The notes beneath the pieces were generated by a model that was not told the DNA's origin, searched no databases, and worked only from the letters and a program-made list of their open reading frames with translations. Below, in pieces: positions 1-49,344 of a DNA stretch of 49,344 nucleotides. Both the position numbers and the translations under genes were made by a program. Every line of letters starts with the position of its first letter. Position 1 is the first letter of the stretch. The stretch comes from Candidatus Omnitrophota bacterium (GTDB taxonomy: Bacteria; Omnitrophota; Gorgyraeia; Duberdicusellales; 4484-171): positions 1 to 49,344 of the forward strand of contig JAGLSE010000003.1 of NCBI GenBank assembly GCA_023135905.1. Reading direction: 5' to 3'.

Positions 1-300
1 CAAAAATTAAAAATATTATTGTTATGACCTGCTGAATCTAAACGAATCACTTTTATTCTTTTCTTTACCTTTTCACATATTTGAAACATCTTTTTGATCT
101 GTTTTAAAATACCGTCTTGCGGTGAAATATTTCCTGGTCATAAATCCAGTGTCGTATATAAATTTAATTCGGTTCTTTTTTAATTAATGTGATATTGATG
201 GCTAACTTTGTAATATCAACCGTAAAGTATTGATGCGTTTGCCTAACTCATTGATCTGCTTTAGTTTAACTTCTTTGAGGGTTCTTTTTAAGCAATCACA
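1..300 (-). pseudogene. Decayed IS1380-like DDE transposase fragment, running off the left edge
   Basis: Manual minus-strand translation gives RTELNLYTTLDL*PGNISPQDGILKQIKKMFQICEKVKKRIKVIRLDSAGHNNNIFNF. The (R)PGN and RxDSAG motifs are typical of IS1380-family transposases. A TGA at 140-138 replaces the expected Arg. The upstream part is broken and its boundary is approximate. Confidence 0.65.
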
Positions 301-415
301 CAGTAATTTTGACGCTTAAGCAATGATTAAAACCCATTTTCACGTTACTAACTGCGTTACTTAAGGTTATAGAAAAAGTTCCACATTTAGCAAGAAAGAA
401 CTATTTTTATTATAT

Positions 416-1057
416 TTAAGGTATCTTGAAGAGGTATTTTTCTGCTACTTTTATCCCATGATTTTCTTTATTATATGCAAATATTTTTTTAGCCTTGATA
501 AGATTTTTTTCTGCCTTGTTGTATTGTTTTAACTGAAAGTAAGATATTCCCAAACAAAGATATGTAAAAGGGTAGTTAGGGTTTATTCTTTTAGCTTTTA
601 AGAAATAGAATATAGCTTTTTCATAGTTGTTGTTTTCTATGTAATAGAATCCTTTGGATAAATATGAAGCGTGGCTAGGGGCTATAATCCTACTTTTCAT
701 GTCTTTTATCATGTTTAAGGTGACTTGAAGTTCAGAATTGGTATTGTATAATACCAAGCCATTTTTAAGTTCTTTTTCCGCTTTGCTATATTGTTTTTTA
801 TAAGCATATTGGGAAGATTTTTGTATGTATGGTCTATAAGCTATTTCTTCTTCTGGATTGCTGTCTTGTTCAGAAGATTCTTTTTTTTTATTTAAAAGAG
901 GGGTAGACATAATAATATAAGACGTGGTAACTTTTTTAGATAAAAAAGTAGTTATATCAATATTATTTATATGTGAATTTGTTCTTCCAAAGGTTAGAGG
1001 AATAAAAGAAAATATAAGTATATTCACAAAAAATAAAGACATGACATTTTTCAACAT
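416..1057 (-). CDS. TPR-repeat protein with N-terminal signal peptide/membrane anchor
   Basis: Hydrophobic N-terminus (LFFVNILIFSFIPLTFG); TPR patterns YEKAIFYFLKAKRINPNYPFTYLCLGISY and YNKAEKNLIKAKKI. Confidence 0.8.
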   Translation of the reverse strand: MLKNVMSLFFVNILIFSFIPLTFGRTNSHINNIDITTFLSKKVTTSYIIMSTPLLNKKKESSEQDSNPEEEIAYRPYIQKSSQYAYKKQYSKAEKELKNGLVLYNTNSELQVTLNMIKDMKSRIIAPSHASYLSKGFYYIENNNYEKAIFYFLKAKRINPNYPFTYLCLGISYFQLKQYNKAEKNLIKAKKIFAYNKENHGIKVAEKYLFKIP

Positions 1058-1063
1058 GATGTT

Positions 1064-1092
1064 ATTATAATATTATTAAAAATTCAAGTCAA
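1064..1092 (-). promoter_or_regulatory. sigma70-type promoter of the TPR gene
   Basis: Minus strand TTGACT (1092-1087), 17-nt spacer, TATAAT (1069-1064). The predicted +1 falls at about the A of the ATG at 1057. Confidence 0.65.
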
Positions 1093-1190
1093 GGGATATG
1101 ACGTTTTTAAAAATTTGGAAAGTACGTTAATATATTAAGAATATAAACTTTGGTAAAACTAATTGGAGATGAGTAGTTTAAGAATAAAAG

Positions 1191-2225
1191 TTGTTTTTTT
1201 ATGAGTATTTTTGGTTTTCACAAATGAATAATGTCCGTAATATTTATAATTTAGGTATAAGAGTACTTGTAAATAAGGTTTTGAGGGTTAAAACATTACC
1301 TATAGCTTTAAATTGGGCTATTACTTATAGATGTAATCAGGATTGCCTTTATTGTAATCTCAAGTCCTTTCCCCAGAAAGAATTATCTACTATAGAAATA
1401 CTTTCGGCTTTGGATAGGCTGAAAACCCTAAAAATTTCTACACTTTTTTTTACCGGAGGGGAACCTTTGATAAGAGAAGATATTGAAGAAATAATATACC
1501 ACGCCAAAAAAATCAATCATTGTGTATATTTAAATACTAATGGAAGTATAACCCCTTCTCTCTCTTCAGAGATCTTTAGTGTTGATAAAATATTTTTAAG
1601 TTATGAAGGGTCGGAAAATATTCACGATTCTATAAGGGGTGTTGGTAGTTATAAAAAACTTTTAATTTTTTTAAATAAGGCTATTCAGAAAAACAAAAAA
1701 GTACTTCTTCTTTCAACAATTAATAAGGCTAATGTTGATTTTATGGAAGATATTTTAAAGTTTGGTGAGTTTTATAAGATCCCAATAAGATTTCAGCCGC
1801 TTTCCTTGACTAGTTTGGGTGCAAAACAGATTAACCCTTTGCTTCCGGATATTGAAAAATATAGAAAAGCTCTGAATTACTTGATAGATGTAAAGAAAAA
1901 AAAAATATGTACCATTTATAATTCATTAGATACATTGGAATATTATCAAAGCTGGCCTAATCAAAAAAAAATTCTTTGTACAGCCGGAAACTTATTTTTT
2001 CGTGTAGAGCCCGATGGAAAAATTCTTTGTTGCCCTAAAGATAGGAATTTTACGGGAACTTATCTAAGTTCTCCTGATTTAAAAGAAGTATTTAAAAAAT
2101 CGTCATCACAGAAATGTAATGAATGCTGGTGCGCTTCTATTACAGAGCTTAATTGGGTAATGAAATTAAGATGGAAATCTATTTGGAATTTATTTGTGCT
2201 GGAAGGATTTAGAAAATATGGGTAA
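1191..2225 (+). CDS. Radical SAM protein with twitch/SPASM-like C-terminus
   Basis: CNQDCLYC, TGGEPLIRED, C-terminal CTAG..VEPDG..CC and CNECWC. The true start may be the ATG at 1224 rather than the TTG. Confidence 0.9.
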   Translation: MFFYEYFWFSQMNNVRNIYNLGIRVLVNKVLRVKTLPIALNWAITYRCNQDCLYCNLKSFPQKELSTIEILSALDRLKTLKISTLFFTGGEPLIREDIEEIIYHAKKINHCVYLNTNGSITPSLSSEIFSVDKIFLSYEGSENIHDSIRGVGSYKKLLIFLNKAIQKNKKVLLLSTINKANVDFMEDILKFGEFYKIPIRFQPLSLTSLGAKQINPLLPDIEKYRKALNYLIDVKKKKICTIYNSLDTLEYYQSWPNQKKILCTAGNLFFRVEPDGKILCCPKDRNFTGTYLSSPDLKEVFKKSSSQKCNECWCASITELNWVMKLRWKSIWNLFVLEGFRKYG

Positions 2226-2534
2226 TAAACTTATTCATATAAGCTAAAAAGTAATAGTTTGATGATTAAATTTGGGTTGGTTTATTATTTTTTCCCAATG
2301 GTGACGTAATTATAAAGTAACGCGAATTTAAATGAGTACATATAAAAGCTTTTTAATATAAAAAATTTTTATTTTCATTTCTCTGTAATAAAACTTATAT
2401 ATAAGGTTTCTTAATTATGGCTTTTGCCTTCCAGATAAAAAATATTTTTTAAATAGCAAATTTTCAGATAAAGTGTGTATTGAAAAGTTTATAGATCTAA
2501 AATGTATAAGTATTAATAGAATTGGTTAAAAAGA

Positions 2535-3620
2535 ATGTGTAAAAATACCACTCCTCCTAATTTGGAAACTTGGCTAATGCCAATAGATATGTTAAAAAGT
2601 GAAAGATTAATTCAATCCATAGATATTGAACTTTCTAGAGAATGTAACAACTTTTGCATGTATTGTTTTACCAATGCTGGTAAGGCAGTAGATAATGAAT
2701 TGTCAATATCAGAGATCAAAAAAGTTATAAGAGAAGGAAAGGATATTGGCATCAAGCAAGTAGTAATTGTAGGCGGTGGCGAGCCCTTATTGTATAAGGG
2801 ATTGGAAGAAATCATTGATTTTATTAAGAATAATGATTTGGAAATTATAATTTTAACTAATGGTCTGTTACTCGACACAAAAAAATTAGATTATTTTTAT
2901 AAAAATAAGGTACATATTATAATAAAACTCAATGCTATAAATGATGGCCAAATACATGACTATCTAGTTGGAAAGAATGGTTCTTTTAAAAAGGTTCAAA
3001 AAGTAATATCCAGCGTATTAAAAAAAGGGTATGGCTTGTTGAATAATCCTAAAGTTGCTATAGAAAGCATTATTTGCAAAACAAATATTCAAGAAATATC
3101 TGTGATTTGGCGATGGGCTAGGAATAATAATATTCTTCCGATTATGGAATTGATAACTCCTCAAGGCAGGGCATCTAAGATGAAGGATTTATTTTTGTCT
3201 AAAGAAGAAGCTAACAAGTTGTTTTTTCAACTAAGTGAAATAGATAAGAATGAGTATAATTATGAATGGATACCTGTACCACCTATAGCCGGATTTTTTT
3301 GTAGAAGAAATGATTATAGCTGTTATATTACATCTTGTGGTGATGTTTTTCCTTGTTCTGGGATAGATATTAGTATAGGTAACGTAAGGAACGAATCGTT
3401 GTTGCAAATCCTGGAAGATTCTACTTTAATAAAAAAATTAAGAAAAAGTGATGAGTATTTAGAAGGGGAATGTGGGCGGTGCATTTTAAAGGGTAAATGT
3501 TATGGATGCAGAGGTAAAGCTTATCAAGTATATGGCAATCTGTTTGCTGAAGACCCATTGTGTTGGTTTAAAGGTAAGAACAGGGCAAGTTTAGAAAGAA
3601 TTGTAAGGGAAATTAGCTAA
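2535..3620 (+). CDS. Radical SAM protein with full SPASM domain
   Basis: CNNFCMYC, GGGEPL; SPASM Cys set CRR..CYITSCGDVFPC...CGRC..KCYGCR...DPLCW. Confidence 0.92.
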   Translation: MCKNTTPPNLETWLMPIDMLKSERLIQSIDIELSRECNNFCMYCFTNAGKAVDNELSISEIKKVIREGKDIGIKQVVIVGGGEPLLYKGLEEIIDFIKNNDLEIIILTNGLLLDTKKLDYFYKNKVHIIIKLNAINDGQIHDYLVGKNGSFKKVQKVISSVLKKGYGLLNNPKVAIESIICKTNIQEISVIWRWARNNNILPIMELITPQGRASKMKDLFLSKEEANKLFFQLSEIDKNEYNYEWIPVPPIAGFFCRRNDYSCYITSCGDVFPCSGIDISIGNVRNESLLQILEDSTLIKKLRKSDEYLEGECGRCILKGKCYGCRGKAYQVYGNLFAEDPLCWFKGKNRASLERIVREIS

Positions 3621-3686
3621 ATTACTGATTAGTTTCGGATTGATATCATTTAATGCTAATTTTTTTTAAAATTATGTAAGAGATTT

Positions 3687-5048
3687 ATGAAGAGTCCTTC
3701 TTTAAAAAAGTATATTAAATTTAATCATCAACCTTTTGATTTTATTCGAAAAAAACAATTTTTAAAAATAAAAGAAACTGTTAGTTATGCTTATAATAAC
3801 TCTAAATTCTACAGAAGATTGTATGATAATGCTAAATTGTCCCCTGATAAAATTAAAGAATTTAGTGATTTTGAAAAACTGCCGTTAGTAAGAAGAAAAG
3901 ACCTGCATAAATATAATTGGGATATCCCAGCCGTAAGTAAGGATAAATGGATAGATATTTCCACTACTTCTGGAACTACAGCTAGACCGATTTATTTGCC
4001 TTGGACAAAAAAAGATTTTTTACGATTAGCTCAAATAACTTATATTCTTCATGGTTTGGCCGGCATAAGGAAAAAAGATTTAGTTCAAATTACTTATCCT
4101 TTAGGTATGGGCATGTGGATTGCCGGTTTGCATAATTGGTTGGGGCTGTATAAAAAAGAATCTTGCAGTTTAAGGTTTGGACCTGGGTTCACTGAATCTC
4201 AGTTGCATAATATGGAGAAACTTAGGCCAGATGTTTTATTAGGTTCACCGTCATTTTTATTTAAGCTGGGTGCTTATGCTAAAGATAGAAAAATGCAAAA
4301 AAAAATTAAACCAAGGCTTATTTGTGTTTCAGGAGAGAATATAGTCAATCATGATTTTAAATTTAATGATTTAGGGGTGAAATTAGAAAAAGTATGGGAA
4401 GGAAGCGATATTAGACCGGTTTATGGAGCTAGTGAAGGACCCATTTGCGGTGTGGTTTGCAATAAAGGTCAAGGGTACCATATACCTGCACAATTTTTTT
4501 ATTTAGAAGTTTTAGATATTAAGACTCATAATATTGTAAAACCTGGAAATAGAGGAGTTTTAGCTATTACTGTATTTGATGCTCAAGCTTTCCCTTTGAT
4601 AAGATATGTGTTAGGGGACATCACTTCTAGTTTTGAAGGTCCTTGTCAGTGTGGGTGGAATTCTTTACGGTTAGGACCTATTTTAGGCAGAGTTGACAGA
4701 TTATTAAAAGTGAAGGGAGTATTGATAAATTTGGAAGATATAAGGTCTTTAGTTTTAAAAAATAAAGATGTAGAAATTGCTTATCTGGAAATCATAAAGG
4801 ACGATAATCTTATTGATCAGGTAGTGGTTTATATCAGTTTTAATAATAAATTTGATAATTTTAATAGAAAAAGAGTGAAAGATGATATTAAATTTAAAAT
4901 AAAATCGAAATTTAGGATTAATACAAAAATTTTTGTAAAGTCAAATGAAAAATTACTTAAAAAAGTTTGGTTTACTGAAAAGAATGAGAGACGGCGAAAA
5001 CCGGTTTATATATTTGATGATAGAGGGGCGGGATGGCAAAACAAATAG
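3687..5048 (+). CDS. Phenylacetate-CoA ligase (PaaK/F390)-like adenylate-forming enzyme
   Basis: P-loop TTSGTT, YGASEG, PLIRYVLGDI, CQCG, ILGRVD, KVKGV. Confidence 0.88.
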   Translation: MKSPSLKKYIKFNHQPFDFIRKKQFLKIKETVSYAYNNSKFYRRLYDNAKLSPDKIKEFSDFEKLPLVRRKDLHKYNWDIPAVSKDKWIDISTTSGTTARPIYLPWTKKDFLRLAQITYILHGLAGIRKKDLVQITYPLGMGMWIAGLHNWLGLYKKESCSLRFGPGFTESQLHNMEKLRPDVLLGSPSFLFKLGAYAKDRKMQKKIKPRLICVSGENIVNHDFKFNDLGVKLEKVWEGSDIRPVYGASEGPICGVVCNKGQGYHIPAQFFYLEVLDIKTHNIVKPGNRGVLAITVFDAQAFPLIRYVLGDITSSFEGPCQCGWNSLRLGPILGRVDRLLKVKGVLINLEDIRSLVLKNKDVEIAYLEIIKDDNLIDQVVVYISFNNKFDNFNRKRVKDDIKFKIKSKFRINTKIFVKSNEKLLKKVWFTEKNERRRKPVYIFDDRGAGWQNK

Positions 5049-6508
5049 ATGTTGCTTTAATTGGGACATCCCTTGTTAATTTAGGGATTAGGAGTCTTAA
5101 AGCTAGTTTAAAAGAAATAGGCATTAGTCCTCAGTTATATATTCTCAATACACGCAATCTGACTTACACAGATTCTGAAATAAAACATGTTATTACTGCT
5201 TTAAAAGACCAAGACCCTAAGATTATAGGCCTGTCTTGCATTGAGTATTCAGCTATTAAGGCTAAACAACTAATAAAATCAATAAAATCGAGTGATTTAT
5301 TAAGGAATAAAATTTTGATTGTAGGTGGGGTTCATCCCAGTATTTGTCCTGAAGAATACATTGATTTGGTTGATATTGTTTTAATAGGAGAAGGGGAAAG
5401 AGTTTTTATAGAATTGACTGAAAGTATTTTAAACAATAAAGACTACAGTAGTATAAGTAATTTATGGGTTAGAAATGGCGAAAAAATAATTAAAAATAAA
5501 AAGGGGCCTCTTATAGAAGATTTAGATATTTTGCCTTTGCCGGATTATTCTTCGGGTGTAAATATGTTAGTTTCCGGCAGGTTGGTAAAGTCAAAGAAAG
5601 AGGATTTGAGTGGAAGATATACTCATCTTAAGAAGAAAGCTGTTTTTTTGTTTGGAGTAAGAGGTTGCCCGAAACGCTGTTCTTATTGTATTAATAGCCG
5701 GTATGATAGCTATCAATGGAAAATAAGAAAAGTAAGTATAAATAAAATTGTAGAATATTTGCAAATTTTAAAAAGAAATTTGAAAGAGTTAGACTTTATT
5801 TTTTTTATTGAAGATGACTTTTTTCGGAGGAATCAAGATGAAATTGAAGAATTTTCATTAATGTATAAAAGAAAAATAAATTTACCTTTTTTTATGAACT
5901 GTTCTCCTGAAACAGTCAGTGATATTAAATTAAATATTTTAGTCAAAGCAGGCCTTAAAATATTGAATATGGGAATTCAGAGCGGGAGTGAAAGCGTAAA
6001 TAAAATAATTTTTAATAGGAATATTGATTCCGCTGAAATCATAAGGGCAGGAGGCATAATACATGAATACTCATCTAAAGTCTATCCTATGTATGATGTT
6101 ATAGTAAGCAATCCTTACGAGAGACATGAAGATCTTTTAGGGGGAATTAATTTAATTCAGAAAATACCTAAACCATTCATGCTGCATATCCATTATTTGG
6201 TGTTTTATAAGGGGACGGTACTTTATGATAAAGCTGTCAAAGATGGGCTTATTGATGAAAATTATTTGGAAAGTGGTTACGATTTGCATGTATTAAAACA
6301 GCATTTAAAGAAAAATGAAAATTATTATTTAAACTCATTGATTTCTTGGATGGAAGGTCGTCACACAGCATGGAGACGAGGTTATATCCCAGCTTTTTTT
6401 TTAAAAGTATTAATTATGAAAAAATGTTGTGTTTTTTTTAAAATGTTTCCGAATTTAGTTTTTTTTATAAATATTGTTTTAGATAGAGTGTGTAAAAGGA
6501 AGTCATAG
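5033..6508 (+). CDS. Cobalamin-dependent radical SAM protein
   Basis: B12-binding domain (GGVHPS, GEGE); RGCPKRCSYC; EDDFF; GIQSGS. Confidence 0.92.
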   Translation: MAKQIDVALIGTSLVNLGIRSLKASLKEIGISPQLYILNTRNLTYTDSEIKHVITALKDQDPKIIGLSCIEYSAIKAKQLIKSIKSSDLLRNKILIVGGVHPSICPEEYIDLVDIVLIGEGERVFIELTESILNNKDYSSISNLWVRNGEKIIKNKKGPLIEDLDILPLPDYSSGVNMLVSGRLVKSKKEDLSGRYTHLKKKAVFLFGVRGCPKRCSYCINSRYDSYQWKIRKVSINKIVEYLQILKRNLKELDFIFFIEDDFFRRNQDEIEEFSLMYKRKINLPFFMNCSPETVSDIKLNILVKAGLKILNMGIQSGSESVNKIIFNRNIDSAEIIRAGGIIHEYSSKVYPMYDVIVSNPYERHEDLLGGINLIQKIPKPFMLHIHYLVFYKGTVLYDKAVKDGLIDENYLESGYDLHVLKQHLKKNENYYLNSLISWMEGRHTAWRRGYIPAFFLKVLIMKKCCVFFKMFPNLVFFINIVLDRVCKRKS

Positions 6509-6564
6509 TAGAAAAGTACATATAAAAAATATTTGAGTGTTGGATTGAAAAAAAGAAAGAATTA

Positions 6565-7752
6565 ATGCAATTAATTGTGCCTACAAATTGGGATGACAGT
6601 CTGATAAAAGATTTAGAGGGCTTAAAGGTAAAGGAAGTTTTTGGTAAGCTTCAGTCAGATTGTTTTGGTGGAGGCAGACCCTCAATTTCTTTGCCTTACT
6701 TAACCAAAAAAGCTATGATTCGTCATATAAAGATAATTCATGAGCAGGGATATAAATTTAATTATTTATTGAATTCGGCTTGTATGGGCAATGTGGAGTT
6801 TACTCGTAAAGGACAGAAAAAAATGAGAAAGTTTGTTGATTTTCTAGCCAAAAGCGGAACGGATAGTGTGACAGTTGCCATTCCTTATCTTGCTAATTGG
6901 ATTAATAGAAATTATCCTAATATAAAAGTTAGAGCTTCTGTGGTAGCCAATATTGATTCTATTGAAAAAGCTAAGATGTGGGATAATTTTGGTGTGGATA
7001 GTATAGTTTTGAATATAGACAACAACCGTTCTTTTAGTTTTCTGCGCTTAATGAAAAAAGCTGTAAAATGTAAAATTGTTCTAATGGTTAATTCAGCCTG
7101 TTTATACAATTGTCCTTTATCCCAATATCATTACACATTAGTTTCTCATGGTTCACAGTCTATTCATAAATTAAAAGGATTTCATATTGATTATTGTCTT
7201 ATGTTTTGTTCATGGTATAGATTAACTGATTTATCACAGATTATTCGCTCTGGGTGGATTAGACCTGAAGATTTGGAATATTATGAGGGTTTGGGTATAA
7301 ATAATTTTAAGATAGTAGGTAGAGACCTGTCTAGAGAAAAAATCTATAGTATTGTTAGAGCTTATAGTGAAAGAAATTATCAAGGTAATTTGTTAGATAT
7401 ATTAAGCCCTTTTGCTGGATGGTCATCTTTTGATTTTAAGAAATTCATTAGATGCCTAAAATATATGCTTAGGCCTTCAAAAGTTAATATATTTAAGTTA
7501 TTGAAACTTAGAGATTTACCAAAGAAAAATTTCATATTTATAAACAATGAGAAATTAAAGGGGTTTATTGAAGGATTTCAAAATAGAAATTGTAAACAGT
7601 TAGATTGTAGTGATTGTTTTTATTGTAATGATATCGCAAAGAAAGTTATTGACGTGGATTATGATAGGCTTAATCAAGTAAAGCGAATGTATAAAAAAAT
7701 TTTGGAAGAGATAGAATCTGGAAGTATGTTCACGTTTAAAAAGGCTATTTAA
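6565..7752 (+). CDS. U32 'peptidase'-family Fe-S protein (putative O2-independent hydroxylase)
   Basis: FNYLLNSAC, VRASVVANI, VNSACLYNCP, YC..FC, WIRPEDL, FKIVGR; C-terminal CxxxxCxxCxxC. Confidence 0.8.
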   Translation: MQLIVPTNWDDSLIKDLEGLKVKEVFGKLQSDCFGGGRPSISLPYLTKKAMIRHIKIIHEQGYKFNYLLNSACMGNVEFTRKGQKKMRKFVDFLAKSGTDSVTVAIPYLANWINRNYPNIKVRASVVANIDSIEKAKMWDNFGVDSIVLNIDNNRSFSFLRLMKKAVKCKIVLMVNSACLYNCPLSQYHYTLVSHGSQSIHKLKGFHIDYCLMFCSWYRLTDLSQIIRSGWIRPEDLEYYEGLGINNFKIVGRDLSREKIYSIVRAYSERNYQGNLLDILSPFAGWSSFDFKKFIRCLKYMLRPSKVNIFKLLKLRDLPKKNFIFINNEKLKGFIEGFQNRNCKQLDCSDCFYCNDIAKKVIDVDYDRLNQVKRMYKKILEEIESGSMFTFKKAI

Positions 7753-7825
7753 TTTGTTGAATTCTGTGTGGTAATTATTATCGCATATAAATTTTAATTA
7801 TATATAAGTTAATCTTTAGAATATT

Positions 7826-8536
7826 GTGAAATTGATTGGTGCGTTGTATTTATCTATAGTGGTGCCTATTTTTAATGGCAATAGATATATAGAAAACTTG
7901 TATAGAGAATTAAAAAAGGAATTTAACGGATATGTTGGAAGATACGAAATAATTTTTATCGATGATGCTAGTACAGATGATACCGCTGCGTTATTAGAAG
8001 ATATTTATGCCAGGGATTCTTGTCTTAGAATCGTTAAATTTAAAAAGAATAGAGGACAACACAATGCTATATATACGGGGCTTAAAATAAGCGGAGGAAA
8101 CGTAATTATAGTATTGGATGATGATATGGCTTTTTCTGTAAAAAGCCTATCTTTGTTTGTTGGGGAAATAGAAAAAGGCAAGGATGTTGTTTTAGGCTGG
8201 CGTTTACAAAGAGGAAGTATGTCTATATTTAGAAAAGGAATGTCTTTTATTACAAATTTGATTATATCTTTTTTTGTGGGAGTGAGAATACATGATCCTG
8301 GTTGCGGGGTAAAGTGTTTTAGAAAGGAAATAATAGATATAGAGGGAAATCATTTAAGAGTAATAAAAAATTTATTCAAATATCAATGTAAGGAATTAAA
8401 GATTAAATGTAATAATTTTTCATATAGCAGATATAACTCGTTTAAACTAATTAAGCTTTTTTATGTAGTAATTATGAATATATTTGTTATGAATACTTTG
8501 GTTTATGATGAAGATAATATTATTTTTTTTAAATAA
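7826..8536 (+). CDS. GT2 glycosyltransferase (ArnC/DPM-like polyprenyl-phosphate glycosyltransferase)
   Basis: SIVVPIFN, IDDASTDDT, NRGQHNAI, DDD motif, HDPGCGVKCFR. Confidence 0.85.
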   Translation: MKLIGALYLSIVVPIFNGNRYIENLYRELKKEFNGYVGRYEIIFIDDASTDDTAALLEDIYARDSCLRIVKFKKNRGQHNAIYTGLKISGGNVIIVLDDDMAFSVKSLSLFVGEIEKGKDVVLGWRLQRGSMSIFRKGMSFITNLIISFFVGVRIHDPGCGVKCFRKEIIDIEGNHLRVIKNLFKYQCKELKIKCNNFSYSRYNSFKLIKLFYVVIMNIFVMNTLVYDEDNIIFFK

Positions 8537-8560
8537 TTTAACTAGTTTTAAATATTTAAA

Positions 8561-9559
8561 ATGAGAATAACCGTTAACAAATTTAATAGGAACAGAGATA
8601 ATACGTTGGAATTAAGAACTTTATTGTCTAAAGATTTATTTTATTTTTACCGGGATTATTCTCTGATTGATAGGAAAAAATATATAGATTATTTATTGCA
8701 GGATATTGAAAAAATAGAAAAAAATAATTTTTTAAATGTAATTTTTGTCGCACGAGATAAATATGAATTAGTTGGTGTAATTACCTTAGAGTTTAAGGAA
8801 TGGGATTCCTTATACTTTGATGTTTCAATGGCTAATATAGGGTGCTTTAAAGCAATAGGATCTGAATCAGATATGATTATTATAAAGAGGTCTCTTTTAA
8901 AATCACTCATAAAATATTGTTTAGGAAAAGAGCTTAAAAGATTAAGCCTAAGGATTGATTTAATGGATTTTACCAGTAAGTTTGTTTTAGAAGAATTAGG
9001 ATTTAATATTTTGACTGTTGAAGGAGTAAAAATTTTTGATAAAGTGGAAAAAATAGATAATAACGGGAACAACCTTAAACTGAAATTTCGGGATTTTAAA
9101 AAGGGAGATGCTATACAGTTAAAAAAAATAGCAAAAGATGTATCGGGTCTATTAAAAAGCCATTATTCTTTTGACAAATTGTTACAGATAAAAAAAACAA
9201 ACGATTATTATGTGGAGAATGTGATTAATTGCTGTAAAGGTAAAAATGCTAATAAAATAATTGTTGCTGAAGAAGGGGGTATTATGGCAGGGTTTTTAGC
9301 CTATAAAACATTACCTAATTTTGCAAAGGTAGTAGATATTTCTATGGCTCATGCAATACTTTTTGCTCTTTCTAAATCTTTTAGAGGTAAAGGTATATCT
9401 CATGAGTTTTTTTATGAAATAAATAGAAATGCCTTGAATAGTGTCAATTATCTTATTGGAAGGGTTTATTTGCATAATGCGGGAATGGTGAAATTACTTA
9501 GCAAGTTTAGCGGTAATCCTTTTTTTCGATATTTATACTTTTTTAATAAATGGTTATGA
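8561..9559 (+). CDS. Tandem GNAT acyltransferase (WecD-like)
   Basis: EWDSLYF motif of WecD-like enzymes, LEELGF, C-terminal FRGKGI and N..MV acyl-CoA-binding elements. Confidence 0.7.
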   Translation: MRITVNKFNRNRDNTLELRTLLSKDLFYFYRDYSLIDRKKYIDYLLQDIEKIEKNNFLNVIFVARDKYELVGVITLEFKEWDSLYFDVSMANIGCFKAIGSESDMIIIKRSLLKSLIKYCLGKELKRLSLRIDLMDFTSKFVLEELGFNILTVEGVKIFDKVEKIDNNGNNLKLKFRDFKKGDAIQLKKIAKDVSGLLKSHYSFDKLLQIKKTNDYYVENVINCCKGKNANKIIVAEEGGIMAGFLAYKTLPNFAKVVDISMAHAILFALSKSFRGKGISHEFFYEINRNALNSVNYLIGRVYLHNAGMVKLLSKFSGNPFFRYLYFFNKWL

Positions 9560-10341
9560 AAATAATAGATGATGTTGATGAAATGAATGGAGAAGATTGG
9601 GATAAAGTAATTATGAAGGGAAAACATTATTTGAGGAATAATTTGTTTTGTAAAAAAAAAAATAAAGAGATAATTAGTCTTATTGATAAGTGGGATGAGC
9701 CAGGAAATAAAAAGGTTTTAGTTACGGATTTATTTGAAGATGCTTTGGTCCCCAAGGGCATTTTTGAATGGCTTCAAGGTAGATATCAAATGGTATTTGG
9801 AATTGATATTTCCAAAGAAACAATAAAAAGTTTTTATAGAGATAGAAATATAAATGCAAAAAGATGCTTAGTTTGCGATGTTCGTGAAATATCTTTTAAG
9901 AATAATTCTTTTGATTTAATAGTGTCTGATTCTACTTTAGATCATTTTAAAAATATAGAGTCAGCTTTAACGGAATTATATCGAGTATTAAGACCTGGAG
10001 GTAAATTAATATTAAATCTTAATAATAAGTTTCAATTTTTTTTTTCTTTGAAAATTTGGATAAAAAAAAGATTCAATATAAAAGATTATTCTTATGGATA
10101 TAGTTATTCTTTAAGTTATGCTTATGAATTATTAAAGAGGATAGGTTTTGATATTGATGAGTCTACTTATTTATATTTTTTCCCGCCTTTTTTGAAATTT
10201 TTTATACCTAAGAAGAATAATAAAATTTTGCAGTTTTATGAAAGATGGTTAGACAGATACAATTTATTTGTTAGTAAAAACAAATATCTTAATATATTTA
10301 CGGGTTCTAACTTTGCTATAAAAGCTTTTAAAAAAAAATGA
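9550..10341 (+). CDS. Class I SAM-dependent methyltransferase
   Basis: GIDIS, CDVREISFKNNSFDLIVS, STLDHF, ELYRVLRPGGKLIL; atypical motif I (VTDLFED). Confidence 0.85.
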   Translation: MVMKIIDDVDEMNGEDWDKVIMKGKHYLRNNLFCKKKNKEIISLIDKWDEPGNKKVLVTDLFEDALVPKGIFEWLQGRYQMVFGIDISKETIKSFYRDRNINAKRCLVCDVREISFKNNSFDLIVSDSTLDHFKNIESALTELYRVLRPGGKLILNLNNKFQFFFSLKIWIKKRFNIKDYSYGYSYSLSYAYELLKRIGFDIDESTYLYFFPPFLKFFIPKKNNKILQFYERWLDRYNLFVSKNKYLNIFTGSNFAIKAFKKK

Positions 10342-11873
10342 AAATTTTATTAACAGAGCCAATTTCAAATTTTATTCCTGTTAGATTAGGGTTTTATTGT
10401 CCGCATAACGGTATTCTTTCAATTGCAAGTTTTCTTGAGAAATGGGGTTATGATGTGAAAGTCGTTGAACCTTGGATTTTTCGTTTTAATATGAATAAAC
10501 TAGTCAATTATATAAAATGTGAAAGTCCGGATGTAGTAGGTATAACAAGTACGACCTGTACTGCTTATCATGCCATGGTTTTAGCTAAGCTTGTAAAGGA
10601 GATTTCTCCAAAAACAATTGTTATAGTTGGGGGACATCATTTCTCGTTTGCATATTTGGAGAGTTTGGAAATATGTGAAGATATTGATTATATAATAATA
10701 GGAGAAGGCGAACATTCTTTTTTAGATTTAGTAAATTCTTTGAAAAGTGGGAAAAGAAAAATAGACATGAAAGACATACCGGGCTTAGCTTTTAAATTAG
10801 AAAAAAAAATTATTAAAACTCCTCCGCGTCTGTGTATTGAGGATTTAGATGAAATGCCTTTACCTGCTTACCATTTTTTGTTTTTTAAAGATAAAGTTAA
10901 AGCTCCCTTGGCTAGGGGGGGAACAATCGGTTGTGTGTTTTCAAGAGGATGTTCTAATAAATGTACATTTTGTTCAGAATCCTTATTGTGGCAATATAAA
11001 AACAGGTGCAGGGGAGCAGAAAATATTTTAGAAGAAATAAGGCTCTTGGTTGGAAGATATAAAATTTTTGAATTTACGTTTGAAGACGCGGATTTCTTAT
11101 GTAATAGAGAAAGAAATTTAAGATTTTTAGAACTATTAGGCAAGGAACATTTTCGAATTAAATTTAGATTTGCGACGAGAGTAGATATATTGATAGAAAA
11201 TCGAGATATTCTTTACGATTTTCGAAAATTAGGGCTAATCTCCGTGGTTGTAGGCATAGAGAGTTTTTCTCAAAAATGTTTAGATAAATGGGATAAAAAG
11301 ACTCAAGTAGAGCAAATATTTTTAGCTGCCAAATATATCAAAAAGGCTAAAATTCCTGTGTTTGAGGGGTTGACTATTATTGGTTCTTATAATGAGAGTA
11401 AAGAAAATATAAATAAGATATTGATGAAAGCTGAGAAGGTAAAAGTCAATACTCTTTGGTCAACAATATTGACGCCATTTCCTGGAACGCCTTTATATAA
11501 AACAGGAATAAAAGAGAAGACTATTAAAATTTATGATTATCGTAAATATAATATGTATAACGCGGTAATGGAACTTTATAAAATATCTTTAAATAAAATT
11601 GAGATTTACAATATATTAATACATATGAAATGGTTTTATAACCCTGTGAGATGGGCAAAAAGTTTATTTAATCCGCAATGGCGAAAGTTTCAATTTTTTC
11701 AGCTATTTTTCGATTTTAAAATTATTGTGCGAATTTTGTTCTTTGTAGGAGATAAGGCTAATAAAAGAAGTGGTAGATACCAGAGTTTAATAAGATATTT
11801 CCACTATAGACACCTTAACTTTTTAAATAAGAGTAATAAGTCTTTTCGAAGTATTAAAGTTTGGAGAGATTAA
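10338..11873 (+). CDS. Cobalamin-dependent radical SAM protein (BchE-like architecture)
   Basis: GGHHFS, GEGE, SRGCSNKCTFC, GIES, TPFPGT. Confidence 0.92.
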   Translation: MKILLTEPISNFIPVRLGFYCPHNGILSIASFLEKWGYDVKVVEPWIFRFNMNKLVNYIKCESPDVVGITSTTCTAYHAMVLAKLVKEISPKTIVIVGGHHFSFAYLESLEICEDIDYIIIGEGEHSFLDLVNSLKSGKRKIDMKDIPGLAFKLEKKIIKTPPRLCIEDLDEMPLPAYHFLFFKDKVKAPLARGGTIGCVFSRGCSNKCTFCSESLLWQYKNRCRGAENILEEIRLLVGRYKIFEFTFEDADFLCNRERNLRFLELLGKEHFRIKFRFATRVDILIENRDILYDFRKLGLISVVVGIESFSQKCLDKWDKKTQVEQIFLAAKYIKKAKIPVFEGLTIIGSYNESKENINKILMKAEKVKVNTLWSTILTPFPGTPLYKTGIKEKTIKIYDYRKYNMYNAVMELYKISLNKIEIYNILIHMKWFYNPVRWAKSLFNPQWRKFQFFQLFFDFKIIVRILFFVGDKANKRSGRYQSLIRYFHYRHLNFLNKSNKSFRSIKVWRD

Positions 11874-11879
11874 TTTATA

Positions 11880-13439
11880 ATGATGAAAGTTGTTTTTGTA
11901 GAACCTCCAGCCAATTTTATTCCTGTTCGTCATGGTGTTTATTTTCCGAATAATGGAGTATTATCTCTCGCAGCATATTTAGAGAGTTTTAGATTTGATG
12001 TGAGTATCATTGATTCTTATGTAAACAGGTTTAATTATAAAGATGTGCTTAAAGAAATATCCAAACTAAAACCCAATATAGTGGCTATTAGCAATTCTTT
12101 TACTTTTAAGACATATTATTGCATGGCTATGGCAAAATTGATAAAAGAATATTTCCCTGAGATTATAATTATTGCTGGAGGTATACATTTTTCAGCTGTA
12201 CCGGAAGAAAGTCTTAGGATATGTGATAGTATTGATTATATTATAATGGGAGAGGGAGAAAAGACTATTTTGGAGTTGGTGCAAAAGATATCGAATCGCG
12301 AAAATAAAAATGATTTTTCTGGAGTAAGGGGATTGGCATACATTCTTGATGGTAAATTTATTAAAACTATCCCTAGGCCATTAATTGAAGATATAGATTC
12401 TTTGCCAATTCCCGCATATCATCTTCTGCCTTTGAAGGCTAAAAGAATTCCTTTTTCTTGGCAAAATAGTATAGGGTGTACTTTTTCCCGAGGATGTTTT
12501 TATAAGTGTAAATTTTGTTCTTCAACAACACATTGGAGATATACTTTAAGACGGAGAGGACTTGATAAAATGTTTGAGGAGTTAGAGTTGTTGAATCAAT
12601 GTTACGGTAAAAATTCATTTGTTTTTGGAGATGATGATTTTTTGTACGATAAAGAAAGGAATTCGAATTTTTTAAATGAGATAGAAAAGAGAAAATTGAA
12701 AATAAAATATTCTGTGAGAACAAGAGTTGATGAAATAATAGAGAATAGACAGTTATTGAAAAAGTTTAGAGATACTGGGCTAATTTCGGTTTCTCTGGGG
12801 ATTGAGCGATTTTCAGATAACAATATGAAATTATTATCCAAAAGTTATGATCGTAATTGTGTAGGTGAAGCATTAGAAATGATTAAGCGCGTAAAAATAC
12901 CTATAACCGAGATTTATTTGATTTTTGGTCTACCGAATGATAATCGTTCTGTTTGGATGAATATGATAAGGGAAATAAATAATATGAAACAATTTGTATT
13001 TTTTGTTTCATATCTAACACCGTTACCAGGTACTGTTTTGTCTAAAGAGTTATTTTCTAAAATAAATGTTTGGGATTATAGAAAATATGATTTTATGCAT
13101 CCTATAATAGCAAACAATTACTCATCTTTGGATGAAATGAAAAAATACATTTGGAAGACATCATTCTTTTGGTGGTTTAATCCAAAGATCTTATTATGGA
13201 GTATACAGAACCTATATAATTTTAAATTCTACTTATTTAGACTACTAATGCATTTTAGAGCTGTGAACAATTTTTTTAAATTTTTAATTAAAAGTATTTT
13301 TTTTAAAAAAATAAATGCTTATAGCTCAAATATAGAATTGATTTATAAGAGGCATACGAAATATATTGGACAATCCCATCATATCCAGGTGAATAAGCGG
13401 GGCGGTTTATTGGGTACAAGTTGGGGTTTTATGAAATAA
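11880..13439 (+). CDS. Cobalamin-dependent radical SAM protein, tandem paralog of 10338
   Basis: GGIHFS, GEGE, SRGCFYKCKFC, DDDF, TPLPGT. Confidence 0.92.
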   Translation: MMKVVFVEPPANFIPVRHGVYFPNNGVLSLAAYLESFRFDVSIIDSYVNRFNYKDVLKEISKLKPNIVAISNSFTFKTYYCMAMAKLIKEYFPEIIIIAGGIHFSAVPEESLRICDSIDYIIMGEGEKTILELVQKISNRENKNDFSGVRGLAYILDGKFIKTIPRPLIEDIDSLPIPAYHLLPLKAKRIPFSWQNSIGCTFSRGCFYKCKFCSSTTHWRYTLRRRGLDKMFEELELLNQCYGKNSFVFGDDDFLYDKERNSNFLNEIEKRKLKIKYSVRTRVDEIIENRQLLKKFRDTGLISVSLGIERFSDNNMKLLSKSYDRNCVGEALEMIKRVKIPITEIYLIFGLPNDNRSVWMNMIREINNMKQFVFFVSYLTPLPGTVLSKELFSKINVWDYRKYDFMHPIIANNYSSLDEMKKYIWKTSFFWWFNPKILLWSIQNLYNFKFYLFRLLMHFRAVNNFFKFLIKSIFFKKINAYSSNIELIYKRHTKYIGQSHHIQVNKRGGLLGTSWGFMK

Positions 13440-13453
13440 TATTTTTATAAAAA

Positions 13454-15028
13454 ATGGAAGAAGATAAATCAAAAAAAAATTTAGTTCTTATTTTTTTTAT
13501 AGGCGTTATTTTAAGACTATATAAATTAGGCGAACATAACCTTTGGCATGATGAAGCGTTTATGGTCTTTTTATGCCAGTATCCGTTTAAAGTGGTATCT
13601 AATATAATCCTGCAAGGGCCGCTACATATGCTGATGGTAAAGTATTTTATTCATATGACTAATGCAAATGAGTTTTTTTTAAGGCTACCTGCTATGTTTT
13701 TTGGCTGTATCTCTATCCCTTTATTATATTTTTTTGTTAAATTATTGTTTAACAAAAAAATTGCTATTATAGCGTCGTTTCTTTTGGCTGTTTCTCCTTT
13801 TCATATTTGGTATTCTCAAGAATTAGCTCGATATTCTCAGGCTATGTTTTTTGGGCTTTGGGCGAATTATCTTTTTGTAAGATTTTTAAAAGATGATAAA
13901 CGATGGATATGGTTGTTACTAATTATTGTTCAAACTTTATCGTTTTATACGAGTTATATTTTATTTTTAGCTTTAGCACCCCAATTAATCATAGTATTGA
14001 TGCCAGCATATAGAAAAAAAATAAAAATTTGGATGTTATCTACAGTTATAGCTTTGTTTTTATTTTGCCCCCTTGCGAAAATTTTTTATACTCATTTTAA
14101 TAGCGTAAATGATAAGTTTTGGATACCTAATATCAGTTTTTTTGATATATATATATTATTCTGTAATTTTAATCTTGGTTATACAGTTAGTCCGAATGTT
14201 TTTTTAATATGTATAGTTTTATTATTAGGTCTTATAGTTTCGGGTTTGAAATCCAGCATTATTAATTATAAAAGAGCAATTCTTATTGTTGGTATTTTTT
14301 TTATCATACCTTTGGGCGCGCTTTTGATAATCTCATTATCTACTCCTATATTTATATCACGGATTGCTATACCTTTTTATCCTTATTATTTGGTTTTTTT
14401 AAGCTTAGGTATTGAAAGTTATAGGAGAATAAATTTACAAAAGGGCATTATTTTTTTTTTAATTTTACTTAATACCTTTTCCTTAGTAAATTATTTTAAT
14501 TATAAGATTCCGTCTGAAAAAGAATATCATATAGGTGTTTTTGAAAGAATACCTATTCAACCGGTTGTAGATTATTTGAAAAATAGGGTTCAAGATGACG
14601 ACATAATAGCTTTTTCTAATAGCTCTTATGATTTCCCCTTTTATTATTATTGGGGTGAAGGGTATAAAAGTTTTTATTTTATATTTCCTGAGGTTCAAGA
14701 TATTTATTATAGGGGAATATTCTATAAAAACAAAAAGGTTAGAAAATCTTATAGGACTGATTTGTTGAGTTTGAGTAATTATAAAAAAGACCCCGTATTT
14801 TATGATAATTATGGGTATAGAGGTTCTTATTATATTGATTTAACGGGGAAGAGATTTTTAAAATTTAATAGAATCTGGCTTGTTTCGGGTGGATGGGAAA
14901 AAAATTATAAATTGGATCATAATTCACAAGCCGTTATTGATTGGATGAGAGCTAATTATTTGCTTGTTTCTGAAAAGTGGATAAATGGGGTTTTAGTTGG
15001 CCATTATTCTAAGCCCGAGATAAAGTAA
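13454..15028 (+). CDS. GT-C membrane glycosyltransferase (ArnT/PMT_2, GT39/83-like)
   Basis: LRLYKLG..LWHDEA, LRLPA, SPFHIWYSQELARY; many transmembrane segments plus a periplasmic C-terminal domain. Confidence 0.88.
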   Translation: MEEDKSKKNLVLIFFIGVILRLYKLGEHNLWHDEAFMVFLCQYPFKVVSNIILQGPLHMLMVKYFIHMTNANEFFLRLPAMFFGCISIPLLYFFVKLLFNKKIAIIASFLLAVSPFHIWYSQELARYSQAMFFGLWANYLFVRFLKDDKRWIWLLLIIVQTLSFYTSYILFLALAPQLIIVLMPAYRKKIKIWMLSTVIALFLFCPLAKIFYTHFNSVNDKFWIPNISFFDIYILFCNFNLGYTVSPNVFLICIVLLLGLIVSGLKSSIINYKRAILIVGIFFIIPLGALLIISLSTPIFISRIAIPFYPYYLVFLSLGIESYRRINLQKGIIFFLILLNTFSLVNYFNYKIPSEKEYHIGVFERIPIQPVVDYLKNRVQDDDIIAFSNSSYDFPFYYYWGEGYKSFYFIFPEVQDIYYRGIFYKNKKVRKSYRTDLLSLSNYKKDPVFYDNYGYRGSYYIDLTGKRFLKFNRIWLVSGGWEKNYKLDHNSQAVIDWMRANYLLVSEKWINGVLVGHYSKPEIK

Positions 15029-15350
15029 CTGAATTAATAAACGCAGGGTTTTTCCCAACTTTGACACTTTATTGTGAAAATCTATTGAAAACAAAAGAAA
15101 TTTAAAATTTCCCAGGCACTACATTTTTTAAATAATATATGGAGTTAATCTTTGCTTAATATTCATTAATCTGTAAATCTTTTTTACTTTTATTGTTATT
15201 CGTGAAGGTGAATTGTAACGTATTTTACGTTTTTTATCAAAAGGCACTGTTGCTAAATTAATTAAAAAGTAAGTCAAGAAAAAATATTTGTTATTTGATT
15301 GCGTATCCCGGTAACTTTTACCAGTGATTCCGTAGCTTGCCACGGGGTAA

Positions 15351-15598
15351 TTGATCTATCATTTATTTTGTTAATTGTAAAATTCATGTTCAATTTACAC
15401 GCTCACGCGCTTACAAAAAAATGATAATGCTCATGTTGAACAGAAAAACTGGACTACTGTTCTGTCTTGCTATACAATATCTACAGAATGAAGAATATCT
15501 TAATCGTAAAATTTATTTTTACTGATTTTTCCTTCAGTAATACTGTTTGTGATTTAATGAAACACCCTCTTGGTAAAATTTATTTATGATTCAATTGG
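15351..15598 (+). pseudogene. Fragment of an integrase-core (rve, ISNCY-type) transposase with possible right end
   Basis: HVQFTRSRAYKK, then a frameshift in the A7 run at 15415-15421, then DNAHVEQKNWTTV. This matches the FTRSRPYKKNDNAHVEQKN motif. GTAAAATTTATTT is repeated at 15506 and 15573, like sub-terminal repeats. Confidence 0.7.
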
Positions 15599-15675
15599 AC
15601 AATAGGGGTAAATAGTAATTATATTTTACTAAAAATCAAAATTATATTAATCAGATTTTAATATTAGATTTACTT

Positions 15676-16410
15676 ATGGAATCGTCAAAAGAATATAAAT
15701 TATCAATAATTATTCCAGTATTTAATGAGGAAGAGTGTATAGACAGTCTTTTGGCAGAACTGAAAGTTATTTTAACCAAATATAAAATACTTTATGAGAT
15801 AGTTATTGTAAACGATGATTCTACCGATTCTACATTGCTGATAGTTAAAAAGCATGTTGATCAAGATAGTAAAATATTTCTGATTAATAATCCTGAGAGG
15901 CGTGGTTTGGGTCGATGTTTGAGATTTGGATTTGAGAATAGTATCGGTGATATCATTGTTGTTGTAATGGGTGATCATGCTGATAATATTAATGATATAC
16001 CAGCAATGCTTAATAAGATAATTCATGATGGTTTTGATTTTGTTTGTGCTTCTCGATATATGAAAGATGGAGAAGCACAACAGAATAATTTTTTAAAGGG
16101 TAGGATTTCTAAATTATTGGGTAGGATAACTAATTTTATATTGAAAGTACCTACTTTAGATTCAACGAATGCTTATAAAATGTTTCGACGCGAATTATTA
16201 AATAACATTGGACCTTTAAAATCTAAATATTATACCCTTGGATTCGAATTAGTAATTAAATCTTATTTAAAGGGTTTTAAAATAACAGAAATCGCTACTA
16301 TTTGGAAGGAAAGGACTTTAGGTAATTCTCATTTTAAATGTTTGAGAGAAGGAATGGAATATTTGCAGTGGTTTTTAATTCTCATGTCGAAGTATAAAAA
16401 TAAAAAATAG
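15676..16410 (+). CDS. GT2 polyprenol-phosphate glycosyltransferase (DPM1-like)
   Basis: SIIIPVFNEE, VNDDSTDST, MGDHAD, ASRYMKDG, DSTNAYKMFRR, ER..G.S. Confidence 0.9.
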   Translation: MESSKEYKLSIIIPVFNEEECIDSLLAELKVILTKYKILYEIVIVNDDSTDSTLLIVKKHVDQDSKIFLINNPERRGLGRCLRFGFENSIGDIIVVVMGDHADNINDIPAMLNKIIHDGFDFVCASRYMKDGEAQQNNFLKGRISKLLGRITNFILKVPTLDSTNAYKMFRRELLNNIGPLKSKYYTLGFELVIKSYLKGFKITEIATIWKERTLGNSHFKCLREGMEYLQWFLILMSKYKNKK

Positions 16411-16750
16411 TTATAAGTATTTAAAAATAGTCTTTTTTGATTTATATTTAATTTAATGTTAAAGGGAAATAAAATTTATAATATTAATTGATTTTGGAGC
16501 AGGTATTTTTCCGATAAAGGAGGGGGGTGAAATGAACATGATGGCTTTAACCTAAGGGTTTAAAACTTTTTCATTTGAGAAAGTATTGATATGAAGTGAT
16601 GAAAAGATAAATTTTTTTTTAGATAAACTTTAAATTCCTTGTTAGTTAAGTTCCAAAAAGGGGTTTTTTATAAGAATTGGTCATTTAGGAATTCAAAAAA
16701 GTTTAATAAAATAAGGCTTTTTATAAGGGCGTCTTTGGCAATTTGATTTA

Positions 16751-16779
16751 TTGACACTAAACAATTTAAAGGATATATT
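16751..16779 (+). promoter_or_regulatory. sigma70-type promoter for the 16.8-30 kb block
   Basis: TTGACA (16751-16756), 17 nt, TATATT (16774-16779), about 50 nt upstream of the first gene. Confidence 0.6.
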
Positions 16780-16828
16780 AATAATTTAAAATCAATATAT
16801 TGAAATAAATAATTTTTTTTAGTAAAAA

Positions 16829-18151
16829 TTGGCTATTATGAATAATAAATCTATTGTTATTGTTGGAGCAGGCATTAGTGGCCTAACTATAGGTTATGAG
16901 TTAGTTAAGAAAGGGTTTAAAGTAGTTGTTGTTGAGAAAGAAAATACGGTAGGCGGTCTTGCAAAAAGCTTTAAGTATGATAGTTGTACTTTTGATATTG
17001 GCCCTCATCGTTTTTTTACCAGTGTATCTTGGATTACAAGATTTATTAAAAGAATTTTAAGAGATGATATAGTTACTATCCCTCGTGATAGTAAAGTGTA
17101 CTTCAAAGGAAAATATCATCAATGGCCGTTACGTCCGAATATTTTTTTCAATCTTCCTTTAAGTTTTCAGGTTAAAACCGTGCGTGATTTGATTTTCAAA
17201 ATTTTTAAAAAAAATAAAAATGCCAGTAATTTTCAAGAGGGCGTATTAAATAATTACGGTCCTACAATATATAAATCTTTTTTTAGAGAGTATACTAAGA
17301 AATTTATGGGAATTTCCCCAAATATGCTGGACGTTGATTGGGCTAATACAGGTATGGCTATGGCAATTATTGATAAACAGCTTCCTCATACCCATCTTTG
17401 GGATTTATTTAGGCTTAGTATTAAGCCTCAATTAAGTCCAACATTATTCTTGTATCCTAAAGGGGGCATTGGTTCGTTTTGTGATAATCTGATGGAAGGT
17501 ATCCGTAAAGAAGGAGGAATTATTCTAACAGGTGAAAACATTAAAAACATTACTTGTAAAAATGAAAAAATACAATCACTTAGTACAAATAATGAAACTT
17601 TAGAGTGTGATAAACTGATATGGACCGGCTCAATTAATGATATTGCCCGGCTACTGAACTTTTCGGAAACCAATTTAAAATATCTTTCTTTGATTTCTTA
17701 TAATATTGTATTAAACAACAGGACTAGAGATTTTTTTCAGTGGTGTTATTTTGGAGAAAAAGATATTATATTTAATAGGGTTACTAATCCCGTCATGTTT
17801 GATGAAAGTTTAGTGCCTAAAAATAAATCTGGTTTATGTGTGGAAGTTACTTGTAAGGAGAATGATGAAGTTTGGAATCATCCCGATAAATTAGTTGACA
17901 GGATAAAACAGGATCTTATAAAAGTTGGTTTGATTGGTAAGCGTGAGGATATTGATTTTACAAATATTGAACGTGTTTTAAATGCTTACCCAATATACGA
18001 TTTAGGATATAGTCATAGACTTCGAAAAGTTAAGAATGATCTTGGTATATATAAAAATCTTATTTTAGCTGGGAGAACCGGGTTGTTTTGGTATAAAAAT
18101 ATGGATGAGTGTATTTCTAACAGTTTTAATATCATAAGGAAATGCTTATAA
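16829..18151 (+). CDS. FAD-dependent oxidoreductase, UDP-galactopyranose mutase/HemY-like
   Basis: GAGISGL, E..VGGLAKS, FDIGPHRF, FLYPKGG, AYPIY, GRTGLFWY.NMD. The start is probably the ATG at 16838. Confidence 0.85.
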   Translation: MAIMNNKSIVIVGAGISGLTIGYELVKKGFKVVVVEKENTVGGLAKSFKYDSCTFDIGPHRFFTSVSWITRFIKRILRDDIVTIPRDSKVYFKGKYHQWPLRPNIFFNLPLSFQVKTVRDLIFKIFKKNKNASNFQEGVLNNYGPTIYKSFFREYTKKFMGISPNMLDVDWANTGMAMAIIDKQLPHTHLWDLFRLSIKPQLSPTLFLYPKGGIGSFCDNLMEGIRKEGGIILTGENIKNITCKNEKIQSLSTNNETLECDKLIWTGSINDIARLLNFSETNLKYLSLISYNIVLNNRTRDFFQWCYFGEKDIIFNRVTNPVMFDESLVPKNKSGLCVEVTCKENDEVWNHPDKLVDRIKQDLIKVGLIGKREDIDFTNIERVLNAYPIYDLGYSHRLRKVKNDLGIYKNLILAGRTGLFWYKNMDECISNSFNIIRKCL

Positions 18152-18189
18152 AAAGTTAAATTTTTATAGCATAAAATTTTTAAAATAGT

Positions 18190-19419
18190 ATGTATATTGT
18201 CCCACGATTTAAACCGAATTTTTCATTTAAAAAAATAGCTAAAGTGTTGATAAAGAGTTTTAGTAATACTTTAAACCCTTATGAAAATCAAAAAAACCGG
18301 CAACTATTGGAAGGAAAATTTGCTGAATATCTTGGTGTAAAAAATGCAATTTGTGTGCCTTCAGCAAGAATGGGATTATTTTTGATTTTGAAGAATTTGG
18401 GCTTATCCAGAAGTAGTGAAGTCATATTGCCAGCATTTACTTATTGGGCTGTCCCCGAAATCGTTAAATTTTTAAAGTATAATCCGATATTTGTAGATAT
18501 TAATTCTCAGAGTTGGGATTTAGATGTTTCGTCTATTGAGGCAAGAGTAACCTCTAAAACCAAGGCTATTATTCCGACCCATTTATATGGTCTGCCTTGT
18601 AATATGGATGAAGTTGTTAGAATAGCTAAAAAATATAATTTAGTTATTATCGGCGATTGTGTGCAAGCTTACGGTTCTGAGTATAAAGGGCAAAAATCCG
18701 CTATTTTAGGAGATGCGGCATATTTTAGTTTTGGAGTTACAAAGAATGTATTCCTTTTAGGCGGTGGGCTGGTAGTTACTGATAAAAATGATCTAGCAGC
18801 AAAGATTCGAAATGAAGTCAATGAATATGATTTTTTAAATAAATCGCAGATATTTAAAAGGGTGTTTGAATCCTTAATTATGAAAACGGTTACTCATCCA
18901 TTTATTTTTCCTTATGGTTTGTTTCCTATTATTTGTTTATTTAATCTGGGGGATTTAGATATTATAGATAAAGTTTATGATGCAAAAAAAAAGTTGGATA
19001 ATAAATTACCAAAAGAGTATTATCGTTTAGTCCCGTATTATTTGCAAATCGAAGCCGGTTTTGAAGAGCTAAAAAAAATAGATTTATTAAATAATAAACG
19101 GATACAACATGCTTCGTATTTTATAGATAATTTAAAAGGAGTCAAAGGGTTAACCCTTCCGTATTTTCCACAAGGAAATATAAAAAATATTTTTACCAGT
19201 TTCCCCCTACAAACTGAAAACAGGAGTTTTTTGAAGAATAAGTTATTAAAAAAAGGGATAGATGTGTCTTATGGCTATATGAAGGCTCATGATGTGAATT
19301 GTCCTAATGCAGTTCGTTTGGAAAAGAATATTTTACATTTACCGGTATACCCGGGGTTAGATAAAAAAGAGGTTAAATATATTTGTGACTCTATTAAGAA
19401 AATATTAAATAATGCTTAG
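18190..19419 (+). CDS. DegT/DnrJ/EryC1/StrS PLP-dependent sugar aminotransferase
   Basis: PSARMGL, EVILPAFT, FVDI, IIPTHLYG, DCVQAYG, FSFGVTK (PLP lysine), LHLPVYP. Confidence 0.9.
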   Translation: MYIVPRFKPNFSFKKIAKVLIKSFSNTLNPYENQKNRQLLEGKFAEYLGVKNAICVPSARMGLFLILKNLGLSRSSEVILPAFTYWAVPEIVKFLKYNPIFVDINSQSWDLDVSSIEARVTSKTKAIIPTHLYGLPCNMDEVVRIAKKYNLVIIGDCVQAYGSEYKGQKSAILGDAAYFSFGVTKNVFLLGGGLVVTDKNDLAAKIRNEVNEYDFLNKSQIFKRVFESLIMKTVTHPFIFPYGLFPIICLFNLGDLDIIDKVYDAKKKLDNKLPKEYYRLVPYYLQIEAGFEELKKIDLLNNKRIQHASYFIDNLKGVKGLTLPYFPQGNIKNIFTSFPLQTENRSFLKNKLLKKGIDVSYGYMKAHDVNCPNAVRLEKNILHLPVYPGLDKKEVKYICDSIKKILNNA

Positions 19420-20431
19420 AATGAGGTTAAAGAATTTATTTAAAATGGGATTAGGTGCGGTAGAAGGTAATGTTTTGCGACAGCGCATACCTTTAAACGT
19501 TATGCTTTCTGTTACGAATAGGTGCATATCAAAATGCAATTATTGTAATATACCTAATCGTAAACAGAAAGAATTGTCTACTAAAGAAATTTTCAATTTA
19601 ATTGACGAAATAACTAAAATGGGAGCACAAAGAATTGGTTTATGGGGTGGGGAACCGCTGATTAGAGAGGATATTGGTGATATTATTGATTATGCGAAAG
19701 GTAAAGGCTTATTTGTTACTTTAGATTCAAATGGATATTTGCTTGAATCTAAAATGTTTAGACTAAACCAATTAGATCATTTGATTTTAAGTTTAGATGG
19801 CCCAGAGAAGATGCATGATAGTAATCGAGGTGAGGGTGGTTTTGTAAATGTGATGAATGCTATTAAATTTATAAAAGGAAAGATTAATTTTTGGACAGTC
19901 ACAGTACTTACAAAAAATAATTTAGAAGGAATAAATTTTGTTTTGGAAACAGCTAGTAAATATGGGTTTTTGGCATCTTTTCAAATTCTTCATCACAATG
20001 AAATAATGGGTAGAAATTTAGATTCTTTAAAACCTCAAGATGAATTATACAAAAAGACGATAAAAAAGCTTATTTTTAAAAAGAAAAATGGGGCACCGAT
20101 ATCTTCTTCATTTAGTTATTTATATCATCTTTTGAATTGGCAGGATTATGGAAAAACAACGCTCGATTGTAAAGTAGATAACCTTAAATGTTGGGCGGGA
20201 GATTTGTTTTGTAATGTAGACACTGATGGTTCTGTTTATCCGTGCTCACTTATGGTTGGCAAAAGTAAAGCTTTGAATTATTTGGATGTAGGATTTAAAA
20301 AGGCCTTTAACCATTGCACAAAAGATTCATGTCAAGCTTGTGTAGCCGCATGTTTTACGGAATACAATTATTTATATTCATTTAATATTAAGACTATAAA
20401 GGAATGGATAAAAGCTATGTATTGGAGTTAA
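19412..20431 (+). CDS. Radical SAM protein with twitch-like C-terminus, paralog of 1191
   Basis: CISKCNYC, WGGEPLIRED, SLDG, CWAG..VDTDGSVYPC, CQACVAAC. Confidence 0.9.
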   Translation: MLRMRLKNLFKMGLGAVEGNVLRQRIPLNVMLSVTNRCISKCNYCNIPNRKQKELSTKEIFNLIDEITKMGAQRIGLWGGEPLIREDIGDIIDYAKGKGLFVTLDSNGYLLESKMFRLNQLDHLILSLDGPEKMHDSNRGEGGFVNVMNAIKFIKGKINFWTVTVLTKNNLEGINFVLETASKYGFLASFQILHHNEIMGRNLDSLKPQDELYKKTIKKLIFKKKNGAPISSSFSYLYHLLNWQDYGKTTLDCKVDNLKCWAGDLFCNVDTDGSVYPCSLMVGKSKALNYLDVGFKKAFNHCTKDSCQACVAACFTEYNYLYSFNIKTIKEWIKAMYWS

Positions 20432-20467
20432 TTTAATTTTTGGGAATACATAGTCTATCATTTATCT

Positions 20468-21550
20468 TTGATAACAGTTATGATAAAAGTGCTTGCGCCG
20501 ATTAATAGGCCGGAAGAAGTTGAACAAATAATTAAGGCAGGAGCGGATGAACTTTATTGTGGAGTTCTTCCCGAAAATTGGAAACAAAGATATTCCAATA
20601 TAGCTTCTCCTAACAGGAGAGAGTGGACATCAGCCAATCTTTCTAATTTTGGGCAATTACGAGAAATTGTTAAAACAGCTCATTCATATGGTGTGCCGGT
20701 TTATTTCGCGGTAAATGCGTTTTTTACAGAGCAGCAATATCCTTTAATTATGAGTCATATCACAGAGGCTAAAGCTGCGGGAGTTGATGCTTTGATTGTC
20801 GCGGATATAGGGTTGATGCTGAATATAAAAGAAGCAAATCTTGACATTAATATCCATATAAGTAATTGCGGGACTGCGTTTAATTCTGAGACTGTAGAAT
20901 TTTATCGGGACTTAGGAGCAAGTAGAATTGTTTTGCCGAGACAATTGATGATTGATGAGATTGATGATATAGCTTTTTTTGCACATGATATTGAGTTAGA
21001 AGTTTTTATTTTGAACAGTGGATGCAAAAATATTGATGGTTTCTGCACGTTTCATCATGGTGTCAATGAAGTATATCATCCTTTTTTTTGGAATTTATTT
21101 AAAAAACTAAATTTTGATCGTTATTTCTTAAAGTTTTTGAGAAAACTTCCAGGCAGTATATCTTCAAAAATAAAAGCTAACATTGTTGGGGTAGATAGTG
21201 CTTGTTTATTAAATTATAAAATTTTTAATATTTCAGAAGGTGTCGGCGGTAAGGTTTCAGATTTGTCAGATAAAGTATGTCGTGAAGGATTCAATTTGCT
21301 TTCAGGGGCGGATACTTGCGGGGCATGTGATTTATATAGACTCAATAAAATAGACGTTAAGAGTGTGAAAATTGTAGGCAGAAATTATTCTACTTCCAAA
21401 AAAGTTAGTGATGTTGAATTTGTGAAAAAATCATTGTTATTATTAGTTCAAGATCAACTAATGTCCAAGGACGACTATAAAATGAAAGTTGTTCAAATGT
21501 ATAAAGAAATATACGGTATGGCTTGCAATAATTATTGTTATCGTTTTTAG
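20468..21550 (+). CDS. U32-family Fe-S protein (UbiU/TrhP/RlhA-like)
   Basis: LAP..AGADELYCG, GVDALIVADIG, GASRIVLPRQL, GCKNIDGFC, CGAC, VKIVGR. The start is probably the ATG at 20480. Confidence 0.88.
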   Translation: MITVMIKVLAPINRPEEVEQIIKAGADELYCGVLPENWKQRYSNIASPNRREWTSANLSNFGQLREIVKTAHSYGVPVYFAVNAFFTEQQYPLIMSHITEAKAAGVDALIVADIGLMLNIKEANLDINIHISNCGTAFNSETVEFYRDLGASRIVLPRQLMIDEIDDIAFFAHDIELEVFILNSGCKNIDGFCTFHHGVNEVYHPFFWNLFKKLNFDRYFLKFLRKLPGSISSKIKANIVGVDSACLLNYKIFNISEGVGGKVSDLSDKVCREGFNLLSGADTCGACDLYRLNKIDVKSVKIVGRNYSTSKKVSDVEFVKKSLLLLVQDQLMSKDDYKMKVVQMYKEIYGMACNNYCYRF

Positions 21551-21562
21551 TATAAGAGGTTT

Positions 21563-22354
21563 ATGGAACAGGCAATTTTTATTTCTAAAATAAATAATTT
21601 AAAATATGTAAACGGAGATTTTTCACGACTTTACTTTGGTATCGAGTTTTGTCAAAATCTTATACCATCGATAGAAGATGTTACGGTTATATTGAAATTT
21701 ATTTTTGAAAGAAAAATCGAATTAACATTCGTTACTCCTTATCTTACAAATAAAGGTATGGGAAAAATTAAACCGCTACTAAATTATTTAATTGATAAAA
21801 AATCTGAAACAGAGATTGTTGTAAATGATTGGGGTCTTTTAAAATGGATAGCTTATGAACACCCGGAGTCTAATCTAATTTTAGGAAGGTTGCTGAATAA
21901 ACAAAAGAGGGGGCCTCGCATATTAAATTTAGCTGGGAGAGTTCCCGAGAGTATGTATTCTCATTTTCAAATGTCTAATGTAGACAGCAGTATATTTAGT
22001 AATTTTTTAAAAAATAAAAATATAAAGAGAGTTGAGTTGGATAATCTTATACAAGGAATAGATAGACCAAAAAAATCATTAAAAGGCTCTTTATATTTTC
22101 CTTTTGGCTATGTTACTACAACAAGATTTTGCTTGAGCAACTTTTCTATTAGGGATGACATTAAAGTTTTAAGGGGTGTTTATGAGTGCAATAAAAACTG
22201 TCAGAATACTATGGTTAAGCTTAAACACAAAGATATGCCGATAGATTTGTATCTTAAAGGTAACACACAGTTTTTCAAGAATGATAATGTTTCTAAAAAA
22301 TTAAATCATTTAAATATTGATAGATTAGTCTTTCAACCGGAAATCCCACTGTAA
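21563..22354 (+). CDS. UbiV-like U32 partner subunit
   Basis: LYFGIEFC, VVNDWG, RVELDN, TTTRFC, CNKNC, LKGNTQF; adjacent to the UbiU-like gene. Confidence 0.6.
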   Translation: MEQAIFISKINNLKYVNGDFSRLYFGIEFCQNLIPSIEDVTVILKFIFERKIELTFVTPYLTNKGMGKIKPLLNYLIDKKSETEIVVNDWGLLKWIAYEHPESNLILGRLLNKQKRGPRILNLAGRVPESMYSHFQMSNVDSSIFSNFLKNKNIKRVELDNLIQGIDRPKKSLKGSLYFPFGYVTTTRFCLSNFSIRDDIKVLRGVYECNKNCQNTMVKLKHKDMPIDLYLKGNTQFFKNDNVSKKLNHLNIDRLVFQPEIPL

Positions 22355-22356
22355 TA

Positions 22357-23874
22357 ATGAAAATTATCCTTATTTCTTTGTATGGAATAGAAAGTATTGG
22401 GGTGCGGATTCTTTTTTCATTTTTAAAAGCTTATGGTTTTGATGTTACCATCATTTTTTTGAAAAAATGGGTAAATAACAATATTTGTGTACCTAGTATT
22501 GTTGAAGAGGCTTGTCTTGTTAAATTGTTAAAAAATATAAGTCCTGCTTTAGTTGGTTTAAGTTTTGGAACTTCTTATTTTAATATAGCAAAAAAAATAA
22601 CATTTAGTATAAAAAGTAATCTTGACAGTATGGTTGTTTGGGGAGGAGTTCATGCTACTATCGTTCCTGAGGAGTGTATTGATTTTGCCGATATAGTTTG
22701 TGTCGGTGAGGGTGAGTATCCTCTTTTGGAATTAGCGAAACAGCTTGCTATGAGGGAGGAAATATCCAACATTCAGAATTTATGGATAAGAAATGATAAT
22801 CATGTGGAGAAAAACGGTTTAAGAAAATTGGTTAATAATTTAGATGAATTGCCTTTCCCTAATTTAGAGAATGATAATAAATTTTATATAGAAAATAATA
22901 GAGTTTATGAAGGAGACCCTCTTTATAAAAGTGCTGAGTACAGGATAATTGCATCTAGAGGGTGTCTTTTTAATTGCAGTTATTGTTATAACAGTACTCT
23001 TAGAAAAATATATAAGGAGAAGGGTAATTATTTTAGACAAAGAAGTCCGGAAAACGTTGTTGCAGAATTGGAATATGCGATAAAAACTATACCGCGTTTG
23101 AGGAAAATTAAATTTGATGATGATACTTTTATATTTCCTAATGAATGGATTGATAAGTTTTGCAGTTTATATAAAAAAAGAATAAATATTCCTTTTGATA
23201 TATTGTTAAATCCCTTGGTAATAGATGAGTCGGTTTTATTGAAACTAAAGGATGCAGGTTTAAGGGGGGTGCAAATAGGAATCCAAACCAGCGCTGAAGG
23301 ACATCTAAAAGAAGTATATCAAAGATCAGCCTCAAATGAAAAGATTGTGAAGTTTTCTCAAATAAATAGGAAATTAAAACTAGATGTAGTTTATGATATA
23401 ATTTTAGATGATCCTACAGCCACAGTAGAGGAGAAAAAAGAACTTTTTGTTTTTTTAATGAGTTTGTCTCGCCCATTTAAATTGTTTTTGTATTCATTAA
23501 CTTTTTTTCCTAAAACGGATATAAGTAATAGGTTTTTAGAGATGGGTATAATTGATAAAAATGATATTGAGGGGGCAGCAACAAAAACTTTTAATCAGTA
23601 CAGATTAAGTATGGCATATCCTAGGTCTAAAGAAGATATATTTTTTATTAGTCTTATAGTCCTTATAACAAAAAATTTTATTCCTAAAGCTTTTATTTAT
23701 AGAATATATCGTAATAAGTTTTTAAGGAAACATCCTTATTTTTTAAAAATTTTTAGTCAATTGTGTAATTTTATTAAAATAGTGAGTATTGCTTTTAAAA
23801 TGTTTGTTAGAGGAGAATTAACATTTTTAAAGATAAAAGAATATTTGAATGTCAGAAAGTTATTAACGCAATAA
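22357..23874 (+). CDS. Cobalamin-dependent radical SAM protein
   Basis: GGVHAT, GEGE, SRGCLFNCSYC, FDDDTF, TFFPKT. Confidence 0.92.
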   Translation: MKIILISLYGIESIGVRILFSFLKAYGFDVTIIFLKKWVNNNICVPSIVEEACLVKLLKNISPALVGLSFGTSYFNIAKKITFSIKSNLDSMVVWGGVHATIVPEECIDFADIVCVGEGEYPLLELAKQLAMREEISNIQNLWIRNDNHVEKNGLRKLVNNLDELPFPNLENDNKFYIENNRVYEGDPLYKSAEYRIIASRGCLFNCSYCYNSTLRKIYKEKGNYFRQRSPENVVAELEYAIKTIPRLRKIKFDDDTFIFPNEWIDKFCSLYKKRINIPFDILLNPLVIDESVLLKLKDAGLRGVQIGIQTSAEGHLKEVYQRSASNEKIVKFSQINRKLKLDVVYDIILDDPTATVEEKKELFVFLMSLSRPFKLFLYSLTFFPKTDISNRFLEMGIIDKNDIEGAATKTFNQYRLSMAYPRSKEDIFFISLIVLITKNFIPKAFIYRIYRNKFLRKHPYFLKIFSQLCNFIKIVSIAFKMFVRGELTFLKIKEYLNVRKLLTQ

Positions 23875-23880
23875 AGAATT

Positions 23881-25290
23881 ATGAAAGTGCTTTTAATTAA
23901 TCCTCCGAATAATACAATAATAAATTCCGAATTACCTAAATGGTTGAACCAGACAGTAGGAGTTTTCCCGCCGTTAGGTTTAATGTATATTGCTTCTTAT
24001 ATGAAGGTAAATACTAACTATGAGGTCCGAATTTTGGATGCATTTGTTGAGAGTATGTCATGGGAAGGAATAAAGGATTATATAAAGAAGTTTTGTCCAG
24101 GAGTTATTGGGATTACGGCTTACACTCATAGTTTGATTGATGTTATTTCCCTTGTGGAGAATATTAAAAAAGTATTTCCGCGGGTACATATTTGTTTAGG
24201 AGGTATACATGTTAAGGTTTTCCCTAAACAGGCGATAGGTATACCCGGAGTGGATTCTGTAATCTTGGGAGAAGGAGAGGTGTCTTTTACTGAATTAGTA
24301 TCTGCTTTAGAAAAAGGAAAGTCTTTGAATAAGATAAAAGGTTTAGTTTTTAAATCAAATAAGAAAATTATATTTACAAAATCTAAAATTAATTATCTTA
24401 ATCTTGATGATTTACCATTTCCTGATAGAAAGTTGATTAATTTGAAAAAGTATTATCATGTGGCCGGTAAAAAATTAGGTTTAGCTACAATACTAAGTAG
24501 TAGAGGGTGTCCCTATCGGTGTTCTTTTTGTTGTGTCCCTGATGGTACCTATAGAATGCGTTCTTCTAAAAATGTTGTTGATGAGATGGAGGAATGTGTT
24601 TGTTTGGGGCTAAAAGAAATTCATTTTTTGGATGATGTTTTTAACGCGGTCTCCGAACGGGTTTTAGAAATTTGTGAGGAAATAACTCGGAGAAATCTTA
24701 AGGTGCAATGGAGTTTTAGAGGAAGAATAGATAGCTTAAATGAGACGGTTATTTTTAATTTAAAAAAAACTGGATGTATAAGGATAAATTTAGGTGTAGA
24801 AGCTGCGACAGATGAAGGATTGAAAATGTTGTCAAAGGGAATAACCGTGGAACAAATAAAAAAAGTGTTTAAATTAACTAGGGCTGCTGGTATAGAAACT
24901 GTTGCTTATTTTATGCTTGGATGTCCTCATGAAAGGAATAAGTTTGACGTAAAAAAGACAATTGAATTTTCTTGTGATATTGATCCAGATTTTGCTTTAT
25001 TCAATATATTGACTTTGTATCCTGCTACTCAGTTGTATAGATGTGCGGTAGAAAAAGGTTTTATAGAGGATGATTGTTGGAATAATTTTGTTATGAATCC
25101 TAAAAAGACATTTAATCCCCCTATATGGGATGAATATCTTTCCAGAGAAGAATTAATAAAGTTAATCAAGTTTGCTTATAGGCGGTTTTATCTTCGTCCT
25201 TGTGTTATTCTTCGGAATTTATTTAAACCATTTACTTTGGAAGGATTTAAAAGGAAATTTAAAGTAATGATTAATATTATCAAGGGTTAA
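23881..25290 (+). CDS. Cobalamin-dependent radical SAM protein
   Basis: LLINPP, PPLGLMYIA, GGIH, SRGCPYRCSFC, LDDVF, GVEA. Confidence 0.93.
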   Translation: MKVLLINPPNNTIINSELPKWLNQTVGVFPPLGLMYIASYMKVNTNYEVRILDAFVESMSWEGIKDYIKKFCPGVIGITAYTHSLIDVISLVENIKKVFPRVHICLGGIHVKVFPKQAIGIPGVDSVILGEGEVSFTELVSALEKGKSLNKIKGLVFKSNKKIIFTKSKINYLNLDDLPFPDRKLINLKKYYHVAGKKLGLATILSSRGCPYRCSFCCVPDGTYRMRSSKNVVDEMEECVCLGLKEIHFLDDVFNAVSERVLEICEEITRRNLKVQWSFRGRIDSLNETVIFNLKKTGCIRINLGVEAATDEGLKMLSKGITVEQIKKVFKLTRAAGIETVAYFMLGCPHERNKFDVKKTIEFSCDIDPDFALFNILTLYPATQLYRCAVEKGFIEDDCWNNFVMNPKKTFNPPIWDEYLSREELIKLIKFAYRRFYLRPCVILRNLFKPFTLEGFKRKFKVMINIIKG

Positions 25291-25353
25291 AAAATTTTAT
25301 CAAGAGATGCAATTAAAAACTGAAATTAGAGATATAAAATAATTTATATAATT

Positions 25354-26898
25354 ATGGTATTAAAGAGTAAAAAAAAGACAGGATGTGTGGCGTTAATTTC
25401 TTTATATGATACTGAAAATAGCGCGGTTCGGAGTTTATCAGCTGTGCTTAGAAAGAATGATTATAGAACACTTGAAATATATTTTAAAGATTGGGTAAAT
25501 AATAAGTTGATTTGGCCAACAGAAAAAGAAATAGATAATTTAATTAAAATTTTGAAAGAAGAAGAAGTTACTGTTATAGGCGTAAGCTTACGGGCTTCAG
25601 CGTATTTTAAAGTTGCTAAATTTATCATAACAAAGGTAAAAAGTGTATTAGATGTAATTGTTGTTATAGGTGGAACTCATCCAACTGTTAAACCCAGGGA
25701 CTGTTTGGAAATAGCGGATATTGTTTGTGTCGGTGAGGGTGAGTTGGTTATGCTTGAATTAGTTGAGAAGATATCTCAAGGGGAAGATTTCAAAAATATT
25801 TCAAATTTATGGGTTAAGCGAGGTGAGATAATACATAAAAATGAGGTTAGCCCCCTTATTGGTAATTTAAACAATATACCTTCTCCTTACTTTATACATA
25901 AAGATAAATATTTTATTGATGGAAACAGGATGTACGAAAAAGATCCTATTTTAAATGATCCCATTGTTTCATTCTCGGCTTCAAGGGGATGTTTTTTTAG
26001 TTGCAGTTTTTGTTATAACAGTGCTTTAAAAAGAATTTATAAAGATAAAGGTGAAATCCTTCGGTATAAGACAGTTGATAAAGTTATAGCAGAGTTAGAA
26101 AAAATAAAAAGTAGTTTTAATAATCTAAAAAAGATTCGCTTTGATGATGAAGTGTTTATTTTTAATACGGAGTGGATGGAAGAATTTTGTGAAAAATATA
26201 AGAGGAATATTGATCTTCCTTTTGAATGTTTTATTTATCCTGGGCAATATGAGGAAAATGTGTGGATAAATTTACATAAAGCAGGTCTTGCTGCAGTGAA
26301 CATCGGAGTAGAAGGATCGCCTAATATCAACAAAAAATTGTATAACCGAATATTTTTGGATAAAAATATTACAAATATAGCTGAAATATTTCATAAATTA
26401 AAAATAGAGGTGCATTATCAAATTGTTGTTGATGATTTTTTTTCTGATAATAGGGATATGAGCTACCTATTTAATTTTTTAATTAATCTTCCCCGGCCTT
26501 TAGAGATATATTTGTTTTCTTTGACAGTTTTTCCGGGGACTGATTTGGCAAAAAAATTATTGGTAGAAGGGTATATAAAAGATTCGGATATCGAGGGGGT
26601 TGCGACAAAAACGTTCAAACAACTTAGAGTTGATTTGAGTTATCCGCGGTCTAAAGAAGAGTTGTTTTGGGTAAGTCTGCTAATTCTTATATCAAAGGAA
26701 TTTATTCCAAAAATATTAATTAAAAATTTTGAAAAGAGTCTTTTTTTTAAGGAAAATCCAAAGATTTTAGCAGCGATAGCTCAGATATCTAATGTAATAA
26801 AAATGATAGGTGTAGCCTTTTTGTTGCTGGTTAGAGGAGAAATTAACTATAGATTGATGAAAAGATGGATAAATCTTAAATCGATGATAACTCAATAA
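25354..26898 (+). CDS. Cobalamin-dependent radical SAM protein, paralog of 22357
   Basis: GGTHPT, GEGE, SRGCFFSCSFC, FDDEVF, TVFPGT. Confidence 0.92.
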   Translation: MVLKSKKKTGCVALISLYDTENSAVRSLSAVLRKNDYRTLEIYFKDWVNNKLIWPTEKEIDNLIKILKEEEVTVIGVSLRASAYFKVAKFIITKVKSVLDVIVVIGGTHPTVKPRDCLEIADIVCVGEGELVMLELVEKISQGEDFKNISNLWVKRGEIIHKNEVSPLIGNLNNIPSPYFIHKDKYFIDGNRMYEKDPILNDPIVSFSASRGCFFSCSFCYNSALKRIYKDKGEILRYKTVDKVIAELEKIKSSFNNLKKIRFDDEVFIFNTEWMEEFCEKYKRNIDLPFECFIYPGQYEENVWINLHKAGLAAVNIGVEGSPNINKKLYNRIFLDKNITNIAEIFHKLKIEVHYQIVVDDFFSDNRDMSYLFNFLINLPRPLEIYLFSLTVFPGTDLAKKLLVEGYIKDSDIEGVATKTFKQLRVDLSYPRSKEELFWVSLLILISKEFIPKILIKNFEKSLFFKENPKILAAIAQISNVIKMIGVAFLLLVRGEINYRLMKRWINLKSMITQ

Positions 26899-26914
26899 AA
26901 AGTTATATAAAAAC

Positions 26915-28357
26915 ATGAAAGTTTTATTAATTAATCCGCCGATAGAAGAAAGTATTTTAAAACCTGTATTAAAGAATTTGTTTTATAATTCTCCGCCACT
27001 AGGATTGTGTTATATCGCGGCTGTATTAAAGAAAAATAAGGTGGTTGTGAAAATAATAGATGCGGCGGTTGAGCGTCTTTCTATATTAAAAATTATTAAG
27101 AGAGTGGAAAAAATAAATCCGGATGTTGTAGGATTGACTTCAACTACATATTCATTTCCATTTGCTCTAATTTTAGCTAAAGAAATAAAAAAGTATTTTA
27201 AGGATATTGTAATTATTATGGGAGGGTCTCATATTACGGCTAACCCCGATGTGTTATTAAGGTTTAATTGTTTTGATTTCGGAGTTCTTGGAGAGGGTGA
27301 AGTAACTATGACTGAATTAATAGAATGTTTAAAGTATAATGGAAATTTTGAGGATGTTCCAGGATTAGCTTTTGAGAGGAAAGAAAAATTATTTTTTAGT
27401 CCAAAACGTCAGTTTATTGAAGATTTAGATTGTCTTCCATTTCCGGATAGAGATTTGGTACCTTTAGATTTATATCGACCACAACCGAATGATTGGAATG
27501 TTTTGCCTAAGTTGAGCATGATAACTACTAGGGGTTGCAGCTATGGATGTATTTTTTGCGATAAGGGTGTTTTTGGTATGAAATATCGGTCTTTTAGTCC
27601 GAAATATATTGTTGCTGAAATGAAAATGTTGATTGATAAATATGGTGCAAAGGATATTGCATTTTTAGATTCGACTTTTACAACTAGTATCGAAAGAGTA
27701 AAAGATGTGATTTTAGAAATAAAACGGTCTAAAGTTGATGTGAATTGGACATGTACGGTAAGAGCTAATGTTGTGACTTATGATCTTCTTAAAGAAATGA
27801 AAAATGCGGGATGTTGGCGAATAAGGATAGGAGTTGAAAGTGCCAACAATAATGTGTTAAAATTTATAAAAAAAGGAATAACAATTGAGGATGTTAGGAA
27901 AGTTTCAAAGTGGGCTGATAGTTTGGGTTTACAGCCAAAAGGGTTTTTTTCCATAGGACATCTAATAGATACCAAAGAAACAATAAATGAAACTATAGAG
28001 TTTGCTAAAAAAGCATATTTTAAAGATATTACTGTTCAAATCAATACACCACTTAAAGGAACACCCCAATATAAGATTTGTGAAAAATATGGAGTTTTGA
28101 GTAATAAAAATAACGTAGATTATTCTTTTTGGCAGCCTTTTTTTGTTCCAAATGGTATGACTAAGGAAGAGTTAACAAGATTGCATAATAAGTTTTATAG
28201 GACATTTTATTGTCGTTTTGTAATTATCAGGAGGCATATTAAAGCTATTAAGGGTATTGGAGATATAAAAAAATATATTTTGTCCATAGATTTAATAACA
28301 TATTTGTTTTTTAATAGACTTTATGATAACAAGTGTAAACAAAAGGCAAATCGGTGA
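26915..28357 (+). CDS. Cobalamin-dependent radical SAM protein
   Basis: LLINPP, PPLGLCYIA, GGSH, TRGCSYGCIFC, GVESA, TPLKGT. Confidence 0.93.
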   Translation: MKVLLINPPIEESILKPVLKNLFYNSPPLGLCYIAAVLKKNKVVVKIIDAAVERLSILKIIKRVEKINPDVVGLTSTTYSFPFALILAKEIKKYFKDIVIIMGGSHITANPDVLLRFNCFDFGVLGEGEVTMTELIECLKYNGNFEDVPGLAFERKEKLFFSPKRQFIEDLDCLPFPDRDLVPLDLYRPQPNDWNVLPKLSMITTRGCSYGCIFCDKGVFGMKYRSFSPKYIVAEMKMLIDKYGAKDIAFLDSTFTTSIERVKDVILEIKRSKVDVNWTCTVRANVVTYDLLKEMKNAGCWRIRIGVESANNNVLKFIKKGITIEDVRKVSKWADSLGLQPKGFFSIGHLIDTKETINETIEFAKKAYFKDITVQINTPLKGTPQYKICEKYGVLSNKNNVDYSFWQPFFVPNGMTKEELTRLHNKFYRTFYCRFVIIRRHIKAIKGIGDIKKYILSIDLITYLFFNRLYDNKCKQKANR

Positions 28358-28935
28358 TACGTCAGGCTAAAGAAAGTGATATAACGCGAATTAGTGAATT
28401 GTATTGTTTGTATATTGAGGATTCTTTTTTCGTTCATTTTGGGAAAGGTTTTCTGAAAGAATTATTTAAAAATATAATTATTTCTAAACACGCATTATGT
28501 TTTGTATATGAAATAGATGGTAAAGTTCAGGGATTTATAACAGGGGCATTTCAGTTATCTAAATTATTTAGAGAAATGTTTTTTAGAAAGTGTCATGTTT
28601 GGGCGATAAAGGTAATGCCTCAAATAATAAGGTATCCTTCGAGTATAAAATATATTATTGAAAGCTTTTTATATTCAGTTAAGGCGCATATTGAAAATAT
28701 TAATTCTGAACTCTTGTTTATAGCTATTGAACCCGAATTTAGGAAGAAGGGGGTCGCGAGTCTCTTGGTGGATAGAATTATCAAAGATTTTCGCAATAAG
28801 GGGGTTAGTAAAGTAAAAGTTGCAACAGTAAAAAATAATAAAGGTGTTAATAAATTTCTTGAAAGTTATGGGGCTTATTTTGAGAGGGAATTTAAATTTT
28901 ATGGGAAAAATATGATTTTATATATTATCAAATGA
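28354..28935 (+). CDS. GNAT N-acetyl/acyltransferase
   Basis: IRQA..SDI, ELLFIAIEPEFRKKGVAS, N..VNKFLESYG. Confidence 0.88.
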   Translation: MIRQAKESDITRISELYCLYIEDSFFVHFGKGFLKELFKNIIISKHALCFVYEIDGKVQGFITGAFQLSKLFREMFFRKCHVWAIKVMPQIIRYPSSIKYIIESFLYSVKAHIENINSELLFIAIEPEFRKKGVASLLVDRIIKDFRNKGVSKVKVATVKNNKGVNKFLESYGAYFEREFKFYGKNMILYIIK

Positions 28936-29957
28936 GAATTGAACATTATTTTCGGTTAGCAAAAAATTTAATAGGTAGAAAAAGGCCTATCTATGTTCAT
29001 TTTGCGGTCACACACAGGTGCAGTTTGCGGTGCCGCATGTGTGGTATCTGGTCTACAGGAAATGAGGCTGAGGAAATTTCTTTATTGGATATTAATAGAA
29101 TAGCGGAGTATTTATATTCTTTAGGTGTTGTATCTATAAGTTTAGGCGGGGGAGAACCGTTAGAAAGAAAAGATTTAGTTGATATTGTCCGCATATTTAA
29201 AAAAAATAAATTTAATGTTAGGTTGCTTACTAATGGCATAATTGAGGATTCTTCTAAAATAAAAGATTTAATTAATGCAGGGTTAGATGAGGTATCAATA
29301 TCTTTGGATATTTTGGATCCAACCAAACAAGATTATATATGCAGTGGTGAAGGAGTTTGGGATAAAGTTGTAGGTACTATGAAAATATTTGCCCAAAATA
29401 TTAAAGGAAGGGATGGTGCTTTGTTGGTGAATACGGTAGTATCTAAACATAATATTAAAGAGTTAATTGAGTTGGCTCAGTTTGTTAAAGAATATAAATT
29501 TTATATTTCTTTTATACCTTTAGAAAATAATAGTCTAACTGATGATGGTTTCAAAATTTTAAAAGAAGATTATGGTGAGGTCGATAAAATTTATAGCCTG
29601 TTAATAAAAGAAAAAAATAAAAGAGGAAATAATATTTTTAATTCAACAAAATTTCTGGAAATGTCTAGAAATTATTTTTTAGGCAGAAAAATAAATAATG
29701 ATTGCGATGCGGGAGAATTATATCTTTCTATTTCCCCGGAAGGGTTTATATCTTTTTGTCATAAATTTACGAAAAATATGGCATTATCATTAGAAGATTT
29801 TGATAAATTTATAAAGTCTCAAGATTATAGAAGACAATGTAGAGAATTTAGGGAAAAATGTGGTGGATGTATGAGGCCTTGCTGGCGAGAAATTAGTTTT
29901 TTATCTCACGATTTTAAAAGCTTTTTCGAAATTACTAGGCTGAAACTAAAATTTTGA
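28932..29957 (+). CDS. Radical SAM protein with twitch-like C-terminus
   Basis: CSLRCRMC, GGGEPLER, ISLD, CDAG..ISPEG..FC, CGGCMRPC. Confidence 0.9.
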   Translation: MRIEHYFRLAKNLIGRKRPIYVHFAVTHRCSLRCRMCGIWSTGNEAEEISLLDINRIAEYLYSLGVVSISLGGGEPLERKDLVDIVRIFKKNKFNVRLLTNGIIEDSSKIKDLINAGLDEVSISLDILDPTKQDYICSGEGVWDKVVGTMKIFAQNIKGRDGALLVNTVVSKHNIKELIELAQFVKEYKFYISFIPLENNSLTDDGFKILKEDYGEVDKIYSLLIKEKNKRGNNIFNSTKFLEMSRNYFLGRKINNDCDAGELYLSISPEGFISFCHKFTKNMALSLEDFDKFIKSQDYRRQCREFREKCGGCMRPCWREISFLSHDFKSFFEITRLKLKF

Positions 29958-30083
29958 GGAATAATATTTGTTTTTAAATTCTTTAAATAAGATTAAAAAT
30001 TTGTAAGCCTTGTTTTTTAGATAACAAAGAAAAGGTGAATAATATTTATGATTTATCTTAAGTTTTAGCATAATGTTGTATAG

Positions 30084-30112
30084 TTGAGGTTTTAATTGGA
30101 GTATGTTATACT
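30084..30112 (+). promoter_or_regulatory. sigma70-type promoter (extended -10) for the 30.2-44.8 kb block
   Basis: TTGAGG (30084-30089), 17 nt, TATACT (30107-30112) preceded by TGn. Confidence 0.45.
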
Positions 30113-30230
30113 AAAAATTAAAAATGGTATAAACGCTGTTTTAATAGTTTTAAGAGTTGTTTAGGAATTGATATTTTCGTAATATTTCTATATGAATAAG
30201 AGATAGAATATTTATAGATAGTCTAATTTT

Positions 30231-31547
30231 ATGATAAATAGTTGTAAGAAAAAAATAGTTATATTAGGTGGGGGGCTTTCAGGAATAAGCTTGGGTTATT
30301 TTTTAAATAAATTAGGCATAGAAAGTGTAATATATGAGAAGGAACCAACTATCGGAGGATTATGCCGTTCAAAAATAAAAAATGGATTTATTTTTGATAT
30401 TTGCGGACATTTATTGCATTTTAAACATAAAACATCTCTCCCTCTTATTAAAGATTTATTAAAAGATAATTTAGTTTATCATAAAAGAAGTTCTTGGATT
30501 TATTCTTTTAATAAATTTACAAAGTACCCTTTTCAGGCGAATCTTTATGGACTTCCTAATTCCGTTATAAAAAATAGTATTGTTGATTTTATTAAGGCTA
30601 AAATTGATACCGAAAAGAATAGTTTGTCTAATAATTTTTTAGAGTGGAGTTATGTGAATTTTGGTAAGTCTATAACAGATTATTTCATGGCTCCATATAA
30701 TCGGAAGTTTTGGACAGTCCCCCTAGAAGATCTTTCTTATAAATGGATTGACGGAATTGTTGTTACACCAACACTTAAACAGATTGTAGATGGAACAATT
30801 GAAGAGAATAACCGCAATGTTGGGTATAATTCTTTTTTTTGGTATCCAAAGGAGGGAGGAATAGATAATTTGATTAAGGCTTTTAGTCAGCCGTTAAAAA
30901 GTATTTTTACCGGTTATGATGTTGAAGGAATTGATCATATAAAAAAAAAGATAACTTTCAAAAATGGAAAGAAATGTAAGTATGATATTTTAATATCGAC
31001 TATACCTTTGCCGGAATTACCGAATATTATTAAAAATGTTCCTTTAAAAATTAATAAAGTTTTTAAAAAACTACAATGGGTATCTATATTTAATCTAAAT
31101 TTAGGGCTGACTGAAAATCATAGGCCTAAAAAACATTGGATATATTTTCCGGAAAATAATTTAAAATTTTTTAGAGTAGGATTTTTCAACAATTTTTCTA
31201 ATTACAATACGCCTATAGGCAGTAGTTCTATATATAGTGAAGTATCATATTCAAATGGCAGATGTATAGATAACAAAAAGATTGTGTCTGAAATATTTAA
31301 AGGTTTAAAAACTGTAGGTATTTTAAATGGAAAGAGTCAAGAGTTGGCAAGAGTTATCAATGATATAAAATATGCTTATCCTATATATAATCATGATTAT
31401 AAAGATTCCCTTGATATTATTAAAAAATATTTAAGTGACTGTAACCTTAATTCGATTGGTAGATTTGGCGGTTGGAAGTATATGTCGATGGAAGATGTAA
31501 TTTTAGAAAGTGAAAGGTTGAGTTCTTTTCTATTAAAAAATGTTTAA
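30231..31547 (+). CDS. FAD-dependent oxidoreductase, UDP-galactopyranose mutase/HemY-like
   Basis: GGGLSG, GGLCRS, FDICGHLLH, PYNRKFW, GYNSFFWYPKEGG, GRFGGWKYMSMED. Confidence 0.85.
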   Translation: MINSCKKKIVILGGGLSGISLGYFLNKLGIESVIYEKEPTIGGLCRSKIKNGFIFDICGHLLHFKHKTSLPLIKDLLKDNLVYHKRSSWIYSFNKFTKYPFQANLYGLPNSVIKNSIVDFIKAKIDTEKNSLSNNFLEWSYVNFGKSITDYFMAPYNRKFWTVPLEDLSYKWIDGIVVTPTLKQIVDGTIEENNRNVGYNSFFWYPKEGGIDNLIKAFSQPLKSIFTGYDVEGIDHIKKKITFKNGKKCKYDILISTIPLPELPNIIKNVPLKINKVFKKLQWVSIFNLNLGLTENHRPKKHWIYFPENNLKFFRVGFFNNFSNYNTPIGSSSIYSEVSYSNGRCIDNKKIVSEIFKGLKTVGILNGKSQELARVINDIKYAYPIYNHDYKDSLDIIKKYLSDCNLNSIGRFGGWKYMSMEDVILESERLSSFLLKNV

Positions 31548-32319
31548 AGATAGGATTAAAAAAATATATTTATATAGACATGTTTTAATCAGTATGTCTA
31601 TCTCCCAGTTTAAGGCTAAATATGCGGGGTCTAAACTTGGAATATGGTGGGCTGTAATTATTCCTTTGTTATTAGCAGGGAGTATCAATCTTGTATTTAC
31701 ACGGGCTTTCAATGTAAATGTTAAGCATTATACTCTTTTTGTTTTGTCTGGGATTATCCCTTGGCTATTTTTTTCTAATGCCTTGATGGAAGCGGTTAAT
31801 TCATTTACTGGTAATGCTTCATTGATAAAACAAAGTATATTTCCTCGCGAATTTATACCTATAGCTTCTATTGCCGGCAATCTTTTAAATTTTTTAGTAG
31901 GTTTTATTTTTTTGCTGCCACTTTTTATAATTGTTAATTATAAAGTTTTATTTATGGCGGGATTTTTAATAATACTTATTATATGTTATTTTTTATTTAT
32001 TGTTGGTATAGGATTTTTATTTTCAACTATAAATGTTTTTTTTAGAGATCTTGGTCATTTCCTTTCGGTTGGGTTTATGGTTTGGTTTTGGATTACACCC
32101 ATTTTCTATTCTTTAGATATGTTATCATTCCCGATTCGCTGGATTTGTTTAATCAATCCGATGAGTCTTTATGTAATAGCTTATAGAAAACTTTTGTTTG
32201 ATGCCAGTGGCCTTTCATTATTTATGATAGGGGGGTTGATTTTAGTTTCGTTGGGATCTTTATTTATTGGATATATGATTTTTATTAGGAATGAAAATAA
32301 TTTATTAAAACAAATATGA
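31540..32319 (+). CDS. wzm: ABC-2 polysaccharide export permease
   Basis: FKAKYAGSKLGIWW, GIIPWLFF, LIKQSIFPRE, FFRDLGH, TPIFY, INPM; about six transmembrane helices. Confidence 0.92.
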   Translation: MFKDRIKKIYLYRHVLISMSISQFKAKYAGSKLGIWWAVIIPLLLAGSINLVFTRAFNVNVKHYTLFVLSGIIPWLFFSNALMEAVNSFTGNASLIKQSIFPREFIPIASIAGNLLNFLVGFIFLLPLFIIVNYKVLFMAGFLIILIICYFLFIVGIGFLFSTINVFFRDLGHFLSVGFMVWFWITPIFYSLDMLSFPIRWICLINPMSLYVIAYRKLLFDASGLSLFMIGGLILVSLGSLFIGYMIFIRNENNLLKQI

Positions 32320-35300
32320 ATATAATAGAGTTTAATAATGTTTGGGAAATGTACCGTATTAAATTTATTAGGAATAAAAAAGTATTCTGGGAAGAATTTT
32401 GGGCTTTAGAAGATATAAGTTTTAAGATTTGTAAAGGGGAGACTTTAGGTATAGTTGGTGAGAATGGAGCAGGTAAGACCACTTTGTTGAAATTAATTGC
32501 TGGTATGCTTGTGGCAGATAGAGGGGAAGTTAATGTTAAGGGTAAAGTCTCATGTTTAATGGAATTAGGGGCTGGATTTAATCCGGAATTTACCGGAAGA
32601 GAAAATATAATTCTTAACTCGAGAGTATATGGTTTAGAGGAAAATGAAATAGAACAGAAACTTGAAAGTATTATTGAATTTGCGGATATAGGTAAATTTA
32701 TCGATGCTCCGGTACGATGTTATTCTCAAGGTATGTATATGAGATTAGCGTTTGCTTTAGCGATATTTGTAGAACCGGACATACTTTTAATTGATGATAT
32801 TTTGGCTGTAGGTGATGAAGAGGCCCAGCAAAAGTGTGTAAAAAAAATATTTGAATTAAGAGAATTGGGTAAAACTATAATTTTGGTTAGCCATGATACA
32901 AATATGGTAGAAAAATTATGTGATCGAGCATTAATTTTGGAGAAAGGTAAAATTAGATATACCGGGTTACCTAAAGAAGTTGTCCCAAGATATCTTGAAA
33001 CAGTGGGAGACAAGATAGGGATTTCAACTTTAGATGGTGACAAGCTGAGAGTAGTTAACAATAATGGTCAAATAAACATTAATTACGATAATAGTACTAT
33101 TACTAAAGGTCCAGGAGGATGTGTTTCTGCATTTAGACAGACACTTAATAATAGAATGTCTTCTTTGAATTTGAGGTGGAAAGTCTTAAGTACTTCTTTA
33201 AATGAAATTATTGCTGAGGGCTATTATATGGATGGAACTGTTTCTCAGCGATGGATATTGAAGGTATATGAAAATGAATTAGAATGGCAGATAGAAAATA
33301 AAGATGCGCAAATAAAGGAATTATCTGTAGATGTCTCTTTAATAACCGGGTATGAAAGATGGATTACTTCAAATAATGAAGGTGATTTTGGCTTTTTTTC
33401 ACATAAAGTGGATTGGGAAGAAGTTGCTACTTTAAGTTATTACAATAATGTTGTGGGGTTGAAACATAATTTTAAAAAAAAGATATTACCTTTTATAGGA
33501 ATAGAGACTAACAGGGGTAAAAACAGATATTTAAGACTTTTTAATACAGGTTATAACCAGGCTGAAAGAGTGATTAAATTGTCTAGTATAGGCGATGATG
33601 TAATTTCTGTAAGATTTAAATTTTTTTCATGTCAGGAAACATTTGATAAGTATATAAATGTGGCAGTAGAGAAGTTCTTGCAGGATGAAAAAAAAGAAAA
33701 GCAAAGGCATTTGCAGGAGATAGCTAAAGAAAAAGCTAGTTTGATTGAGTCTAGAACTATTTATTCAGAGGATTTAAGTGTTTTTGCCGATGAGGATAAT
33801 AAGCAAATAAAAATTTATTATAAAAATATGGAAGTTACAAAATCGTCAGGTTTGAAATGTGATTTTAAGTGTAATAACATTACATATAATATTTATGATA
33901 GTAATTGGAGTATAGAACAGAAGGGTAAAACTATACTGATACTTCATCTTAATTGGGAACAAATAAAGTTAGGTCAGAAGTGGATAATATCTATCAAAGA
34001 TAATGGGATTTGTTGTCAGGTATGGTTGGATAATGAACGGTCGTTTAACTTTGAATTTTTCAGAGCGGGATTTTTATTTACTGCTGAATATAAGACTTTT
34101 TTTTGCGGCTGTCAAGAAACAGCTTTTCCTGTAGAATTTGATGTTTTGGAAGATATGTTTTTAGAGAACAATAATTCGGATTTTTTTGGTTTAAGAAAAC
34201 AATCTTTATTTCCGGCAGTAGTTCTGGAAAGTGAAGACGAGTTTTCTTGTTTTATTCAGAATAATGATGTAGATAATTCTTGCCGTATTTTTCAATTAAA
34301 TATCCCTGGAATAATTTTTAAAAAAGGAAGTAAAACTTTTTCAGTTAATATTAAGTTCCTTGAAGATGAAAAAATGATTGAGAATTATATCAGAGAAGAA
34401 AAGCAAAGGTATTTGCAGGAGATAGCTAAAAAAAAAGCTAGTTTGATTGAGTCTAGAACTATTTCTTCAGGGGATTTACGTGTTTTTGTTGATATTGAAA
34501 ATAAGAAAATAAAAATTTATTATAAAGATGAGGAAATTACAGCCGGGGATGGGATATATTCCATTTTTTATACGTCTGAAAAAGGTTATAATTTTAACCA
34601 TTGTAAATGGGATATGAATAAAATTTCCAATAATAAGATTGTTTTAAATTTGTATTATGAGTCTATTTCTCTCTTACATGTTTGGGAATTGATGTGTGAA
34701 GAAGGGAACTCTTTAAAAATTAAAGTTGAAGTTGAAGTAAAGGAACCTATAAATTTTGTTAATCAAGATGTAAAAATAGAACTGAATGACATATTCAAAA
34801 GTTGGGCAACTGCCTATGAACGAGGTAATTTTGATGTGAATGATTATATTAATGATTTAGGACCTATTAAATTAAAAGATAATAAAATTTCGAAAATAGT
34901 ATTGGAATCCCAAGATAAAACAGATGGTATTAAATTGTTTTTTGGTATTTTTTTGAATTTAGAAAAGAAAATTATAGATGTATATAAAAGAAGAGGTAAA
35001 AATAAAGATTATACTTGTATTAATTCTTCGTTAATATTTCCTTATAATGATAGCTTATTTAAGCCGGGTAAATATTTCTATTTTGATGGAAATATAGTTT
35101 TAGGTAATGAGTTTGTATTAGAAGAAAATATAAAATCAAGCGGGTTTGCTGAAATGGCAAATAAAGATTTTAAATTTATTTTTGAGCGGGGTAGAGGAAA
35201 GATATTTTGGAAAGGGGAAGAATTGACTACTGGTTTGGGTGTTTATAGTTCAATACGTTCTAATGGCGTATGGTTTGATTCTTATCATGCAATTTGGCGA

Positions 35301-35786
35301 GTTGAGCAGAAAGAGGAGAATAAAATAATATTAATTGGAGATTGGGCTCATATTCCTGTTTCTCAAATATGGAAATTAGAATTAATTGATGAAAATATAA
35401 TTTCTTTGGATATAGATATGAGGATTTATGGTTCAATAAAACTTGAATTAGAACAAACTAATATTATGCTTGTATCCCAGTATAAAAAATGGGTTGCATC
35501 AAACTTAGCCCAAGGAGCATTCCTTGATGATTACACTAAGGATTATGATATTTTACCTTTTAGGTTTTGGTACGGTAAGGCTAAGGATATTGGAGCATAT
35601 GGGGCAACGTTACCAAAAATAATTTTTAAAAGTAATATGGGGCAAGATACCAGGGGCATTGTGGAGAATACAGATACCTTATATGAGGCAAGATTACTTC
35701 AATACCAGAGAATAAACTCTCATGATGTAATTAAGGATAATCGTCAGTATTTTAAGGGAATTATAGAAATTTGTAATAATGAATAA
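32316..35786 (+). CDS. wzt: Wzt-type polysaccharide ABC ATPase with a ~920-aa repeated C-terminal extension
   Basis: FWALEDISF, Walker A GENGAGKTT, GAGFNPEFTGREN, YSQGM, Walker B LLIDD, VSHD; followed by four related ~235-aa units. Confidence 0.9.
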   Translation: MNIIEFNNVWEMYRIKFIRNKKVFWEEFWALEDISFKICKGETLGIVGENGAGKTTLLKLIAGMLVADRGEVNVKGKVSCLMELGAGFNPEFTGRENIILNSRVYGLEENEIEQKLESIIEFADIGKFIDAPVRCYSQGMYMRLAFALAIFVEPDILLIDDILAVGDEEAQQKCVKKIFELRELGKTIILVSHDTNMVEKLCDRALILEKGKIRYTGLPKEVVPRYLETVGDKIGISTLDGDKLRVVNNNGQININYDNSTITKGPGGCVSAFRQTLNNRMSSLNLRWKVLSTSLNEIIAEGYYMDGTVSQRWILKVYENELEWQIENKDAQIKELSVDVSLITGYERWITSNNEGDFGFFSHKVDWEEVATLSYYNNVVGLKHNFKKKILPFIGIETNRGKNRYLRLFNTGYNQAERVIKLSSIGDDVISVRFKFFSCQETFDKYINVAVEKFLQDEKKEKQRHLQEIAKEKASLIESRTIYSEDLSVFADEDNKQIKIYYKNMEVTKSSGLKCDFKCNNITYNIYDSNWSIEQKGKTILILHLNWEQIKLGQKWIISIKDNGICCQVWLDNERSFNFEFFRAGFLFTAEYKTFFCGCQETAFPVEFDVLEDMFLENNNSDFFGLRKQSLFPAVVLESEDEFSCFIQNNDVDNSCRIFQLNIPGIIFKKGSKTFSVNIKFLEDEKMIENYIREEKQRYLQEIAKKKASLIESRTISSGDLRVFVDIENKKIKIYYKDEEITAGDGIYSIFYTSEKGYNFNHCKWDMNKISNNKIVLNLYYESISLLHVWELMCEEGNSLKIKVEVEVKEPINFVNQDVKIELNDIFKSWATAYERGNFDVNDYINDLGPIKLKDNKISKIVLESQDKTDGIKLFFGIFLNLEKKIIDVYKRRGKNKDYTCINSSLIFPYNDSLFKPGKYFYFDGNIVLGNEFVLEENIKSSGFAEMANKDFKFIFERGRGKIFWKGEELTTGLGVYSSIRSNGVWFDSYHAIWRVEQKEENKIILIGDWAHIPVSQIWKLELIDENIISLDIDMRIYGSIKLELEQTNIMLVSQYKKWVASNLAQGAFLDDYTKDYDILPFRFWYGKAKDIGAYGATLPKIIFKSNMGQDTRGIVENTDTLYEARLLQYQRINSHDVIKDNRQYFKGIIEICNNE
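33696..34541 (+). repeat. Intragenic direct repeat, 33696-~33839 and 34398-~34541 (702 nt apart)
   Basis: The first 81 nt match at 77/81 by manual alignment (EKQR[H/Y]LQEIAK[E/K]KASLIESRTI[Y/S]S[E/G]DL); similarity decays afterwards. Confidence 0.9.
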
Positions 35787-36636
35787 CTATAAAAAATTCA
35801 CTAAACATTTAAAGACAAATAATTTATTTTATGCAATTTGGCGAGGGATAAAATATTTTATATTTGTGATTAAATGGAAAGGAAAATATTTTGAATCTTT
35901 ATCTGAAAACATGATTGTCAAAGGTAATATAAAAATGTATTGTTCAAATGGGGGAATAAATATTTTTTGGAAGGATAAAAAAATAACTAGTGACCCGGGA
36001 CTGAATGTAGCAGTTAATACCTTAGGTCTATGGACTGATTCCTCTAAAGCCGAATGGCAGATATTAAAGCGTGACGATGATTTTTTAAATGTTAAAATTG
36101 TTTTCAAAGAATTGCCGATGGAGCAAATTTGGTTCTTAAAGATAAATAGTGACAATGAAATTGATTGGAGAGTTCAGGCTAATGTCGAGGAGTGGACACA
36201 TATAGATGAGTTCCGTGTGTTAACTATGGTTAATTCATATTACAAAATTTGGCTTAGTGATTATGATTACGCTGATTTTCCGCGGTTAGATGATTATTGG
36301 TATGATATATATCTTAATAATAAACCGGTTTCCTTAGTGGGCGTGCGATTTTCCAAAGGAGATAACTTTTTACCGCCATTGGTTATAGGGAGTCAGGAGG
36401 AGAATTTGTTGCCTCTTATACAAAATCCTCCCTTAATTAACAATGCCCATATTGTGGGAGTTAGAATTAATAAGCTTAATGATACAAATAATTTTGAGCC
36501 CGGTAATTATGAGGTTTTTAGTGGTAAAATAGTTTTGTTTGAAGAGGAGAGTCAGTTAGATAAAAAGATTGAGAATATTCGTCAGGGGTATTTAAAAACT
36601 GTTACAAGTAAAAGTAAGTTAGGAGAGGTGTCATGA
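35779..36636 (+). CDS. Hypothetical protein: stand-alone copy of the Wzt C-terminal repeat domain
   Basis: GINIFWKDKKITSDPGL..W.DS..AEW..LPMEQIW.LKI parallels Wzt unit 4 GKIFWKGEELTTGLGV..WFDS..AIW..IPVSQIWKLEL. Confidence 0.75.
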   Translation: MNNYKKFTKHLKTNNLFYAIWRGIKYFIFVIKWKGKYFESLSENMIVKGNIKMYCSNGGINIFWKDKKITSDPGLNVAVNTLGLWTDSSKAEWQILKRDDDFLNVKIVFKELPMEQIWFLKINSDNEIDWRVQANVEEWTHIDEFRVLTMVNSYYKIWLSDYDYADFPRLDDYWYDIYLNNKPVSLVGVRFSKGDNFLPPLVIGSQEENLLPLIQNPPLINNAHIVGVRINKLNDTNNFEPGNYEVFSGKIVLFEEESQLDKKIENIRQGYLKTVTSKSKLGEVS

Positions 36637-38132
36637 AAATCAAAGTATTACTATTAAATTTGCCTTGGCAAAGAAATAGTAGTTGGGGTGTTCGTGCAGG
36701 GTCGCGTTGGCCGCATATAAGAGATATTAATGAGGGGGAATATCTGCCTTTCCCATTTTTTTTAGCTTATGCGGCTTCTTTATTACAAAAAAATAATATA
36801 AATTCCTTCATTATTGATGCTATTGCGGATAAGGTTGAAGAAAATAAACTTTTTGAAAAAATAAAATCAATTAATCCTGAGCATATAATTATAGAAACTT
36901 CAGTACCCTCATTTCATAATGATTTAAGAATTACAAAGATAATCTCAGAAATGGGATTTTCGATAATACTGTGTGGCCCGAATTTTGAAATTTATAAACC
37001 TGAATTTTTAAAAAAACACGAATTTATTAATTATGTTTTGTATGGAGAATATGAATGTTCTTTGTTGGAATTGTTGAATTTTCTTGAAAAAGGTAAAAAT
37101 TTGTCGAATGTTAAAGGTTTGATTTATAGAGATAGGGAAAGTGTAGTTAAGAATTTAAAGAGAGAGCCTTTTGATATAAATATTCTTCCTTGGCCGCATA
37201 GAGAGACCTTACCTATGAATAAATATTTAGATGCTCCGGGGGAGATGTTGACCCCATGCGCTCAAATAATAGCTTCTCGGGGATGTCCTTTTAAATGTCA
37301 ATTTTGTCTTTGGCCTCAAGTTGTTTATCAAGGTAATCATTATAGGGCTCGCGAGATTAAAGATGTTGTGGATGAGATGGAGTATTTAGTAAAAGAAAAA
37401 GGTTTTAAATCTGTATATTTTGATGATGATACCTTTAATATTGGTAAAAAAAGAATGTTAGATTTTTGTGGGGAGATTAAAAATAGAGGTTTGAATAAGA
37501 TTCAGTGGGCTATAATGGCTCGGCCTGATTTGATGGATGAGGAGATATTAACAGCTATGAAAGAATCCGGTCTTTGGGCAATAAAGTATGGTGTGGAATC
37601 TTCAGATCAGGGTTTAGTTGATAATATTGAAAAAGGCATGAATTTACAAAAAGCAAAGAAGATGATACAATTTACCAAAATGCTGGGTATAAAAACTCAT
37701 CTAACTTTTACTTTTGGAATACCCGGAGAAACAAAGCAAACAATTCAGAAGACTATTGATTTTGTACGGAAAATCGATCCATTTTCTGTTCAATTTTCTA
37801 TTATGACTCCTTTTCCCGGAACCAAATCATACGATATTTTTGATGAAAAAGGGTTGTTTGTTATAAAAGATTTTTCCGCTTATGATGGTCATTTTAAAAG
37901 TGTAATTAGTACGGTAAATTTGACGGCAACAGATTTAGAAAACGCTAAGATCAAAGCCGGTAGAATTTGGTTGGACCACTTAAGAAAACGAAGAGGTTTC
38001 TTTGGTAATTTAAGAAGATTCCAGGAGTATATGTCTATGTATAGTTTGAGTTCTGCCTTTCGGAAGACATTAAGCTATTTGAAATATGTAGTTATAGAAA
38101 GAAAAAAGTATGTTGACACGGAGGATATATAA
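36633..38132 (+). CDS. Cobalamin-domain radical SAM protein (HpnJ-like N-terminus)
   Basis: GVRAGSRWPH, PFFLAYAA, SRGCPFKCQFCLWPQ, FDDDTF, YGVES, TPFPGT. Confidence 0.9.
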   Translation: MKIKVLLLNLPWQRNSSWGVRAGSRWPHIRDINEGEYLPFPFFLAYAASLLQKNNINSFIIDAIADKVEENKLFEKIKSINPEHIIIETSVPSFHNDLRITKIISEMGFSIILCGPNFEIYKPEFLKKHEFINYVLYGEYECSLLELLNFLEKGKNLSNVKGLIYRDRESVVKNLKREPFDINILPWPHRETLPMNKYLDAPGEMLTPCAQIIASRGCPFKCQFCLWPQVVYQGNHYRAREIKDVVDEMEYLVKEKGFKSVYFDDDTFNIGKKRMLDFCGEIKNRGLNKIQWAIMARPDLMDEEILTAMKESGLWAIKYGVESSDQGLVDNIEKGMNLQKAKKMIQFTKMLGIKTHLTFTFGIPGETKQTIQKTIDFVRKIDPFSVQFSIMTPFPGTKSYDIFDEKGLFVIKDFSAYDGHFKSVISTVNLTATDLENAKIKAGRIWLDHLRKRRGFFGNLRRFQEYMSMYSLSSAFRKTLSYLKYVVIERKKYVDTEDI

Positions 38133-38157
38133 CAAAAAATGTTTTAATGAATAGAAT

Positions 38158-39612
38158 ATGAAGATTATCAAGAAAGTTTTAGACATAATAAAAAAAAGAA
38201 AAATTTTTAAAAATAAAGAGGTGACGGATATCATACTTATCCAATGTCCTCCTTGGGATGTTTCTATACCTCCGTTAGGGATAGCTTATCTGTCGGATTA
38301 TTTAAAAAAGCATGATTATTATGTTTATCCTTTTGATTTAAATATTGAATTATATCATTCTGCTAAAGCGGCAGACAAATATTTATGGGAGCAAAAAAGT
38401 TATGACCATTGGGTTAAAGATGAGTTATATGAAAAAACATGGCATAGTCTTAGAAAGATTTCCGGGAAGATTTTAGAGCAAGCCTTTAAGAAATATAATA
38501 CAGAATATGTGGGGTTATCTGTTAATTTTGCAAGCATAAAAATTGCTGGTGAAATAATTAAAGTAATAAAGAGTTTAAATCCCAGGACCAAAATAATTTT
38601 GGGTGGATGGGGATGTGTTAATGGGCATATGAGAAGTTTATTCCCTAAAGAATTAGTTGATGTTTTTGTTATAGGTGAAGGAGAAGAGACATTGTTGGAG
38701 GTTCTGGATAAGTTGAAGGGTAAAATAGATAAAACTAGGATCCCGGGAGCTATTTTTAATAAATTAGGACAGGATACTTATGAGTCCAGAGAATCGATAA
38801 TAGACCTAGACAGTATTCCTTGGCCTAAATATAGTGAATTTAATTTGAATCTTTATATTAAAAAAGCAATGCCTTTATTCGCCAGTAGAGGGTGTATCGG
38901 TCATTGTACTTTTTGTAATGATTGGCCCCTTTCAAAACCCTATCGGTTTCGCAGCGCGCATAATATTTTTGAAGAAATTCAATATCATGTAAAAACTTAT
39001 CATATAAATTATTTTAGTTTTAAAGATTTGTTATGCAATGGAAACATAGAGGAACTAAATTTATTGTGTGATTTGATTATTGATTCAGGTTTACAGATTC
39101 ATTGGGATTCTCAAGCTATTACCCGCAAAGAAATGACTAGGGAGTTGTTGCGTAAACTTAAAAGGTCAGGATGTGGAACGTTGATATATGGGGTTGAGAA
39201 TTTTTCTAATAATGTTTTAAGAAGAATGAAGAAAATGTTTACTAAAGAGATTGCGGAAAAGGTATTAAAAAATACCTATGAAATAGGGATTAATGCTTGT
39301 ATTAATATTATAGTAGGTTTTCCAGGGGAGACTGAGATGGATTTTGAAGAAAATCTTGAATCCATAAAAAGGAATTACAAATATATTACACAGATTGGAG
39401 CGGTTAGTGTATGTTTAGTAAATAACGATAGTGATTTGGAAATTAACTCCAAGGAATATGGTTTGGTTTTGCCTGATGATTCACGGACGCGTGCTAAAAA
39501 ATGGTATACTTCTGATGGCCAAAATACTTATGAAATAAGAAAAATGAGGGCAGATAAAATGCTTAAATTGATTAAAGATTTAAAGTTGTCTTATGCGACA
39601 ATAACGGTATGA
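38158..39612 (+). CDS. Cobalamin-domain radical SAM protein
   Basis: QCPPW..PPLGIAYL, DLNIELY, GEGE, SRGCIGHCTFC, GVEN, IVGFPGET. Confidence 0.9.
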   Translation: MKIIKKVLDIIKKRKIFKNKEVTDIILIQCPPWDVSIPPLGIAYLSDYLKKHDYYVYPFDLNIELYHSAKAADKYLWEQKSYDHWVKDELYEKTWHSLRKISGKILEQAFKKYNTEYVGLSVNFASIKIAGEIIKVIKSLNPRTKIILGGWGCVNGHMRSLFPKELVDVFVIGEGEETLLEVLDKLKGKIDKTRIPGAIFNKLGQDTYESRESIIDLDSIPWPKYSEFNLNLYIKKAMPLFASRGCIGHCTFCNDWPLSKPYRFRSAHNIFEEIQYHVKTYHINYFSFKDLLCNGNIEELNLLCDLIIDSGLQIHWDSQAITRKEMTRELLRKLKRSGCGTLIYGVENFSNNVLRRMKKMFTKEIAEKVLKNTYEIGINACINIIVGFPGETEMDFEENLESIKRNYKYITQIGAVSVCLVNNDSDLEINSKEYGLVLPDDSRTRAKKWYTSDGQNTYEIRKMRADKMLKLIKDLKLSYATITV

Positions 39613-40802
39613 ATTTAGAAATTAAAGATCTTGTTTTGAAGGGCCTTTTAGACGGCGCAAAGGCTTTTGTCGGACCGGAAACTGTTCAGTTTGATATAAC
39701 CAACAGATGCAATAATAATTGTTTATGCTGCTGGAGAAATTCTCCCCTTTTAGGTGAATCCAGCGAAGAGGATAAAAGGGAAAAAGAATTTGAGCTTCCT
39801 TTTTCGGTAATAAAGAAAACAATAGATGAGCTTAAGATAATGGGAACAAAAAAAATATTTTTTGCCGGAGGAGGGGATCCCTTTGTTCATCCGAAAATTA
39901 TGAAAATATTGAGATACGCTAAAAAATGCAAAATGAAGATTTATATCAATACCAATTTTACATTAGTTGATAAAAAAAGAGCGAGAGAGTTAGTAAAACT
40001 TAAAGTAGATCATATACATGTGAGTGTTTTAGCCGGAAATTCAAAGACCTATTCTTTAGTTCATCCGAATAAGTCAGAGGAAATGTTTTGTAAAATAAAA
40101 AAAGTTTTAAAATACATCGCAGTCTTAAAAAAAAATAGGAGACAGCATCTTTATAATCCGTTACCCCATATTAACCTTTATTATGTTATTTTTAATAAGA
40201 ATTATAAAGATATTAATGAAATGGTTGATTTAGCCATATATGTAAAAAGCGATACTATGGAATTTACACCGATAGATGTTGTTGCTGGTAAGACCGATTC
40301 TTTACTGTTAGACGCCGAACAAATAAATTCGGTCACTAATGATGTGAAAAACAATATTGGACGGTTGAGAAAGTGCAATAAATCTCAGTCAGTTAAGATT
40401 AATATTGAACAGTCTGAAAATTTTTTAAAAAGGATCAACTCTTCTTTGGCTTTAGAAGGTAAATATGAATCAAAAACTGTGATTAATCAACCCTGTTATG
40501 TGGGTTGGGCTTTTGCCAGGATAACGGCTGATGGAGAAGTGAATCCTTGTTTAAAAGCACACCGGATATCAATAGGTAATATTTATAAAAACTCATTTGA
40601 GGAAATATGGAATAGTCCGGAAGAACAGGAGTTTAGAAGAAAATCATTTAATTTAAATTTAAATGATATATATTTAAAAGATATCGGGAATGACCCAAAT
40701 TTAACCTTTGGCTGTTTACAAAGTTGCGACAATCTTCAAATAAGCTTAGATATGAATAAAAAGTATATAGATATATTGAGAGGATATGGGAAAGTTAAAT
40801 AA
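39609..40802 (+). CDS. Radical SAM protein with twitch/SPASM-like C-terminus (triplet member 1)
   Basis: GPETVQFDITNRCNNNCLCCW, GGGDPF, CYVGW..GEVNPCLKAHR, CLQSCDN. Confidence 0.9.
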   Translation: MNLEIKDLVLKGLLDGAKAFVGPETVQFDITNRCNNNCLCCWRNSPLLGESSEEDKREKEFELPFSVIKKTIDELKIMGTKKIFFAGGGDPFVHPKIMKILRYAKKCKMKIYINTNFTLVDKKRARELVKLKVDHIHVSVLAGNSKTYSLVHPNKSEEMFCKIKKVLKYIAVLKKNRRQHLYNPLPHINLYYVIFNKNYKDINEMVDLAIYVKSDTMEFTPIDVVAGKTDSLLLDAEQINSVTNDVKNNIGRLRKCNKSQSVKINIEQSENFLKRINSSLALEGKYESKTVINQPCYVGWAFARITADGEVNPCLKAHRISIGNIYKNSFEEIWNSPEEQEFRRKSFNLNLNDIYLKDIGNDPNLTFGCLQSCDNLQISLDMNKKYIDILRGYGKVK

Positions 40803-42036
40803 AATAATTAAAGATAAAAACCAGTTGTTACTGATGATGGGGGTTTTACATTCATCCAAGGCTTTTGTTTCCCCGGAAGTTTTGCATTTAGATTTAACAA
40901 ATATGTGTAATTTTGATTGTATTGCTTGTTGGTGCAGATCTCCTTTGTTAAGGGATAAAGCTATGCCGGCTTGGGAAAGGAAATTGACTCTTCCTTTACC
41001 CTTATTAAAAAGTGTTTTTGATGATTTGTTTGAAATGGGAGGATTAAAACAGGTGAAATTGGTTGGAGGTGGAGAACCTTTTATGCACCCTGACATATTG
41101 GAGATTGTGGAATATATTAAAAACAATGATAAAAAAGTTCAGATAGATATAAATACTAATTTTAGTCTTGTTGATGAACTGATAGCTGAGAGATTAATAG
41201 CGTTAGGGGTTGATTCCTTAACGGTAAGTGTTTGGGCGGGAACTCCTGAGGTTTATTCCTCAGTTCATCCGAATCAAACTGAGGCGACTTTTGATAGAAT
41301 AAAGGAGGTTTTAATATTTCTTCATCAACTAAAAAAGAAACTTCAAGTCAACCATCCCAGGATAACAATACATAATGTTATTTTAAAATTAAACTATAGA
41401 GATATCTCCGAGATGATACAATTCGCGTTAGATACAGGTACTCATGATATACAATTTGTTCCTGTCGACCCTGTTAAAAGTAAAACAGAAGCTTTATTAT
41501 TGAGTGATAATGAAAAAGGAGAACTGCTTGATTTATTATATGAGATTAGAAAACGTTACGATTCAACATCTTTTCAATATACCGCGGAAGATAAGAGAAG
41601 AGTTGTTCTCAGTGATTTTGATGGATTTATAAGTCGAACTGAAAGATTAAATACCAAGAGTGGAGCCTATGATGAAGATATTATTGAGGAAATACCTTGT
41701 TATGTCGGCTGGCTATTCGCGAGAATAATGACTACAGGTAATGTAGTCCCCTGCTGTAAGGGGCACAGAATGCCTATGGGCAATATAAATAAAAATAGGT
41801 TTAAAGATATTTGGAATTCAGATACTTATAATAATTTTAGACACAAAGGCATTAATTATCCTAAAAGTCATGGTTATTTTTCCAGGATGGGGAATAAGGC
41901 AGTCTCAAAGACAGGTTGCTATAATTGCGATAATCTTTGGCAAAATATTCCTATGCAGAATAAAATTAATTTGTTAAGAAAGGAACATCCTAAGCTATTT
42001 AAGCTTAGTAAATTTTTTCTTAAAAAAATTATTTGA
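40786..42036 (+). CDS. Radical SAM protein with twitch/SPASM-like C-terminus (triplet member 2)
   Basis: DLTNMCNFDCIACW, GGGEPF, CYVGW..GNVVPCCKGHR, CYNCDN. Confidence 0.9.
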   Translation: MGKLNKIIKDKNQLLLMMGVLHSSKAFVSPEVLHLDLTNMCNFDCIACWCRSPLLRDKAMPAWERKLTLPLPLLKSVFDDLFEMGGLKQVKLVGGGEPFMHPDILEIVEYIKNNDKKVQIDINTNFSLVDELIAERLIALGVDSLTVSVWAGTPEVYSSVHPNQTEATFDRIKEVLIFLHQLKKKLQVNHPRITIHNVILKLNYRDISEMIQFALDTGTHDIQFVPVDPVKSKTEALLLSDNEKGELLDLLYEIRKRYDSTSFQYTAEDKRRVVLSDFDGFISRTERLNTKSGAYDEDIIEEIPCYVGWLFARIMTTGNVVPCCKGHRMPMGNINKNRFKDIWNSDTYNNFRHKGINYPKSHGYFSRMGNKAVSKTGCYNCDNLWQNIPMQNKINLLRKEHPKLFKLSKFFLKKII

Positions 42037-42039
42037 TAT

Positions 42040-43194
42040 ATGATTTTTAAAGTTATTAGAAAAGCATTCTTAAAGGAGAATAAAAGAAGATATTTAAATT
42101 TAAAGGGCATTGTTTCAAAACATTATGCCTATAAAGGTCCGGATGTAGTTCAAATAGATTTGACTGATAAATGCAATAGTCATTGTCTTGTATGTTGGGA
42201 ACACTCCCTTATTAAAGAAAAAGAGAGAGAGACCGATTTTTGCAGTCTTGATTTTTACAAGGTTAAAGATTTTATAAGAGATATTGCTAAACTAGGGGCT
42301 AGGGAAGTAATCTTTTCTGGAGGGGGGGAACCTTTTTGTTACCCTAATATTTGGAAAGTATTAGAATGGACCCAGCTACAGGGGTTAAATTTTCATATAA
42401 ACACGAATTTTACTTTATTAGGGAAAGAAGAGATCCGTGAACTTTTGAGTTTCAATAAATTATCTTCTTTGACAATTAGCCTTTGGGGTGGAACATTTGA
42501 ATTGTATTCAAAACTTCATGGCAGAGAAGAAGACGTATTTTATAAGCTTAGAGATAATATTAAATTTTTGAATCAGGTTAAACCTCGAAGTCTTTATGTA
42601 AAGACAGTGGCTATCGTTAATAAAATCAATTATTTGAATTTGCAAGATTTATTAGATTTTATCGCAGAAATCGGATGTATTAATATAGAATTTGGAGTCT
42701 GTGATGTCATCCCCGGTGAAACCGATTCATTTTTATTGAATAAATATCAACTTAGTTTATTGAGGGCGAATTTTATTGGATTAGTTAAAAATATAAAAAA
42801 AAAGAGGTATAAGATTAAAATAGTTAATAAAGAAAGATTTTTGAAAAGAATTTCAAATCCAAGTGCTTGCTATGGCGAATATGATAGTTATGTCAAAGGA
42901 ACACTTTGTTATTCCGGCTGGCTTTTTTTAAGATTAAGGGCTAATGGGGATTTCAATTCATGTCTAAAGTCTCACCGTATTCCAATAGGGAATTTATACA
43001 ACGAGGGCATTTTTTCAGTATGGAATAATTTATTGCAGCAAAAATTTCGAAGGGAATCTTTGTGTATCCCTAAGAATGAGGAGTATTTTAAGTTTATAGG
43101 TAATGGTAATGGTGATAATGTTGGCTGTAAACGCATATGTGATAATATTTCTGTAAATGAATATGTTGATAAGGTTGCAAGATACTTTTTATGA
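42040..43194 (+). CDS. Radical SAM protein with twitch/SPASM-like C-terminus (triplet member 3)
   Basis: GPDVVQIDLTDKCNSHCLVCW, SGGGEPF, CYSGW..GDFNSCLKSHR, CKRICDN. Confidence 0.9.
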   Translation: MIFKVIRKAFLKENKRRYLNLKGIVSKHYAYKGPDVVQIDLTDKCNSHCLVCWEHSLIKEKERETDFCSLDFYKVKDFIRDIAKLGAREVIFSGGGEPFCYPNIWKVLEWTQLQGLNFHINTNFTLLGKEEIRELLSFNKLSSLTISLWGGTFELYSKLHGREEDVFYKLRDNIKFLNQVKPRSLYVKTVAIVNKINYLNLQDLLDFIAEIGCINIEFGVCDVIPGETDSFLLNKYQLSLLRANFIGLVKNIKKKRYKIKIVNKERFLKRISNPSACYGEYDSYVKGTLCYSGWLFLRLRANGDFNSCLKSHRIPIGNLYNEGIFSVWNNLLQQKFRRESLCIPKNEEYFKFIGNGNGDNVGCKRICDNISVNEYVDKVARYFL

Positions 43195-43227
43195 TTTTAA
43201 GTATGTATTTTAAATAAGGCAAGCGAA

Positions 43228-43347
43228 ATGCGAAAAAAGAAAAAGTTTTTTCTTATATTTTTTTTATTTATTATAGCATTAGTCATGGATATAATTTTTT
43301 TTATATTAAAAAAAATTAGGAATACAACTTTTTTCCCCGGAGCTTAA
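43228..43347 (+). CDS. Possible 39-aa single-TM membrane peptide (not in the ORF track)
   Basis: MRKKKKFFLIFFLFIIALVMDIIFFILKKIRNTTFFPGA*; its stop ends 1 nt before the GT4 ATG. Confidence 0.35.
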   Translation: MRKKKKFFLIFFLFIIALVMDIIFFILKKIRNTTFFPGA

Positions 43348-43348
43348 T

Positions 43349-44524
43349 ATGAATATATTGATGATACATCCTCACGATATTTATTCTCAATCTGAGCCGT
43401 GGACTATACGTATAAAAAGAATTGCCGCTGAGTTTATAAAAAAAGGGCATTCGGTTAAATTAGTTTATTTCCCTGAGGATAAAAAAAACGCATACAAAAG
43501 AGATGTGGAGAATAATATCGAAATATTTTCTATGAATAGAATTGTTAGTAGTTTTGTGTTTTTTCGTAATATTATAAATATAGTTAAGTTGGCTCAGGAA
43601 TGCGATATTATTCATTTTCAAAAGTGTCATTACACTGCGTCTCTCCCGGCATTAATTGCGGCATTTATTTGTGATAAACCTATTCACTATGATTGGGATG
43701 ATTGGGAGACAAAAATATTTTATTATTCAAATCCTCATCAGAAATTTGTTGGAGAATTTATTAATATGTTTGAAAAATTAATCCCTCAAGTAGTGGATAC
43801 AGTGTCTGTGTCAAGTAGTTATATCAATGATCTTTGTGTGAAAAGGGGAGTAAACCCCGAAAATATTTTTTTCGCGCCAGTGGGGGCAGATGTAAGAAAA
43901 AGTGAAAATAACAGTCATAATAATGAAAAGATTAGGGAGAAATATGGTGTTTTTAATAAACTTGTGTTGTACGTAGGCCAGCTTCATGGAGGCCAATATG
44001 CCGAGTTATTCGTTAAAGCCGCGCATATAGTTGTTGAGAGCGGATTTGACGCGACCTTTATGATATTAGGTGACGGCTATAGGCTTAGTGAGTTAAAACG
44101 GTTAGCTGTAAAGCTTAATATTGAAAGCCGTTGTATTTTTCCCGGGGCGGTTAAGCATAAGATTGTATCGGAATATATTTTAGCAGCGGATGTATGTGCC
44201 GCTTGTTTTGAGGACAATGAGATAACCCGATGTAAGAGCCCTCTAAAGATTGTGGAGTATTTAGCTTGCGGTAAGCCCATTGTTGCCAGCAATGTCGGAG
44301 AGGTTAGAAATATGGTGGGGGGGGTTGGAGTTCTTGTAGAACCGGGCAGTTCAAAATTATTGGCGCATGGTATAATGAATTTGTTGAAAAATGATACATT
44401 AAGGGAAAATTTAAGCGAATGGGGCAAAGAAAGGATTTCTCGAAAATATAATTGGGAAGCGACAGCTAATAGTATATTTAAAGCTTATGAACGAGGTCTT
44501 AAAAAAAATAAAGTTAAATTATAA
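43349..44524 (+). CDS. GT4 (GT-B) glycosyltransferase
   Basis: LYVGQL, ILGDG, KSPLKIVEYLACGKPIVASNVGE, YNWE. Confidence 0.92.
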   Translation: MNILMIHPHDIYSQSEPWTIRIKRIAAEFIKKGHSVKLVYFPEDKKNAYKRDVENNIEIFSMNRIVSSFVFFRNIINIVKLAQECDIIHFQKCHYTASLPALIAAFICDKPIHYDWDDWETKIFYYSNPHQKFVGEFINMFEKLIPQVVDTVSVSSSYINDLCVKRGVNPENIFFAPVGADVRKSENNSHNNEKIREKYGVFNKLVLYVGQLHGGQYAELFVKAAHIVVESGFDATFMILGDGYRLSELKRLAVKLNIESRCIFPGAVKHKIVSEYILAADVCAACFEDNEITRCKSPLKIVEYLACGKPIVASNVGEVRNMVGGVGVLVEPGSSKLLAHGIMNLLKNDTLRENLSEWGKERISRKYNWEATANSIFKAYERGLKKNKVKL

Positions 44525-44541
44525 TTAAAGGAGGGTATCCA

Positions 44542-44814
44542 ATGAGTGCACAAGATGATTTTAAGTCTATGACCGGAAAAGTGAATTCAGTTAGTGAACA
44601 TGAGGATGCTCCTTATACAATAGAAATTGAAACCAAATCTTTTTTATCTAGGAAAAATGATGCGGTTACTGTGGATCCTCGGTGCACTTTTTATAAATCA
44701 GATAAAAACCTTAAGGATATTGATATCATTGCTCGGGGCGATAACATTAAAATAACATATTTTATCCATGAAGGTATAAAAATAGCGATGAATGTTATTG
44801 TTATGCCTAAATAA
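44542..44814 (+). CDS. Small hypothetical beta-rich (OB-fold/DUF5666-like) protein
   Basis: SD GGAGG; TGKV..V, VDPRCTFYK, GDNIKITY, IAMNVIV; paralog of 45138. Confidence 0.65.
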   Translation: MSAQDDFKSMTGKVNSVSEHEDAPYTIEIETKSFLSRKNDAVTVDPRCTFYKSDKNLKDIDIIARGDNIKITYFIHEGIKIAMNVIVMPK

Positions 44815-45137
44815 TTTTTTTTGTCTTAGGATAATTAGTTGTACTAGGAATGAATTATATTAGAAAGTTATATGAAGTGAGGCGTTTAAGAGTGTTAAAT
44901 TAAAGAAAAAGTTTGTATAATATGAATTATCAAAAGAAGAAATTAGATGAAAGGAATAATTTCTTAAGTTATATGCCGGGTGTATCTTGTATAAAGAAAA
45001 CAAAATTGAAAAATTGTAGATATTTTTAATTACGTATCTAATTGGATATTATGAAAAATTATAAGAGGAGGTGTAAGAAGTAAGGTGATGGAGAGTTTTT
45101 TAGTTAGAGAGAAAAGAAATAAAAAAGGAGGTTAAGA

Positions 45138-45494
45138 ATGAAAAGATGGATGTTTAGCGGTTTGATGATAATTTTATGTTTGGGTTTTAGTTTAAGAGTA
45201 TTTAGTCAAGAATTAGATTTTAAAATTTTGGGTGCGGAGGTTCTTGAAGTAAGATTGAAAGATAACCCACATACAATGAGAGTCGTCACTCAGCTGAAAT
45301 ATAAGAGGGGAAAAGCAGTTGAAGAAGATTTAACCATAGACCCTCAATGTACTTTTTATAAAGGAGATGAAAAACCTAAAACAATAGCAATACTAAAACC
45401 TGAAGATATGGTGGAAATTACTTATACAGTAAGTAAAGGTATTAAAATAGCTTTTAATATAATAGTTTTACCTGAAGAAGAGGTTGTAGAATAA
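45138..45494 (+). CDS. Small exported hypothetical protein, paralog of 44542
   Basis: SD AAGGAGG; Sec-type signal peptide; IDPQCTFYK, EDMVEITY, GIKIAFNIIV. Confidence 0.75.
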   Translation: MKRWMFSGLMIILCLGFSLRVFSQELDFKILGAEVLEVRLKDNPHTMRVVTQLKYKRGKAVEEDLTIDPQCTFYKGDEKPKTIAILKPEDMVEITYTVSKGIKIAFNIIVLPEEEVVE

Positions 45495-45999
45495 AAAATT
45501 TTTTAAAAACAGGGCAAGGAAAATTGATAACTTTTAGTTTGCAGATTTTAAATAAATATTCATATAAAAGACTTAATTGGTAATGAGTTTCGTGAAATAG
45601 CATTTTGCAATTTGAGGTTTATATTTTAAGTAAATACAGACTGCTCTATGGGTTTGAATAGGTAGAGTAATATGTGGTCAATTCCCCCCCCTAACAATTA
45701 TATTTTTAAATTTTATAAGCTGTTTGAATATGATTGTTTAATAGATAGTGGTTATATTTAGATTGTAAATTAATATATTAATTTAAATAAGTTGATACTC
45801 AATTTTAGAAGGTATTCCTTGATATAAAAAAAATATTGGATCTCTAGGATGATTTATCATTTTAATTAAATAAATAAACACGATTTTATTGAAAGGAGTA
45901 TAAGGGGTAGAATAATCGGTAGATTTTATTTTAACAGGTAAAATATTCTAAAGGACAGTTAAGTTGATGAATATTTATGGTTTAATTTAAGGATTTAAA

Positions 46000-47739
46000 A
46001 TGATATATAATTTGTTTGGGATGTTAACTAAAAATTTAGGCAAGATAATTACTGTTCTTAAAAGAAAAACTCATTTTATTTTTATATTTTTTTTATGGTT
46101 TTTGACAGCCATATCCCAATTAATATTTCTTAGGTTAGATAGGCTTCCCCCTTTGGGGGATGGCATTCGATTTATATTAAGGGGAATGGAGCTTTTTATG
46201 ATTAATTCGCAAATAGGACTCTGGGAGTTTATAAAAGAAGTTTTTAAAGTAGTGGATTCGGGGCCACCTTTTGTGGATATTACTTATTTTCTTTATTATA
46301 AATTGTTTGGGTTTTCTACGGAAATGGAGTTAATTGTTAATTCGCTATACTTGGGAGCAGGTATTATAGGGGTATATGGAATAGGTAAATATTTTTTCAA
46401 TAGAAATACGGGAGTATTGGCAGTTTTGATTTTTACTACCTTACCCGGAGTTTTAATATTTAATAATTTGGGTTATCGAGAATTCCATATAATGTGTATA
46501 GTTGCTTTAACCTTATATTTTTTGTTCTATTCAGATAATTTTGCTAATGGAAAATTTTCTATTTTGTTTGGGGCATCTTTAGGTTTGTTATTTATGATTA
46601 AATATCAAGGACTTATTTTTGTAGCTGTACCGATTTTTAAAACATTAGCAGATGTTATTTATAAAAGATTTTTTTTAAAGAAGGAATCTAAGGGTTTATT
46701 TTTTAATATAACAATAAGTCTGACCCTTTTTTTTATTATTGGATTGTTCTGGTATGTTGTGAATTGGAGAAGCTTTTTTAATATTATGAAGAATAGAATT
46801 AATAATCTTCCGTCCGGAGATTTTATTTTTACAATAAAAAATTTATTTTTTTACTCAAAAGGCTTATTTGATGGAATGTTGTATCGAGTTTATTCTTTTT
46901 TGTTTATTGGGATAGGACTATGTAATATGTTTATTTGCATAAGGAAAAAAAATATAATTAATCATTCTAAGAATATTTTAATTATTTATTTTTATTTTAT
47001 GATACCATTTTTATTTTTTACGTTTTTAGGATTAAAAGAATACTCACATATGTTGCCTTTGTTGCCATTTATTAGCGTAGTTATAGCTGGAGGTTACAAT
47101 TTAATAATAAATAAATATTTCAAGAAGGGTTTTTTTATAATTATAATTTTTATGCATATAATACCTATTTATATATCACCTATATTAAAAATTTTTTGTC
47201 GAACAAACGGTTGTTTTGCGGCCGATACAATGAGTCCGATAGATAAATTTATTTATAGGTTTACTTATGAAGACCCTATTAAAAGACCATATTCTATTAA
47301 TATTGAAGAATGGGATTCTAAAATTAAAGGTATACTCCAATTCATTAAGAATGATTATTTAATTGGTTCAACTAGTAGCAACGATAGTAATAATAAACCT
47401 AGAGTTTTGTTATTAGCAAATAGTTTAGTCTTTAGATTTTTTCAACTTGAATATTACAATAATTTAGAAGGAAAACCAGTAAACTTGATTTCAATAATTT
47501 TTCCAATAGGTCCTGAGCCGAAGGATCCGGAAAAACATATTTTTGGGAATAATTATGATTACCTTTTGATGGAAACCGCGGAAGATTTCATCCATGGCCA
47601 AGAAGATAAAATATTAAAAGATACATTAGCTTTTATTCGGGATAATATCGATAGAGTGAATAAAAAATACATTTTGATTGGTGAATTTGTATTGCCTGGA
47701 GAATCCACAAAGGCATTAGTATATAAAAGAATCAACTGA
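46000..47739 (+). CDS. GT-C membrane glycosyltransferase (ArnT/PMT_2-like)
   Basis: DRLPPLGD, PPF, YGIGKYFFN..TGVLA, LGLLFMIK, WY..N, LPLLPF; many transmembrane segments. Confidence 0.82.
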   Translation: MIYNLFGMLTKNLGKIITVLKRKTHFIFIFFLWFLTAISQLIFLRLDRLPPLGDGIRFILRGMELFMINSQIGLWEFIKEVFKVVDSGPPFVDITYFLYYKLFGFSTEMELIVNSLYLGAGIIGVYGIGKYFFNRNTGVLAVLIFTTLPGVLIFNNLGYREFHIMCIVALTLYFLFYSDNFANGKFSILFGASLGLLFMIKYQGLIFVAVPIFKTLADVIYKRFFLKKESKGLFFNITISLTLFFIIGLFWYVVNWRSFFNIMKNRINNLPSGDFIFTIKNLFFYSKGLFDGMLYRVYSFLFIGIGLCNMFICIRKKNIINHSKNILIIYFYFMIPFLFFTFLGLKEYSHMLPLLPFISVVIAGGYNLIINKYFKKGFFIIIIFMHIIPIYISPILKIFCRTNGCFAADTMSPIDKFIYRFTYEDPIKRPYSINIEEWDSKIKGILQFIKNDYLIGSTSSNDSNNKPRVLLLANSLVFRFFQLEYYNNLEGKPVNLISIIFPIGPEPKDPEKHIFGNNYDYLLMETAEDFIHGQEDKILKDTLAFIRDNIDRVNKKYILIGEFVLPGESTKALVYKRIN

Positions 47740-47885
47740 GCACACATATTTTTTTAAGATAATAAATAGAGGCGTCTTTCAATTTAATAGTTTAATAATA
47801 AATTATTAAAATTGAATATTAAGTAGCAAAATAACATTTTAGCTTTTTAGAATTAGGCATCGGACAATTTATAATAAAAAAAGAT

Positions 47886-49344: not shown

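What the first reader, a model, noticed from the sequence alone, without database searches (positions are those of the whole stretch)
32316..36636. Giant Wzt with four tandem copies of an unrecognised ~235-aa domain, plus a fifth free-standing copy
Wzt proteins are normally ~250 aa, or ~400-450 aa with one carbohydrate-binding module that reads the glycan's terminal cap. Here the units start near 33024, 33753, 34455 and 35148, and again near 35908 in the next gene. Each follows L.v......I.I[YF][YW]....[IVL]T...G, then W.[VI], then (Q).W.[LI], and later [IV][QE]N. They are beta-rich with conserved Trp and are joined in part by charged helical linkers. Inference: a multi-module reader or quality-control platform that recognises several rSAM-installed modifications, or a scaffold docking the enzymes onto the exporter.
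Basis: partly seen in the sequence, partly recalled or inferred. Interest (0 to 1): 0.82.

Follow-up and report, generated by a model that had tools for sequence, protein, structure and literature searches.

The report
Glycan exporter ATPase with four supersandwich modules
The motor subunit of a sugar-polymer export pump in an uncultured Omnitrophota bacterium carries four copies of an unnamed sugar-enzyme-type domain, and a fifth copy belongs to the next radical-SAM enzyme, which suggests that one shared module ties glycan tailoring to export.

Summary
ORF 32316-35786 (1156 aa) is a Wzt/TagH-type ABC ATPase followed by four homologous ~230-aa all-beta units. ORF 35779-36636 holds a fifth. A profile built without the Wzt units finds exactly four domains (i-E 1e-7 to 9e-18; shuffles at most 8 bits).

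No Pfam or NCBIfam model matches the units. The predicted fold is a galactose-mutarotase-like beta-supersandwich (Z 19.0 to 12.8 against solved glycoside-hydrolase accessory domains, mutarotases, YidC P1). It is not the Wzt_C jelly-roll.

The ORF is not a chimera: a 99.9% identical 1156-aa copy lies on another contig.

The architecture recurs. Among 160 relatives, 76 are NBD plus 2-6 units, 24 are unit-radical-SAM fusions and 8 are GT-C glycosyltransferase-unit fusions. The module occurs in 57 of 301 Omnitrophota genomes sampled.

The "free-standing" copy is the split-off N-domain of the next, HpnJ-like B12 radical-SAM enzyme, fused in 27 of 30 related loci.

Units fall into old positional classes: first, middle, last and rSAM-type. 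Middle units are degenerate.

Best reading (inferred, 0.55): a non-catalytic glycan-binding module shared by exporter, tailoring enzymes and GT-C transferases. I found no published description. At least eight earlier reports of this scan describe the same module.

The parts
31540..32319 (+). Wzm-like ABC-2 permease. It overlaps the Wzt start by 4 nt.
   Evidence: Pfam ABC2_membrane 1.3e-14. NCBIfam galactan Wzm/RfbD 6.2e-11, KpsM 1.4e-3.
32316..32987 (+). Wzt/TagH-type nucleotide-binding domain (aa 1-224). Walker A is GENGAGKTT, signature YSQGM, Walker B ILLIDD (Asp where the catalytic Glu usually sits), H-loop SHD.
   Evidence: ABC_tran 2.7e-22. Best NCBIfam models are TagH (201 and 175 bits) and galactan Wzt (165 bits), all below the equivalog cut-offs. 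Motifs printed.
33021..33752 (+). Unit 1 ('first' class): beta-supersandwich aa 236-437 plus a 40-residue helical linker aa 440-479.
   Evidence: Groups with first units of other proteins in the unit tree.
33756..34454 (+). Unit 2 ('middle' class): beta-domain aa 481-682 plus a helical linker aa 686-713.
   Evidence: 70.2 bits, i-E 9e-18. Sister to middle units of P0021, P0062 and P0023.
34458..35102 (+). Unit 3 ('middle' class): beta-domain aa 715-929, followed by a 14-residue coil.
   Evidence: Sister to unit 3 of P0029.
35145..35786 (+). Unit 4 ('last' class, the most conserved class): beta-domain aa 944-1153, up to the stop codon.
   Evidence: Sister to the last units of P0029 and P0022. 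Conservation of the last class.
33694..33839 (+). 146-nt direct repeat, copy 1 (linker plus the start of unit 2). Copy 2 is at 34396-34541, 89% identical, 702 nt apart. This looks like local homogenisation between units 2 and 3.
35779..36636 (+). Fifth unit as a separate 285-aa gene. It has an N-terminal conserved helix aa 2-37 (no 19-residue window reaches a Kyte-Doolittle mean of 1.0, so not a classical TM helix), a beta-supersandwich aa 45-253 and a C-terminal helix aa 257-282. It overlaps Wzt by 8 nt and the next gene by 4 nt.
   Evidence: Collinear with aa 5-279 of the fused homologue P0040.
36633..38132 (+). HpnJ-like B12-type radical SAM enzyme (499 aa). In most relatives it carries the fifth unit as its N-terminal domain.
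   Evidence: Radical_SAM 3e-20. NCBIfam HpnJ TIGR03471 2.9e-72, 244 bits, below the 577.6 cut-off. 58% identical to aa 293-787 of P0040. Fused in 27 of 30 loci.
38158..43194 (+). Conserved downstream radical-SAM block: one B12-rSAM (38158-39612) and three SPASM-rSAMs (39609-40802, 40786-42036, 42040-43194).
   Evidence: The same block, often fused into 1300-1470-aa proteins, follows in related loci.
30231..31547 (+). FAD/NAD-binding amine-oxidase-type oxidoreductase, conserved directly upstream of wzm.
   Evidence: PRK07208 family 1.3e-52; weak match to UDP-galactopyranose mutase 1.5e-12. Synteny.
43349..44524 (+). GT4 glycosyltransferase closing the conserved block.
   Evidence: Synteny.

Best explanation
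The gene encodes the ATPase of a Wzm/Wzt-type (ABC-2) exporter for a lipid-linked surface glycan of an Omnitrophota bacterium. The usual ~150-aa jelly-roll cap reader (Wzt_C) is replaced by a cytoplasmic arm of four ~215-aa galactose-mutarotase-like beta-supersandwich modules, partly spaced by long helices.

The same module heads the next enzyme, an HpnJ-like B12 radical SAM. In relatives it also heads other radical SAM enzymes and follows GT-C glycosyltransferases.

The most likely role is a non-catalytic carbohydrate-binding or recruitment module. It holds the same polymer at the tailoring enzymes and then at the exporter, so that tailoring and export are coupled.

Within the arm the modules are not equivalent. 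There is an NBD-proximal 'first' type, expandable and degenerate 'middle' types that probably act as spacers or low-specificity sites, and a highly conserved distal 'last' type that is the best candidate for the actual reader.

Shown here: the repeats, the fold class, the fusions, the synteny and the positional classes. Inferred: that the ligand is a glycan, that the modules bind it, and that binding gates export.
For: NBD and permease are of the polysaccharide-export type:
- TagH/Wzt and Wzm models are the best hits.

Fold of the unit:
- AF2 model, pLDDT 82.4, pTM 0.76.
- It matches solved supersandwich domains that handle sugars. 9awt_A GH36-type galactosaminidase N-domain: Z 19.0, rmsd 3.2 A over 212 residues. 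Aldose-1-epimerases: Z 14-17. GH2/GH38/GH94/GH15 accessory domains, PL4, OpgG/D and YidC P1: Z 13-16.
- Foldseek E 3e-6 and 55 hits at E<=1e-3. The Atlas structure search agrees.

No catalytic signature:
- In 297 aligned units the columns conserved at 60% or more are T, G, W, S, A, W, Q, W, W, Y, W, G, F, G, P, N, R/H and F.
- No conserved Asp, Glu or His pair is present.

Three kinds of partner, all acting on one polymer pathway:
- 76 of 160 family proteins are NBD-U2..6.
- 24 are U-rSAM fusions. Pfam confirms B12-rSAM and SPASM-rSAM in 9 of the 10 proteins checked.
- 8 are PMT_2 (GT-C)-U2..4 fusions.

Conserved locus:
- GT4, FAD oxidoreductase, Wzm, NBD-Un, U-rSAM, further rSAMs and GT4 recur in 30 Omnitrophota loci.

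The partner rSAM:
- Its best family model is HpnJ. HpnJ is proposed to contract the ring of a lipid-linked glucosamine (PMC9204698, passages read).

The window:
- It is full of glycan genes: GT2 x2, GT4, PMT_2 x2, DegT, GNAT.

The genome:
- It has LpxC and two Wzy_C/WaaL-type genes.
- It has no squalene-hopene cyclase match and no Wzt_C (genome 92.5% complete).

Positional classes:
- 30 Fitch changes of class on the unit tree, against a mean of 162 (minimum 149) in 500 shuffles.
- 83 of 92 cherries join units of the same class. Only 9 join units of one protein.
- Last and rSAM-type units keep W85, S88, Q116, W118, N216 and R/H224 at 0.79-0.99 (R/H224: Arg 0.97 in last units; the commonest residue in rSAM-type units is His, 0.43). 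Middle units keep W85, S88, N216 and R224 at only about 0.5.
Against: - No ligand binding has been measured or modelled.
- The supersandwich fold also serves as a protein-protein or oligomerisation domain and as a catalytic scaffold, so fold alone shows no function.
- I could not obtain model coordinates. Whether the conserved Trp/Ser/Gln/Asn/Arg positions form one surface site is untested, and several are probably core residues.
- SPASM-type rSAMs mostly act on peptides or cofactors, so the substrate need not be a glycan.
- The side of the membrane on which the GT-C-fused units sit was not determined. The crude hydropathy count gives 10-13 segments.
- One relative, P0025, fuses NBD-U5 directly to a SPASM rSAM. 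That fits physical tethering as well as shared ligand binding.
- The Walker-B Glu is Asp here and in 49 of 76 relatives (9 have Glu; 18 were not matched by my pattern), so the ATPase cycle may differ from that of model Wzt proteins.
Confidence: 0.55

Rival explanations
1. Docking scaffold or metabolon. The modules bind each other, or bind the enzymes, rather than the glycan. The Wzt arm would be a rack on which module-bearing radical SAM enzymes are parked at the exporter, so that tailoring happens at the export site.
For: The same module sits on the exporter and on several different rSAM classes. P0025 is a direct NBD-U5-SPASM-rSAM fusion. Successive rSAMs are fused into 1300-1470-aa proteins in many loci, which suggests an assembly. 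Supersandwich domains contribute to oligomer interfaces in some glycoside hydrolases (recalled, not tested here). The genes are translationally coupled, with 4- and 8-nt overlaps.
Against: rSAM-type units form their own clade, apart from all Wzt units (37 of 58 in a 100% pure split with support 1.0). That neither requires nor excludes pairing. The 8 GT-C fusions would place the module, by what is known of GT-C topology (recalled), in the periplasm, where it cannot dock on Wzt. Unit number does not track the number of module-bearing enzymes in the loci.
Confidence: 0.22
2. Length gauge. The arm of proximal, spacer and distal modules with helical linkers sets a distance from the membrane. Only chains long enough, or capped, to reach the distal reader are exported, and the variable number of middle units tunes chain length.
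For: The number of units varies mainly through the middle class. The same-protein cherries are mostly middle units, e.g. u2/u3 of P0026 and P0020, and there are 2-6 units per protein. Middle units are degenerate and the distal unit is the most conserved. Rigid-looking 40- and 28-residue helices lie between units, and pTM of 0.45 with high pLDDT indicates an extended, non-compact chain. A coiled-coil ruler is known for WbdD in the E. coli O9a pathway (recalled).
Against: Pure inference. There are no data on chain length, no chain terminator was identified in the window, and flexible linkers would make a poor ruler.
Confidence: 0.1
3. The modules are enzymes (mutarotase, epimerase, phosphorylase or lyase-like) that themselves modify the polymer.
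For: The fold is shared with aldose-1-epimerases (Z 14-17) and polysaccharide lyases.
Against: No conserved acidic or histidine pair occurs in 297 units. The only semi-conserved charged position is R/H224. No sequence match to Aldose_epim or any other Pfam family at E<=5. Four tandem copies with degenerate middle units is not typical of enzymes.
Confidence: 0.05
4. The substrate is not a glycan. The system would export a radical-SAM-modified lipid or peptide, and the module would bind that.
For: SPASM rSAMs are typical peptide or cofactor maturases, and B12-rSAM relatives include lipid enzymes: HpnJ, ladderane rSAM and weak Tes hits. ABC-2 exporters also move lipids and peptides (recalled).
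Against: The NBD and permease are closest to TagH/Wzt/Wzm models. GT2, GT4, GT-C, DegT and GNAT genes surround the exporter. GT-C fusions of the module exist. No squalene-hopene cyclase was found in the 92.5% complete genome. I did not screen systematically for a precursor-peptide gene.
Confidence: 0.08

Closest known systems
Wzt with a C-terminal carbohydrate-binding domain (E. coli O9a, Raoultella terrigena/Klebsiella O12, Aquifex aeolicus WzmWzt)
   Same: An ABC-2 exporter ATPase with a cytoplasmic all-beta accessory domain fused after the NBD, next to a Wzm permease, in a glycan locus. In the model systems the domain reads the polymer's cap and licenses export (PMC9445017, passages read).
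   Different: Here there is no Wzt_C sequence match. The module has ~215 residues and a supersandwich fold, against a ~150-residue jelly-roll. There are four copies instead of one. Helical spacers are present. The module is shared with radical SAM and GT-C enzymes. The catalytic Glu after Walker B is Asp.
TagH of the teichoic-acid exporter TagGH
   Same: Best-scoring NCBIfam models for the NBD: 201 and 175 bits.
   Different: The scores are far below the equivalog cut-offs (538 and 320 bits). The organism has LpxC, so it is diderm. The TagH C-terminal region is unrelated (recalled).
N-terminal or accessory galactose-mutarotase-like supersandwich domains of glycoside hydrolases and phosphorylases (GH36 FpGalNase 9awt; GH2, GH38, GH94, GH15), aldose-1-epimerases, OpgG/OpgD and the YidC P1 domain
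   Same: Same fold class over about 190-230 residues, Z 12.8-19.0 and Foldseek E down to 3e-6.
   Different: Sequence identity is 5-12%. No Pfam membership. No conserved catalytic residues. The context is cytoplasmic, on an ABC ATPase and on rSAM enzymes, rather than on a hydrolase.
HpnJ, the B12-type radical SAM of hopanoid side-chain biosynthesis
   Same: Best family model for the rSAM that owns the fifth unit (2.9e-72). HpnJ is proposed to rearrange a lipid-linked amino sugar (PMC9204698).
   Different: 244 bits against a cut-off of 577.6, so not an equivalog. No squalene-hopene cyclase was found in the genome. HpnJ has no supersandwich N-domain (recalled).
RiPP recognition elements (RRE) shared among peptide-tailoring enzymes
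   Same: Same logic only: one small recognition domain recurs on several tailoring enzymes, including rSAM/SPASM enzymes, of one pathway.
   Different: An unrelated fold (winged helix, recalled) and a peptide ligand. RREs are not found on the exporter ATPase.

Membership tests
Wzt/TagH-type ABC-2 exporter ATPase | ABC NBD with Walker A, ABC signature, Walker B and H-loop | tested here: met
   ABC_tran 2.7e-22. Motifs GENGAGKTT, YSQGM, ILLIDD and SHD printed.
Wzt/TagH-type ABC-2 exporter ATPase | Catalytic glutamate directly after the Walker-B aspartate | tested here: not met
   The window has Asp-Asp, invariant D160/D161 in 13 NBD-U4 proteins. Of 76 relatives, 49 have Asp, 9 have Glu and 18 were not matched by my pattern.
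Wzt/TagH-type ABC-2 exporter ATPase | Adjacent ABC-2 (Wzm/TagG-type) permease gene | tested here: met
   31540-32319, ABC2_membrane 1.3e-14, overlapping by 4 nt.
Wzt/TagH-type ABC-2 exporter ATPase | Score above a curated equivalog cut-off (TagH, galactan Wzt) | tested here: not met
   201, 175 and 165 bits against cut-offs of 538, 320 and 400. These are the best-matching family models but not equivalogs.
Wzt_C carbohydrate-binding domain (PF14524) | Sequence match to the Wzt_C model | tested here: not met
   No hit at E<=0.01 in the whole protein, none at E<=5 in the units, and none in the genome.
Wzt_C carbohydrate-binding domain (PF14524) | Jelly-roll fold forming a strand-swapped dimer | tested here: inconclusive
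   The listed matches of the two fold searches (about 40 rows of Foldseek; the 50 rows shown of VIA) are supersandwich proteins, and no Wzt CBD chain is among them. Absence from a list does not exclude it. Dimerisation was not tested.
Wzt_C carbohydrate-binding domain (PF14524) | Binds the terminal cap of the polymer and is needed for export | not testable with these tools
   Needs binding and export assays.
Galactose-mutarotase-like beta-supersandwich fold | Fold match over most of the domain to several solved members | tested here: met
   123 chains at Z>=8. The top is Z 19.0, 212 residues, rmsd 3.2 A, and the matches span model residues 40-270. Foldseek probability 1.00 and 55 hits at E<=1e-3.
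Aldose-1-epimerase (enzyme family) | Conserved catalytic His/Glu residues (identity of the residues recalled) and a Pfam Aldose_epim match | tested here: not met
   No conserved His, Glu or Asp column in 297 units. No Pfam match.
Carbohydrate-binding module in the CAZy sense | Demonstrated carbohydrate binding by the isolated module | not testable with these tools
   Only fold and context support it.
HpnJ (TIGR03471), for the partner rSAM | Score above the equivalog cut-off, and a hopanoid pathway in the genome | tested here: not met
   244 bits against 577.6. No SQHop_cyclase_C match in the 92.5% complete genome.

The most novel reading that the evidence does not exclude
Omnitrophota run a radical-SAM 'assembly line' on a lipid-linked surface glycan that follows RiPP-like logic. 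One dedicated recognition domain, a new supersandwich carbohydrate-binding family, recruits the polymer to each tailoring enzyme (B12-rSAM, SPASM-rSAM, GT-C). The same domain, arrayed as proximal, spacer and distal modules on the exporter ATPase, then checks the product and licenses its export. This would be the first substrate-recognition module shared between glycan-tailoring radical enzymes and their exporter. It would also point to carbon-skeleton chemistry (C-methylation, ring contraction, cross-links) on a cell-surface polysaccharide.
Probability: 0.35. Interest if true: 0.85.

Novelty: new variant of a known kind. Interest (0 to 1): 0.68.

Why it matters
Cap-reading Wzt proteins are the textbook case of how an ABC exporter checks that a polysaccharide is finished. 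Here a different, larger and multiplied module takes that place. The same module sits on the radical SAM and GT-C enzymes of the pathway.

If it binds the polymer, it gives a handle on three things:
- a new carbohydrate-binding family;
- how export is coupled to tailoring;
- an undescribed, heavily radical-SAM-modified surface glycan.

The window holds 17 rSAM genes in 49 kb, in a phylum of uncultured, very small bacteria whose surface chemistry is unknown.

The module is also a practical marker. A profile of it finds these loci in 57 of 301 Omnitrophota genomes sampled.

Tried and rejected
- Complex prediction. I submitted Wzt aa 471-1156 with the 285-aa protein aa 38-285. The verdict was 'no answer' (score 0.00, mark 0.32, controls not run). 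It counts neither for nor against docking.
- PDB sequence search with the unit profile. Only chance-level hits came back (Get1 fragments, E about 0.06).
- NCBIfam on the 285-aa protein: nothing. Pfam at E<=5 on all 19 alignment members: only seven unrelated single-member hits.
- The search for related loci with the broad alignment A1. It failed for lack of a conserved stretch. I repeated it with the narrower A2, so the 30 loci are anchored on the rSAM-type unit and are biased towards loci that have one.
- Literature. 'Omnitrophota' + 'radical SAM' gave 12 papers (11 listed). I read passages of two preprints on giant proteins and neither mentions Wzt or this module. 'Wzt' + 'carbohydrate-binding' + 'tandem' + 'ABC transporter' gave 7 papers, none on multi-module Wzt. 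'radical SAM' + 'Wzt' + 'Wzm' gave 2 Xanthomonas papers, judged unrelated from the listing. 'radical SAM', 'O-antigen', 'ABC transporter', 'galactose mutarotase' (3 of 4 terms) gave 25 papers, 12 listed, none relevant by title or abstract. Supplements were closed and subscription journals are not covered.
- Assembly chimera: rejected.
- Recent tandem duplication as the origin of the four units: rejected. Only 9 of 92 cherries join units of one protein. A 146-nt stretch does show local homogenisation between units 2 and 3.
- Classical TM anchor in the 285-aa protein: not supported by hydropathy.
- Mapping the conserved residues on the model: not possible, because no coordinates are handed out.
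- Other: 457-aa and 470-aa members of the Wzt's 90% cluster on long contigs start at the unit-2/3 linker. I could not tell whether these are gene-call artefacts, breaks or contig effects.

Full report
**What is there**

The window (49,344 nt, about 29% GC, all long ORFs but one on the + strand) comes from a 1.66-Mb, 92.5%-complete genome. Its relatives are Candidatus Omnitrophota MAGs (record titles; some are labelled Planctomycetia).

ORF 32316-35786 encodes 1156 aa and ORF 35779-36636 encodes 285 aa. Pfam sees only an ABC_tran domain at aa 31-161 of the long protein and nothing in the short one. NCBIfam ranks TagH (201 and 175 bits) and galactan Wzt (165 bits) first for the ATPase. All are below their equivalog cut-offs. 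The upstream gene 31540-32319 is an ABC-2 permease closest to Wzm/RfbD. The three genes overlap by 4 and 8 nt, and the short ORF overlaps the next gene by 4 nt.

**The repeats are real**

- The 285-aa protein hits the long protein four times by BLASTP: aa 225-456, 495-706, 698-932 and 951-1076, with E from 9e-9 to 4e-14.
- All ten unit pairs match at E<=1e-3.
- A profile made only from the free-standing family, so free of circularity, finds exactly four domains: aa 241-465, 471-707, 711-940 and 945-1077.
- Their independent E-values run from 1e-7 to 9e-18 for a nominal million-sequence database. Of 200 shuffles of the tail, the best reached 8.0 bits.
- The full-length AlphaFold2 model (13-row alignment, mean pLDDT 83.2, pTM 0.45) places the beta-domains at aa 236-437, 481-682, 715-929 and 944-1153.
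- A 40-residue helix follows unit 1, a 28-residue helix follows unit 2, and a short coil follows unit 3.
- The ORF is reproduced at 99.9% identity over all 1156 residues on a different 129-kb contig.
- The longest internal DNA repeat is 146 nt at 89% identity, so a chimera is excluded.

**What the unit is**

No Pfam, NCBIfam or PDB sequence match exists.

The AlphaFold2 model of the 285-aa protein (19-row alignment, pLDDT 82.4, pTM 0.76) has three parts: an N-terminal helix (aa 2-37), an 18-strand beta-domain (aa 45-253) and a C-terminal helix (aa 257-282).

- An exhaustive structural comparison gives 123 chains at Z>=8.
- The top hit is the N-domain of a GH36-type galactosaminidase (9awt_A, Z 19.0, 212 residues, 3.2 A).
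- Next come aldose-1-epimerases (Z 14-17), the accessory domains of GH2, GH38, GH94 and GH15 enzymes, PL4 lyases, OpgG/D and the YidC P1 domain.
- Foldseek agrees, and so does the Atlas structure search. Its best hit there is a 910-aa Omnitrophota ABC_tran cluster.

The unit is therefore a galactose-mutarotase-like beta-supersandwich. It is not the ~150-residue jelly-roll of Wzt_C described for model Wzt proteins (PMC9445017, passages read). No Wzt_C match exists in the genome.

In 297 aligned units the conserved columns are aromatic and polar: T70, G74, W85, S88, W93, Q116, W118, Y155, W158, F167, P199, N216 and R/H224 in the numbering of the 285-aa protein. No conserved acid/base pair is present. 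That argues against an enzyme.

**How common it is, and with what it travels**

A profile search of 1.84 billion representatives finds 611 clusters at E<=1e-3 and 267 at E<=1e-30. Only the best 150 were visible.

I classified 160 proteins: those 150, minus overlaps, plus the word-index hits.

| Architecture | Proteins |
|---|---|
| NBD plus 2-6 units (U2 14, U3 37, U4 13 besides the window, U5 10 plus 1 with an rSAM, U6 1) | 76 |
| Units fused to radical SAM domains | 24 |
| Units only, many probably fragments | the remainder |

- Pfam confirms B12-rSAM or SPASM-rSAM in 9 of the 10 fusions checked; the tenth (P0045) matched no family.
- One protein is NBD-U5-SPASM-rSAM.
- Eight proteins carry 2-4 units behind a PMT_2-type GT-C glycosyltransferase.
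- In the phylum, 57 of 301 sampled genomes have the module, and 49 of 248 high-quality ones.
- In the window's own genome only the five copies described here exist.

**The fifth copy**

In 30 related loci the order is conserved: GT4, FAD oxidoreductase, Wzm, NBD-Un, unit(-rSAM), further rSAMs, GT4.

- The anchor unit is fused to the following rSAM in 27 loci.
- It is separate, as in the window, in 2 loci (L006, L008).
- It is cut by the contig end in 1 locus.
- The 790-aa homologue P0040 is collinear with the window's two genes. Its aa 5-279 match the 285-aa protein at 48% identity, and its aa 293-787 match the next gene at 58%.

So the 'free-standing' copy is a lineage-specific split of the N-domain of that enzyme. 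The enzyme's best family model is HpnJ (2.9e-72, 244 bits, below the cut-off). HpnJ is a B12-type rSAM proposed to contract the ring of a lipid-linked glucosamine (PMC9204698, passages read).

The conserved N-terminal helix of the unit gene is not hydrophobic enough for a classical TM segment.

**The units are not equivalent**

I built a tree of 297 units: 239 from NBD proteins, 33 from rSAM fusions and 25 stand-alone. GT-C-fused units and units covering fewer than 150 profile positions were left out. The units group by position, not by protein.

| Class | In one split at least 90% pure | Support |
|---|---|---|
| First units | 59 of 73 | 0.906 |
| Last units | 58 of 74 | 0.657 |
| Middle units | 69 of 92 | 0.713 |
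| rSAM-type plus stand-alone units | 37 of 58 (100% pure clade) | 1.0 |

- Class labels change 30 times on the tree, against a mean of 162 (minimum 149) in 500 shuffles.
- Of 92 cherries, 83 join units of the same class and only 9 join units of one protein.
- The window's units 1-4 sit with first, middle, middle and last units of other proteins.
- Last and rSAM-type units keep the polar/aromatic positions at 0.79-0.99 (position 224: Arg 0.97 in last units; in rSAM-type units the commonest residue is His, 0.43). Middle units keep W85, S88, N216 and R224 at only about 0.5.

The array is therefore old and differentiated. It grows mainly by adding middle units.

**Context**

The window holds 17 radical SAM genes. 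Ten of them match both the B12-binding and the Radical_SAM models. Four carry SPASM domains.

It also holds two GT2, one GT4, two PMT_2 GT-C enzymes, a DegT aminotransferase, GNATs, a methyltransferase and two U32-family proteins.

The genome has LpxC and two Wzy_C/WaaL-type genes. It has no squalene-hopene cyclase match and only this one TagH/Wzt-like ATPase. An ABC-transporter-dependent, LPS-linked or similar surface glycan is the simplest product, but this is inference.

**Mechanism**

The best-supported reading (confidence 0.55) is that the module is a non-catalytic glycan-binding or recruitment domain. It would be shared by the three kinds of machine that handle one polymer: the tailoring rSAMs, the GT-C transferases and the exporter. 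The exporter arm would consist of a proximal unit, spacer-like middle units and a distal reader.

Shown here:
- the homology of the units;
- the fold class;
- the lack of catalytic conservation;
- the fusions, the synteny and the positional classes.

Inferred:
- the nature of the ligand;
- binding itself;
- the licensing of export.

Rivals:
- a docking scaffold that parks module-bearing enzymes on the exporter (0.22);
- a length gauge (0.10);
- a non-glycan substrate (0.08);
- an enzymatic role (0.05).

A complex prediction between the Wzt arm and the 285-aa protein returned no verdict and is not used either way.

Unit number does not follow rSAM content in the loci, and the middle units are the least conserved.

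**Novelty**

I found no paper that describes a multi-module Wzt, this domain, or its link to radical SAM enzymes. The coverage is open-access literature only, and supplements were closed.

Earlier AI reports of this same scan describe the same module in at least eight other Omnitrophota genomes and reach the same reading. They are not independent evidence, but they show the feature recurs.

- the circularity-free repeat test;
- the positional orthology of the units;
- the degeneracy of the middle units;
- the split state of the fifth copy in this lineage;
- the GT-C and NBD-U5-rSAM fusions, checked here;
- the HpnJ-likeness of the partner enzyme.

I rate it a new variant of a known kind: an ABC-2 glycan exporter with an accessory reader domain. 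The system-level reading is bolder and untested.

Noticed in passing
window 1191-49289: Seventeen radical SAM genes lie in 49 kb. Ten match both B12-binding and Radical_SAM (5033, 10338, 11880, 22357, 23881, 25354, 26915, 38158, 47886, plus the B12-type 36633 by NCBIfam). Four carry SPASM (2535, 39609, 40786, 42040). Three are plain (1191, 19412, 28932). They are interleaved with GT2, GT4, GT-C, DegT, GNAT and methyltransferase genes. This is an unusually dense radical-SAM glycan locus.
   Followed up: partly
window 32781-32798 (Wzt aa 156-161): Walker B reads ILLIDD: Asp replaces the catalytic Glu. D160/D161 are invariant in 13 NBD-U4 proteins. Of 76 relatives, 49 have Asp, 9 have Glu and 18 were not matched by my pattern. 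This suggests an altered or slow ATPase cycle in both sites of the homodimer.
   Followed up: partly
window 44542-44814 and 45138-45494: Two small paralogous ORFs (90 aa, and 118 aa with a signal-peptide-like start) lie in the 1.5-kb gap between the GT4 and a PMT_2 gene. They share a ...DP.CTFYK.D...K.I.I......I.ITY....GIKIA.N.IV.P motif. I did not search them further.
   Followed up: no
window 6565-7752 and 20468-21550: Two Peptidase_U32-family genes sit among the radical SAM genes. Members of this family act as O2-independent hydroxylases in other pathways (recalled), which would fit anaerobic tailoring chemistry.
   Followed up: no
window 33694-33839 and 34396-34541: A 146-nt direct repeat at 89% identity, 702 nt apart, covers the helical linker and the first strands of units 2 and 3. 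This is local homogenisation (gene conversion) inside otherwise old, diverged units. Some other assemblies' gene calls for this protein start exactly here (457- and 470-aa cluster members).
   Followed up: partly
relatives P0037, P0100, P0127, P0132, P0138, P0141, P0147, P0161: PMT_2-type GT-C glycosyltransferases carry 2-4 copies of the same module at the C-terminus. By GT-C topology this would probably put the module in the periplasm. The topology was not determined.
   Followed up: partly
relative P0025 (1856 aa); G162:C60 (open frame of 4452 aa): P0025 is a direct fusion of NBD, five units and a SPASM radical SAM. Another Omnitrophota genome has several copies of the module inside a 4452-aa open frame.
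   Followed up: partly
window 21563-22354 and 3687-5048: A 263-aa ORF without any Pfam or NCBIfam match, and a 453-aa ORF with only a weak AMP-binding match (1e-4, below the cut-off), are embedded in the rSAM cluster.
   Followed up: no
loci L011, L013-L015, L021, L022, L024, L025, L027, L030, L034: The radical SAM genes that are separate in the window (38158-43194) appear as single 1056-1473-aa multi-rSAM proteins in many relatives. That suggests these enzymes work as one assembly.
   Followed up: no
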